From assembly GCA_045116695.1 (NCBI GenBank), contig JBGUME010000020.1, forward strand, positions 1-38,036: a stretch of DNA of 38,036 nucleotides, in the 5' to 3' direction. The number at the start of each line of letters is the position of its first letter. Position 1 is the first letter of the stretch. Below the pieces are notes generated by a model that had not been told where the DNA came from, searched no databases, and saw only the letters and a list, made by a program, of their open reading frames with translations. The position numbers and the translations under genes are program-made. Origin of the DNA: Anaerovoracaceae bacterium. Lineage in GTDB: Bacteria; Bacillota; Clostridia; Peptostreptococcales; Anaerovoracaceae. Positions 1 through 38,036 of the stretch are shown here, piece by piece.

Positions 1-1
1 G

Positions 2-238
2 GTTGATGACTACATGAATTTGTGGGATACGAAGAATGCCTTGTTTGAGGATATAGAAGATAGGGGGGTGGTGGTCTCCTACAATAACGGAGGCGGCCAG
101 TCGGGAATGAAGCAGAACGACAGCGTCCCCGCCGTCCTGAAGGTCAACGGCCAGATGACGAAGATCCTCGACAGCCTTGGTATCAAGCCATCGCTCGTTA
201 TGGTGGACGATGACGAAGACGACGACATCGACCTCTAA
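2..238 (+). CDS. Terminase small subunit, C-terminal fragment (P27-family-like), open to the window edge
   Basis: The frame is open from base 2. It lies directly upstream of and overlapping terL. The tail ...MTKILDSLGIKPS...DDDEDDDIDL is typical of terS C-termini. Confidence 0.5.
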   Translation, partial: VDDYMNLWDTKNALFEDIEDRGVVVSYNNGGGQSGMKQNDSVPAVLKVNGQMTKILDSLGIKPSLVMVDDDEDDDIDL

Positions 239-1919
239 GTACAGCCGGCACATCCAGCCATTCATTGACCTGGTTGAGTCGGAGAAGCTGAGAACATCCA
301 AGGAAGTCAAGGCCCTCGTAAATCATGTGAAATGGTGTTTCGATAACGAAGATATATATGTCAATGATGAGCTGGCGGATAAGTATCTGGGACTTAGTAA
401 GTACTTCCCGTTCGAGGAGGTCTTTCCCTGGCAGGAGTTCGTGATCACGCTGCATGACTGCACATTCGATCGAGCTTCGGGAATGCCACGCTGGCCTGAT
501 CTGTTTTGTATGCTTGGGCGAGGCGCCGGCAAGGATGGAACCATAGCACTGGAGAGTGTTTGTCTTGCATCGCCGTATAACAATATATCCGGATATGATG
601 CTGATATATGTGCCAACAACGAGGAGCAGGCGCTCCGCCCTGTATTGGATATAGTTGATGCGTTCGACGGAGCAGAAGAGAAGGAAAAAAAGAAGCTCAA
701 GAAATATTATCATTGGCTCAAAGAATCAGTCGAGTGCACCAGGACAAAGTCGAAGATCCGAGGCAGGACCAACAATCCCAAGGGCAAGGATGGAATGCGC
801 TCCGGGATAGTGATTTTCAACGAGATCCATCAATACGAGAACTACAACAACATAAATGTATTCACGACCGGCCTGGGCAAGCATCCGCATCCACGCCGGT
901 CTTACTTTACTACAAACGGAGATGTGAGAGAGGGCCCGCTTGATGATCTTCTCGAAACATCTGAAGGAATCCTGTTCGGAGGCAATCCGGACAATGGGCT
1001 CCTGTGTTTCATCTGCAGGTTGGACAGTAAGGACGAAGTCCATGATCCGAAGAACTGGGAGAAGGCGAACCCTTCCCTGCCATATCTGGCACATCTTCGG
1101 ATGGAGACGGAAAAGGAATACCGGGACTGGAAAGAGAATCCGGCCAGGCTTCCGGCGTTCATGACCAAGAGGATGAACATTCCGGACGGATCCAACGAGA
1201 TCAAGGTCACTGACTACGAGAACATCAAGGCAACAAACCGGGAGTTTCCGGATATGACAGGATGGACCTGTGTGGCCGGGATCGACTTCTCGAAGATCAC
1301 TGACTGGGTGAGCGTTGATCTGCACTTTAAGCAGGGAGACCAGAGATATGATATATCACACTCCTGGATGTGCTCGGAGTCAAAGGATATCCCGAGGCTA
1401 CGCTGCCCCTGGAAGGAGTGGGTGGATAAAGGGAGACTGACTATCGTAGATGATGTCGAGATACATCCGGAAGTCATAACGGAGTATCTGTACATGATGC
1501 GCGAACATTACGCGATCCGTGGCATTGCGATAGATGACTTCCGATATGCTCTTCTTGCAAGAGCACTTAATGACTTAGGCTTCGATCCGAAGGAACGCAA
1601 GAACTTAAAGCTCGTGAGACCTTCGGATATTATGCGCGTGGCTCCTGTCATAGACAGCTGCTTCGCGAATCAATATTTCACCTGGGGAGATGCCCCGGAG
1701 CTTCGATGGGCAACGAACAATACAAAGCTCATCCGGTACGGCCGGAAGATGGGCTCCAGTTCGGATGCGGATATAGGCAACTATGTATACGGCAAGATCG
1801 AGGCAAAGTCACGAAAGACTGACCCGTTCATGGCCGTGGTTGCTGCGATGACCATTGAAGATAAAATACTCGAACGAAGGACCGGCAAGCGGAAGAAGCT
1901 GGATACCATCGTCTTTTAA
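177..1919 (+). CDS. terL: Terminase large subunit
   Basis: 580-aa ORF with a Walker-A-like GRGAGKDG and a Terminase_1-like layout, followed by the portal gene. The true start is uncertain (ATG 210 also possible) and overlaps the terS end. Confidence 0.9.
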   Translation: MVSSHRSLWWTMTKTTTSTSKYSRHIQPFIDLVESEKLRTSKEVKALVNHVKWCFDNEDIYVNDELADKYLGLSKYFPFEEVFPWQEFVITLHDCTFDRASGMPRWPDLFCMLGRGAGKDGTIALESVCLASPYNNISGYDADICANNEEQALRPVLDIVDAFDGAEEKEKKKLKKYYHWLKESVECTRTKSKIRGRTNNPKGKDGMRSGIVIFNEIHQYENYNNINVFTTGLGKHPHPRRSYFTTNGDVREGPLDDLLETSEGILFGGNPDNGLLCFICRLDSKDEVHDPKNWEKANPSLPYLAHLRMETEKEYRDWKENPARLPAFMTKRMNIPDGSNEIKVTDYENIKATNREFPDMTGWTCVAGIDFSKITDWVSVDLHFKQGDQRYDISHSWMCSESKDIPRLRCPWKEWVDKGRLTIVDDVEIHPEVITEYLYMMREHYAIRGIAIDDFRYALLARALNDLGFDPKERKNLKLVRPSDIMRVAPVIDSCFANQYFTWGDAPELRWATNNTKLIRYGRKMGSSSDADIGNYVYGKIEAKSRKTDPFMAVVAAMTIEDKILERRTGKRKKLDTIVF

Positions 1920-1931
1920 GTGAGGTTGATC

Positions 1932-3185
1932 ATGGCGTTTAATTTGTTTAAGTGGATTTTAGGAGAACCAAATAACGAAGCCGAGCAGGTGGGGACAAAA
2001 GTCAACCTGTCAGACTTCATGAATGACGAACAGGGAAGCGCCATAGCCGGCATAGAGCTGACCATACAGAAGATGGCCTTCTGGACAGCGATCCGGAAGA
2101 TCTCCGCTGCAGTGTCAGCTGTCGAATGGGAGACGGTAAGGCGGAACAAAAAGGTCAAGGCCCGGGAGTACTGGTCATGGAATTTCAGCCCGAACCCGAA
2201 CCAGACAAGGGAGGAGTTCTTCACGGATCTGATCGGGACACTGTACTCGAAACAGGAGGCCCTGATAGTAGAGACAAAGAACGGATACAGGTATGTAGCG
2301 ACCGGTTTCTCGAAAACAGAAAGACTTGACGGAGATATCTACACAGACATCACAGCTCACAATGATTCGATCCCCGGATCATTCTCAGCGAAGGATGTCT
2401 TTCATTTTGCAATCGAAGGCGACAGGATCAAGGCCATTCTGCTCATGATTACAGCCAACGAAGGGCAATTCATTAAAAGCGCCACATCAAATTATCTCAA
2501 GGGGCAGGGAACGCGAGGCATCCTGCACATAGATGAGACTGCAGAAGCGGATCCTGACTTCGAGGATACATACGAGGATCTTGTACAGAAAAAGTTTAAG
2601 AGCTATTTCGAGAACGCAAACGCAGTCCTGCCCATGTATAAGGGCTTCGACTTCCAGCAGACGGAGACAAAGGGAGGCAGCACCAAGTCGGAGCTGGCCG
2701 GATCCCGCGATATCCGCAATATGTACGATGACATAGTTGAATTTACAGCTCAGACATTCGGTATTCCGGTATCAATATTAACAGGCAAGGGAGTAACAGC
2801 TGCAGACTTCAACATCTTTATGACTCAGACCGTACAGCCTCTTGTGATGATGATAGCTGACGAGATCAACCGGAAACTCTACGGCCAGCAGCTCGTACTT
2901 GCATCCGGATCCTACATAGTTCCGAATCTTGCGAAGGTTAAGTACATAGATGTATTCGATGTGGCCAACCCGATAGACAAGTTGATCGGCTCCGGAGCGT
3001 TCTGCGTGAATGATGTCAGGATAAGGCTCGGCATGGATGTCATCGACGAAGAATGGGCATGGCAGCATTGGATGACAAAGAACTACTCTCCTACAGAAGA
3101 ACTTCTGGAGGGAGTTGATGATAATGATGCACCGGTGCAACCGGACGAAAATAATGAGGAGGATGAAGATGAAAACGAAGAATAA
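1932..3185 (+). CDS. Portal protein, HK97 family
   Basis: About 417 aa between terL and the protease. GAGG lies 6 nt before ATG 1932 (the ORF track starts at GTG 1920). The C-terminus is acidic. Confidence 0.9.
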   Translation: MAFNLFKWILGEPNNEAEQVGTKVNLSDFMNDEQGSAIAGIELTIQKMAFWTAIRKISAAVSAVEWETVRRNKKVKAREYWSWNFSPNPNQTREEFFTDLIGTLYSKQEALIVETKNGYRYVATGFSKTERLDGDIYTDITAHNDSIPGSFSAKDVFHFAIEGDRIKAILLMITANEGQFIKSATSNYLKGQGTRGILHIDETAEADPDFEDTYEDLVQKKFKSYFENANAVLPMYKGFDFQQTETKGGSTKSELAGSRDIRNMYDDIVEFTAQTFGIPVSILTGKGVTAADFNIFMTQTVQPLVMMIADEINRKLYGQQLVLASGSYIVPNLAKVKYIDVFDVANPIDKLIGSGAFCVNDVRIRLGMDVIDEEWAWQHWMTKNYSPTEELLEGVDDNDAPVQPDENNEEDEDENEE

Positions 3186-4062
3186 CCCGTACTTCGCCAT
3201 CGAGACGAGCGAAGAAGAGTTGACCGCTGATATATACATCTTCGGGGATATAGCCTCGAAGAGAGGCGGACTCAACAAACTGCTGGCTCCAAGCAGCGAC
3301 CAGTCAAGCTATGACCTGGCTCAGCGCGTGGCCAACATTCCGGAAGACTACGCTATTGTAGTCCATATCAACAGCAATGGCGGAGAGCTTAAGGAAGGCC
3401 TCGGCATCTACAATGTCCTGAAGGAGAGGGATAATGTAACGACTATCTGCGAAGGCTTCGCGGCATCAGCCGCATCAGTCATTTTCTGCGCAGGCAAGTC
3501 AAGGATCATGCAGCCGGCCAGCCTCTTATTCATTCATCAGGCATGGATGACTACAAGCGGCAATTCGGACCAGCTGAGCAAAGCGGCCGAGGATCTTAAG
3601 ATCATAACCAACGCGGCCAAGGCAGCATATAAGGAGTGCGGCATCAACATAGATGACGATGCTCTTGACCAGCTGCTCAAGAATGAGACCTGGATCACTC
3701 CGGAGAATGCTCTTGAGATGGGCTTCGCTACTTCAATAGCAGATGTCGAGGATGACGAAGAGGAAGGAATCCAGAACAGCGCCATGCATTCACTCATGGC
3801 CAAGGTCACAAAAGAAGAACAGCCCGGATGGACAATGCATCTTGATCCTGCAGCGTCAGAACTCTTCAAGGGATATCTTGATGCAGTGACCAAGTCAGAG
3901 GATTTGTTCGCTCTTGCAACAAAGGCCCTCAATGCACTCGACAGCAATCCCGAGATCGCCATCAAGGTCAAGGGATTTGTAGATAGTTTTATAGCCACTG
4001 ATTCTACGCCGACTCCGGCGCAGGTGGAAAATAAAGGCTTCTTTGGATTCAAAGAAGTGTAA
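3163..4062 (+). CDS. ClpP-family prohead protease with a C-terminal scaffold-like extension
   Basis: VVHINSNGGELKEGLGIYNVL...GFAASAASVIFCAG...LFIHQAW matches the S14 ClpP core. GAGGAGG lies upstream of ATG 3163/3169. Confidence 0.85.
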   Translation: MKMKTKNNPYFAIETSEEELTADIYIFGDIASKRGGLNKLLAPSSDQSSYDLAQRVANIPEDYAIVVHINSNGGELKEGLGIYNVLKERDNVTTICEGFAASAASVIFCAGKSRIMQPASLLFIHQAWMTTSGNSDQLSKAAEDLKIITNAAKAAYKECGINIDDDALDQLLKNETWITPENALEMGFATSIADVEDDEEEGIQNSAMHSLMAKVTKEEQPGWTMHLDPAASELFKGYLDAVTKSEDLFALATKALNALDSNPEIAIKVKGFVDSFIATDSTPTPAQVENKGFFGFKEV

Positions 4063-4104
4063 CTTATCAACGCCGGAGATCCGGCAAAGAAGGAGGTAAA
4101 AAGA

Positions 4105-5277
4105 ATGAAGAACAAGGACATGCTTAATGCAAACCAGCTTGAGATCGCTCAGCGCATATCTGACGCAGCGAAGTCAGGCGACACAGAGTCATTCGAGAAC
4201 GGCATCCAGGAGATGTTTGCCAGCATTCACGATGACATCGTAGCCCAGGCTACAGCAATGAAGGATACTGCAGATGCAGCAATCCTGGCACAGAGGGGCG
4301 TTCGTCAGCTTACCACTGAGGAGAATGAGTTCTACAACACTCTCATCGATGCAATGAAGACAACGGGAGACATCAAGAATGCTCTCACCAACACGGACAA
4401 GACATTCCCTCAGACCATTATCGTACAGGTGATGGAAGACATGCAGCAGGATCATCCGCTCATCGCAGCAGTTGACTCCGTAACCGTTACAGGAGCTACC
4501 AAGCTTCTCCTCAACACAGATGCAGGCGAGAACGCAGCATGGGGAGCTCTTGAGGCAGCTATCACAGAGGAGATCGACAGCGGATTCAAGTCAATCGATC
4601 TTTCACAGTTCAAGCTCTCAGCTTGGATGCCCATCTCTATCGATATGTTAGAGCTTGGTGCTAACTGGATTGATTCATATATCCGCAAGTGCTTATCAGA
4701 AGCCCTTGCAATCGGATATGAGAATGCGATCATAACCGGTACCGGTAAGGATATGCCTATCGGTATGGACAGGAGCGTAGCTGATGATGTTACGGTTGTC
4801 GGCGGCGTATATCCTCAGAAGAGCGCTATCGCAGTGACAAGCTTTGACCGCACAACCTACGGCGGACTCATAGCTCGTCTGGCAAAGACACAGTACAACA
4901 AACCCAGGGCAGTCAAGGGACTTATCCTTGTAGTAAATCCTACAGACTACTACTCAGTGGTAATGCCTGCTACAACGATGCTCACTCCGGACGGCAAGTA
5001 TGTCAATGATGTGCTTCCTGTTCCTACGCAGATCATCCAGTCTGTAGCAGTAACCCAGGGAGAGGCCATCCTCGGTATGGGCAAGAAGTACTTCCTCGGT
5101 GTAGGCGGCAAGAGAGGTATCCAGTTCTCAGACGACTACAAGTTCCTTGAGGACAAGAGGTACTACAAGATCGTAGCATACTCAAACGGCCAGCCCAAGG
5201 ACAACAACGCTTTCCTTCGTCTCGATATCTCGAATCTTGATCCGACTTATCTCGAAGTTAAACAGGTGTCTTTTTAG
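4105..5277 (+). CDS. Major capsid protein, HK97 family
   Basis: 390 aa, AAGGAGG RBS, positioned after the protease. The N-terminal delta-like helical region is followed by a capsid core. Confidence 0.9.
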   Translation: MKNKDMLNANQLEIAQRISDAAKSGDTESFENGIQEMFASIHDDIVAQATAMKDTADAAILAQRGVRQLTTEENEFYNTLIDAMKTTGDIKNALTNTDKTFPQTIIVQVMEDMQQDHPLIAAVDSVTVTGATKLLLNTDAGENAAWGALEAAITEEIDSGFKSIDLSQFKLSAWMPISIDMLELGANWIDSYIRKCLSEALAIGYENAIITGTGKDMPIGMDRSVADDVTVVGGVYPQKSAIAVTSFDRTTYGGLIARLAKTQYNKPRAVKGLILVVNPTDYYSVVMPATTMLTPDGKYVNDVLPVPTQIIQSVAVTQGEAILGMGKKYFLGVGGKRGIQFSDDYKFLEDKRYYKIVAYSNGQPKDNNAFLRLDISNLDPTYLEVKQVSF

Positions 5278-5318
5278 GAACCCTGTCGGTTGACGCGGAC
5301 ATACCGGCAGGGACAGAC

Positions 5319-5669
5319 TTGTTAGGCAAGTCCGTAACAGCGCTCCAGGAGGACATAGTTCTCGACGGAAGCAAAATATCCGGTAAGCTCAAATATGTAA
5401 CGGGATATACCGGATTCAGTGGAGATCCGGCTGAGCAGGAAGGCAACTACATAGCCCTTCATGCAGAGACTGACTTCACCGAAGACAGCATCACGCTTGA
5501 ACTCATCAACGGCACAGTAGGACATCCGGTAACTCTGGATAGCGACGGCCTGATGGTAGTAAGGATCACAAACAAGGATACTCAGAAGATCAAGCTTGTT
5601 GCAACCAAGGGCACCAGGACAAGAGTTAAGATCTACGATCTTAGCGGCCTGACTCTTGCTACATCATAG
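5319..5669 (+). CDS. Hypothetical head-associated protein
   Basis: 116-aa ORF directly after the capsid gene. It has a TTG start and a weak RBS. Confidence 0.4.
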   Translation: MLGKSVTALQEDIVLDGSKISGKLKYVTGYTGFSGDPAEQEGNYIALHAETDFTEDSITLELINGTVGHPVTLDSDGLMVVRITNKDTQKIKLVATKGTRTRVKIYDLSGLTLATS

Positions 5670-5679
5670 GAGGTGCGAT

Positions 5680-5781
5680 ATGGCAGTAGCATACACAGAT
5701 CATCCTGTGAAAAAGCAGGATAACAAGAAGGGATCCGACAAGGATGCCAAGAAGGAATCCGAAAAGGATACCAAGAAGTAG
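5680..5781 (+). CDS. Lys-rich 33-aa micro-ORF (MAVAYTDHPVKKQDNKKGSDKDAKKESEKDTKK)
   Basis: AGGAGG lies 6 nt upstream of the ATG. Its stop overlaps the RBS of the next gene. It is too short to appear in the ORF track. Confidence 0.3.
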   Translation: MAVAYTDHPVKKQDNKKGSDKDAKKESEKDTKK

Positions 5782-5790
5782 GAGGTCATC

Positions 5791-6117
5791 ATGAGCGCTA
5801 TAGTTATATCCGAACAGCTGCTTGAAGCGGCTAAGAATTATCTTGACATAACCTGGACAGATGAGGATGCCGACAAAAAGCTCAAAGGACAGCTGCAGCG
5901 CGGGATTCAATATATCTCTTCAAAGACGGGAGTCCAGGCGGACTCTTCCGTCTTTGCGGGAGATGATGTAGACCTTCGTGCGCAAGAGCTCTTATTCAAT
6001 TATGTGCTGTATGACAGGGCCGGATCTATCGATCAGTTCAAAGTCAACTACAGGCGCGACATAATCGGCCTGAAGATGAGATGGGAGGTAGCGAATGCGT
6101 CCGAGTCAACAGGTTGA
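5791..6117 (+). CDS. Head-tail connector protein (gp6-like)
   Basis: LLEAAKNYLDITWTDEDADKKLKGQLQRG is typical of gp6-like connector or DNA-packaging proteins. Gene order supports this. Confidence 0.7.
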   Translation: MSAIVISEQLLEAAKNYLDITWTDEDADKKLKGQLQRGIQYISSKTGVQADSSVFAGDDVDLRAQELLFNYVLYDRAGSIDQFKVNYRRDIIGLKMRWEVANASESTG

Positions 6118-6460
6118 AACATTCCCGGATGGGATAGTTGAAATATACACAGAGACGAACCGTACTATCGGCGAGAAGAAGGCGACGCTCAGATTCGAGC
6201 GGCAGTCAGTAGGTATCAAGAGGTACTATGAATCGCAGGTATCGGTTGCGGGAAATCGCATCGACCGCGTTATCAAGGTGCCACATACAAAGCTGGCCGC
6301 CCGGAATGATATTGCCATCTTGGTCACGGAGGACAACGCCCAGTACAGGATCATCCGCATCCAGGAGAAGCCGGAGCGGAATGTGGATCTCTGGGAACTG
6401 CAGAATGTTCAGGTTAAGTTTAGGAGTGCTGAGAATGAGCCAGATCCGGTGCAAGGTTGA
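6095..6460 (+). CDS. Head closure / head-tail adaptor protein
   Basis: 121 aa, GGGAGG RBS. Position and size fit an SPP1 gp16-like head closure protein. Confidence 0.55.
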   Translation: MRPSQQVETFPDGIVEIYTETNRTIGEKKATLRFERQSVGIKRYYESQVSVAGNRIDRVIKVPHTKLAARNDIAILVTEDNAQYRIIRIQEKPERNVDLWELQNVQVKFRSAENEPDPVQG

Positions 6461-6854
6461 GGACCTTGGAAAAGTCATAGGCGATATCCTGGATGAATAC
6501 GGCGATAACATCGACAAGGGCCTGCAGGTCGTTGTCCCTAAGATCGCCAAAAACGCCCAGGAAGAAGTCAAGGCAGCTTCTCCCGTGCGCAAGTATGGAG
6601 GGAAAAAAGGCCGGTACAAGAAAGGCTGGACCACTACTCAGGAGACCGTCAACAGGATGAGAGTTGATGTAGTCATCCATAACAGAACCGACTACCAGCT
6701 GACACATCTTCTCGAAAAAGGACATGTCCTGATCCGGGGAGGAAGAAACCTGGGACGATCACCGGCCAAGGTACACATCGCGCCCGCTGAAGAGCACGCT
6801 ATCAAGAATCTTGAGGAGGCAGTAGAGAGAATTGCGCAAGGATCAAATTATTGA
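6435..6854 (+). CDS. HK97 gp10-like tail component
   Basis: Internal ATG 6435 follows AGGAG. The motifs ...NRTDYQLTHLLEKGH...HIAPAEE resemble the HK97 gp10 family. Confidence 0.6.
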   Translation: MSQIRCKVEDLGKVIGDILDEYGDNIDKGLQVVVPKIAKNAQEEVKAASPVRKYGGKKGRYKKGWTTTQETVNRMRVDVVIHNRTDYQLTHLLEKGHVLIRGGRNLGRSPAKVHIAPAEEHAIKNLEEAVERIAQGSNY

Positions 6855-7173
6855 AAATGTCTGTAAGACACTGAAGGAAGACAAGGTGATCACAGACTAC
6901 AGATATGATCATTTCGAGGAATATGAGGCTATCCCGCCTCCTTTTGCGGTATACCGCAGGGTGGCGCCACAGAACTTCTCGGCTGACGGCATCGTGTATC
7001 ATCACGGTGAGAATGTCGATCTGGAACTGTACGCCTCAGATCCGGAAGAGATGGCAACCATTATGGAAGCCGTCGAGACACAGCTCGATGCTTCCGAGCT
7101 TTTTTATCAATTAACCGCAGATACAGCATATATCGACTCGGAGAAATTCTACGAGTCCTTATATGAACTGTAG
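6832..7173 (+). CDS. Putative tail completion / terminator-like protein
   Basis: 113-aa ORF between the gp10-like gene and the major tail gene. TTG start. Assigned by position only. Confidence 0.4.
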
Positions 7174-7186
7174 GAAGGAGACTAAA

Positions 7187-8002
7187 ATGCCCAAGAATAA
7201 AGTTAAATACAATCTCAAGAATGTGCACTACGCTAAGCTCACATTCGATGAGAACGATACTCCGGTATTTGGTGCGGTAAAGCCCTGGCCGGGAGCAGTG
7301 AGTATGTCACTGGATGCTGAAGGCGAGCCTACGATCTTCTATGCTGATGGTGTACAGTACTTTGTTGTAAACAACAACAACGGATACTCGGGTGATTACG
7401 AGTGTGCACTCATTCCCGAGGACTTCAGGACCGATATTCTCGGAGATATCAAGGACAGCAACGGCGTCCTCATCGAGAATGCAGACGCTCCCAGCGTACA
7501 CTTCGCGCTCATGTTTGAGTTCGACGGTGATGCAAAGGGAATCCGCCATGTCGTATACAACAACACAGCAACAAGACCTAAGATCGAGAGCCAGACAAAG
7601 GAAGACTCGACTGAGGTTAAGACAGAGACCATCTCTATCAAGAGCCTGTCGCTGTATATCGCAGCCATCGACAAGAACATTGTCAAAGCTAAGTCCGGCG
7701 ATGATATCGCTGATGCAGCATACAATAACTGGTACAACGCTGTTTATATGCCTAACACGCTCAGCAGCTCCGTACAGATCTCCGGTCTCAGCACCGTGGC
7801 AGCAGACGCTACGATCACACTTACCGCTGCTACAGTTCCTGCAGCCGCTTCTGTTGTTTGGTCATCCAACAACGAGGATGTAGCCACTGTATCATCGGGC
7901 GGCGTAGTGACAGGTGTAGCTGCCGGCAAGGCAACCATCATGTGTACGCTTGCATCTGATGGCTCGGTATTCGATACCAAGGTTATCACTGTAACTGAAT
8001 AG
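7187..8002 (+). CDS. Major tail protein with a C-terminal Big_2 Ig-like domain
   Basis: GGAAGGAG RBS. The C-terminus [42 protein letters not shown] is a Big_2-type Ig repeat. A strong terminator follows. Confidence 0.75.
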
Positions 8003-8018
8003 TCAAACAACAATCAGG

Positions 8019-8052
8019 CCCCTCGCTGCCATTCGGCAGTGAGGGGTTTATT
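8019..8052 (+). terminator. Rho-independent terminator after the major tail gene
   Basis: CCCCTCGCTGCC-ATTC-GGCAGTGAGGGG forms a 12-bp stem with one G-U pair, followed by TTTATT. Confidence 0.7.
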
Positions 8053-8072
8053 GATAAGAGGAGAGAATCGGC

Positions 8073-8549
8073 ATGTATAAACAGATTGAACTGCATTATT
8101 CGGATGGATCAGTAAGATCCACACCGTTCAAAGCGACGGCCACGACATCTATAAGGTATAAACAATTTGCAAAAAAAGAATTAAATAGATGTATAACGGG
8201 AATTATCAATCTCGTAAAAACCGAGTCATACCAGGAACTGATGGAACTTACTGAAGTGAATGAGAATGGCGAAAGGGTAATGAAGAAAATAAACCTCGGA
8301 GATATGAGTGAAGGTGCAAGAGATACTATGATAGCATTACTCAACTCCGAAGAAATCGAGGATTTGAAAAAAATAGCCTATGTAATGTACAAACAAGGCA
8401 CAGGCTCAGATATGACAACTTTAAATAATGATGATTATCTTGATTGGCTTGATAATTATGAGCCAATGGAGTTTATAAACATAATCGGAGATATCATTGA
8501 ATTATACTTCGGAAATGTAAATATGTCTGTTGAGAGTAAAAAAAAATAA
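8073..8549 (+). CDS. Tail assembly chaperone (gpG-like)
   Basis: 158-aa acidic protein between the major tail and tape measure genes. It ends in an A9 run. Confidence 0.65.
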   Translation: MYKQIELHYSDGSVRSTPFKATATTSIRYKQFAKKELNRCITGIINLVKTESYQELMELTEVNENGERVMKKINLGDMSEGARDTMIALLNSEEIEDLKKIAYVMYKQGTGSDMTTLNNDDYLDWLDNYEPMEFINIIGDIIELYFGNVNMSVESKKK

Positions 8550-8740
8550 GACCGACAGACAGACAGTATTCTACAGCACTGTATATACTGAGAGCTAAGC
8601 AAATAGGCCTTACAATAGCAGACATGGATGAACTGGAAGAAGGCGATATATATGATATGTTTGCTGAACTTTCAAATGATTCAGTGGAAGATGATGAATA
8701 TACATATGTAGCTACACAAAAAGATTTTGATAATTTTTAA
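8073..8740 (+). CDS. Tail assembly chaperone GT-like fusion, made by a -1 programmed frameshift at A AAA AAA (8538-8546)
   Basis: The -1 frame is open for 64 codons from 8546 to TAA 8738-8740, 10 nt before the TMP start. No convincing independent start exists for this frame. Confidence 0.55.
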
Positions 8741-8750
8741 GAGGTAACAA

Positions 8751-11645
8751 ATGGCAAGCACTAACAGGATCAAAGGAATCACTATAGAGTTAGATGGCGA
8801 TACCACCAAACTCACCCAAGCCATCAAAAAAAGTGAATCAGAGATAAGAAGTGCCACAAGTGGGCTTAAAGATGTCAATAATCTTCTTAAAATGGATCCT
8901 GGCAACACAGAGCTCCTGACACAAAAATATAATTTATTACAGCAGGAGATCGGGGGAGCCAAGGATAAGCTGCAGACGCTCAAAGATGCACAAGCTCAGA
9001 TGGCATCCGAAGGCAAGGTTGGCACCGATGAGTATAATGCGCTTCAAAGAGAAATTACAGATACAGAGCAGAAAATAAAGAGCTTAACAAAAGAAATTAA
9101 GAACTTCGGATCAGTAGGAGCTCAGCAGGTAGCAGCCGTCGGAGAAAAGATGAAAGATCTCGGCGGGAAGATGGAAACAGCTGGGCAAAAACTACTTCCG
9201 TTGACAGCGGCTCTGACAGCAGCCGGAACTGTAGGCGTGCAAAAGTTCGCCGAGGTTGATAAGACGATGACCTTGACGAATCAGACTATGGGAAATACTG
9301 CCGAAGAGGCAAAGCTTCTCAGTGATTCGATGAAAGAAGCTGCAGCCAACTCGACATTCGGCATGAATGATGCGGCTACAGCATCTCTCAATTTTGCCCG
9401 CGCCGGGCTGAGCGCCGCAGAAGCCGCAGCTGCTCTGGCACCGGCGATGAACTTGGCTGCAGGCGAAGGAGGAAATCTGGATGTTGTATCAGCTGGGTTG
9501 GTTGGTACAATAAATGGATTCGGAGATTCCTTCGATAATACTACTCATTATGCCGATGTGTTTGCGGCTGCATGTAATAACTCAGCTCTTGATGTAGATG
9601 GGTTGTCGAATGCCATGGGTGTCGCAGCTCCGGTCTTTAAATCAGCCGGGTATACGGTAGAAGACGCGGCTTTATATCTTGGAATACTTGCTGATAAAAA
9701 TATAGAAGCAACGGAAGCGGCTAATGGTTTAAAAACAGGTATCACACGACTTGTTGCTCCTGCAAAGCAAGGAAAAGAAATGATGATGGATCTCGGTCTC
9801 ATCACAGAAGATGCGGGCGGAAAGCTGGTAAACGCTTTTACCAATGCTGACGGATCCATGAAATCTACCATCGAGGTACAGCAGATTCTACATGATAAAT
9901 TTGCAGATTTATCAGAATCGGAACAGATAGCGGCAGCGTCTGCGATATTTGGCAAAAACCAAATGTCAAAATGGCTGGCCCTTATAAATACAGCACCAGA
10001 AGAAGTTCAAGCTCTGTCGGATCAGCTGACAGATTGCGCCGGTACAACTCAGGAGATGGCTGACGCCATGATGAGCGGTTTCGGTGGCTCGCTTGAAAAA
10101 TTAAAGTCAAGTATAGATGTGGCCGCCACATCTTTAGGAGAAGCATTAGCACCAACGATATCGAAGATAGCGGAGGCAGTACAGAAAGCTGTTGACTGGT
10201 TTAATTCTCTCGACGAAAGTCAGCAACAGATGATAGCTAAAATAGGACTCGTAGTAGCAGCCCTCGGCCCTGTGCTGATCATAGGTGGGAAAATAGTAGG
10301 CGGTCTTGGCTCAATCCTGACACTGGCTCCTAAAGTAGTAGGAGCGTTTGGCTCAATAGGAGGCGCTATAAGCGGATTTGTTGGAAAAGCCGGATCAGCG
10401 GCATCAACGGCGACATCCGCAACGTCAAGCATAAGTAAAATAGGAAGTTCGGCAGGAACGGCAGCATCAGGAATGTCATCGGCGGGAACCGCGATGGGCA
10501 CGCTTGCACAGAATGCTCTTGGATTCATTGCGCTTGGAGCCGGAATACTTCTTGCTGCTGCAGGTATCGCCTTATTGGCTCAGTCAGCCATAGCGCTTGC
10601 TAAAGCAGGACCCGAAGCAGGTCTTGCCCTGCTTGCCCTTGTTGGAACCATGGCATTGTTTGCGGCCGGTGCCGCAGCCCTCGGTCCAGCACTTACAGCC
10701 GGAGCTGTTGGACTTGTAGCCTTCGGAGCAGCTGTGGCGCTTGTAGGCGTCGGTGTATTGGCAGCATGTGCCGGCTTGACTTTACTCGCAGGGCAGCTCC
10801 CGACAATAGTTCAATACGGAGGTCAGGCAGCGGTAGCGATTGCACAGCTTGGAGCCGCACTTGTGGTTTTTGCTGCAGGGTGCACATCAGCATCAGGCGG
10901 CTTGACTTTGCTTGCAGCAGGATTGCTTCTTGCTGCTGCAGGGCTTGGAACAGCCACAGTGGCCATGCTTGCATTTACTGTTGCAGTATTGGCTCTTAGC
11001 GCGGGAATGGTTGTACTCACTGCTTCAACAACAGCACTTGCCGTGGCAATCGGATTACTCGCAGCGGCAATCTTGGCACTTGGTGTTTCAATAAATACAT
11101 CGACAAAATTGATCATTGAATCATTCCGGTTGATCAAGAAAGAGGCCGAAGATACATTCAATGGGATGTTAAAAATTATTGAAACGGTACTCGGATCAAT
11201 ATACAAGAAAGTAGAAGAAAAATTCGGGAAAGTAAAGGAATTTATAAAAGGCGTCGTCGAATGGCTCAAGAAGGCGTTTGATTTTGAATGGAAACTTCCC
11301 GATATCAAATTGCCGCACTTTAAGATAGATGGCAAGCTTTCACTTGATCCTCCATCTATGCCGAAGATATCCGTAGATTGGTATTCTAAGGCTATGGAGA
11401 ACGGTATGATTTTAAATTCTCCGACTATATTCGGAGCGTCCGGAGGAAAGTTCCTGGGAGCAGGTGAGGCAGGATCCGAGGCGATAGTCGGTACCGGATC
11501 CCTTCAGAATATGATCACCAGTGCGGTAGCCGCCGCAGGAGTCGGCGGAGATATCGTCATTCCTGTATATGTCGGCAACCAGAAACTTGAGACAATGGTT
11601 GTGCAGGCTACACAGATCAACAACTATAGATCGGGAGGCAGATAA
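8751..11645 (+). CDS. Tail tape measure protein
   Basis: 964 aa with an N-terminal coiled coil, a TP901-type core (NSTFGMNDAATASLNFARAGLS) and a long Ala/Gly-rich hydrophobic segment. Confidence 0.9.
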   Translation: MASTNRIKGITIELDGDTTKLTQAIKKSESEIRSATSGLKDVNNLLKMDPGNTELLTQKYNLLQQEIGGAKDKLQTLKDAQAQMASEGKVGTDEYNALQREITDTEQKIKSLTKEIKNFGSVGAQQVAAVGEKMKDLGGKMETAGQKLLPLTAALTAAGTVGVQKFAEVDKTMTLTNQTMGNTAEEAKLLSDSMKEAAANSTFGMNDAATASLNFARAGLSAAEAAAALAPAMNLAAGEGGNLDVVSAGLVGTINGFGDSFDNTTHYADVFAAACNNSALDVDGLSNAMGVAAPVFKSAGYTVEDAALYLGILADKNIEATEAANGLKTGITRLVAPAKQGKEMMMDLGLITEDAGGKLVNAFTNADGSMKSTIEVQQILHDKFADLSESEQIAAASAIFGKNQMSKWLALINTAPEEVQALSDQLTDCAGTTQEMADAMMSGFGGSLEKLKSSIDVAATSLGEALAPTISKIAEAVQKAVDWFNSLDESQQQMIAKIGLVVAALGPVLIIGGKIVGGLGSILTLAPKVVGAFGSIGGAISGFVGKAGSAASTATSATSSISKIGSSAGTAASGMSSAGTAMGTLAQNALGFIALGAGILLAAAGIALLAQSAIALAKAGPEAGLALLALVGTMALFAAGAAALGPALTAGAVGLVAFGAAVALVGVGVLAACAGLTLLAGQLPTIVQYGGQAAVAIAQLGAALVVFAAGCTSASGGLTLLAAGLLLAAAGLGTATVAMLAFTVAVLALSAGMVVLTASTTALAVAIGLLAAAILALGVSINTSTKLIIESFRLIKKEAEDTFNGMLKIIETVLGSIYKKVEEKFGKVKEFIKGVVEWLKKAFDFEWKLPDIKLPHFKIDGKLSLDPPSMPKISVDWYSKAMENGMILNSPTIFGASGGKFLGAGEAGSEAIVGTGSLQNMITSAVAAAGVGGDIVIPVYVGNQKLETMVVQATQINNYRSGGR

Positions 11646-12013
11646 TGGTCAATATCATCAAAGTGAACGACGAATGGCTTCCGAAGCCTGAAGGCGATCT
11701 CTCATATAAAGATGACAAAGTAAAGAGTGAAAAGGAATCCGAGGCAGGGACAACCCTTGCGATAGTGACAAGGGTGTCCAAGCTTACGATATCCGGAACC
11801 TGGAACTTGTCAGGAGCATGGATGCAAAAGTTCAGGGAATACAGAGATGCTGATACCGTCATGGTAGAAGTGTACTATCCGAACCAGTGGGCGCTGACTT
11901 CCCATGAATGCCAGTTTGAGATCACCGGAGAAAAGCATATAACGGATGCCAGGAAACAGCTTCCCGGAACAGGTGGGCTGTATGAGGTATCAGTGGAGAT
12001 GAGGGAGCTGTAA
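11645..12013 (+). CDS. Putative minimal distal tail protein
   Basis: 122 aa. TAATG overlap with the TMP stop. Assigned by position only. Confidence 0.35.
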   Translation: MVNIIKVNDEWLPKPEGDLSYKDDKVKSEKESEAGTTLAIVTRVSKLTISGTWNLSGAWMQKFREYRDADTVMVEVYYPNQWALTSHECQFEITGEKHITDARKQLPGTGGLYEVSVEMREL

Positions 12014-14161
12014 ATGTATAGCGTATCGGATGCATATAAGATAGCCATGAAGCGGCCGGTGCAACGGAGCAGACTACGCGGCTCAGTGACATCCGGACTC
12101 AGGGTATTCACTTATACAGAAAAAAATATAGAAAAAGGAAGCTTTCAGGTAACGAATCAGTGTTCCGGAAATGACGAAGTGGAGATCGGAACTGTATACA
12201 CGGCGGAGCTTCAATGTACACTCATAGATCTTGATATACCGAGATACAGTTTACAGAAGGCTATCATCACTCCGAGGCATGAGCTTCTAACGAGTGAAGG
12301 ATACGAAGCTGTTCCCCTTGGTATTTTTAATATCAAAGAAGCCAACTGGACGCAGACGGGCGTTGAAATTAAGGCCTACGACAACATGATCAAGTTCGAT
12401 AAGTCATGCACATTATCGAACTCTCAGGGACAGATATATGACTTCCTGGTGATGGCTTGCAATGCCTGTCATGTTGAAATGGCCCAGGGAAGATCCGATA
12501 TCATGGCGCTGCCGAACGGTGCGGCGGACCTTGCAATATATGCCGAGAATGATATCGAAAACTGGCGAGATCTGGTGTCATGGTGTGCTCAGACTACAGG
12601 AACCTATGCGACGATAAACCGCGACGGCCAGCTGGAGCTGAGAGCATACGGGACAGAACCGGTCGATGAGATTGACGCGACGCAACGCATCACCGGATCA
12701 AAGTTCTCTGACTTTGAAACGAGATACACAGGTCTGTCCTGCGTGAATATTGCAGCGCAGACTACTTCATACTACGGGCTTGAGCCCGATGACGGACTTA
12801 CATATAACTTGGGATCGAATCCATTGCTGCAGTATGGCCTTGATGAGACTCTGGCCAACCAGCGTATGGCCATCCTGAACGCGCTGGCCATCATCGACTA
12901 TGTTCCAATGGAAGTATCGATGATTGGATCCCCGGCCTATGATGTAGGAGATATCCTGAGATTCAAAGACGGAATCGCAGATGATACAAAGATATCCTGC
13001 ATCACGAAGTACGACTGGAAGTACGGCGGAGAGTATTCCGTAACCGGCGTCGGAAAGAATCCGGATCTGTCAACCGCAAGGTCGAAGGTAGACAAGGATA
13101 TATCCGGACTGATGTCGCAGACTCAACAGGATACAATGAAGTACTATGATTATCTCAATGCCCAAGCCTACCATATAGGTGATGGCGAAGAGGAAGAGAT
13201 AATCGATATCAGATATATTACAGCCAAGAACACTCATGTAGACTTCCATGCAGAGATTAAGTATGAGCTTGAGACTACAGAGATCGAGGCCGTAGATGAA
13301 AATGAGATCCCGGTATACATTGAGAATGACGGGATCCTCGAAGTGACCTATATGCTCAATGGAGAAGAGGTTGATACCTATTATCCGGTAGAACAGGAAT
13401 TTGACGGGACACACTTACTGCATCTTGTATTTACATGGTCAAGCTCAGCGAATGTCATAGGTAATTTTACAGTGAAGCTCAAGCTTGCGGGCGGATCTGT
13501 AGACATACCGATCCAGGGCGTCAGGGCATACATGGCCGGCCAGGGACTTGTTGGTGATGGCGAGTGGGACGGCAATGTCAATGTATCCGATAAGTTCAGA
13601 GCTCTTGACATGTACGAAGTCATCAATGACTTTGATGCGGAGGCAGCAGGCGCAACATACAATCCGGATGCTGCAGTATGTACAGATAGCTTCCTGTCGC
13701 CTGATATGTTTGATGTATTGTCATCGTTCGATGGTCAGGTTGGAGAGGTTTATGGATTGCACCGGTACACGGCGTATATTCCGGATGAACTTGAATACAA
13801 TCATGAAGAGATAAGCATCATCAACGGACAGTTCGTACTCAATGAAGGAATAGAGTCATCAACGATCACGACTCCGAGCAGGCCGGCGAGTCAGATACTC
13901 AAGGTTACATCCAACATGAGCGGTACGAATGTCGGATTCATCGTATCGTTTGATGGCGGCGATAGTTGGTGGACATATACAAGCGACTGGGTGGTACCTG
14001 ATTATACTCAGGATATGTACGGCATGTTCGAGTCAAAACTCAGAACCATAACACAGGAGAAGTGGGCTGAGAAGCTGGAGGGCGAGATCATGATCAAGGC
14101 CCTACTTCTTGCAAATGCTACACTTGCTGATATTCAAATATACTTGGAGGAAATGCTATGA
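12014..14161 (+). CDS. Tail tip / tail-associated (Tal-like) structural protein
   Basis: 715 aa, abutting the previous stop. It is the second gene after TMP, as in Firmicutes siphophages. Confidence 0.55.
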   Translation: MYSVSDAYKIAMKRPVQRSRLRGSVTSGLRVFTYTEKNIEKGSFQVTNQCSGNDEVEIGTVYTAELQCTLIDLDIPRYSLQKAIITPRHELLTSEGYEAVPLGIFNIKEANWTQTGVEIKAYDNMIKFDKSCTLSNSQGQIYDFLVMACNACHVEMAQGRSDIMALPNGAADLAIYAENDIENWRDLVSWCAQTTGTYATINRDGQLELRAYGTEPVDEIDATQRITGSKFSDFETRYTGLSCVNIAAQTTSYYGLEPDDGLTYNLGSNPLLQYGLDETLANQRMAILNALAIIDYVPMEVSMIGSPAYDVGDILRFKDGIADDTKISCITKYDWKYGGEYSVTGVGKNPDLSTARSKVDKDISGLMSQTQQDTMKYYDYLNAQAYHIGDGEEEEIIDIRYITAKNTHVDFHAEIKYELETTEIEAVDENEIPVYIENDGILEVTYMLNGEEVDTYYPVEQEFDGTHLLHLVFTWSSSANVIGNFTVKLKLAGGSVDIPIQGVRAYMAGQGLVGDGEWDGNVNVSDKFRALDMYEVINDFDAEAAGATYNPDAAVCTDSFLSPDMFDVLSSFDGQVGEVYGLHRYTAYIPDELEYNHEEISIINGQFVLNEGIESSTITTPSRPASQILKVTSNMSGTNVGFIVSFDGGDSWWTYTSDWVVPDYTQDMYGMFESKLRTITQEKWAEKLEGEIMIKALLLANATLADIQIYLEEML

Positions 14162-15558
14162 AGGGACATATGAAGATAGAGCTCTTTGATGCAAAGACCG
14201 GAAAAAGGGAAGAAGTACATGAGGATGACAACCTCGTTACCAACGCGGTCAAGTATCTGCTTTCCTATGTGAACAGATTAAACAGGGCACCGAGTAACGA
14301 TGTATTCCCGATCGCAACGAACTCTCTCGGAGGGGTGATGTTATTCGATGAGACTCTTGAGGAAGATGTTGAGAATGTGGAATTCCCTTCGGATGCACAT
14401 CTGATCGGATACTCTGATCGGACGCTCAACACGGATAATCCGCAAAGAGGATCCTTCAATTCGCTCGAATCCGGAGACAGGGATGATGGGTATACAGCTG
14501 TATGGGATTTCGGAACATCGCAGGCAAACGGAACCATCAAGGCCGTATGTCTTACGAGCAACTATGCCGGAGCGAATCCATACCTCAGGATGTTTAGTGG
14601 AGATGTATATAGTTTGATGGGATACAGAAATGATCCTCTTAACCCGGACAACTATGCTCCGCTCCGTCAGGAAGGCGAGTATCTGTACTTCCTCAATATT
14701 GCAGACGGTAATGTGTACAGGTCGAAGTTCAATCCGTTCAAGATCCAGTCGGTACATGATCAGATGGGCTTCTCAAACAACATTGTGCTCGAACAGGTGG
14801 CAGACATGACCCAGCTGCCTACGCTATACGACATAGATCTATCGAAAAGGAATGACTTCTGGCTCGATGGAGATGATGGATACTTCTATATAGTAGGATT
14901 CCACTGGAACACATACAATAATAACCAGAGGTTCAACTACAGCACCGGAAATGTCATCTCGGTAAGGAAGGTCAAATATAGCGACGATTCCTGGGAGATA
15001 GGCGAAGAGCAGGTCATAACCATCGCGAATGCGGATCTGCATAACTGCGGCGGCGGATGGTACCGGATGTCTCAGGGATACCTGTACTGGGTATCAAGAG
15101 ATAATACCAGTATCTATATCATCAATATGTCAAATACTGCAGATGTCCGGAAGATTGAAGTGGCCGGAGCGAACGAGAGTCAGATCCGTATCAATGATGC
15201 GCTCCGTTCTTCCATCAAGGGAGACGGTGTGGTATTCGGATATACCTTCAGGGTGCCGGATAATACGACCGACTATGTCAGATGGGGAATCATCCATCAC
15301 GATGGCCTCATGACAAAGAGCGCCGCGACAGGTGGCCAGACATATGATGTATGGGATAAGCAGCCGGTATATAAGATTCTTGGAGTGTCCAGCGCGAGAA
15401 GATGGTCTTATCCGTATTATTATAGATCAGATATCACGCTCATGGCCGCATATCTTGGGACTATAAATAACCTATCAAGTCCGATAGTGAAGACAGCCTC
15501 TCAGACAATGAAGGTGACATATACACTGACGGATCTTGAGGAGGATGACGATGAGTAA
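14158..15558 (+). CDS. Tail/baseplate structural protein
   Basis: 466 aa, ATGA overlap with the upstream gene. No recognisable motif. Confidence 0.4.
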   Translation: MKGHMKIELFDAKTGKREEVHEDDNLVTNAVKYLLSYVNRLNRAPSNDVFPIATNSLGGVMLFDETLEEDVENVEFPSDAHLIGYSDRTLNTDNPQRGSFNSLESGDRDDGYTAVWDFGTSQANGTIKAVCLTSNYAGANPYLRMFSGDVYSLMGYRNDPLNPDNYAPLRQEGEYLYFLNIADGNVYRSKFNPFKIQSVHDQMGFSNNIVLEQVADMTQLPTLYDIDLSKRNDFWLDGDDGYFYIVGFHWNTYNNNQRFNYSTGNVISVRKVKYSDDSWEIGEEQVITIANADLHNCGGGWYRMSQGYLYWVSRDNTSIYIINMSNTADVRKIEVAGANESQIRINDALRSSIKGDGVVFGYTFRVPDNTTDYVRWGIIHHDGLMTKSAATGGQTYDVWDKQPVYKILGVSSARRWSYPYYYRSDITLMAAYLGTINNLSSPIVKTASQTMKVTYTLTDLEEDDDE

Positions 15559-15907
15559 CTTCAAGATATCCTACAACGGAAAATCGAAGGTCATCAAGCG
15601 ACTATGTGAGAGAGTGAACGGCCTGGCATCCCTGGGAGAGACTCATGAGAATGCATACTACGGCGACCTGGGAAAAGAGGCCTACGATCATTCACAGCTC
15701 CGGTCCGGGAATCCGCATAATGTAACAGCGGCTGATTTAGGACTCGAAAATGTACTGTCACAGATCAAAGCTATCATGGTGGCCATAGGTATGATCAAGA
15801 CCTGGTGGACGCATAATGATGAACCTATTACAGATCATGAGGGTGTATTGCTCACATTCCACGGTGTAAGCGCTCCGGATGTAGAGAATAACCTCTTATG
15901 GCATTAA
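15551..15907 (+). CDS. Hypothetical tail-module protein
   Basis: GAGGAGG lies before ATG 15551 (the ORF track starts at 15536). Confidence 0.4.
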   Translation: MSNFKISYNGKSKVIKRLCERVNGLASLGETHENAYYGDLGKEAYDHSQLRSGNPHNVTAADLGLENVLSQIKAIMVAIGMIKTWWTHNDEPITDHEGVLLTFHGVSAPDVENNLLWH

Positions 15908-15917
15908 GGAGGGAAGC

Positions 15918-16847
15918 ATGGCAGCAGATAGCAAAACAATAGACCAACTACCAACCAAAGACACTTTGAACTCGTCCGATATGTTTCCGGTCGATGATGG
16001 AGAGCAGACCTATAAGGTGCTGCTCTCTACTATTATAGCGAACATTCCGGGAATCGTGAGTATAGTCAGGTCGCAGGATGAGCAGAGCATAGTGATAACT
16101 GATCGCGATGGTCACGAGACTACGATCACGACTCATGACAACACAAAGCAGAATAAGCTGACTTTTGATGATAATCCAACTGAAAGCTCAAGCAACCCAG
16201 TAAAGTCCGGAGGCGTGTATGCTGCAGATGCAGCCCTGGCCAATGCCATATTGTTGGAAGCTCAAACAGCTCGTAATTCAGAAGGTGCCCTTCAGACCAG
16301 AATGACAACCGCAGAAGGGAATATCACTTCCCTGGGAACTGCAGTCAATACGATCAACAATACATCCCTTCCGGCCAAGATGGACAAGTCGGTATATGAC
16401 TCTAACGGCGACGGAGTAGTAGATAACGCCAAGAAGGTCAATAACCATACAGTCGATAAGGATGTACCGTCGAACGCGGTCTTCACGGATACTGTATATG
16501 ATGACACAGAGCTCCGGAACAAGATCGGCGACATGGCCGAGCTTGAGACAGAAGATAAACAGTCCCTTGTTGGAGCTGTTAATGAAGTATACGACAAGAT
16601 AGATGATCTTGTCGTGGCCAACCAGGAGCTTGAAGAGTTCCACGGTTCGCAGACGATACTTGATTCTAACGGGGATCCGATACTTGATTCTTCCAGCGCA
16701 AGGATCCTCGATACATCCTACGGAGCTACAGGCGTAGTCAATACGCTCAATAATATAGTCTCATGGTTTAAGAACTCACTGTCGCATCTTATCCAGGACA
16801 GCGGATACACTGAGACTCAGGAACTTTATGAAATACTTAATTCATAG
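15918..16847 (+). CDS. Tail fibre-like protein
   Basis: The N-terminus IDQLPTKDTLNSSDMFPVDDG and the SSNPVKSGGVY motif are common in phage fibre proteins. AGGAGGGAAG RBS. Confidence 0.5.
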   Translation: MAADSKTIDQLPTKDTLNSSDMFPVDDGEQTYKVLLSTIIANIPGIVSIVRSQDEQSIVITDRDGHETTITTHDNTKQNKLTFDDNPTESSSNPVKSGGVYAADAALANAILLEAQTARNSEGALQTRMTTAEGNITSLGTAVNTINNTSLPAKMDKSVYDSNGDGVVDNAKKVNNHTVDKDVPSNAVFTDTVYDDTELRNKIGDMAELETEDKQSLVGAVNEVYDKIDDLVVANQELEEFHGSQTILDSNGDPILDSSSARILDTSYGATGVVNTLNNIVSWFKNSLSHLIQDSGYTETQELYEILNS

Positions 16848-16859
16848 GAGGAAGAAAGA

Positions 16860-17708
16860 ATGAGTAAGATCACAGATTATTCAGCCATCGAAGCGCTCAA
16901 TTCCGGAAGCGTGCTGTTGGTTGACGGAACGGGCGGGACCAAGAAGATCCTGGCAACAAATCTGATGAAGGCCCTGGCTGAAGTATCGGATGATGTAAAT
17001 TTGCACCGGAACACATACGGCGGAAGAAGCCTCGGTACCAGCGTATCAGCTGACCAGTGGGCTCAGATATCCGCTGGTACCTTCCACGGGATGCTGGTAG
17101 GTGACTACTGGACCATCGGAGGCGTGAACTGGCTGATAGCTGACTTTGACTACTGGCTTCATACCGGAGATACCGAGTGCACAGCGCATCATGTCGTAGT
17201 TATCCCGGAGACCTGCCTGTATAATGCGAAGATGAATGATTCAAATATCGTTACCGGAGCGTATGTCGGATCGGTTATGTATACGACCAACCTGGCCACG
17301 GCCAAGACGACGATCAACAATGCGTTCGGATCAGCGCATATATTGAGCCATAGAGAATACTTGGCAAATGCGGTAACAGACAACAGAGAGACAGCTCATG
17401 CATGGAAGGATTCAACTGTAGATATCATGAATGAATCAATGGTATATGGCGGGGAGAAATTCCATAACCAGATGCAGGGAACATCATGGGCTGAATATCA
17501 TACTATTGACAAGACACAGCTGGCACTTTTCAGGCTGGATCCTACCAAGATAGTAGCGTTTTATAATAATGCTCGTGCGTACTGGTGGCTGCGTGATGTC
17601 GTGGGCTCGACGAGCTTCGCGTCTGTGTACAGCTACGGCATTGCGAACGACGCCAGCGCGTCGTACTCGATTGGTGTCCGCCCGGCTTTCGGTATCATCG
17701 GATCTTAA
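16860..17708 (+). CDS. DGR target protein 1 (putative receptor-binding protein with a C-terminal variable region)
   Basis: The last 45 codons contain VR1. The C-terminus ...AYWWLRDVV...GVRPAF is typical of DGR CLec-type variable proteins. It is the last gene of the tail module. Confidence 0.85.
   Translation: MSKITDYSAIEALNSGSVLLVDGTGGTKKILATNLMKALAEVSDDVNLHRNTYGGRSLGTSVSADQWAQISAGTFHGMLVGDYWTIGGVNWLIADFDYWLHTGDTECTAHHVVVIPETCLYNAKMNDSNIVTGAYVGSVMYTTNLATAKTTINNAFGSAHILSHREYLANAVTDNRETAHAWKDSTVDIMNESMVYGGEKFHNQMQGTSWAEYHTIDKTQLALFRLDPTKIVAFYNNARAYWWLRDVVGSTSFASVYSYGIANDASASYSIGVRPAFGIIGS
17574..17690 (+). repeat. DGR variable repeat VR1
   Basis: Gap-free 117-nt alignment to the TR. All 16 mismatches are at TR adenines. 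Confidence 0.9.
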
Positions 17709-17712
17709 ATCA

Positions 17713-17729
17713 CCGCCCCTTGTGGGCGG
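17713..17729 (+). promoter_or_regulatory. GC hairpin downstream of VR1 (candidate DGR target-recognition stem-loop)
   Basis: CCGCCC-CTTGT-GGGCGG starts 22 nt after the VR1 end and 4 nt after the stop codon. The same stem follows VR2 and is absent after the TR. Confidence 0.6.
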
Positions 17730-17744
17730 GGATGGAGGGAAACA

Positions 17745-18362
17745 ATGTCAAGCGTCCCAAAAGGCCGCCGGAAGGAATCGCCCTTCCAGGCGCGGCATAA
17801 CTACTATAATCTTCGGGATGAGATCACAAGGCTCATGATCAACGACTTCGGATTTGATCAGGAGAAATACAATGCCAGGATAGAAAAATACCGGCAGGCT
17901 CACTCGAAGGCAGATAATACGGATAAGATCGTGGAACGGTGGAAGCGTAAGTCAGACGCCTTCAATAAGTGGTTCATAGATAAGGAATGCGACGCGGTAC
18001 TTGATATCCTGCGCAAGATCGAGTCGGAGTTCACATACGGAAACTCGATATTCCCGTCAGAGACTCCGGCCAAGATGTGCGAATATCTTGAAAGAAGGAA
18101 ACACATCACGGCAGCGATATCTTACTGCTATGTATTAAAGCAGGAGCTCCTGTATATTATCAGGACTTTGCCTGTAGATCTGAACAGATACTATCACTAC
18201 GAGAAGGCGATAGATGCACAGATATCTTTATATAAGGGCGTGAGGCAGTCCGATAACCGATTCCTGAAGAATAAGAAAAAGTCGATTGATATAAGCGATG
18301 AGATCACCGGTATATCCGAGATCATTATCGCTTTATTCAATAAAATACGGGGCAATCTTTGA
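17745..18362 (+). CDS. avd: Avd-like DGR accessory protein (unusually long, 205 aa)
   Basis: Basic, helical ORF in the canonical slot between the target gene and the TR. Its stop lies 1 nt before the TR. GGAGGGA RBS. Confidence 0.55.
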   Translation: MSSVPKGRRKESPFQARHNYYNLRDEITRLMINDFGFDQEKYNARIEKYRQAHSKADNTDKIVERWKRKSDAFNKWFIDKECDAVLDILRKIESEFTYGNSIFPSETPAKMCEYLERRKHITAAISYCYVLKQELLYIIRTLPVDLNRYYHYEKAIDAQISLYKGVRQSDNRFLKNKKKSIDISDEITGISEIIIALFNKIRGNL

Positions 18363-18363
18363 A

Positions 18364-18480
18364 CGTGCGAACTGGTGGCTGCGTGATGTCGTGAACTCGA
18401 CGAACTTCGCGAATGTGAACAGCAACGGCAATGCGAACAACAACAACGCGTCGAACTCGAATGGTGTCCGCCCGGATTTC
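18364..18480 (+). repeat. DGR template repeat (TR)
   Basis: 117 nt with 30 adenines and 13 AAY codons in the VR frame. It is the invariant partner of VR1 and VR2. Confidence 0.9.
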
Positions 18481-18658
18481 GATTGTATCGAATGTAAGAC
18501 CTTAAGATAGGCAATGATATGAAACCGAAAGGAAAGACTGTCCCTGCCGGATGGCTTAATGATAGCGCGCAAGCGGAGCTGTCCTATGCCAGTTTGATCC
18601 ATGGTTTGTGATTACGATTGCAGCCTATCCGGATCTTAACCCGCGAGGGAGCATAGGA
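18364..18658 (+). ncRNA. Predicted DGR RNA (TR plus a 178-nt spacer upstream of the RT)
   Basis: Non-coding stretch between the avd stop and the likely RT start. The call is by analogy to the BPP-1 TR-Sp RNA. Boundaries are not determinable from sequence. Confidence 0.4.
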
Positions 18659-19822
18659 ATGATTTTAACAAGTGATATGAATGTTCTGTATGATGCATTC
18701 AGAGCTTCAATGAACAGTAGCTCCTGGAAGACTGAGCCTCAGAGGTTTGAATCAGACTTCCTTATGGAGATAACACAGCTGTCAGATGAGTTGAATGACA
18801 GAACATATGTGACCAAGGAAAGAAATGTCTTCGTCACTCATGAAAGAGGTAAGGCGAGGCTGATCCATGGCGGCCGGATGCGAGATCGTGTGGTCAGGCA
18901 CGCTTTATGTGATACTGTCATGAATCCGATTATAGACAGATACATAATCCATAATAATTGCGCGAGTCAAGAAGGTAAGGGTGTAGACTTTGCCAGGAAG
19001 AACTTCGAGAAGGATCTTCATAATTACTGGCTTGAGCACCGGACAAACGACGGCTGGATCTGCTTCATAGACTTCTCAAAGTTTTATGACAACATCCGGC
19101 ACGACAGAGTCAAAGAGTCCGTCTGCAGGATCCTTGATGAACACTCCGCCTGGTTATTCTCGAGTATCATTGATACCTTCAAGGTGGATGTCTCCTATAT
19201 GTCAGATGAGGAGTATGAAGGATGTATAGACCGGAAGTATAACTCGATCGAATACTATGAGACCATCCCGGAGGAGCTTCGGACCGGGAAGAAGTTCATG
19301 GCCAAGTCCGTGGATATCGGAGACCAGATATCGCAGAGCATCGGAGTATTCTTTCCTACTCCGATAGATAACTACATCACTATAGTCAGAGGATTCAAGC
19401 GGGCCGGAAGATACATGGATGATATCTATATGATCCATCACGACCGGGATTATCTCATCGAGACTCTTGAGGGAGTATGCGAACAGGCCGAGCGCCTGGG
19501 CCTGTATATCAATAAGAAGAAGACTCATATCTGCAGGTTATCAGATAAGTATAAATATCTTCAGTTCAGATATACGCTCACCGAGACCGGCAAGGTCATA
19601 AAGAGGATCAATCCCAAGGCAACGACCAGGGAGAGAAGAAAACTGAAAGCATACAAGAACCTGCTTGATAAGGGTGAGATTGAGTATGAAGATATAAAGC
19701 AGGCATACATGAGCTGGATGGGAAACTATGCGCGTGTTATGTCCAAGAAACAAGTTAAGAACATGAAGGAACTATATAAACAACTATTTAAGGAGGATCT
19801 ACGATGGAAGGCAAAAAACTGA
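18659..19822 (+). CDS. DGR reverse transcriptase
   Basis: Motif A FIDFSKFYD, the DGR-specific IGDQISQ (IGxxxSQ) and YMDD are present. AGGGAG lies before ATG 18659 (the ORF track begins at GTG 18608). Confidence 0.9.
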   Translation: MILTSDMNVLYDAFRASMNSSSWKTEPQRFESDFLMEITQLSDELNDRTYVTKERNVFVTHERGKARLIHGGRMRDRVVRHALCDTVMNPIIDRYIIHNNCASQEGKGVDFARKNFEKDLHNYWLEHRTNDGWICFIDFSKFYDNIRHDRVKESVCRILDEHSAWLFSSIIDTFKVDVSYMSDEEYEGCIDRKYNSIEYYETIPEELRTGKKFMAKSVDIGDQISQSIGVFFPTPIDNYITIVRGFKRAGRYMDDIYMIHHDRDYLIETLEGVCEQAERLGLYINKKKTHICRLSDKYKYLQFRYTLTETGKVIKRINPKATTRERRKLKAYKNLLDKGEIEYEDIKQAYMSWMGNYARVMSKKQVKNMKELYKQLFKEDLRWKAKN

Positions 19823-20112
19823 CAATGATACTTTCAGATGGCACCAAGCTGACAGATCTGTCTCTTAATGGGAATAACTATATTTCCAGCAAGAAGGTCA
19901 CAGCTGCCGACTTTGAGGGCAAACTGCAGAAGGTTATGGTGACTGACGGCAAGGAACAGGAGACATACAACAACTGCCGCCTGGTCCAGATAACACAGGA
20001 AGGCAAGGACTACTGGTTTGTTATTGAAGAGATGTCTCAGCAGGAGCTCTTTATGCTGCAGACACAGGCTAACATCGATTATATAGCAGCGATGGTTGAT
20101 ATCGAATTATAA
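19804..20112 (+). CDS. Hypothetical protein
   Basis: AAGGAGG lies 7 nt before the ATG. 102 aa. Confidence 0.5.
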   Translation: MEGKKLTMILSDGTKLTDLSLNGNNYISSKKVTAADFEGKLQKVMVTDGKEQETYNNCRLVQITQEGKDYWFVIEEMSQQELFMLQTQANIDYIAAMVDIEL

Positions 20113-20123
20113 GGAGGGATACT

Positions 20124-20279
20124 ATGCACAGCAAGAACTACGAAAAAGTAAAGACATACTATGATACAGGCGTATGGAGCAAAGAAAAGGTGCATGATAT
20201 GGTCACTCATCCTGAGAGCAATCCGTGGATCACTCCGGACGAGTACGAGGAGATCACTGGTGAAAAGTATGAGCCTTGA
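20124..20279 (+). CDS. XkdX-family small phage protein (51 aa)
   Basis: MHSKNYEKVKTYYDTGVWSKEKVHDMV...ITPDEYEEITGEKY matches the XkdX pattern. AAGGAGGG RBS. Too short for the ORF track. Confidence 0.65.
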   Translation: MHSKNYEKVKTYYDTGVWSKEKVHDMVTHPESNPWITPDEYEEITGEKYEP

Positions 20280-20409
20280 GAAACTTGTAATTGAGCAGGA
20301 AGAACAGATCGAGAGACAGAGTAGAGTCATCCGGGATCTGCTCATGCAAGTTATCCAGCTTAAGCAGCTGGTGAGCGAGATGATGGATGCGGAGGATGAT
20401 GCAAAGTGA
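20269..20409 (+). CDS. Small coiled-coil protein (46 aa)
   Basis: Internal ATG of track ORF 20161-20409. It overlaps the XkdX stop and the next gene's start. Confidence 0.3.
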   Translation: MSLEKLVIEQEEQIERQSRVIRDLLMQVIQLKQLVSEMMDAEDDAK

Positions 20410-20942
20410 AAAGAATAATAAGACTGTTTGTGATGGTGGCATGCGTCTTGATGATGCATGTCACTGTTTATGCTGAGATAAACTACGATCTTCTGTACAA
20501 CTGGGCATATCAGCCGGCCAACGTGCAGATGAATCTCGTGCTTCAAAATACAAATATACAGGTTGTAGATAGACTTCCGTGGGAATCTCCGGATCTCTAT
20601 GAAACTTATGCATATACGACTATGAATGTGGTTCCTGGAACGCGGTATGTATCCAGTATTGATATGTATATCAAGAAAGGATGCGAGTATGCCCTGACTC
20701 ATGAAGTTGGCCACTGCATAAGCAACTACAATCATTCTGTATATTGGTGGTGTGAACAGCCTATATATGATCAGATCTGGCAGATCGAGAGGCGAAACTG
20801 CATCCTGTTATATCAAGGTTGGGATAATAAGCTTGAGTATTTTGCATGTGCTTATGATGCATATATAAGATATCCTGAGATGCTTAAGCAATCATGTCCC
20901 ATGACATACAACTACATCCAGGTAGTTTTAAACTATACATAA
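20406..20942 (+). CDS. Secreted zinc metallopeptidase-like protein (HExxH; ATLF/M34, Pro-Pro-endopeptidase-like)
   Basis: Signal peptide MKRIIRLFVMVACVLMMHVTVYA, then THEVGHC (HExxH), then a downstream EYFACAYDAY that resembles the ATLF-domain EYFAE motif. Confidence 0.55.
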   Translation: MKRIIRLFVMVACVLMMHVTVYAEINYDLLYNWAYQPANVQMNLVLQNTNIQVVDRLPWESPDLYETYAYTTMNVVPGTRYVSSIDMYIKKGCEYALTHEVGHCISNYNHSVYWWCEQPIYDQIWQIERRNCILLYQGWDNKLEYFACAYDAYIRYPEMLKQSCPMTYNYIQVVLNYT

Positions 20943-20956
20943 TACAGGAGGGGCCG

Positions 20957-21352
20957 ATGGATCAGACAATAACACTGCAGGCGCTTGTACAAAGTGCGGC
21001 GCTAATAGTAGGCATGTGGGGATTTATAAAAATAATAATGGAGATCGTCAAAGCTATCAATGCGAGACATGACAAAGAAATGGAATGGGACAGGACTAAG
21101 GAAGACCTCGAAAAAGGAAGGCAGGAGATAATTGAAAGGTACGATCAGAAGTTATCAGAACTCGAAAAGATGATCGTTGAAAATTATGCACAGACAGAAG
21201 CAAAGATTCAGGAGCTTAATGCAATAAATCTTCTGTTGACTAAAAGTATAAGAGCTATCCTTGCCGGCCAGATCGAGCAGGGGCTTAACGGCCCGGTCAC
21301 GGAAGCAAAGCGAGCCCTAGATGAATTTATTGATAGTAAGGCGTTTGATTAA
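20957..21352 (+). CDS. Membrane-anchored coiled-coil protein (holin-like/BhlA-like architecture)
   Basis: AGGAGGGG RBS. One N-terminal TM (AALIVGMWGFIKIIMEIV) followed by a charged coiled coil. Confidence 0.45.
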   Translation: MDQTITLQALVQSAALIVGMWGFIKIIMEIVKAINARHDKEMEWDRTKEDLEKGRQEIIERYDQKLSELEKMIVENYAQTEAKIQELNAINLLLTKSIRAILAGQIEQGLNGPVTEAKRALDEFIDSKAFD

Positions 21353-21478
21353 ATGAAAAGAATACTCAAAGATATCCTGTCGCTGATTCTGATAGGATTA
21401 GGCATAATTGGAATATTCTATCTCGCGATCTTGTATGTCGCGGTCATTGTATTGCTCGGAGGACATATCCCTATATGA
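21353..21478 (+). CDS. Small hydrophobic membrane peptide (41 aa)
   Basis: MKRILKDILSLILIGLGIIGIFYLAILYVAVIVLLGGHIPI. The start abuts the upstream stop. Too short for the ORF track. Confidence 0.35.
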   Translation: MKRILKDILSLILIGLGIIGIFYLAILYVAVIVLLGGHIPI

Positions 21479-21573
21479 ACACAGTGTATCTGTATATATG
21501 CCTTATATCTATATGGCTGCCTGCGGCAGCAGGCATTGTGTTAGGCATCGTGTTGTGGCTGTCAGGAGGTTGA
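21475..21573 (+). CDS. Small hydrophobic membrane peptide (32 aa)
   Basis: ATGA overlap with the previous micro-ORF. MNTVYLYICLISIWLPAAAGIVLGIVLWLSGG. The stop lies 1 nt before the next ATG. Confidence 0.3.
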   Translation: MNTVYLYICLISIWLPAAAGIVLGIVLWLSGG

Positions 21574-21574
21574 T

Positions 21575-21907
21575 ATGAAGTATCCTATCACGAGGTTTGT
21601 GAAGTGGCTTAAGAGAACAAAAGAAAAGAGACATAACAAAGTCAGGGCCTTATTCTACAAGGTCCTTCTTATTTGCGTGGAAGTGTATGCTATGGCCATG
21701 CTGGGCATGTCCTACTATCTGGCATACATCGGCCGGGATGTTGTCCTGGAAGAACTCTCCAAGACGATAACGAAAGTTATCGTCTATCCGTTCATAGCAT
21801 TTACTATCAACCGGACAGTAGAGAACCTGGCCGAAAAGAATACAACGAAGTTTCATACTCCGATCGGGGAGATCCCGTTCGATGAAGAAGAGGAGGGAGA
21901 CGGATGA
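21575..21907 (+). CDS. Membrane protein of the lysis cassette
   Basis: 110 aa with a basic N-terminus, two hydrophobic helices and an acidic tail. AGGAGG RBS. Confidence 0.5.
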   Translation: MKYPITRFVKWLKRTKEKRHNKVRALFYKVLLICVEVYAMAMLGMSYYLAYIGRDVVLEELSKTITKVIVYPFIAFTINRTVENLAEKNTTKFHTPIGEIPFDEEEEGDG

Positions 21908-22194
21908 AAGAATTATTCATAACCGGATTATTTTTTGTATCAATACTGACAACGCTGACCGTGGAAGCGATCAAGAAACTCATGGAGGGCAAACCGTACA
22001 ATGCGAATCTCCTGGCCGCCATCGTGGCCACGGTCTTGTCTATATTCACGGCGATATTCTATGTGATGTATAACGCGGTATCGGTGAGCATTCAGGTCAT
22101 ACTGGCAACTATAGCCTTCGCGTTTTTCTCATGGCTTGCATCGATGGTCGGCTTTGATAAAATCAAGCAGCTCATCCAGCAGTTCACAAAATAA
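21904..22194 (+). CDS. Putative holin (3 TM)
   Basis: 96 aa with three hydrophobic helices and a charged C-terminus. It lies immediately upstream of the endolysin. Confidence 0.6.
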   Translation: MKELFITGLFFVSILTTLTVEAIKKLMEGKPYNANLLAAIVATVLSIFTAIFYVMYNAVSVSIQVILATIAFAFFSWLASMVGFDKIKQLIQQFTK

Positions 22195-22207
22195 GTGAGG
22201 TGATTCT

Positions 22208-23521
22208 ATGACACAGCAGGAACGGGAGCAGTGGATAGAAAAGCTTGCAGGATATGTGAAGCAGTACGCTCCACAGTTCAATATAAAAGTAATAAGTCCT
22301 ATTGTGGCCCAGGGGATACTTGAGAGCTCCTGCGGCACCAGCCCAAAGGGACAAAAGAATAACTTCTTCGGTCTCAAATACCGGCCGGGCCGCGTAACCT
22401 GCCACAGTGGATTATTTTGGGATGGTGGATCCGAACAGAATCCGGACGGTACATACAAGCCCATCACAGACCAGTGGTACGTCTTCCCGGATATGGAGAT
22501 GGGAGTCCTGGGATACTTTCAGTGGACGAATATCGCTGCATATTCTTCTCTCAAGAACCTCTCGGACCCGTATCAGTATCTGGTTAATATCAAGGCCTGC
22601 AATTATGCGACATCTCATGACTATGTTAAGAATGTATGGCAGAAGGTTATTGATTATGATCTGACGCGCTTCGATCATGTCGCTGCAAATGTGGTCTCGG
22701 ATGTTAAGGTGGCTATAGATGCCGGACACGGATCCGAGACAGCAGGCAAGAGAACTCCGGACGGGTACCGGGAGCATTGGATCAATGTATCGTGCGCATC
22801 CTTCGTCGATGCAGCACTCAAAAGATGCGGTATAAATACTCTCAGGGTAGCCTGGGATGATACGAATGCCAAGGACGATGAAGATCTGCCGCTGGCCAAC
22901 AGGCAGAAACTTATAAAGCTCAACAAGTGTCAGGTATCCGTAAGTATGCACGCGAACGCATACGGATCCGGATGGAATGATGCCCAGGGAGCAGAGACTT
23001 TGATAAGCAATAAAGCTCCGGGGGATTCTCTTGCGCTGGCCAAGAAGGTACAGTCATATCTTATCAAGGGAACTCCGCAGAAAAACAGGGGAGTGAAGAC
23101 TCAGGCCCTGGCCATGTGTAACTGTTCCACTATGGGAACCAAGGCATCTATACTCGTAGAGATCGGCTTCATGACCAACAAGGCCGAGGCGGATCTCATG
23201 AAGACGGATGCATTCTGCAGAGAGCAGGCGGAAGAAGTCGCTCATGGTATCTGCGATTATCTGGGAGTCTCATATGTGGAGTCTACAGATTCAGTGATAC
23301 ATACTATCGTCAACGAGATTAAGGAAGCTCCTAAGTCGAGCTATCTTGTAAGAATAGATACGGATGTCTTAAATGTCCGGGCAGGAGCCGGGACACAGTA
23401 TCCAAAGACAACAAAGGTTAAGCGCGGCCAGGTTTATACCATAGTCGATGAGCTTAACGGATGGGGCAAGCTTAAATCCGGCGCAGGATGGATCAAGCTG
23501 TCCTACACAAAAGAGATATAA
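22208..23521 (+). CDS. Endolysin: glucosaminidase + N-acetylmuramoyl-L-alanine amidase (Amidase_3) + SH3 wall-binding domain
   Basis: AQGILESSCGTS...NNFFGLKY (glucosaminidase). VAIDAGHGSETAGKRTP...VSMHANAY...LVEIGFMTN (Amidase_3). C-terminal VRAGAGTQYPK...GWGKLKSGAGWI (SH3). Confidence 0.9.
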   Translation: MTQQEREQWIEKLAGYVKQYAPQFNIKVISPIVAQGILESSCGTSPKGQKNNFFGLKYRPGRVTCHSGLFWDGGSEQNPDGTYKPITDQWYVFPDMEMGVLGYFQWTNIAAYSSLKNLSDPYQYLVNIKACNYATSHDYVKNVWQKVIDYDLTRFDHVAANVVSDVKVAIDAGHGSETAGKRTPDGYREHWINVSCASFVDAALKRCGINTLRVAWDDTNAKDDEDLPLANRQKLIKLNKCQVSVSMHANAYGSGWNDAQGAETLISNKAPGDSLALAKKVQSYLIKGTPQKNRGVKTQALAMCNCSTMGTKASILVEIGFMTNKAEADLMKTDAFCREQAEEVAHGICDYLGVSYVESTDSVIHTIVNEIKEAPKSSYLVRIDTDVLNVRAGAGTQYPKTTKVKRGQVYTIVDELNGWGKLKSGAGWIKLSYTKEI

Positions 23522-23546
23522 TCTCATGTTTGCTTTCCTCTTATCA

Positions 23547-23582
23547 GGGCCTACTTGTGCCGACAGGTAGGCCCATTTTTTA
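23547..23582 (+). terminator. Rho-independent terminator ending the late operon
   Basis: GGGCCTAC...GTAGGCCC stem, extendable through the loop, followed by ATTTTTTA. Confidence 0.7.
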
Positions 23583-23590
23583 TGCTCATT

Positions 23591-23616
23591 TTCGTGTCCA
23601 GTATTCGTGTCCAGTA
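23591..23616 (+). repeat. Tandem 13-bp direct repeat TTCGTGTCCAGTA x2 (candidate integrase arm-type sites, P arm)
   Basis: Perfect tandem copy. The GTGTCCAGT core recurs twice on the other side of the attP core. Confidence 0.5.
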
Positions 23617-23704
23617 GTTGTCTATCCGGGTGTAATATTGACTAATATGTTGGATATCGTCTATTATAGTAGACAAGTAAAAATTCAGGCTTGATGCATA
23701 TTTG

Positions 23705-23733
23705 TAGACAAACGGCTTAGATACGGGTATAAT
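23705..23733 (+). promoter_or_regulatory. Near-consensus sigma-A promoter (TAGACA-17 nt-TATAAT)
   Basis: 5/6 and 6/6 matches with a 17-nt spacer. It points into the tRNA-like attP core. Confidence 0.4.
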
Positions 23734-23751
23734 GTTCGAAGAGCCTGCGAA

Positions 23752-23774
23752 GGGTTCAAGTCCCACCGCCGGCA
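23752..23774 (+). other. attP core mimicking a tRNA 3' end (T-loop plus 3' acceptor strand, class-II/tRNA-Leu-like)
   Basis: GGGTTCAAGTCCCACCGCCGGCA has the TTCAAGT T-loop, the CCCAC T-stem strand, the CGCCGGC acceptor strand and a discriminator A. No 5' half is present. Confidence 0.5.
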
Positions 23775-23779
23775 CTACA

Positions 23780-23812
23780 AGAGCTCAGTGTTTACTGAGC
23801 TCTTTTTCTTTT
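23780..23812 (+). terminator. Rho-independent terminator after the tRNA-like core
   Basis: AGAGCTCAGT-GTTT-ACTGAGCTCT forms a perfect 10-bp stem, followed by TTTTCTTTT. The integrase stop codon lies in the loop on the opposite strand. Confidence 0.65.
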
Positions 23813-24868
23813 GTGTCCAGTTTTGTGTCCAGTAGTTTGCAGATTAGAGAAATAATCATTGATCTTATTGTTAGCTTTCTGGGCTTCCTGATCCAACGCG
23901 TGCCGGTATATATTTTTGAGAGTAGAATCGGATTCCCATCCGCCTCGCTGCATTATATACGCGTCAGGAATGCCGATAGCGTGTTGAATCGATGCTGAGT
24001 AGTGTCTGAGATCGTGAAAGCGAAAATAAGGCACTCCTGCGCGCCTCAGAAGCCTATGAAAACGCTCGGTAACAGAGTTCGGATTCAGACTTATGATCTG
24101 ACCTTTTATTCCCTTGAGCTCTTTCATCACAAAATCAGGCATGGAGATGAACCTGTCTCCGGCCTCGGTCTTCGGTATCATCTTAAGTTCCCACTCATTA
24201 TCCTTCCGGAGCACAATAGCCTTGTGCACATGGATCACATTCCCGGATATATCAGAATCAGTCAAGGCACATATCTCTGAGCGTCTCATAGGACCATATG
24301 CAGCCAGCAGGATAGCAATGAGCATGTCTCTGTCCTTCTCCTTCCGAATCTGGTTGATGACCTTCACGACCTCATCATCGGACGGAATATACAGATCCGG
24401 CTTCGACTTAGCCGGGAGAGCCGTTGTGAGACGCATAGAGGGCCGTTCTTTTTTAAAGACAGAAGATATAAGGCCGTGCATGTTCCTGACGGATTTTGAG
24501 CTTAATCCGGACGCACAGGCATTATTTACGAAGTTCTGTATATCATCCTGGGTAATGTCATCGATCTTGCGGGGTCTGAGTGAGTCGAAGTTGTTCTCGG
24601 CCAGCTGCTTATATCCCCGGATAGTGGAAGCACTGAGTACAGATTCCCTTCCAGCGATGTAACCATCAAGAGCCTCGCCGAATGTGAGGATCTTATTGGA
24701 AGCAGCTTCCCGCTTCTCCAGCATATATTTTGTTGCGAGATATTCAGCTTCCTTCTTTGTGGCTGCCGTAAACGACTTCCGGATATCCTTGCCGTTCTTA
24801 TCCTTGCCGACATATACCCGGACACGATATTGACCTGAAGGGAGCTTCCTTGCGGTTGCCATATTCAT
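23792..24868 (-). CDS. int: Tyrosine recombinase / phage integrase
   Basis: N-terminal arm-binding-like RKLPSGQYRVRVYVGKDKNGK, then HDLRHYSAS, GGW...LKNIYRH (catalytic Tyr region). It is adjacent to attP. Confidence 0.9.
   Translation of the reverse strand: MNMATARKLPSGQYRVRVYVGKDKNGKDIRKSFTAATKKEAEYLATKYMLEKREAASNKILTFGEALDGYIAGRESVLSASTIRGYKQLAENNFDSLRPRKIDDITQDDIQNFVNNACASGLSSKSVRNMHGLISSVFKKERPSMRLTTALPAKSKPDLYIPSDDEVVKVINQIRKEKDRDMLIAILLAAYGPMRRSEICALTDSDISGNVIHVHKAIVLRKDNEWELKMIPKTEAGDRFISMPDFVMKELKGIKGQIISLNPNSVTERFHRLLRRAGVPYFRFHDLRHYSASIQHAIGIPDAYIMQRGGWESDSTLKNIYRHALDQEAQKANNKINDYFSNLQTTGHKTGHKRKRAQ
23809..23832 (+). repeat. Tandem 12-bp direct repeat TTTTGTGTCCAG x2 (candidate arm-type sites, P' arm)
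   Basis: Same GTGTCCAGT core and orientation as 23591-23616. It lies within the integrase 3' end and encodes TGHKTGHK. Confidence 0.45.
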
Positions 24869-25737
24869 CCTCCCATTAAAGTGAAAAATGATTGTTTATT
24901 TTGCACCGGTACAACCTGCTCTTTTTGAAGAGCTTCGGTTGGAGGATCAAGCCTGTAAACAAAATCCGGTTGCTTTTCCTCAATAAGATTAAATAACAAT
25001 AGGCCTGTAGCAAATGCATCAGATAAAGCGCTATGTTTCTGCACCATAGGTATTCTGTAATAGTCACATAGGGAAGACAAAGAATAATCAATAACCTCAT
25101 CCTTCTTTATAAGCCTATGTGCCTGTTCGAGAGTATCTATATATTTTCTCTTAACGTCCAGTACTTTACTTCCGGAATAAAAAATAAATTTAAGATCAAA
25201 TTCAAGGTTGTGTGCTACCAGCATAGATTTACCAATGAATTTATCAAAAGAAGGGAGTATTTGACCGATCAGAGGAGCAGAAGCTACCATATCATCCGTA
25301 ATATGATTTATCTTTGAAGCCTCTACAGGAATAGATCGCTCCGGATTAACAAAAGAATGATATTTTTCTATAGGTTCCCCATCATGATATTTAATAGCTG
25401 CCAGTTCAATGATTCTATCCTTACTTGGTGCGAGGCCGGTAGTCTCAGTATCAAACACCACAATATCTGAATAGGATCCTTTTGGAGTGATATTTGCAAA
25501 ATCAAAAGACTCATACCTTTTCTGACGAGCATATGGATCCTCGGAAAGTGATATTTCATATTCCGGAAGATAGCGTATCCATGCCGCCATTTTTGCCTTC
25601 TTTTCATTATCAATCTGTTCCTGGCGCTTTTTGCGCTCCTCTACATCCCTGATATGTTTTGAACAGCTGGCACAGTATCCGACTTCATCGAGATGCCCAA
25701 ATATAATTCTACGCCCACATAATAAACATTTACCCAT
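24865..25737 (-). CDS. DEDDh (DnaQ-like) 3'-5' exonuclease with an N-terminal zinc ribbon
   Basis: CLLCGRR...YCASC. ExoI VVFDTETTGL, ExoII AHNLEFDLKF, ExoIII HSALSDAFAT. ATGA overlap with int. Confidence 0.8.
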   Translation of the reverse strand: MGKCLLCGRRIIFGHLDEVGYCASCSKHIRDVEERKKRQEQIDNEKKAKMAAWIRYLPEYEISLSEDPYARQKRYESFDFANITPKGSYSDIVVFDTETTGLAPSKDRIIELAAIKYHDGEPIEKYHSFVNPERSIPVEASKINHITDDMVASAPLIGQILPSFDKFIGKSMLVAHNLEFDLKFIFYSGSKVLDVKRKYIDTLEQAHRLIKKDEVIDYSLSSLCDYYRIPMVQKHSALSDAFATGLLLFNLIEEKQPDFVYRLDPPTEALQKEQVVPVQNKQSFFTLMGG

Positions 25738-25748
25738 AACAGGCCTCC

Positions 25749-26084
25749 TTATCCTGCCCTACTTGATGACTGTAAACCTGTATCTTGCCTTTTGACGCCT
25801 AATGCGCCCGCTATCATATCCTTTGCGTCATCTGATTTTAGACGATAAGCTCTAATAATATCCATTTCTTCCTGAGATAAAATCATCCCGGCAGCAGGCT
25901 CAGATCCGGTCATCAAGTATTCCATTGAAACATTAAAATAATCAGCTAAAATTTTCAGTCTCATAGCAGATATCGTATCCGTTCTTGACTTTTTAATTGA
26001 TGCATTGCTAAATCCCAGTTCCTTTTCCAATTTTGAAAAATTAGTCTTACGGAGCTCACATAGAGCCTTAAGTCGTTCTAACAT
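25749..26084 (-). CDS. XRE-family HTH repressor (cI-like)
   Basis: LKALCELRKTNFSKLEKELGFSNASIKKSR is an HTH. It is divergent from the cro-like gene. ATG 26084 is the preferred start. Confidence 0.75.
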   Translation of the reverse strand: MLERLKALCELRKTNFSKLEKELGFSNASIKKSRTDTISAMRLKILADYFNVSMEYLMTGSEPAAGMILSQEEMDIIRAYRLKSDDAKDMIAGALGVKRQDTGLQSSSRAG

Positions 26085-26110
26085 AATTAGTCCCCAATCT
26101 AATTTTATTG

Positions 26111-26139
26111 TTGACAAATAGATTGCAGGCTATTATTAT
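26111..26139 (+). promoter_or_regulatory. Candidate early rightward promoter (TTGACA-17 nt-TATTAT)
   Basis: 6/6 match at -35, 17-nt spacer, 4/6 match at -10. It overlaps an operator-like repeat. Confidence 0.4.
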
Positions 26140-26281
26140 AAGGTCATGGGGTAGCCCACAGGCTAATAATAATAGACTACAGTTAAAATTATCTCACACT
26201 TTAATTTTAGACTATAGGCTAATACATATCAACCACAAGATGTGCTGCCCCATATCTACATATAGTGAAAGGAGGCTCAAG

Positions 26282-26467
26282 ATGATAAACGTTGAATTGA
26301 TCAAGGAAAAAGCAGAGGCACTGGGAATGAATATCTCGCAGCTTGAAACAAAGGCAGATATAGCCAATGGCGTAATTGGAAAATGGAAAACTGCTTCACC
26401 TAAGATCGAAACAGTGTTAAAGGTGGCCAAGGTACTTGGATGCACCGTTGATGAACTAATGATATAG
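26282..26467 (+). CDS. Cro-like XRE-family HTH protein (61 aa)
   Basis: AAAGGAGG RBS. The HTH is MNISQLETKADIANGVIGKWK. It is divergent from the repressor. Confidence 0.7.
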   Translation: MINVELIKEKAEALGMNISQLETKADIANGVIGKWKTASPKIETVLKVAKVLGCTVDELMI

Positions 26468-26492
26468 CAAGGAAGATTGAGAGGAGAAGGTT

Positions 26493-26729
26493 ATGGAAGT
26501 GAAGAGCTTCAGGGAGTATGAAGGTCGCAAAACTATCTACGGGGTTACAGGGACAACCCGCCCGTCTGATGCAATTAACGCAGTCATCAAGAAAAAGAAA
26601 GAAAACACCAACAGATTCATAGAATACAATACCAGGTCCGGAGTCATAGCTCCGTTCGGAGACGACAAGATCGGATTATACAAGAAGGGCGATGCAACCG
26701 GAGAAAACTGCATCATGGTATGGAGGTAG
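26493..26729 (+). CDS. Hypothetical protein
   Basis: GAGAGGAGAAGG RBS. 78 aa. Confidence 0.5.
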   Translation: MEVKSFREYEGRKTIYGVTGTTRPSDAINAVIKKKKENTNRFIEYNTRSGVIAPFGDDKIGLYKKGDATGENCIMVWR

Positions 26730-26732
26730 ACA

Positions 26733-26963
26733 ATGCCGAGAGTCAAGATAGGAATCAATGAAAAAGACCAGGGAATACTGATAGCAGTCAACAAGTACAT
26801 GCTGATACAGGACTGGAGCATGAAGGACCTGGCCCGCGTGACCTGCATACCTAAGAGCACGCTGAGCAAAGCCCTGAAGGATATGTCTTATCTGAAGATA
26901 TACCAGCTGAGACTTATCTATGATGCGCTCCGGGTACCGGCAGATGAAAGGGTAGGGTTGTAA
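26733..26963 (+). CDS. Putative HTH DNA-binding protein
   Basis: WSMKDLARVTCIPKSTLSKALK is HTH-like. Confidence 0.5.
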   Translation: MPRVKIGINEKDQGILIAVNKYMLIQDWSMKDLARVTCIPKSTLSKALKDMSYLKIYQLRLIYDALRVPADERVGL

Positions 26964-27157
26964 TGGATGGATTAACAATCATGATCATTATCGCATCCGC
27001 TATGTTGGTCTTCGCAGTGGCCGAAGCCATGAGGCTGGTAGCGATTGAAATAATTGAAGGGATACAGGAAAGGAGGAGAAGATGCAGAAGGCGAAGAGGG
27101 TACCGACGAGGATCCACTGTCGTAAGATCGACCGTGAAGTGGCACGACATGCGATGA
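26963..27157 (+). CDS. Small membrane protein (uncertain)
   Basis: TAATG coupling to the upstream gene and an N-terminal TM. The Arg-rich tail overlaps the next better-supported ORF and looks out of frame. Confidence 0.3.
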   Translation: MDGLTIMIIIASAMLVFAVAEAMRLVAIEIIEGIQERRRRCRRRRGYRRGSTVVRSTVKWHDMR

Positions 27158-27225
27158 AGAAACAGCGCATTCCGAAGCCAAACAAGAGACTGTCCGCCAA
27201 CTGGCGGCTATTCGCAGAAAACTAA
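27082..27225 (+). CDS. Basic 47-aa protein
   Basis: AGGAGGAGAAG RBS directly before the ATG. Too short for the ORF track. Confidence 0.35.
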   Translation: MQKAKRVPTRIHCRKIDREVARHAMKKQRIPKPNKRLSANWRLFAEN

Positions 27226-27241
27226 GAGAGGAGTATGAACG

Positions 27242-27418
27242 ATGGAGGTAAAAGGTTTCAGAGTAAGAAGCGGTAAGGGGAGCAGAGACATCTGCATGAT
27301 TTCATCTGAGGATGTGGCCAACTATGTGATCGAGCACTACGAGAGCGGCAAGACAGATGAAATAGTAGTTAAACCTATCGTTGATGAAGAACCGGCTCTC
27401 AGAGAGCGGTATGTGTAA
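27242..27418 (+). CDS. Hypothetical 58-aa protein
   Basis: AGAGGAG lies 9 nt upstream. The MEVKGF start resembles that of ORF 26493 (MEVKSF). Confidence 0.4.
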   Translation: MEVKGFRVRSGKGSRDICMISSEDVANYVIEHYESGKTDEIVVKPIVDEEPALRERYV

Positions 27419-27434
27419 CGGGAGGGAGAACAAC

Positions 27435-28151
27435 ATGAATGAAATTCAGATCTTTAACAATGAGGAGTTCGGAGATATCCGGACAGTAGAGATAAACGGC
27501 GAGCCGTGGTTTGTAGCCGGTGATATAGCAAAAGCTCTCGGATACAGAATGGCCAGCGACATGACTCGCAGAATCGATGAAGAAGACAAAGGATACGCAA
27601 AATTGCGTACCCAGGGCGGCGAGCAGGAAATGAGCATTATAAATGAGAGTGGATTATATGCCGGTGTATTTTGTAGCAGTTTAAACAGTGCCAAGAAGTT
27701 CAAACACTGGGTAACATCCGAGGTCCTTCCGTCCATAAGGAAGACCGGAGGCTATAATCTGCCGCAAACATACGCGGACGCGCTCCGGGCCCTGGCGGAT
27801 CAGGCGGAACAGACCGAGAAGCTGCGTCTTGAAAACAGCGAGATGAAACCGAAGGCCGACTTCTTTGATGCGGTCGCCGGAAGCAAACAGGCCATATCCC
27901 TGGGAGATGTGGCCAAGATCCTCAACTATCCGAAGATAGGCAGGAATAAGCTCTTCGAGATACTGAGAGATCAGAACATATTACAGAACGACAATATTCC
28001 ATATCAGAAATATATCGATGCCGGATACTTCCGTGTTATAGAGCAGAAGTACAACGCGGGCGACGAAGTGAGAATCAGCTTCAAGACACTCGTATATCAG
28101 AAGGGCGTTGATTATATCCGTAAAACATTGAACCAGGTGGTAGCAGCATGA
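27435..28151 (+). CDS. Phage antirepressor (Bro-N + KilAC/ANT domains)
   Basis: IQIFNNEEFGDIRTVEINGEPWFVAGDIAKALGY (Bro-N). C-terminal FFDAVAGSKQAISLGDVAKIL...GRNKLFEILR (KilAC). Confidence 0.8.
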   Translation: MNEIQIFNNEEFGDIRTVEINGEPWFVAGDIAKALGYRMASDMTRRIDEEDKGYAKLRTQGGEQEMSIINESGLYAGVFCSSLNSAKKFKHWVTSEVLPSIRKTGGYNLPQTYADALRALADQAEQTEKLRLENSEMKPKADFFDAVAGSKQAISLGDVAKILNYPKIGRNKLFEILRDQNILQNDNIPYQKYIDAGYFRVIEQKYNAGDEVRISFKTLVYQKGVDYIRKTLNQVVAA

Positions 28152-28414
28152 GAGACAACATAGAAGAGATCGTATCAGGCACCAAACAGACAGGATATTT
28201 GAAAACACGGCATACAAAGGTCAGCACTCTCAGCAAAGAGTGGAAGTACTATATTCCGCTTGATTTTGAAGAGAATAAGCTTGTCGAGTTCAGATACTTC
28301 AACGGCCGGATCTACGGTGACATCATTGAGAAGCTTGGCCTGATTGAAGATATCCTTGAGGTCATTTCCATCGACCAGCTGATGGCCCTGGTAAAGACGA
28401 AGAGGAGAAGATGA
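28148..28414 (+). CDS. Hypothetical protein
   Basis: 88 aa, ATGA overlap with the upstream gene. Confidence 0.5.
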   Translation: MRDNIEEIVSGTKQTGYLKTRHTKVSTLSKEWKYYIPLDFEENKLVEFRYFNGRIYGDIIEKLGLIEDILEVISIDQLMALVKTKRRR

Positions 28415-28415
28415 T

Positions 28416-29201
28416 ATGGGAAGAGGCAAATTCTACTGGCTCAAGCTCGATAAAGACTTCTTCAAGCGCCACGACATTAAGATCATCGAGTCGATGCCAA
28501 ACGGGAAGGATTATATCCTGTTCTATCTCAAGCTCCTGTGTGAGAGCCTCGATCATGATGGCAGCCTCAGATTCAATGACCAGATTCCATATAACGAAGA
28601 TATGCTGGCCACAATTACGAACACAAATCCGGACACGGTCCGGAGTGCTATCAAGGTCTTCTCTGAATTAAAGATGATCGAGATTTTGGATGATGGAACA
28701 TACTTCATGAATGCGGTCAATAAGATGATCGGATCAGAGACGAAGTGGGCGGGATATAAAAGAGACCAGAGATACAAGACTGTTGAAGTCAATAAGTCAA
28801 TAGAGCAAAACGAGCCTGCAAGAATTGGACAATGTCCAACAGATGTCCAACAGGAGTCCAAAAATTGTCCAAGAGAGATAGATATAGAGATAGAGAAAGA
28901 GATAGAGATAGATAGAGAGATAGAGAACACGCGCGTGAGGCTCGGAATATATAACAATGTCCAGCTGACCAAGGGCGAGCTCAATGAACTTATGAGGATC
29001 TATCCAAACGACTACCAGGACATGATCGAGAACCTGTCCACATATATGAGGTCCAAGGGCAAGTACTACGAAGACCACTACGCGACCATGATGGCATGGA
29101 AGCGCCGCGACGAAGCCAAGGCCAAGGAAGAAAAGAAGCCCGGAAACTACTGGGATGAGTTCGACAAGCTGAAGGAGGAACTTAAGAATGACGAAGGATG
29201 A
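28416..29201 (+). CDS. Phage replisome organizer (N-terminal domain family)
   Basis: FYWLKLDKDFFKRHDIKIIESMPNGKDYILFYLKLLCES is typical of Phage_rep_org_N. The gene contains an internal iteron array. Confidence 0.7.
   Translation: MGRGKFYWLKLDKDFFKRHDIKIIESMPNGKDYILFYLKLLCESLDHDGSLRFNDQIPYNEDMLATITNTNPDTVRSAIKVFSELKMIEILDDGTYFMNAVNKMIGSETKWAGYKRDQRYKTVEVNKSIEQNEPARIGQCPTDVQQESKNCPREIDIEIEKEIEIDREIENTRVRLGIYNNVQLTKGELNELMRIYPNDYQDMIENLSTYMRSKGKYYEDHYATMMAWKRRDEAKAKEEKKPGNYWDEFDKLKEELKNDEG
28825..28926 (+). repeat. Candidate origin of replication: phased GTCCAA iterons plus GAGATAGA-type repeats
   Basis: TTGGACAATGTCCAA palindrome. GTCCAA occurs at 28834, 28845, 28856 and 28867, an exact 11-bp period. 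A reiterated AGAGATAGA tract follows at 28873-28926. Confidence 0.55.
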
Positions 29202-29490
29202 GACCATGAACCTGATCACAAAGATAAGAGCATACTTCCCTTCATGGAATCCCAAGGTCTCGCCGCGTGAGCTCCTGGAGACATGGTTTGATGGCCTGCG
29301 TAAATATGAGATCGCTGCAGTCGAGGATATGCTCGAAAAATACATACAGTCGGATGAATCCGGATATGCTCCGGCCATAAGTCAGCTTATTCCGAAGCAG
29401 AACAAGAACGGCTTCACCGGAAGGATATATTCTCATGCTGATTTTGTCGAGATGGAGAAGGCCGCACTGGCAGATCTGAGAGGTAGCTGA
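29188..29490 (+). CDS. G39P-like replicative helicase loader (tentative)
   Basis: 100 aa directly after the organizer. ITKIRAYFPSWNP...WFDGLRKYEIAAVEDMLEKY...YAPAISQLI resembles the loader-and-inhibitor-of-G40P family. Confidence 0.45.
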   Translation: MTKDETMNLITKIRAYFPSWNPKVSPRELLETWFDGLRKYEIAAVEDMLEKYIQSDESGYAPAISQLIPKQNKNGFTGRIYSHADFVEMEKAALADLRGS

Positions 29491-29491
29491 C

Positions 29492-29695
29492 ATGAACATA
29501 CCGAACGACATAGAGATAGTATTCGAGGATTACTGCCAGGACTGCTGCAAAAGCGATCCTGTGATCATATCCCGCGAGATAGGACTTGAAGACAATCAGC
29601 GCACTATACAACGGATCAGCTGCAACAATATATCGATCTGTCAGAAGGTCCGGAGCATGGCAGCGATTGAAGAAGTAAAGGAACCGTTCAAATGA
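29492..29695 (+). CDS. Hypothetical Cys-containing protein
   Basis: 67 aa, tightly packed between neighbouring genes. Confidence 0.4.
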   Translation: MNIPNDIEIVFEDYCQDCCKSDPVIISREIGLEDNQRTIQRISCNNISICQKVRSMAAIEEVKEPFK

Positions 29696-30138
29696 GCGAA
29701 GAAGTAAATCTCTACATCAAGACATCCAGGGAGAGTCCGAAGCCCGGAGCAGGATCCTACATAGCAATCCTGGAGGCAACGACTGAATCCGGCAAGACCG
29801 GAACCCTGACACTTAAAAAACAATATGACCAGATCACTCCGCATCAGCTGGAGCTTAATGCCATAAACGATGCGTTGCACCGGTTCAAAAGACATGTTGA
29901 GGTCAAGATCCATTCAGAACATGGCTGGTTTGAGACCATCAGAACACGGGGCTGGTTTGAAAAGTGGCAGAAGAACAGCTGGTTCGTGAAGGGCAAGCGG
30001 GCAGCAGGCGCGGAAGTACTTGAAGAGATATGGATGCTTGAGCATGTATGCGGCATCACCATATTGAGTACGGACAAGGACCTGGGAACATTCAAGACCT
30101 GGCTTGACGCGGAGATCGAGAGAGGGGAGACAAGATGA
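29692..30138 (+). CDS. RNase H-like protein (RNase HI fold, catalytic Asp apparently substituted)
   Basis: By-eye alignment to E. coli RNase HI: GAGSYIAIL, QLELNAINDAL (E48 kept), WFEKWQKNSW. D10 aligns to K and D70 aligns to E. Confidence 0.55.
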   Translation: MSEEVNLYIKTSRESPKPGAGSYIAILEATTESGKTGTLTLKKQYDQITPHQLELNAINDALHRFKRHVEVKIHSEHGWFETIRTRGWFEKWQKNSWFVKGKRAAGAEVLEEIWMLEHVCGITILSTDKDLGTFKTWLDAEIERGETR

Positions 30139-30443
30139 AGAGCATCATTCCACAGGAAGATGGGACATGCTGGTTATGTCAGAGGCTTGAGCTCAATCCG
30201 AGATACTTCCGGAAGGGAGAACTCGACACTCATCATGTATTCTACGGCACGGCCAACAGAAGACAGTCCGAGAAGTACGGCCTTAAGGTCAAGCTATGCA
30301 AGGATCATCATACTGACGGCAAGAAGGCAGTACACAGGGATCCCATCACAGACGATTACCTCAAGAGATATTCTCAGAAGCTTTTTGAGGAGAAGTACTC
30401 ACATGAGAAGTTTGTGGAGGTATTCGGAAAATCATGGTTATGA
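30135..30443 (+). CDS. Zinc-binding HNH-like protein
   Basis: CWLC...THHVFYGTANRRQSEKYGLKVKLCKDHH fits a His-Me finger pattern. Confidence 0.4.
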   Translation: MKSIIPQEDGTCWLCQRLELNPRYFRKGELDTHHVFYGTANRRQSEKYGLKVKLCKDHHTDGKKAVHRDPITDDYLKRYSQKLFEEKYSHEKFVEVFGKSWL

Positions 30444-30581
30444 ACCGGCGACCAGCTGGGCCGGTCCATATAGGGTTGAAACACCTGGCGAGAGCCAAAA
30501 GAAACCGCTGGTACCTGTATCACAATATTATAAGCCATTTCAAGGGTCCCGGTTCCGGCCGGGATCCGGAAGGGGAGAGCA

Positions 30582-30911
30582 ATGCAAGCAAAATATCACT
30601 ATAACCTCTATCATCCGGACGGGCATATAGTCGGCGTTGATGTGACTCGTTCGGAGATAGCCAAGCTCATAGGATGCCCGGAGGACTCGGTAAATCAGAA
30701 GCTCAGACATATGGCAAGAGGGCAGAAAGCCAAGCTTCACCAGTACAACATAGAATGCATCCTTGACAGAACAGATCCTCCGGAAAATAAAGCAGCGAAA
30801 AATCTGCTCATGCTGGAATGGGATAAAACAGTCGCGCCATTCAGGAAATTGGCAGAAAGGAGAACAACATGTACGACAGATTCGGAGAATTTGACTCCTG
30901 GGAAGAATTAA
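30582..30911 (+). CDS. Hypothetical protein (possible HTH)
   Basis: AGGGGAG RBS. RSEIAKLIGCPEDSVNQKLRHM is HTH-like. Confidence 0.45.
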   Translation: MQAKYHYNLYHPDGHIVGVDVTRSEIAKLIGCPEDSVNQKLRHMARGQKAKLHQYNIECILDRTDPPENKAAKNLLMLEWDKTVAPFRKLAERRTTCTTDSENLTPGKN

Positions 30912-31357
30912 ACCAGGCAGCCCAGGGCCAAAAAGAAGAAGGAGATGAAGAAGCCCTTCTCATACTGGCCAAGGAAAACGGCATCGACAAGGAAGATGCA
31001 GAAGATTATTTCGACGGAGCCATTCAGGAATTATGCACTCCGCTGACAGCTGCCTTCGGGAAGCTGCAGGTAGAAGATGATGATCTTAAGACCAAGGACA
31101 TCATGAAGGACTGGTGGAACTACATCATGACCTTGGTAGCAGCTGATGAGCAGATGGCCATAGCAGTCCGGAAAAAAGGTAAGAGCCTCAAGGGATGCAT
31201 CGGGGAGCTGCTTAAGTGGAGCTTCAACCATCAACAGCAGGTTGACAAGGATATCTTAAAGGCAGCAGGCGTATCAGCAAGCAAGGTCACGCTGGGTATT
31301 CCCGGAATGGGAACAGCCCACAAGATCATCAAAGAATATTACCTGGGAGGTAAGTAA
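30869..31357 (+). CDS. PcfK-like protein (tentative)
   Basis: AAAGGAG RBS. ...DEQMAIAVRKKGKSLKGCIGELLKW...IIKEYYLG resembles the PcfK-like pattern. It is paired with a PcfJ-like gene. Confidence 0.4.
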   Translation: MYDRFGEFDSWEELNQAAQGQKEEGDEEALLILAKENGIDKEDAEDYFDGAIQELCTPLTAAFGKLQVEDDDLKTKDIMKDWWNYIMTLVAADEQMAIAVRKKGKSLKGCIGELLKWSFNHQQQVDKDILKAAGVSASKVTLGIPGMGTAHKIIKEYYLGGK

Positions 31358-32926
31358 ATGGATCCGGAGAACATCAAATACCTTAAGCCGGTACCGAATA
31401 TATACGAGTACGGCCTCAAACAGATTACAGTAGCCCATATCTTTTACAAACGACGCGGAAACTATGCACACTGCCTCTGTAGTGAATGCGGAGCAGAATA
31501 TGAGATACGAACCACATCAACCGGAGATCCATTCCTGGACGATGCTGCCCGGATCGAGATGCCAAAGAGGGACGAAGAGACGAAGTGCCGGTCCTGTAAG
31601 ATTAAGGCAACCTATAAACCGGCCGGAAGCTTCGCGGCCGAATGGTACGAAGCCCATATTGTGACCGGAAAGAAGATAAGCGATACAGAATTTGTCTTCC
31701 GGGCCTTCTGGCTCAACAAAAAGATCATTAAGAACTGCAGGATGGCGTTCAGATGCGTAGAGATCCGGAGGATCTATCTGCAGAAGGGCAAGAAACCGAT
31801 CAGATTCTCACCAAGTTATTATGATGACAGCAAATGGTGCCAGGGAGGATCTGGAGACACATACAGATACAAGGTGCATCCTTCCACATTCAAGGAAATA
31901 GCCAAGACCGGGATGTTCAAGTATGTTCCGAGATGCGAAAAGATCGAGGACACATATTATGACGATTCATGGGTGATGGATTATTATATCGCGGCTGCGA
32001 GATATCCGGACATGGAGATGATCCTCAAACTGGGAATGGAAGAGCTGGCCGACGGACTTGTAAAGAAGTGGCCACTTAACTTCAATCCGAGGGGGAAAGA
32101 AATCCACAACCGTCTAAGGATAAATAAAGAGCACTTAAAGCTATTCATAGAGCAGAAGGGGAACCTTAAGACCTTAAGTCTCTTGCAGCTTGAGAAAAAA
32201 ACCGGACAGCATTGGAGCGACGAAGAGTTCCAGATCGTCAAAGATATCGTCGAGGGCAGCTATGACGGAATGGCAAAGCTTAAGACAGCCATTGAATATC
32301 CTTCACTCATAAAGCTCAGAAACTACTTCCGAAAGAAGGGCATCTACTACAAAGAAGAGAAGAACTACAGTGAAGCGTATAAGGCAAGGAATGAATACTT
32401 CGATTATCTGAATTTAAGGATAAAACTTGGATATGACATGACAAATGACATAATCATTTTCCCTAAGGACATCCACAGGAGACACAACGAAATGGTTCTC
32501 GAGAATGAGAAGGAAAAGTTTGCAATAAGGGAGAGAGAAGTCCGCAAAAAATATCCAAATATCGAGAAAAACTACAAGAAGTATTCGGATATATATGCAG
32601 CCGCGGCAGCAGGCTATATAATTCGCCCGGCCAAGGATGCAGCCGAGATCGTAGCTGAAGGAAGATATCTTCATCATTGCGTAGGTCTTGATACATATCT
32701 GTCAAAGCACAACAAGGGACAGAGCATTATCCTCTTTCTGAGAAAAGCTTCAGAGAAGGACATTCCCTTCATTACGATCGAGATCAAGGGAGACAAGATC
32801 ATTCAGTGGTACGGAGCATATGACAAGAAACCGGAGCCGGAGTACTTCCAAGCCTGGCTTGATACATACACCGAGGAGCTCCGGAAGCATAATCAGAAGC
32901 CCGAAAAGAAGAAAAAAACAGCATAG
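31358..32926 (+). CDS. PcfJ-like protein with N-terminal zinc ribbons (tentative)
   Basis: CLCSECG...CRSCK. The C-terminus GRYLHHCVGLDTYLSKHNKGQSIILFLR...PFITIEI...IIQWYGAYDK resembles the PcfJ-like domain. Confidence 0.5.
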   Translation: MDPENIKYLKPVPNIYEYGLKQITVAHIFYKRRGNYAHCLCSECGAEYEIRTTSTGDPFLDDAARIEMPKRDEETKCRSCKIKATYKPAGSFAAEWYEAHIVTGKKISDTEFVFRAFWLNKKIIKNCRMAFRCVEIRRIYLQKGKKPIRFSPSYYDDSKWCQGGSGDTYRYKVHPSTFKEIAKTGMFKYVPRCEKIEDTYYDDSWVMDYYIAAARYPDMEMILKLGMEELADGLVKKWPLNFNPRGKEIHNRLRINKEHLKLFIEQKGNLKTLSLLQLEKKTGQHWSDEEFQIVKDIVEGSYDGMAKLKTAIEYPSLIKLRNYFRKKGIYYKEEKNYSEAYKARNEYFDYLNLRIKLGYDMTNDIIIFPKDIHRRHNEMVLENEKEKFAIREREVRKKYPNIEKNYKKYSDIYAAAAAGYIIRPAKDAAEIVAEGRYLHHCVGLDTYLSKHNKGQSIILFLRKASEKDIPFITIEIKGDKIIQWYGAYDKKPEPEYFQAWLDTYTEELRKHNQKPEKKKKTA

Positions 32927-32935
32927 GAGGGAAAC

Positions 32936-34225
32936 ATGGAAGAAATATCAATCAGAGAAGTCAACAATTTTGTAACACTCAAGCAGGCACTCGGCCAGGA
33001 GCTGACCAAGACCTCACAGAGCTTCATCAGGATCGGATATCTCTTGAAAAGAGCCAGAGATGAAGAAGAAATCCTTAAGGACTCCGGATATTCAGATGTC
33101 AACGAGTTCGCATCAGCTGAGTTCGGGCTGGATCGGAGTCAGGTATCGAGATTCACAAGGATAAACGACAGATTCTCAATAGGCGGATATTCCGAGCACC
33201 TTAAGAGCGAATATGAGCAGTACGGATCCGCGAAGTTGTCCCTGATGTTGACTCTTCCGGATGAGATCAACGAAGAACTCTCTCCGGAGTACTCAAAATC
33301 CGAGATAAACGCGATAAAGACTGAATACGAGGCCGAACAGAAGATATCCGACATGGAAGTCCTGATGGAAGATACGGAAGGGATCCCGGATGAGTTCATA
33401 GCTGCCATCGTCAAGGAATTGAACGATGAGCATCCTGAACCGGTGACGAACTTCCATGATTCTTATGAAATGGCTCAAAAACTGAATGTGGAGCCTGATT
33501 CGATGGACGTCAAAGAGGCCTTCATGCCGGATGGAGACAGAACCTACTCGATAAGGATCCCGGGACAGGGAAGATTCATGGTCAACATGAAGGAGGCGGG
33601 GATCACGATCGTCAACCTGCGGGCCCTGGATGAGAAGTCGCCTCTTTCGTGGGATGAGTTCTATGAAGCACTCAAGATCGACATGGCCACAAGGACATTC
33701 GCGGTCGAAGAGGAGAAAAAGCCGGAGAAGAAAGAAAAGCCCAAAAAGGTCGAACCATCGAAGCCCAAAGAGAATAAATATGTCAAAGAAGTCCGGGAGT
33801 TCCATGAACGGGAAGATGCTGCACCGGTGCAACAGGAAGAAAAAACCGCAGAAGTCCAGAATGAGGAGCCTGTAGAACAATGTCAGGACAATGTACCACA
33901 GGAAGACATCAGCGAGGGCCTGGATGAGATCCCGGAGGAAGAGACGCCGGCAGCAGGTCCCGAGGAGAAGGGTCCGGTAGATATCACGCATCCTGGATTA
34001 TATTCAAAAGTGGAACCGGAAGAAACCATTAAAGCCGTAAGCCGAGAGGAGCATCATTTGGCAGCAGGCCCCAGTGATCTGACGGCATTTCAGAAGCAGG
34101 TCATTGATAAGCTGGATCTTATGAAGGGCATAATTTTAGGCATGGAGACAACGAGGGAAAACTGGAATAAAATCACGGATATGTTAAGAGAGACGATCAC
34201 ACTTATCAATAAGTCAACGTTTTAG
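32936..34225 (+). CDS. Putative DNA-binding protein with an acidic/Lys-Glu-rich C-terminal half
   Basis: The N-terminus FIRIGYLLKRARDEE...GYSDVNEFASAEFGLDRSQVSRFTRINDRF is an HTH of the ParB/KorB-like or DUF3102-like type. Confidence 0.45.
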   Translation: MEEISIREVNNFVTLKQALGQELTKTSQSFIRIGYLLKRARDEEEILKDSGYSDVNEFASAEFGLDRSQVSRFTRINDRFSIGGYSEHLKSEYEQYGSAKLSLMLTLPDEINEELSPEYSKSEINAIKTEYEAEQKISDMEVLMEDTEGIPDEFIAAIVKELNDEHPEPVTNFHDSYEMAQKLNVEPDSMDVKEAFMPDGDRTYSIRIPGQGRFMVNMKEAGITIVNLRALDEKSPLSWDEFYEALKIDMATRTFAVEEEKKPEKKEKPKKVEPSKPKENKYVKEVREFHEREDAAPVQQEEKTAEVQNEEPVEQCQDNVPQEDISEGLDEIPEEETPAAGPEEKGPVDITHPGLYSKVEPEETIKAVSREEHHLAAGPSDLTAFQKQVIDKLDLMKGIILGMETTRENWNKITDMLRETITLINKSTF

Positions 34226-34235
34226 GAGGTGAATT

Positions 34236-34631
34236 ATGAACAAGAAAATAGCAATCATATCCTTTTTACTCATAGCACTAACAGGTATTACAGCCTGCGA
34301 AACAGAAGCACAAAGGGTATCGTACAACATATCGCAGGAAGCCGATAATTTCAACACCATAAGACAGATCACGGTGATCAACTGCATCCAGGGGGATGTT
34401 CTATTCCAGATGACCGGGAAGATGTCAATTACAGCTGACACAAACGATAATCAACTTGAAGTAATAGTTGAGGATGATAATGGCCATTATAAAAAACACT
34501 TCATAGGTCTCTCAGATAATGTGACATATGTAGTAGAAGACATCACAGATGGGGATGTATCTAAATATCACTATACTCTCAACTTCAACCCTAAAATGTG
34601 GATACCGGTAGATATAAAAACAATAGATTAA
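34236..34631 (+). CDS. Lipoprotein
   Basis: MNKKIAIISFLLIALTGITAC contains a lipobox (L-T-G-I-T-A-C). AGGAGGTG RBS. Confidence 0.65.
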   Translation: MNKKIAIISFLLIALTGITACETEAQRVSYNISQEADNFNTIRQITVINCIQGDVLFQMTGKMSITADTNDNQLEVIVEDDNGHYKKHFIGLSDNVTYVVEDITDGDVSKYHYTLNFNPKMWIPVDIKTID

Positions 34632-34641
34632 GGAGGGCAAC

Positions 34642-34821
34642 ATGCAGAAGGCAGATGGAGAAGATCCGGAGATTAAGATAGGCGACTGGATCCAGTGTAA
34701 GGACCGGGATGACATGATAAACACAATGCATGACTTGATAATGGATGGCATTGATACAGATTTCCGATACATCCGAAACGGAGTAAAGGGCCTATGGTTG
34801 GAGGTGATTTCGATTGGATGA
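34642..34821 (+). CDS. Hypothetical 59-aa protein
   Basis: AAGGAGGG RBS. Too short for the ORF track. Confidence 0.4.
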   Translation: MQKADGEDPEIKIGDWIQCKDRDDMINTMHDLIMDGIDTDFRYIRNGVKGLWLEVISIG

Positions 34822-35017
34822 CGAATATTATGATCAATACCACAACAATCGGAATTTCAAGGACTATGTAGATGCATATTGCAAGAGTCGCGGCTTGGGA
34901 ATAATCGAAGCACTTGGCCACATAACCGTCAAGGAAGTGGCCAAGTACTACAAGACTAAGAACGCAGATGTTATTCCGGCGCCGGGGCAGCAGGCGAGTT
35001 GTGATACGAGGAGGTAA
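34814..35017 (+). CDS. Hypothetical protein
   Basis: TTG start overlapping the previous stop. 67 aa. Confidence 0.35.
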   Translation: MDDEYYDQYHNNRNFKDYVDAYCKSRGLGIIEALGHITVKEVAKYYKTKNADVIPAPGQQASCDTRR

Positions 35018-35019
35018 AC

Positions 35020-35508
35020 ATGTTACATCACTTAAAAATCAAGGAGGAGTTCGCTGATGCGATAGTAAGAGGCGAGAAGACCTTCGAGATCAGGATAAAC
35101 GACAGAGGATTCCAGAAGGGGGATCTGATAGAGTTCATAACAGTCCAGGAGGATCTTCCCTTCCCGGATTGCCATCCTATCCACAACCGGACATACGAGA
35201 TCACTTATGTCATGAATGGATGGGGACTTAAAAACGGATATGTGGTCTTCGGGATCCGGGAGACAAAACAGACAGAATGGATGCCGTGCTCGGAAATGTT
35301 ACCGGCCCGCTCCGGAGAGTATATGGTCACATGGACGGCCGACTGGGATAACAAATGCGGCCGGACGAAGCCCATGTTGGAGATGCTGGAATTTGAATAT
35401 GATCCGATGGATCCTGAATGGGACACTACAGTCATAACAGACAGAGGATACCAAAATATTAAGGTCACAGCCTGGAAGGATCTTCCGGAACCTTATGAGG
35501 AGGACTGA
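35020..35508 (+). CDS. ASCH/DUF3850-like N-terminal domain fused to a DUF551-like C-terminal domain
   Basis: HHLKIKEEFADAIVRGEKTFEIRINDRGFQKGDLIEF (DUF3850-like). WMPCSEMLPARSGEYMVTW (DUF551-like). Confidence 0.5.
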   Translation: MLHHLKIKEEFADAIVRGEKTFEIRINDRGFQKGDLIEFITVQEDLPFPDCHPIHNRTYEITYVMNGWGLKNGYVVFGIRETKQTEWMPCSEMLPARSGEYMVTWTADWDNKCGRTKPMLEMLEFEYDPMDPEWDTTVITDRGYQNIKVTAWKDLPEPYEED

Positions 35509-35509
35509 G

Positions 35510-35878
35510 ATGTCAAGGAAAACAATTCCGAAGAAGATCCGGCAGCAGGTATATGAGAAGTATGATGGCCATTGCGCATATTGTGGAATCAAACTTGAAA
35601 TGAAAGACATGCAGGTTGACCATATAGATCCGGTATATCGAGCATATTACGATCATCGGGAAGTCGATGAGAGCATCGATAATTATAATCCGGCATGTCG
35701 GGCCTGTAACTTCTACAAGGGCGTATGGCCGCTCGAAAAATTCCGGAACAATATACAGCATATGTTGATCGGGAAGCTCCGGAAAGATTTCAACTACAAA
35801 ATGCTGGTTAAGTACGGAATGATTCGAGAAGACTTCAAACCGGTGAGATTCTATTTTGAGGAGATGGATAAATGCTGA
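35510..35878 (+). CDS. HNH endonuclease
   Basis: GHCAYCG...VDHIDPV...NYNPACRACNFYKG. GAGGAGG RBS. Confidence 0.8.
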   Translation: MSRKTIPKKIRQQVYEKYDGHCAYCGIKLEMKDMQVDHIDPVYRAYYDHREVDESIDNYNPACRACNFYKGVWPLEKFRNNIQHMLIGKLRKDFNYKMLVKYGMIREDFKPVRFYFEEMDKC

Positions 35879-36141
35879 AGCCAACAGTCAAGGCAAAAGA
35901 GTTTGAAAAATATGGATTCAAGAGATGCAAGAGACCATACGGTAATTCGGAATGTTATTACCTATGTGTGGCCAAAGGAATCAAGATGATATTTGTGTCA
36001 GATATCATGTATGCAGTCAACGACTGGAAAGAAAATGATCCGAGGATACATAAAAATCCAAACTGCAGATACAGCGATAACAGAGATGCAATGGACATCA
36101 CCTATGATCTGATAGTGGCCGGAATGTTAAAAAGGGAGTGA
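35872..36141 (+). CDS. Hypothetical protein
   Basis: 89 aa, overlapping the HNH stop. Confidence 0.45.
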   Translation: MLKPTVKAKEFEKYGFKRCKRPYGNSECYYLCVAKGIKMIFVSDIMYAVNDWKENDPRIHKNPNCRYSDNRDAMDITYDLIVAGMLKRE

Positions 36142-36144
36142 AGA

Positions 36145-36816
36145 ATGGATAAAAAAGCAATAGACAGAGATTTTGAAGACTTACTAAGAAGATCAAAAGA
36201 GACTGACAAGAAGATAAGAGAGATTAGAGAGGAGTATGAGGCATCCGGGCAGCAGGCCAAGAAGGAGGAAGAGATGAAAGTATACAGAAGAGTGAAGATG
36301 AAGACCAACCATATCGAGGTAGGCGACCAGATCAAAATCAAGCTTAAGGGACGCGGAACCTTCACAGCGACAGCCCAGAAGGTAGATATCACAGGAGGAG
36401 AGTGCTGCATCCTGTTCTTATTCGACAACTGCATTGACAGGCATTGTATGAATGAGACTGATACGAATGAGGGAGGATACGAGGAGTCAGACATGAATAA
36501 GTATCTGAACACGGAGATCCTGGATGCATTCCCGAAGAAGATCCGGAACCTGATGGAGCCGTTTGATGTCAAGCACACATATCTCCGCTTACTAAGCGAG
36601 AGTGAGGTATTCAGCGATGATGCACTGCCGCTCATGCAGGATGTCAAGAACAGAGTATGTTCTGATACGGAAGGATACCGTGCGAGCTGGTGGCTGCGTG
36701 ATGTCGTGTACTCGACGTCCTTCGCGATTGTGAGCAGCAACGGCCTTGCGAGCTACAACGGCGCGTCGAACTCGTATGGTGTCCGCCCGGCTTTCATGCT
36801 GACCTTTGATCTATAA
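36145..36816 (+). CDS. DGR target protein 2 (remote; small, no signal peptide, C-terminal variable region)
   Basis: The C-terminus contains VR2. The domain is related to target 1 (MNETD..GGYEESDM vs MNDSN..GAYVGSVM; ASWWLRDVV...GVRPAF). The N-terminal 45 aa form a charged helix. Confidence 0.85.
   Translation: MDKKAIDRDFEDLLRRSKETDKKIREIREEYEASGQQAKKEEEMKVYRRVKMKTNHIEVGDQIKIKLKGRGTFTATAQKVDITGGECCILFLFDNCIDRHCMNETDTNEGGYEESDMNKYLNTEILDAFPKKIRNLMEPFDVKHTYLRLLSESEVFSDDALPLMQDVKNRVCSDTEGYRASWWLRDVVYSTSFAIVSSNGLASYNGASNSYGVRPAFMLTFDL
36679..36795 (+). repeat. DGR variable repeat VR2
   Basis: Gap-free 117-nt alignment to the TR. All 14 mismatches are at TR adenines, and the substitution set differs from VR1. 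Confidence 0.9.
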
Positions 36817-36818
36817 TC

Positions 36819-36837
36819 TCCGCCCTTAATGGGCGGA
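36819..36837 (+). promoter_or_regulatory. GC hairpin downstream of VR2
   Basis: TCCGCCC-TTAAT-GGGCGGA forms a 7-bp stem. It starts 23 nt after the VR2 end and 2 nt after the stop codon. Confidence 0.6.
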
Positions 36838-36849
36838 CAAGGAGGGAAT

Positions 36850-37038
36850 ATGAAGGATATAGCTTATATCTGCGATAGAAAAAAGAGCTGCAGATTCAGT
36901 ATCGCCTGCGGGAAGCCATGCACTCACACATTCGATCCGGAACATGCAGCCAACGGGCCAACAAAGGATCCGGTGAACGACAACAGATTCAGGGAGCTCA
37001 AAGACAGTTATTGGGAAATAGGGGGAAAGACTAAATGA
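36850..37038 (+). CDS. Cys-rich small protein
   Basis: AAGGAGGGAAT RBS. MKDIAYICDRKKSCRFSIACGKPCTH. Confidence 0.45.
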   Translation: MKDIAYICDRKKSCRFSIACGKPCTHTFDPEHAANGPTKDPVNDNRFRELKDSYWEIGGKTK

Positions 37039-37445
37039 CACAGAACGATCTTGAATTGATTAAGAAAATCAATGAGGAGCTGATCTGCCTCAGAATGGAG
37101 TACAACACACTGGCTGAGAATATTGCGGTATCTCAGGCAGCTCCTGACGGGATGCCATATACAAAGACCAACAAGATAGGCACTCCAACAGAGAATAAGG
37201 GGATCAAGCTGGCCGAGTGCACGGAAAATCTCCGGAAAAAGGAAGCTGCACTTAGGAGAGCGAAAACAAAACTGACCAAGGAAGTGGAAAAAGAAGATGA
37301 TGTTTTGATTCAAAAAATCATCAAATACAGGTGTATTTTAATGCTTTCATGGGAAAAAATTTCACAGGCATTCGATGGCATCTATTCCGCTCAATATCTG
37401 CGATTGAAGTATTTTAGATACAAATCAAAATTACCCAAAAAGTAA
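37035..37445 (+). CDS. Putative late-gene transcriptional regulator (sigma-70 region-4-like, RinA/DUF1492-like)
   Basis: The C-terminus KIIKYRCILMLSWEKISQAFDGIYSAQYLRLKYFRY is HTH-like. The position just upstream of HNH and terminase is typical. Confidence 0.4.
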   Translation: MTQNDLELIKKINEELICLRMEYNTLAENIAVSQAAPDGMPYTKTNKIGTPTENKGIKLAECTENLRKKEAALRRAKTKLTKEVEKEDDVLIQKIIKYRCILMLSWEKISQAFDGIYSAQYLRLKYFRYKSKLPKK

Positions 37446-37542
37446 CAGTATGAAAAAATGAAACACATGAAACACACATATGTGATATTATGGTATTGGG
37501 TAAAAACTGTTTGAGAATTTCCATGTTGTTCTCCAAGCATGA

Positions 37543-37586
37543 AATGCGTTCCGGATCTGCGCGACAATTCGGAGCGCATTTTATTT
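37543..37586 (+). terminator. Candidate intrinsic terminator upstream of the packaging genes
   Basis: AATGCGTTCCG / CGGAGCGCATT forms an 11-bp stem with one G-U pair and a 16-nt loop, followed by TTATTT. Confidence 0.35.
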
Positions 37587-37643
37587 CCCGGAAAAATATT
37601 TCGGCAGATATTTTCCTGGGCTTTATTTTTTGGAAATAGTTTT

Positions 37644-38000
37644 ATGACGAAAAAAGAAAAAGAATATGTCGAGTATTGTCTGGCCACAGATCCTGTATTG
37701 TTTTACCACTGGAATAAGTGGGAGAAAAAACGGCGAGAGATATTGGCACTGGATAAGTTCGAGTGTCAGAACTGCAAGAATAAATACCACAGATACAGGA
37801 AGGCCAACACAGTCCACCATGTCAACCACTTGAAGGACAGGCCGGAGCTGGCACTGAGCACATGGTACACAGAGCCGGCGACACACAAGCGCAAGCGACA
37901 GCTGATCAGCCTGTGTCACGACTGCCATGAAGAGGTACACGGCTACAGGTGCAAGGAAGGTGTGGCCAAGCCAGAGCTCACTGATGAACGGTGGGACTGA
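37644..38000 (+). CDS. HNH endonuclease (terminase-associated)
   Basis: CQNCKN...VHHVNHL...LCHDCHEEVH. It lies directly upstream of terS/terL, as in HK97-like cos phages. ATG 37644 is the preferred start. Confidence 0.8.
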   Translation: MTKKEKEYVEYCLATDPVLFYHWNKWEKKRREILALDKFECQNCKNKYHRYRKANTVHHVNHLKDRPELALSTWYTEPATHKRKRQLISLCHDCHEEVHGYRCKEGVAKPELTDERWD

Positions 38001-38036
38001 TCGAGCCGATCGGGCACACGAGCGCGTGGTACCCCC

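Follow-up and report, generated by a model that had tools for sequence, protein, structure and literature searches.

Organization of the cassette and its repeats

The analysed window, a stretch of 38,036 nucleotides, carries a diversity-generating retroelement (DGR) on its forward strand. The cassette begins with target gene 1 (16860-17708, an ORF of 282 aa), which closes the tail module and is preceded by the tape measure and tail protein genes. It continues with an accessory gene in the position of avd (17745-18362), the template repeat (TR, 18364-18480), a spacer (18481-18658) and the gene of a DGR-type reverse transcriptase (RT, 18659-19822). The TR begins 2 nt past the stop codon of the accessory gene and lies between this codon and the RT gene, while the variable repeats (VRs) are located within coding targets, as in the layout of DGRs. 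VR1 (17574-17690) spans codons 239-277 of the 282 in target gene 1. VR2 (36679-36795) was found 18,315 nt downstream of the TR and occupies codons 179-217 of target gene 2 (36145-36816), an ORF of 223 aa encoding a small DUF6273 protein. The initial annotation placed a complete DGR at 16860-19822; these limits are right for the cassette itself and too narrow for the full element, since the second target is remote and falls outside them.

The TR and VR1 align without gaps over 117 nt. Our recount returned exactly the 16 mismatches listed in the initial annotation, all of them (16/16) at TR adenines, a result with a hypergeometric probability of 7.2e-12 given 30 adenines among 117 positions; the direct repeat (17574-17703 / 18364-18493) was also recovered independently. 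VR2 displays the same pattern, with 14 mismatches to the TR and 14/14 at adenines. The TR was again found to hold 30 adenines and 13 AAY codons, every adenine occupying codon position 1 or 2 of the VR frame. The earlier translations of the TR and VR1 match the recomputed strings, and the number of peptide variants derived from the 13 AAY codons (15^13 = 1.9e15) is arithmetically correct. A18476>C, which had been offered as an example of mutagenesis, has to be read differently. The mismatch is real, but VR1, VR2 and all VRs of the relatives examined, phage Fontainebleau among them, carry the same C, so it represents a fixed mark of the TR/VR boundary rather than a product of mutagenesis, and 15 informative mismatches are therefore left in VR1. 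The transferred part of the TR is probably 18364-18475.

Target 1 matches Pfam DUF6273 over residues 217-279 (E 1.3e-6). A Foldseek search with its AF2 model (pLDDT 90) retrieved the N-terminal DUF6273 domain of the IgA peptidase from T. ramosa (E 9.6e-6); the C-terminal domain of Lcl and then classical C-type lectins came next, the matches beyond the DUF6273 structure being weak (E 0.1-4). The same conclusion of likeness to C-type lectins was reached for DUF6273 in phages nd4 and nd12, where models give the domain a C-type-lectin-like shape and place the VR on a beta-hairpin at the surface (PMC10743442). Neither target carries the Mtd_N or mtd_2nd domain according to Pfam, Mtd itself matching PF18454 and PF21916 in the control, and Mtd was absent among the Foldseek matches of target 1. 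Receptor-binding diversification as in phage BPP-1 had been proposed for the locus. For target 1 this is a reasonable expectation by analogy with that phage, given the position in the tail module and the predicted C-type-lectin-like fold; it does not extend to homology with Mtd, nor does it explain a second target among the early genes.

Natural variants and signals of transfer

The activity of the element was judged on assembled consensus contigs of different samples rather than on reads. A contig representing this phage in a different sample (L088) has an identical TR and 0 differences from the window in ~3.7 kb around VR1, yet within VR1 it departs at 18 positions, 18/18 of them at TR-A columns. 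Another contig (L089) shows 13 differences over 5,165 aligned nt, all in VR2 (12 at TR-A columns and 1 at a TR-C column), and 0 in 5,048 flanking nt. Confinement of the polymorphism to TR-adenine columns, as anticipated by the initial annotation, is thus complete in VR1 and, with the exception of a single TR-C column, holds for VR2. At the protein level, the differences among VR1 variants P0241-P0245 are confined to AAY/AGC-coded residues, and variation was likewise found only at such residues in eight protein variants. Among four strains with an identical RT protein (the L004-L007 set), VR1 divergence amounts to 17.5 per 100 nt versus 1.2-1.8 in flanking genes. In addition, strain-specific non-adenine polymorphisms of the TR recur in both VR1 and VR2 of the same strain among the relatives, and information therefore flows from TR to VR. 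The claim of a complete DGR acting on the last tail-module gene is borne out by these natural variants of the same phage, whose differences are restricted to the VRs and, with few exceptions, to TR-A columns.

The same comparisons bear on the possibility that the three repeats are paralogous copies that diverged in the past, in a relic that no longer diversifies anything. Several non-adenine mismatches each were observed in VR1 of L003 and VR2 of L006, and these could mark decaying copies. However, all reading frames of the element are intact, the TR stays constant while the VRs change, and TR polymorphisms are found copied into both VRs of a strain. Moreover, a relic would hardly account for genomes that are identical over thousands of flanking nucleotides and yet show 13-18 substitutions, nearly all of them at TR-A columns, within one VR of 117 nt. 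Decay is already contradicted by the L088 and L089 comparisons, and we consider it highly improbable. Our preferred reading, to which we assign a probability of about 0.93, is that of an active DGR of a temperate siphovirus-type gut phage of ~38 kb, probably of Lachnospiraceae, employing the targeting mechanism proposed below.

Concerning the target sites, a GC-rich box (GGTGTCCGCCCGG) is identical in the TR, VR1 and VR2, and together with a fixed C (A in the TR) it occupies 17673-17686 in VR1. Without exception among the relatives, the base that follows the box is A in TRs and C in VRs; box and base probably form the 3' boundary of cDNA transfer, in an IMH-like manner. A GC hairpin is located after each VR. 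The hairpin after VR1 (17709-17733) has the core CCGCCC-CTTGT-GGGCGG at 17713-17729 and a DNA fold of -10.5 kcal/mol (z -2.7), and that after VR2 (36819-36837), TCCGCCC-TTAAT-GGGCGGA, folds at -10.2 kcal/mol (z -3.45), with 0/200 shuffles as stable. The two share the same stem sequence. No T-run stands behind the VR1 hairpin, which was not called as a terminator, and the VR2 hairpin is not terminator-like. Such a downstream hairpin accompanies 88/89 VRs versus 2/89 TRs, its stems covary and its 5-nt loop is conserved, making it a candidate target-recognition hairpin or cruciform on the grounds of sequence comparison. The target-site requirements of BPP-1 (PMC3240598) are matched here by post-VR hairpins that are nearly absent from TRs. 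However, BPP-1 requires a 4-nt GRNA hairpin loop (PMC3240598), while the loop of the present element has 5 nt, either CTTGT or TTAAT.

Reverse transcriptase, spacer RNA and accessory protein

The RT (387 aa) contains IGDQISQ and YMDD, the motifs pointed out in the initial annotation; their counterparts in an alignment with BPP-1 Brt are IGSLTSQ and YMDD. It matches RVT_1 (4.5e-13) and phrog_1423 (3.7e-55), and its best match among PDB sequences is 8ub7_A, a reverse transcriptase of 328 aa with the same motifs. Its relatives number 3,864; identity to BPP-1 Brt is only 24% (E 3e-11), the present enzyme being 59 aa longer. Translation most likely starts at ATG 18659 and not at GTG 18608, because GAGGGAG is found 8 nt upstream, the homologues measure 385-387 aa and the conserved spacer RNA reaches 18658.

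The spacer between TR and RT is a conserved structured RNA. A stem follows the TR and there are short hairpins with GNRA caps; the 3' domain (18579-18658) covaries strongly and contains the ribosome-binding site of the RT. RNAalifold returned 32 pairs, 16 of them compensatory. Overall, 94% of cells were paired versus 32-38% with the structure slid, and 0/500 shuffles reached the observed covariation, while the 5' module is supported by per-sequence folds. A covariance model of the spacer (R1) found a single match beside the RT in each of 27 loci, with no other match in 1.26 Mb; no match to an Rfam family was obtained. The conservation of the structure suggests that the RNA is functional.

The accessory protein (205 aa, pI 9.3 (9.33)) is predicted to be all-helical and belongs to an unannotated family. 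The label avd, given to it in the initial annotation, is justified by position and not by sequence, as no match was obtained to bAvd, 23S_rRNA_IVP, NCBIfam, PHROGs or PDB sequences. In the Pfam search, in which the Avd profile families tested were PF22296 and PF05635, there was nothing at E <= 10, whereas BPP-1 Avd, used as a control, matched bAvd (PF22296) at 7e-36. Ten shorter members of the family likewise gave no Avd match, and alignment of the family profile with bAvd / BPP-1 Avd by hhalign yielded a probability of 0.5%. The AF2 model (pLDDT 85) consists of four long helices and a C-terminal helix. Foldseek searches of PDB and BFVD with this model returned nothing with E < 0.3. The best local superposition came from BFVD and paired the model with an 'Avd-like protein', at an E of 2.1 and a probability of 0.84, with a TM of 0.61 on the target and, across 101 columns, an rmsd of 2.5 A. 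An exhaustive profile search collected 716 clusters of the family, and each of the genomic homologues (15/15) has a VR on one side and a TR-RT pair on the other. The family is thus strictly linked to DGRs, without being recognisably Avd.

Avd protomers are four-helix bundles of about 120-130 aa, which form a pentameric barrel binding RT and DGR RNA. It may be that the present DGR, although genuine, relies on a non-Avd accessory family and that the ribonucleoprotein architecture of its clade differs from that of BPP-1. The basic helical protein would then be an independent analogue that evolved alongside a clade-specific spacer RNA. The failure of the bAvd model, of profile alignment and of the Foldseek searches points in this direction, as does a PDB-sequence profile search that misses the Avd entries. 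The protein is also ~60% longer than Avd, its family is large and confined to DGRs, and DGR lineages without avd have been recorded by Wu et al. (PMC5758913). On the other hand, it shares with Avd the gene position, a predicted helical bundle and a basic pI, that of Avd being reported as 9.5 +/- 0.7 (PMC5758913). The best superposition, despite its E value of 2.1, is with an Avd-like protein, avd genes have been described as very poorly conserved (PMC5758913), and the spacer has GNRA-capped stem-loops of the sort proposed to bind Avd. We thus regard a non-Avd helper as a serious contender, though one falling somewhat short of even odds.

As for the mechanism of the active DGR that we favor, analogy with BPP-1 suggests that one RNA would contain the end of the accessory gene, the TR and the structured spacer, and that this RNA would be bound by the RT jointly with the accessory protein. 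The RT, primed on this RNA as in BPP-1, would copy the TR into cDNA while misreading its adenines, and the cDNA would replace the homologous segment of VR1 at the end of target gene 1 or of VR2 at the end of target gene 2. Transfer would be one-way, to the VRs and never back to the TR. Its direction may be set by the GC-rich box with its fixed next base (A in the TR, C in the VR) and, as a second determinant, by the GC hairpin 3' of each VR, which is absent after the TR. As an outcome, 13 AAY-coded residues and up to 3 others would vary on the putative binding surface of the DUF6273 domain, predicted to be C-type-lectin-like. Since the accessory protein is not demonstrably Avd, the ribonucleoprotein model of BPP-1 may not transfer in detail.

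The remote target and related phage elements

Target gene 2 is situated 18 kb from the cassette in a region of early genes, flanked by an HNH gene and the gene of a phrog_36 regulator. Its product carries DUF6273 at residues 98-219 (E 3.5e-16), matches phrog_21980 (8.9e-37) and resembles target 1 only over the 39 VR-coded residues. L004-L007 and phage Fontainebleau likewise possess a small DUF6273 target at a remote site. One reading is that target 2 is neither a virion nor a receptor-binding protein and acts as a diversified intracellular or early binder, for example of variable host or competing-phage factors, in which case the element would have two biological purposes. In three lineages the gene occurs among early/replication genes, with different neighbours each time, and its N-terminus is highly charged, with no segment resembling a signal peptide or tail anchor. 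The restriction of the likeness between the targets to the VR and the fact that target 2 is diversified as actively as target 1 favor the same reading; furthermore, the small targets of phages Lelie, CP11 and Shimadzu are called 'function unknown' in the literature. However, structural and decoration genes of phages may sit outside the structural module, and in the window target gene 2 is near the start of the late region. There is also one weak PHROG match (1.2e-4) to a Hoc-like decoration family, covering the VR segment only. On balance, an intracellular role appears possible but rather doubtful.

With respect to known systems, the element and that of BPP-1 (mtd - avd/bbp7 - TR - brt; AY029185) have in common the order target-VR, accessory, TR, spacer and RT, adenine-specific TR-to-VR changes and a tail-module gene that has the VR at its 3' end; the variable domain is of the C-type-lectin type in BPP-1 and predicted to be so here. 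In both, a GC-rich box ends the VR, a GC hairpin stands downstream of the VR and not of the TR, a structured spacer RNA separates TR and RT, and the RT carries IGxxxSQ and YMDD. Apart from the divergence and extra length of the RT, the present element differs in its 205-aa accessory protein unmatched by the bAvd model, in its DUF6273 targets devoid of the domains found in Mtd, and in having two targets, one of them remote.

Acutalibacter phage Fontainebleau (ON453893.1) is the only deposited phage of the present DGR clade. Its RT is 43.5% identical to that of the window, its accessory homologue 33% and its target-2 homologue 35%. The order tail genes - target - accessory - TR - RT is the same, a small remote target again lies among replication genes, mismatches in both VRs are adenine-biased, a hairpin follows each VR and the boundary reads ...CCGCCCGG(A/C)TTTC. 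In contrast, Fontainebleau differs in host family and in genome backbone, with no nucleotide-level match; its remote target is found between DNA polymerase I and helicase, and model R1 gives no match there. In the deposited record the RT alone is named, while the accessory protein and both targets appear as 'hypothetical protein'.

The Faecalibacterium phages Lelie and CP11, temperate phages of gut Firmicutes, also combine one TR with two VRs; a larger protein carries one of them and a smaller protein the other, in both cases at the C-terminal end of DUF6273 (PMC11792537). A VR at the C-terminal end of DUF6273 has been reported for Lelie, CP11, Roos and Pioen (PMC11792537), and both targets of the present element are alike in this respect. 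The RTs of Lelie and CP11 are only about 25% identical to the present one, their genomes are larger (about 53 kb), and a homologue of the accessory protein was not found in them by tblastn. Phages nd4 and nd12, which carry 'tentaclin' cassettes (PMC10743442), and Roseburia phage Shimadzu represent further two-target DGRs of gut phages, with RTs 26-30% identical to ours. Tentaclins have Ig-like domains and a VR near the 5' end, unlike the C-terminal VRs described here, and both targets of nd4/nd12 are inside the cassette, whereas our second target is remote. As two-target DUF6273 DGRs have already been described in gut Firmicutes phages, the present element belongs to that known sort of system.

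Of the natural systems that hypermutate proteins in a targeted way, DGRs are the best understood, and they occur so abundantly in gut phages that a further example is no news in itself. The locus is nevertheless a very clean natural example, in which near-isogenic genomes across samples differ only in two 117-nt VRs and a single TR serves one target in the tail module and another, remote one in the early region. Comparative data directly reveal the spacer RNA as well as the signals at the target sites, namely the GC box, the fixed A/C base and the hairpin. It is conceivable, though in our opinion unlikely, that the clade both uses an Avd-unrelated basic helical helper (~160-210 aa) with its own spacer RNA and keeps a non-virion, lectin-like diversified protein in the early/replication region. 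If true, this would mean a distinct ribonucleoprotein core and the diversification of an intracellular or early-acting binder besides the tail fibre. The accessory protein may have arisen independently as a replacement or be an Avd that has diverged very far, and the answer bears on the generality of the RT-Avd-RNA architecture of BPP-1, as well as on the engineering of compact DGRs for Gram-positive hosts. The second point of interest is the role that a small, actively diversified, lectin-like early-gene protein may have for a temperate phage.

Template repeat and two variable repeats

The initial annotation interpreted this locus as a diversity-generating retroelement (DGR). Adenine-only mismatches, the motifs of the reverse transcriptase (RT) and variation of the variable repeats (VRs) between otherwise identical contigs all support this central claim, and we put the probability of the DGR interpretation at about 0.93. 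Every defining feature that can be tested in sequence was found; the architecture is that of a DGR, and the mechanism would be as well.

An independent repeat search recovered a direct repeat at 17574-17703 and 18364-18493. The alignment of the template repeat (TR, 18364-18480) with VR1 (17574-17690) in target 1 (16860-17708) was reproduced with 16 mismatches in 117 nt, all 16 at TR adenines and at exactly the positions first reported. The earlier counts of 30 TR adenines and 13 AAY codons and both translations were also correct. The probability of 16 out of 16 mismatches landing on 30 adenines among 117 positions is 7e-12, and each of the 30 adenines occupies codon position 1 or 2 in the VR frame. 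Searching the whole window with the conserved parts of the repeat revealed a third copy at 36679-36795 (VR2), which encodes the C-terminal part of the ORF 36145-36816 product (target 2, forward strand), 18.3 kb away from the cassette. VR2 has 14 mismatches to the TR, every one at an adenine. Since this copy differs from the TR only at adenines, a single TR serves two variable repeats, and the limits first assigned to the element (16860-19822) leave the second, remote target outside.

The change A18476>C had been counted among the mutagenized positions. The change itself is correct, but it is identical in VR1, VR2 and every VR of all relatives examined, a distant phage included, and it lies directly 3' of the shared GC-rich box GGTGTCCGCCCGG. 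The most fitting interpretation is a constant difference between TR and VRs that would mark the 3' limit of transfer rather than mutagenesis, analogous to the difference between IMH and IMH* in the reference DGR of Bordetella phage BPP-1.

Two mechanically predicted ORFs overlap the TR and the spacer downstream of it, namely 18298-18510 (forward), which reads the TR in the VR frame, and 18333-18602 (reverse); they are almost certainly not genes. Equivalents have been annotated by automatic callers in relatives (11474-11713 in L088, a contig of the same phage; WAK78963.1 in the related Acutalibacter phage Fontainebleau), and in P0415 the accessory ORF runs through into its own TR.

Diversification in natural variants

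Public assemblies were used as a proxy for population data, and comparison of these contigs indicates that both VRs are undergoing diversification in nature. L088, an NCBI metagenome-assembled contig, showed no differences from the window over ~3.7 kb outside VR1 (upstream fibre-like gene, non-VR part of target 1, hairpin region, accessory gene, TR, spacer and RT) and 18 differences within VR1, all 18 in TR-adenine columns. Similarly, L089, a sister contig, had no differences in 5,048 nt around target 2 and 13 in VR2, with 12 of these in TR-adenine columns and one at a TR cytosine between mutated adenines. Within residues 239-277, the eight target 1 protein variants seen in different samples vary only at AAY-coded positions and one AGC codon, and five of the eight are identical across residues 1-240. 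Among four related-phage strains with an identical RT protein, VR1 divergence was 17.5 per 100 nt versus 1.2-1.8 in flanking genes.

Non-adenine TR polymorphisms were found to recur in VR1 and VR2 of the same strain, for example T37 and GCG59-61 in strain L007, T109 in strains L005-L007 and five positions in loci L001 and L002. Because a strain's own non-adenine TR variants are seen in both of its VRs, information flows from the TR to both. Four same-phage VRs together show 27 of the 30 TR adenines altered at least once. The adenines 18386, 18400 and 18455 are unchanged in all four (one in GAT, one in ACG and one as the second A of an AAC codon), four VRs being too few sequences to judge selection. 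Separately, VR1 of the related locus L003 (1001-1117) and VR2 of strain L006 (~18031-18148) differ from their own contig's TR at 5-8 non-adenine positions, at some of which they agree with the TR of another lineage. Decay of these VRs, recombination that replaced the TR, or chimeras in metagenome assembly could explain this.

Hairpins, spacer RNA and reverse transcriptase

Just after the stop codon of each target lies a GC hairpin, at 17713-17729 for VR1 (CCGCCC-CTTGT-GGGCGG, z -2.7) and at 36819-36837 for VR2 (TCCGCCC-TTAAT-GGGCGGA, z -3.45); nothing comparable was found at the TR. Neither hairpin is followed by a T-run or was called as a terminator, and promoter and terminator scans, which did no better than shuffles, say no more than that these hairpins do not resemble terminators. 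In a set made up of the window and 87 related loci, the hairpin is present after 88 of 89 VRs versus 2 of 89 TRs, and its stem sequence varies by lineage while the 5-nt loop is conserved. In BPP-1, retrohoming was shown by experiment to require a hairpin whose stem matters by structure and not by sequence and whose loop, a 4-nt GRNA, is sequence-specific (PMC3240598). The pattern of variable stem and constant loop is the same here, the loop having 5 nt instead of 4.

The 178-nt spacer between TR and RT (18481-18658) is a conserved, structured RNA. RNAalifold analysis of nine diverged sequences gave 32 pairs, 16 with compensatory changes; pairing was maintained in 94% of cells versus 32-38% with slid partners, and none of 500 shuffles reached the observed covariation. 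A covariance model of the 3' domain found exactly one match per locus, abutting the RT start, at 27 loci (18 of them not used for training) and no further match in 1.26 Mb. The single-sequence fold is no more stable than shuffles (z -0.45), so the case for structure is carried by covariation. Helices 1-2, which make up the 5' half of the consensus, are weak and in part misaligned, and per-sequence folds suggest another 5' module, comprising a stem that starts at most 3 nt from the TR end and short GNRA-capped hairpins, an arrangement similar to the stem-loops that have been proposed to bind Avd in many DGRs. Rfam at gathering thresholds returned no family in the whole window.

The downstream ORF carries the IGDQISQ and YMDD motifs noted initially, and both RVT_1 and the reverse-transcriptase family of PHROG match it. 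Its best PDB sequence match is 8ub7, a 328-aa reverse transcriptase that, from length and motifs, we take to be the BPP-1 bRT. Against BPP-1 Brt, identity is 24% (E 3e-11) with IGxxxSQ and YMDD in register. ATG 18659 is the most likely RT start, given a GAGGGAG 8 nt before it and a length of 385-387 aa in homologues, and the earlier account of the start has been corrected to this position. Relatives of the RT number 3,864, and the family is abundant in metagenomes. The GAGGGAG ribosome-binding site (18644-18650) is located inside a helix of the spacer 3' domain (18579-18658), and folding of the DGR RNA could thus be coupled to RT translation.

Phage genome, targets and accessory protein

Read from end to end, the window looks like an entire temperate phage genome. 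TerL (177-1919), portal (1920-3185) and tape measure (8751-11645) are followed by tail genes, target 1, the DGR cassette and an XkdX-like small gene, then by an ATLF-like metalloprotease gene (20406-20942, forward), endolysin (22208-23521), tyrosine integrase (23792-24868, reverse) and early and replication genes, with target 2, a phrog_36 regulator and an HNH gene last. Directly upstream of the integrase and co-oriented with it in the lysogeny module is an RNase_T/DnaQ-like exonuclease (24865-25737, reverse; E 2.5e-34). The 178-aa product of the ATLF-like ORF, which lies between the DGR/XkdX region and the lysis genes, matches ATLF (anthrax lethal factor-like; E 5.7e-8), contains HExxH and has a hydrophobic N-terminus resembling a signal sequence; the ORF is conserved in the related-phage strains L004-L007 and in L088, and has the look of a secreted 'moron'. 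A DUF3850/ASCH-DUF551 protein, two HNH endonuclease genes and a PcfJ-like protein were noted at the early/late junction (35020-35508, 35495-35878, 37539-38000, 31358-32926). The window contains no tRNAs and no terminal repeat at its ends, and the sister contig L089 extends 57 nt beyond its right end. Among relatives, the names indicate Lachnospiraceae and related Clostridia from the gut and rumen.

The placement at the end of the tail module holds for target 1, since tail genes precede it and the cassette; unlike target 1, target 2 is found among early genes. Both carry Pfam DUF6273, their sequence likeness is confined to the 39 VR-coded residues, and neither is a homologue of BPP-1 Mtd. The AlphaFold model of target 1 is confident (pLDDT 90) and significantly matches the DUF6273 N-terminal domain of Thomasclavelia ramosa IgA peptidase (E 9.6e-6), followed with weak E-values by the Legionella Lcl C-terminal domain and then many classical C-type lectin domains. 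The same lectin resemblance has been described for DUF6273 domains of other DGR targets (PMC10743442). The target 1 profile gave only chance-level chitinase matches against PDB sequences. A virion-anchor motif shared by the N-termini of target 1 and the upstream fibre-like gene was considered and dropped, the best BLASTP segment aligning the N-termini at E 0.53. A receptor-binding role is inferred for target 1 and would leave target 2 unexplained. The small remote DUF6273 target is kept in relatives in an early-region neighbourhood that differs each time, i.e., between a Cro-like gene and Bro/ANT in L004-L007 (~17.5-18.2 kb), between DNA polymerase I and helicase in Fontainebleau (2489-3058), and near HNH and late regulator genes in the window (36145-36816). 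Target gene, VR, GC box and hairpin seem to travel together.

DGRs that act on two DUF6273 targets are known from the gut Firmicutes phages Lelie, CP11, nd4 and nd12, and the Shimadzu DGR targets a tail protein and an unknown protein. Non-adjacent targets in the same prophage are common (PMC5758913). The cassette had no megablast match among 50,697 deposited phages; Fontainebleau is the sole clade member among these genomes (RT 43.5%, accessory protein 33%), and its record names the RT only.

ORF 17745-18362 had been labelled avd, a name that stands for its position and fails for its sequence. No match was found in Pfam (E <= 10), NCBIfam, PHROGs or PDB sequences (single sequence and profile), while the control, BPP-1 Avd, was recognised by the Pfam bAvd model at 7e-36. 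Comparison of the family profile with bAvd by hhalign gave a probability of 0.5%, and a Pfam search with shorter, Avd-sized members, meant to link the family to Avd, was negative. The structure prediction (pLDDT 85) contains helices only, four long ones plus one at the C-terminus. Foldseek returned no significant match in PDB and BFVD, the best local superposition being on an "Avd-like protein", with E 2.1, a TM of 0.61 relative to the target and an rmsd of 2.5 Å across 101 columns. With a pI of 9.3 the accessory protein is basic, as is Avd (9.5 ± 0.7; PMC5758913). Its family has at least 315 close relatives and 716 clusters by exhaustive profile search. In all 15 bacterial genome loci found via the accessory protein alone, it has a VR on one side and a TR-RT pair on the other, with mismatches specific to adenines, which makes it a genuine DGR accessory occupying the avd slot. 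It may be a very divergent Avd, or an analogue. The remaining novelty is carried by the nature of this accessory protein and by the role of the early-region target.

Follow-up and report, generated by a model that had tools for sequence, protein, structure and literature searches.

A small DUF6273 protein as a remote second target of a DGR in a temperate siphovirus

Genome organization and retroelement components

The stretch of DNA analyzed here (the window; 38,036 nucleotides from Anaerovoracaceae bacterium, GCA_045116695.1, JBGUME010000020.1) is a complete temperate siphovirus genome. An ORF for a P27-family terS reads through the junction between the window's end and its start. Gene order begins with terS, TerL, the head and tail genes, target 1, an Avd-like gene, the TR, and the RT gene. 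Small genes (one with an ATLF-like domain), an endolysin gene, and minus-strand integrase and exonuclease genes follow, and then an antirepressor, a replisome organiser, PcfJ, and VG64. Next come ASCH, HNH, and 89-aa genes and target 2; a 69-aa gene, a PHROG 'transcriptional regulator', and a further HNH gene lead back to terS. A megablast search of isolated phages with 24 kb of the window gave no match. The features considered here are these:

16860–17708: target 1, 282 aa, matching the C-terminal third only of the DUF6273 profile
17574–17690, plus strand: VR1, at the 3' end of target 1, the final tail-module gene
17713–17729, plus strand: GC hairpin 3' of VR1, CCGCCC CTTGT GGGCGG, 22 nt past the end of homology
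17745–18362, plus strand: Avd-like accessory gene, 205 aa, 3' of target 1 and 5' of the TR
18364–18480, plus strand: TR of the single DGR, flanked by the Avd-like and RT genes
18608–19822, plus strand: DGR reverse transcriptase, 404 aa (RVT_1, E 5e-13; phrog_1423, E 1e-55)
35020: ASCH/DUF3850 gene; 35495: HNH gene (neighbours of target 2)
36145–36816, plus strand: target 2 ORF, 223 aa, with one DUF6273 domain
36145–36273, plus strand: optional N-terminal extension of target 2, 43 aa, a long charged helix (residues 3–38) and a linker
36679–36795, plus strand: VR2, coding for the final 39 conserved residues of target 2
36778–36795, plus strand: IMH-like GC-rich 3' end of VR2, GGTGTCCGCCCGGCTTTC; TR counterpart ...GGATTTC
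36819–36837, plus strand: GC hairpin 3' of VR2, TCCGCCC TTAAT GGGCGGA, 24 nt past the end of homology
37035: PHROG 'transcriptional regulator'; 37539: HNH gene, then terS/TerL (neighbours of target 2)

These annotations agree with an earlier reading of this DNA made from the sequence alone (the sequence-only reading), which had placed target 2 among HNH, ASCH, and regulator genes ahead of the packaging module, in a non-structural region. Close relatives are syntenic with the window at target 2. Scans for promoters and terminators across 30000–38036 did not rise above the shuffled expectation and yielded no transcription-unit boundaries. Target 2 is just three genes upstream of HNH-terS, and read-through into or from a late transcript may occur. 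The 136-aa regulator and its positional counterpart, a regulator of Acutalibacter phage Fontainebleau, are not homologous, and for this reason 'late activator' stays a guess for it.

A repeat of ~130 nt is present as three direct copies in the window, at 17574, 18364, and 36679. The TR and VR2 align over 117 nt with 0 gaps and 14 mismatches, and all 14 are at TR adenines. The alignment of the TR with VR1 is likewise gap-free over 117 nt, with 16 of 16 mismatches at TR adenines. For a TR having 30 adenines in 117 nt, the hypergeometric probability that every mismatch is at an adenine is 3.2e-10 for VR2 and 7e-12 for VR1. Seven columns are changed in both VRs, and four of these carry different bases (18394, G/T; 18404, G/C; 18413, C/T; and 18439, G/T). 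The coordinates and counts of the sequence-only reading were exact for both the VR2 match and the shared columns, as were its VR2 translation and its 223-aa ORF; its claim that one TR serves two independently diversified targets, VR2 being the second, is supported. The TR is the sole copy of the three with an adenine at every variable column. Its adenines are distributed evenly between the first (15) and second (15) codon positions, with none at the third (10 AAC and 3 AAT codons), and both VRs are in frame 0 at the C-termini encoded by their respective target genes. VR1 is 790 nt from the TR. The distance of 18.3 kb given earlier for VR2 holds for the linear window; the genome joins end to start, and measured across this join VR2 is 19.7 kb away.

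The RT contains the motifs IGDQISQ and YMDD, the first of which follows the [I/L/V]GxxxSQ pattern of DGR-type RTs. Its best sequence match in the PDB is 8ub7, a 328-aa 'Reverse transcriptase'. The Avd-like protein has 33% identity (E 9e-32) to its positional counterpart in Fontainebleau and a weak N-terminal match (E 7e-4) to the annotated Avd of Roseburia phage Shimadzu; searches of Pfam, NCBIfam, and the PDB gave no match for it.

The 3' end of VR2, GGTGTCCGCCCGGCTTTC, recurs unchanged in VR1 and every VR2 allele described below, with a single fixed C/A difference from the TR, and presumably functions as the IMH. This difference (18476 A>C) is one of the 14 mismatches of VR2. The same change occurs in VR1, in the VR2 alleles of six relatives, and in Fontainebleau, and it therefore behaves like the distinction between IMH and IMH*; on this comparison it would be a fixed IMH/IMH*-type difference rather than a product of random mutagenesis. 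The hairpins downstream of VR1 and VR2 have the stem CCGCCC/GGGCGG in common. The VR1 hairpin has the family consensus loop CTTGT, from which the VR2 loop, TTAAT, departs. No such hairpin was seen in the sequence downstream of the TR. The VR2 hairpin is not followed by a T run and was not called by the terminator scan. A perfect GC hairpin closely follows the VR in 52 of 82 related loci; the stems covary between lineages, and the 5-base loop is conserved (CTTGT, CCTGT, or CTCGT).

Diversification of the remote variable region

We compared VR2 in the DNA of six relatives from different samples with that of the window, making seven alleles. All seven differ from one another, almost only at columns in which the TR has an adenine. 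Of the 30 TR-adenine columns, 27 vary, 19 of them with at least three alleles. At the non-adenine columns, 16 of 87 vary, and a single one has at least three alleles. The variation at non-adenine columns equals the background of the gene body, where 81 of 405 columns vary. Pairs whose gene bodies show 99% identity share 72% and 86% identity in the VR, and in the proteins of close relatives the bodies are near-identical, with differences confined to VR-encoded residues. All relatives' alleles retain an intact ORF, IMH-like end, and hairpin stem. The sequence-only reading had raised the case of an invariant VR2; VR2 is instead hypervariable among close relatives, specifically at TR-adenine columns. 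VR2 is thus diversified in nature, as judged from alleles of separate samples.

The non-adenine differences in VR2 are either shared within a sub-lineage or private to one divergent relative (L124), and may reflect polymorphism of the relatives' own TRs, which they fit. We considered these differences as evidence against DGR action and rejected them as such, on account of their background rate and their lineage-shared or private distribution. The TR-like C-terminus of P0008 was likewise considered as a natural recombinant; because its contig continues into the RT gene, we prefer to read it as an assembly chimera.

Two explanations that dispense with current retroelement action at VR2 were weighed. 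The three copies might be ordinary paralogous repeats, produced by duplication and divergence or by gene conversion with no retroelement involved. Three direct repeats do exist, and nothing further speaks for this explanation, whose probability is practically nil: every one of the 30 mismatches falls on an adenine of one copy alone (P 3e-10 and 7e-12), a DGR-type RT adjoins that adenine-bearing copy, and the targets have no similarity outside the repeat. The adenine-only pattern of mismatches by itself already refutes it. VR2 might alternatively be a fossil or passenger that formerly received cDNA and is now neither diversified nor selected, in a dispensable gene. The off-consensus loop of the VR2 hairpin would suit a fossil, as would a prophage cluster in IMG/VR (L047–L068) with identical VRs and no perfect hairpin and the example of Lelie, which is without read-level activity (PMC11792537). 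Against this stand the seven alleles, no two of them alike, the 72–86% identity of VRs carried by 97–99% identical bodies, and the intact ORF, IMH-like end, and hairpin stem in every allele. The homologous VR2 of Shimadzu, moreover, is actively mutated in culture and in mice (10.1101/575076). Non-adenine columns vary at the background rate, and VR2 is therefore not a fossil; we consider that explanation highly improbable. VR2 is almost certainly an active second DGR target of a known family.

The target 2 protein and its relatives

Target 2 matches the Pfam DUF6273 profile (PF19789) with an E value of 3.5e-16 and a score of 60 bits (cut-off 23.5) over profile positions 20–170 of 172, and it matches phrog_21980 with an E value of 9e-37 over positions 43–239 of 241. 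Protein searches returned 43 homologues, all DUF6273. Most of these are 176–204 aa in length and start with MKVY, which corresponds to a family-conserved alternative start in target 2, the ATG at 36274, having an invariant AAGGAGG ribosome-binding site and giving a product of 180 aa. Target 2 is a protein of 20–26 kDa. A query of GTDB genomes with the single protein gave no match, and a query with a small alignment led only to a 54%-identical match in a rumen Clostridiales MAG.

The charged helical N-terminus noted earlier is indeed predicted as a helix (AF2 pLDDT 88–96), but it is a variable add-on that is missing from most relatives. The extension occurs in two relatives (L002 and L003) and is absent from most homologues, and in a third (L004), whose gene body is 97% identical in DNA, unrelated sequence replaces it. 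The start of target 2 is thus ambiguous and the N-terminal helix dispensable, and the charged helix may not belong to the main product. The helix could be an attachment or oligomerisation element, which counts against a non-structural role.

The AF2 model of the 223-aa form has a pLDDT of 92, and that of the 180-aa core is a single α/β domain with a pLDDT of 94 and a pTM of 0.89. Foldseek searches of the PDB with both models gave no significant match, C-type lectins appearing only at E values of 1–3, and assignment to the C-lectin fold rests on the literature for this reason. Among predicted viral structures, the matches were to DUF6273 proteins of gut phages, both small and of tail-fibre size; nearly all the other phage DUF6273 proteins from the fold search are tail-fibre-like or Hoc-like. 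By sequence profile, there is a match to the N-terminal DUF6273 domain of the gut IgA protease ThomasA (9qa6). This DUF6273 domain is not required for catalysis by the protease. The VR of target 2 has a weak PHROG match to a Hoc-like decoration family.

As had been claimed from the sequence, target 2 has no signal peptide or transmembrane segment (maximum Kyte-Doolittle mean over 19 residues, 1.02). The description of its body as a trimmed version of target 1 did not hold. BLASTP similarity between the two targets is restricted to the 39 VR-encoded residues, which rules out such a relationship, and target 1 covers only the C-terminal third of DUF6273. No match was found for target 2, the regulator, or the Avd-like protein in NCBIfam, nor did PADLOC, run on target 2 with its small neighbours and on two DUF6353 proteins, reveal similarity to defence or anti-defence families.

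Target 2 resembles Mtd of Bordetella phage BPP-1 in having a C-terminal VR derived from an adenine-rich TR, an IMH, and a downstream hairpin, and in bearing its variable surface on a compact binding domain. Mtd is a trimeric protein of the tail-fibre tip, attached to the fibre by N-terminal β-prism and β-sandwich domains. Target 2, on the other hand, is encoded outside the tail module and is without N-terminal attachment domains, and it does not match Mtd by sequence profile or Foldseek. It is not an Mtd-like tail-fibre tip protein. Neither is it a tentaclin as defined in PMC10743442, being a single domain with the VR at the 3' end and without an Ig or Fn3 match.

Target 2 is instead one of a group of small remote DGR targets conserved as phrog_21980, to which Shimadzu orf43 and Fontainebleau WAK78934 also belong. 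We verified the two-target layout in four further cases: Shimadzu, Fontainebleau, one IMG/VR lineage, and Toutatis.

Target 2 is of the type of orf43 of Shimadzu (LR596903), which comprises single-domain proteins of about 180–250 aa with no export signal, encoded more than 9 kb from the TR among early or replication genes, the first target being in the tail module. Cornuault et al. (bioRxiv 10.1101/575076) showed mutation of both Shimadzu VRs in DNA from virions and in isolates passaged through mice, and labelled orf43 'of unknown function'. The 209-aa orf43 is related to target 2 (tblastn E 6e-6), and as in the window, VR1 is in a tail fibre gene and is followed by Avd, the TR, and the RT, with VR2 remote. 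This VR2 is 13.9 kb from the TR, between methyltransferase and Erf genes and with an SSB gene nearby. Shimadzu differs in being a myovirus with its own TR sequence and a conventional 136-aa Avd; identity between orf43 and target 2 is only ~28%, over the C-terminal 60% of the protein, and orf43 lies deep in the recombination module, whereas target 2 is beside the packaging genes.

The closest homologue from an isolated phage is WAK78934 of Fontainebleau (ON453893), with 35% identity (E 1e-19). Fontainebleau is likewise a temperate siphovirus with a homologous Avd-like protein and VR1 in the final tail-module gene, and its IMH end is identical to that of the window, the fixed A/C difference from the TR included. 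Its VR2 is remote and has ~16 mismatches as counted by eye, all at adenines in the core. It differs from the window in the position of VR2, 25.3 kb from the TR in a gene between those for DNA polymerase I (PolA) and a helicase. One paper naming Fontainebleau (PMC10197239) makes no mention of a DGR, and the DGR layout found in the present analysis appears to be unstated in the papers searched.

In Faecalibacterium phage FP_Toutatis, gp24 is a core gene with a remote second VR 17,480 nt from the TR (bioRxiv 10.1101/2024.10.15.618418). Its product is a stand-alone DUF6273 protein of 215 aa, encoded in the early region upstream of a replication initiator and a Q antiterminator, and is a distant analogue of target 2 (BLASTP E 7e-4, in the VR region only). 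The other target of this DGR, a Hoc-like 'tentaclin', lies downstream of the RT, and gp24 itself was taken to be a receptor-binding protein (bioRxiv 10.1101/2024.10.15.618418). Toutatis-like phages keep the gp24 gene more widely than the DGR (same source), an observation that counts for a non-structural role.

Other small targets, namely nd4_tgt2 and nd12_tgt2 (PMC10743442) and those of Lelie and CP11 (PMC11792537), are single globular DUF6273 domains of 234–294 aa, flanked by short helices and with a C-terminal VR. Each is one of two targets per TR, and their role was stated to be unclear (PMC10743442, PMC11792537). In nd4 and nd12 both targets are described as being within the DGR cassette (PMC10743442), unlike the remote target 2. 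Bacterial cytoplasmic C-lectin sensors diversified by DGRs also have no export signals and have been proposed to bind variable intracellular ligands (PMC10907252). These sensors differ in being bacterial and multidomain, with NTPase or effector fusions, and in belonging to a different CLec subfamily. In concept, such binding is what a non-structural reading of target 2 would imply.

In IMG/VR, we found 202 relatives, with 79 loci in 16 clusters. Loci with the same body carry different VRs. Only a handful of the 79 loci have a TR-like copy within 10 kb. One lineage is represented by a full contig, in which VR1, the TR, and a VR2 11.2 kb away are present, with six of six mismatches at adenines. 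In 12 representative loci, we scanned the eight nearest neighbours of the target, four to each side (96 proteins), and found matches to helicase, primase, polymerase, methylase, recombinase, HTH, and DUF6353 families. Among the 25 commonest neighbour families of these 12 loci, none was for head, tail, or packaging proteins. A literature search on DUF6353 returned 0 papers. In every case examined, members of the family are encoded among early or replication genes of phages of gut Clostridia.

Proposed mechanism and function

In the mechanism we propose, the TR (18364–18480) would be transcribed, and its RNA would be copied to cDNA by the RT (18608–19822) and the Avd-like protein, with misreading of adenines. 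The cDNA would replace either VR1, 790 nt from the TR, or VR2, 18.3 kb from it, both of which present the same GC-rich IMH-like 3' end and a downstream GC hairpin. That VR2 is a genuine and currently used trans target of the single DGR of this phage is secure. Target 2 itself would be a stand-alone DUF6273 ligand-binding domain, with a 180-aa core and an optional N-terminal helix in this lineage. Judged from the position of its gene only, it would be expressed alongside the early or middle genes and be soluble in the cytoplasm, and its hypervariable C-terminal surface would bind a variable ligand, for example a molecule of the host or of a competitor. We infer the time of expression, the cytoplasmic location, and the class of ligand. 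We put the probability of this explanation as a whole, an active trans target that encodes a soluble early non-virion binder, at about 0.6.

Target 2 is probably not a built-in component of the tail. It might still be a virion-associated accessory adhesin or second receptor-binding protein whose gene lies apart from the structural module and which attaches to the tail or capsid once made (e.g., through the N-terminal helix), broadening binding to hosts or mucus. This is the published reading for nd4 and nd12 tgt2 and for Toutatis gp24 (PMC10743442, 10.1101/2024.10.15.618418). Target 2 has its TR and VR scaffold in common with the tail target, the fold search brought up large DUF6273 phage proteins that are tail-fibre-like or annotated as RBPs, the VR has the weak match to a Hoc-like decoration family, and the N-terminal helix is confidently predicted in this lineage. 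The gene, however, is among early or replication genes in every lineage examined, even between PolA and helicase genes, and the family core is the binding domain alone, with no recognisable anchoring domain. Most members lack the N-terminal helix, a 97%-identical relative has other sequence in its place, and no report of virion proteomics was found in the literature. We regard an accessory adhesin as unlikely, and favour a soluble non-virion binder over it. The consistent early-region position and the missing virion-anchoring domain would favour a non-structural soluble binder, although we hold a non-virion role, taken by itself, at a little short of even odds.

An intracellular role is not established for phage DGR targets; the sequence-only reading had said as much, and the literature found agrees, a search for non-structural phage DGR targets having returned nothing relevant. 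We suggest, tentatively and with some doubt, that the small stand-alone DUF6273 proteins of gut Clostridia phages, target 2 among them, may be early non-virion, antibody-like binders that act within the cell against variable host defence proteins, host factors, or competing phages. The phage would keep their hypervariable surface diverse with the retroelement that also serves its tail.

The novelty implied for the window did not survive comparison with the literature, in which remote or small second targets have already been published (10.1101/575076, 10.1101/2024.10.15.618418, PMC11792537, PMC10743442). The window is a complete-genome instance of this published layout of two targets, one of them a remote small DUF6273 protein. 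The regular early-module location of the family across lineages appears to be unstated in the papers searched. Remote targets were undetectable by design in the largest DGR survey (PMC8144416).

The small DUF6273 second target is recurrent, conserved, and almost always remote from the TR, and it is embedded in replication or early modules of both siphoviruses and myoviruses with several Clostridia hosts. Phage DGRs are understood as host-range devices that act on tail proteins. The regularity of the layout makes the purpose of the second target a testable question, for which Shimadzu with Roseburia, Fontainebleau with Acutalibacter, and Toutatis with Faecalibacterium are cultivable systems. 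An intracellular binder, if that is what target 2 proves to be, would give phage DGRs their first non-structural function. If it is non-structural, the programmed hypervariation of phages would extend from adsorption to intracellular conflict.

The 3' ends of the variable repeats

The last position at which the template repeat (TR) and the variable repeats (VRs) differ is an adenine in TR and a cytosine in every VR. This A/C mismatch is fixed across all alleles and in Fontainebleau, an Acutalibacter phage with a DGR and a homologous remote small target, which suggests a directional IMH/IMH* marker and not a product of mutagenesis. Hairpins follow the VRs of the window and occur at 52 of the 82 related loci.

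18476: last mismatch, A in TR
17686: equivalent position, C in VR1
36791: equivalent position, C in VR2
17713–17729: hairpin after VR1
36819–36837: hairpin after VR2

The stems of the hairpin are lineage-specific yet complementary (for example, CGGGGC/GCCCCG, CTACACCCC/GGGGTGTAG, and TCCGCACCTG/CAGGTGCGGA), and the CTTGT loop is conserved among related loci. In the VR2 lineage of the window this loop is replaced by TTAAT or TTTAT, and the lineage is still diversified.

VR2 alleles and atypical loci among relatives

In the region equivalent to VR2 (36679–36795 in the window), the related loci L124 and L002 have VRs that are 71.8% identical, as against 99.0% identity for the gene bodies. The L124 VR has 11 private differences at non-adenine positions and looks as if it had been templated by a TR other than that of the flanking gene, as would be the case in a recombinant phage. 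The contig carrying the target 2 homologue of L126 (ENA ERZ28633759 scaffold_10070) ends 11 nt past the stop codon. Here the assembly broke off at the hypervariable repeat, as it would if the sample contained more than one or two VR alleles side by side. The short contig of L086 (ENA ERZ27298608 k141_404923, positions 1–848) runs from the body of a target 2 homologue through TR-like sequence to the 5' end of an RT gene, and its product, P0008, has the translation of TR (...NNNNASNSNGVRPDFDCIECKTL) as its C-terminal end. This contig is most likely an assembly chimera formed via the shared repeat. In IMG/VR cluster c025, loci L047–L068 are prophages inside contigs of 50–270 kb. More than 10 of these loci have an identical VR, and no perfect hairpin was seen 3' of the VR in them; the small targets of this group of more than 10 may be inactive or DGR-less copies.

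DUF6353 proteins beside the small target

In many IMG/VR lineages, paralogous DUF6353 proteins (PF19880, phrog_2152; ~255–275 amino acids) lie on both sides of the small DUF6273 target, and the family makes up 15 of the 96 neighbor proteins. It is absent from the window. No paper mentioning DUF6353 was found in the literature searched, and a PADLOC scan of two of the proteins gave no match.

L063, 8386–9210 and 10565–11338: flanking DUF6353 genes
L055, L037, L033, L051, L016, and L083: further DUF6353-flanked loci

Possible genome ends and other features of the window

Two further features were observed in the window. A moron-like stretch between RT and endolysin encodes a 178-amino acid protein that carries the N/C-terminal domain of anthrax-toxin lethal factor (ATLF, PF07737, E 6e-8), and three imperfect 44-nt direct repeats are located within a 964-amino acid ORF that is tape-measure-sized.

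20406–20942: ATLF protein
10521–10942: direct repeats
8751–11645: 964-amino acid ORF
1–238 and 37900–38036: P27-family small terminase ORF

The terminase ORF reads in frame across the end-to-start junction of the window, which is therefore a complete genome. The contigs of relatives end within ~30–75 nt of the junction point, directly past an HNH gene, which suggests defined (cos-type) genome ends at this point.
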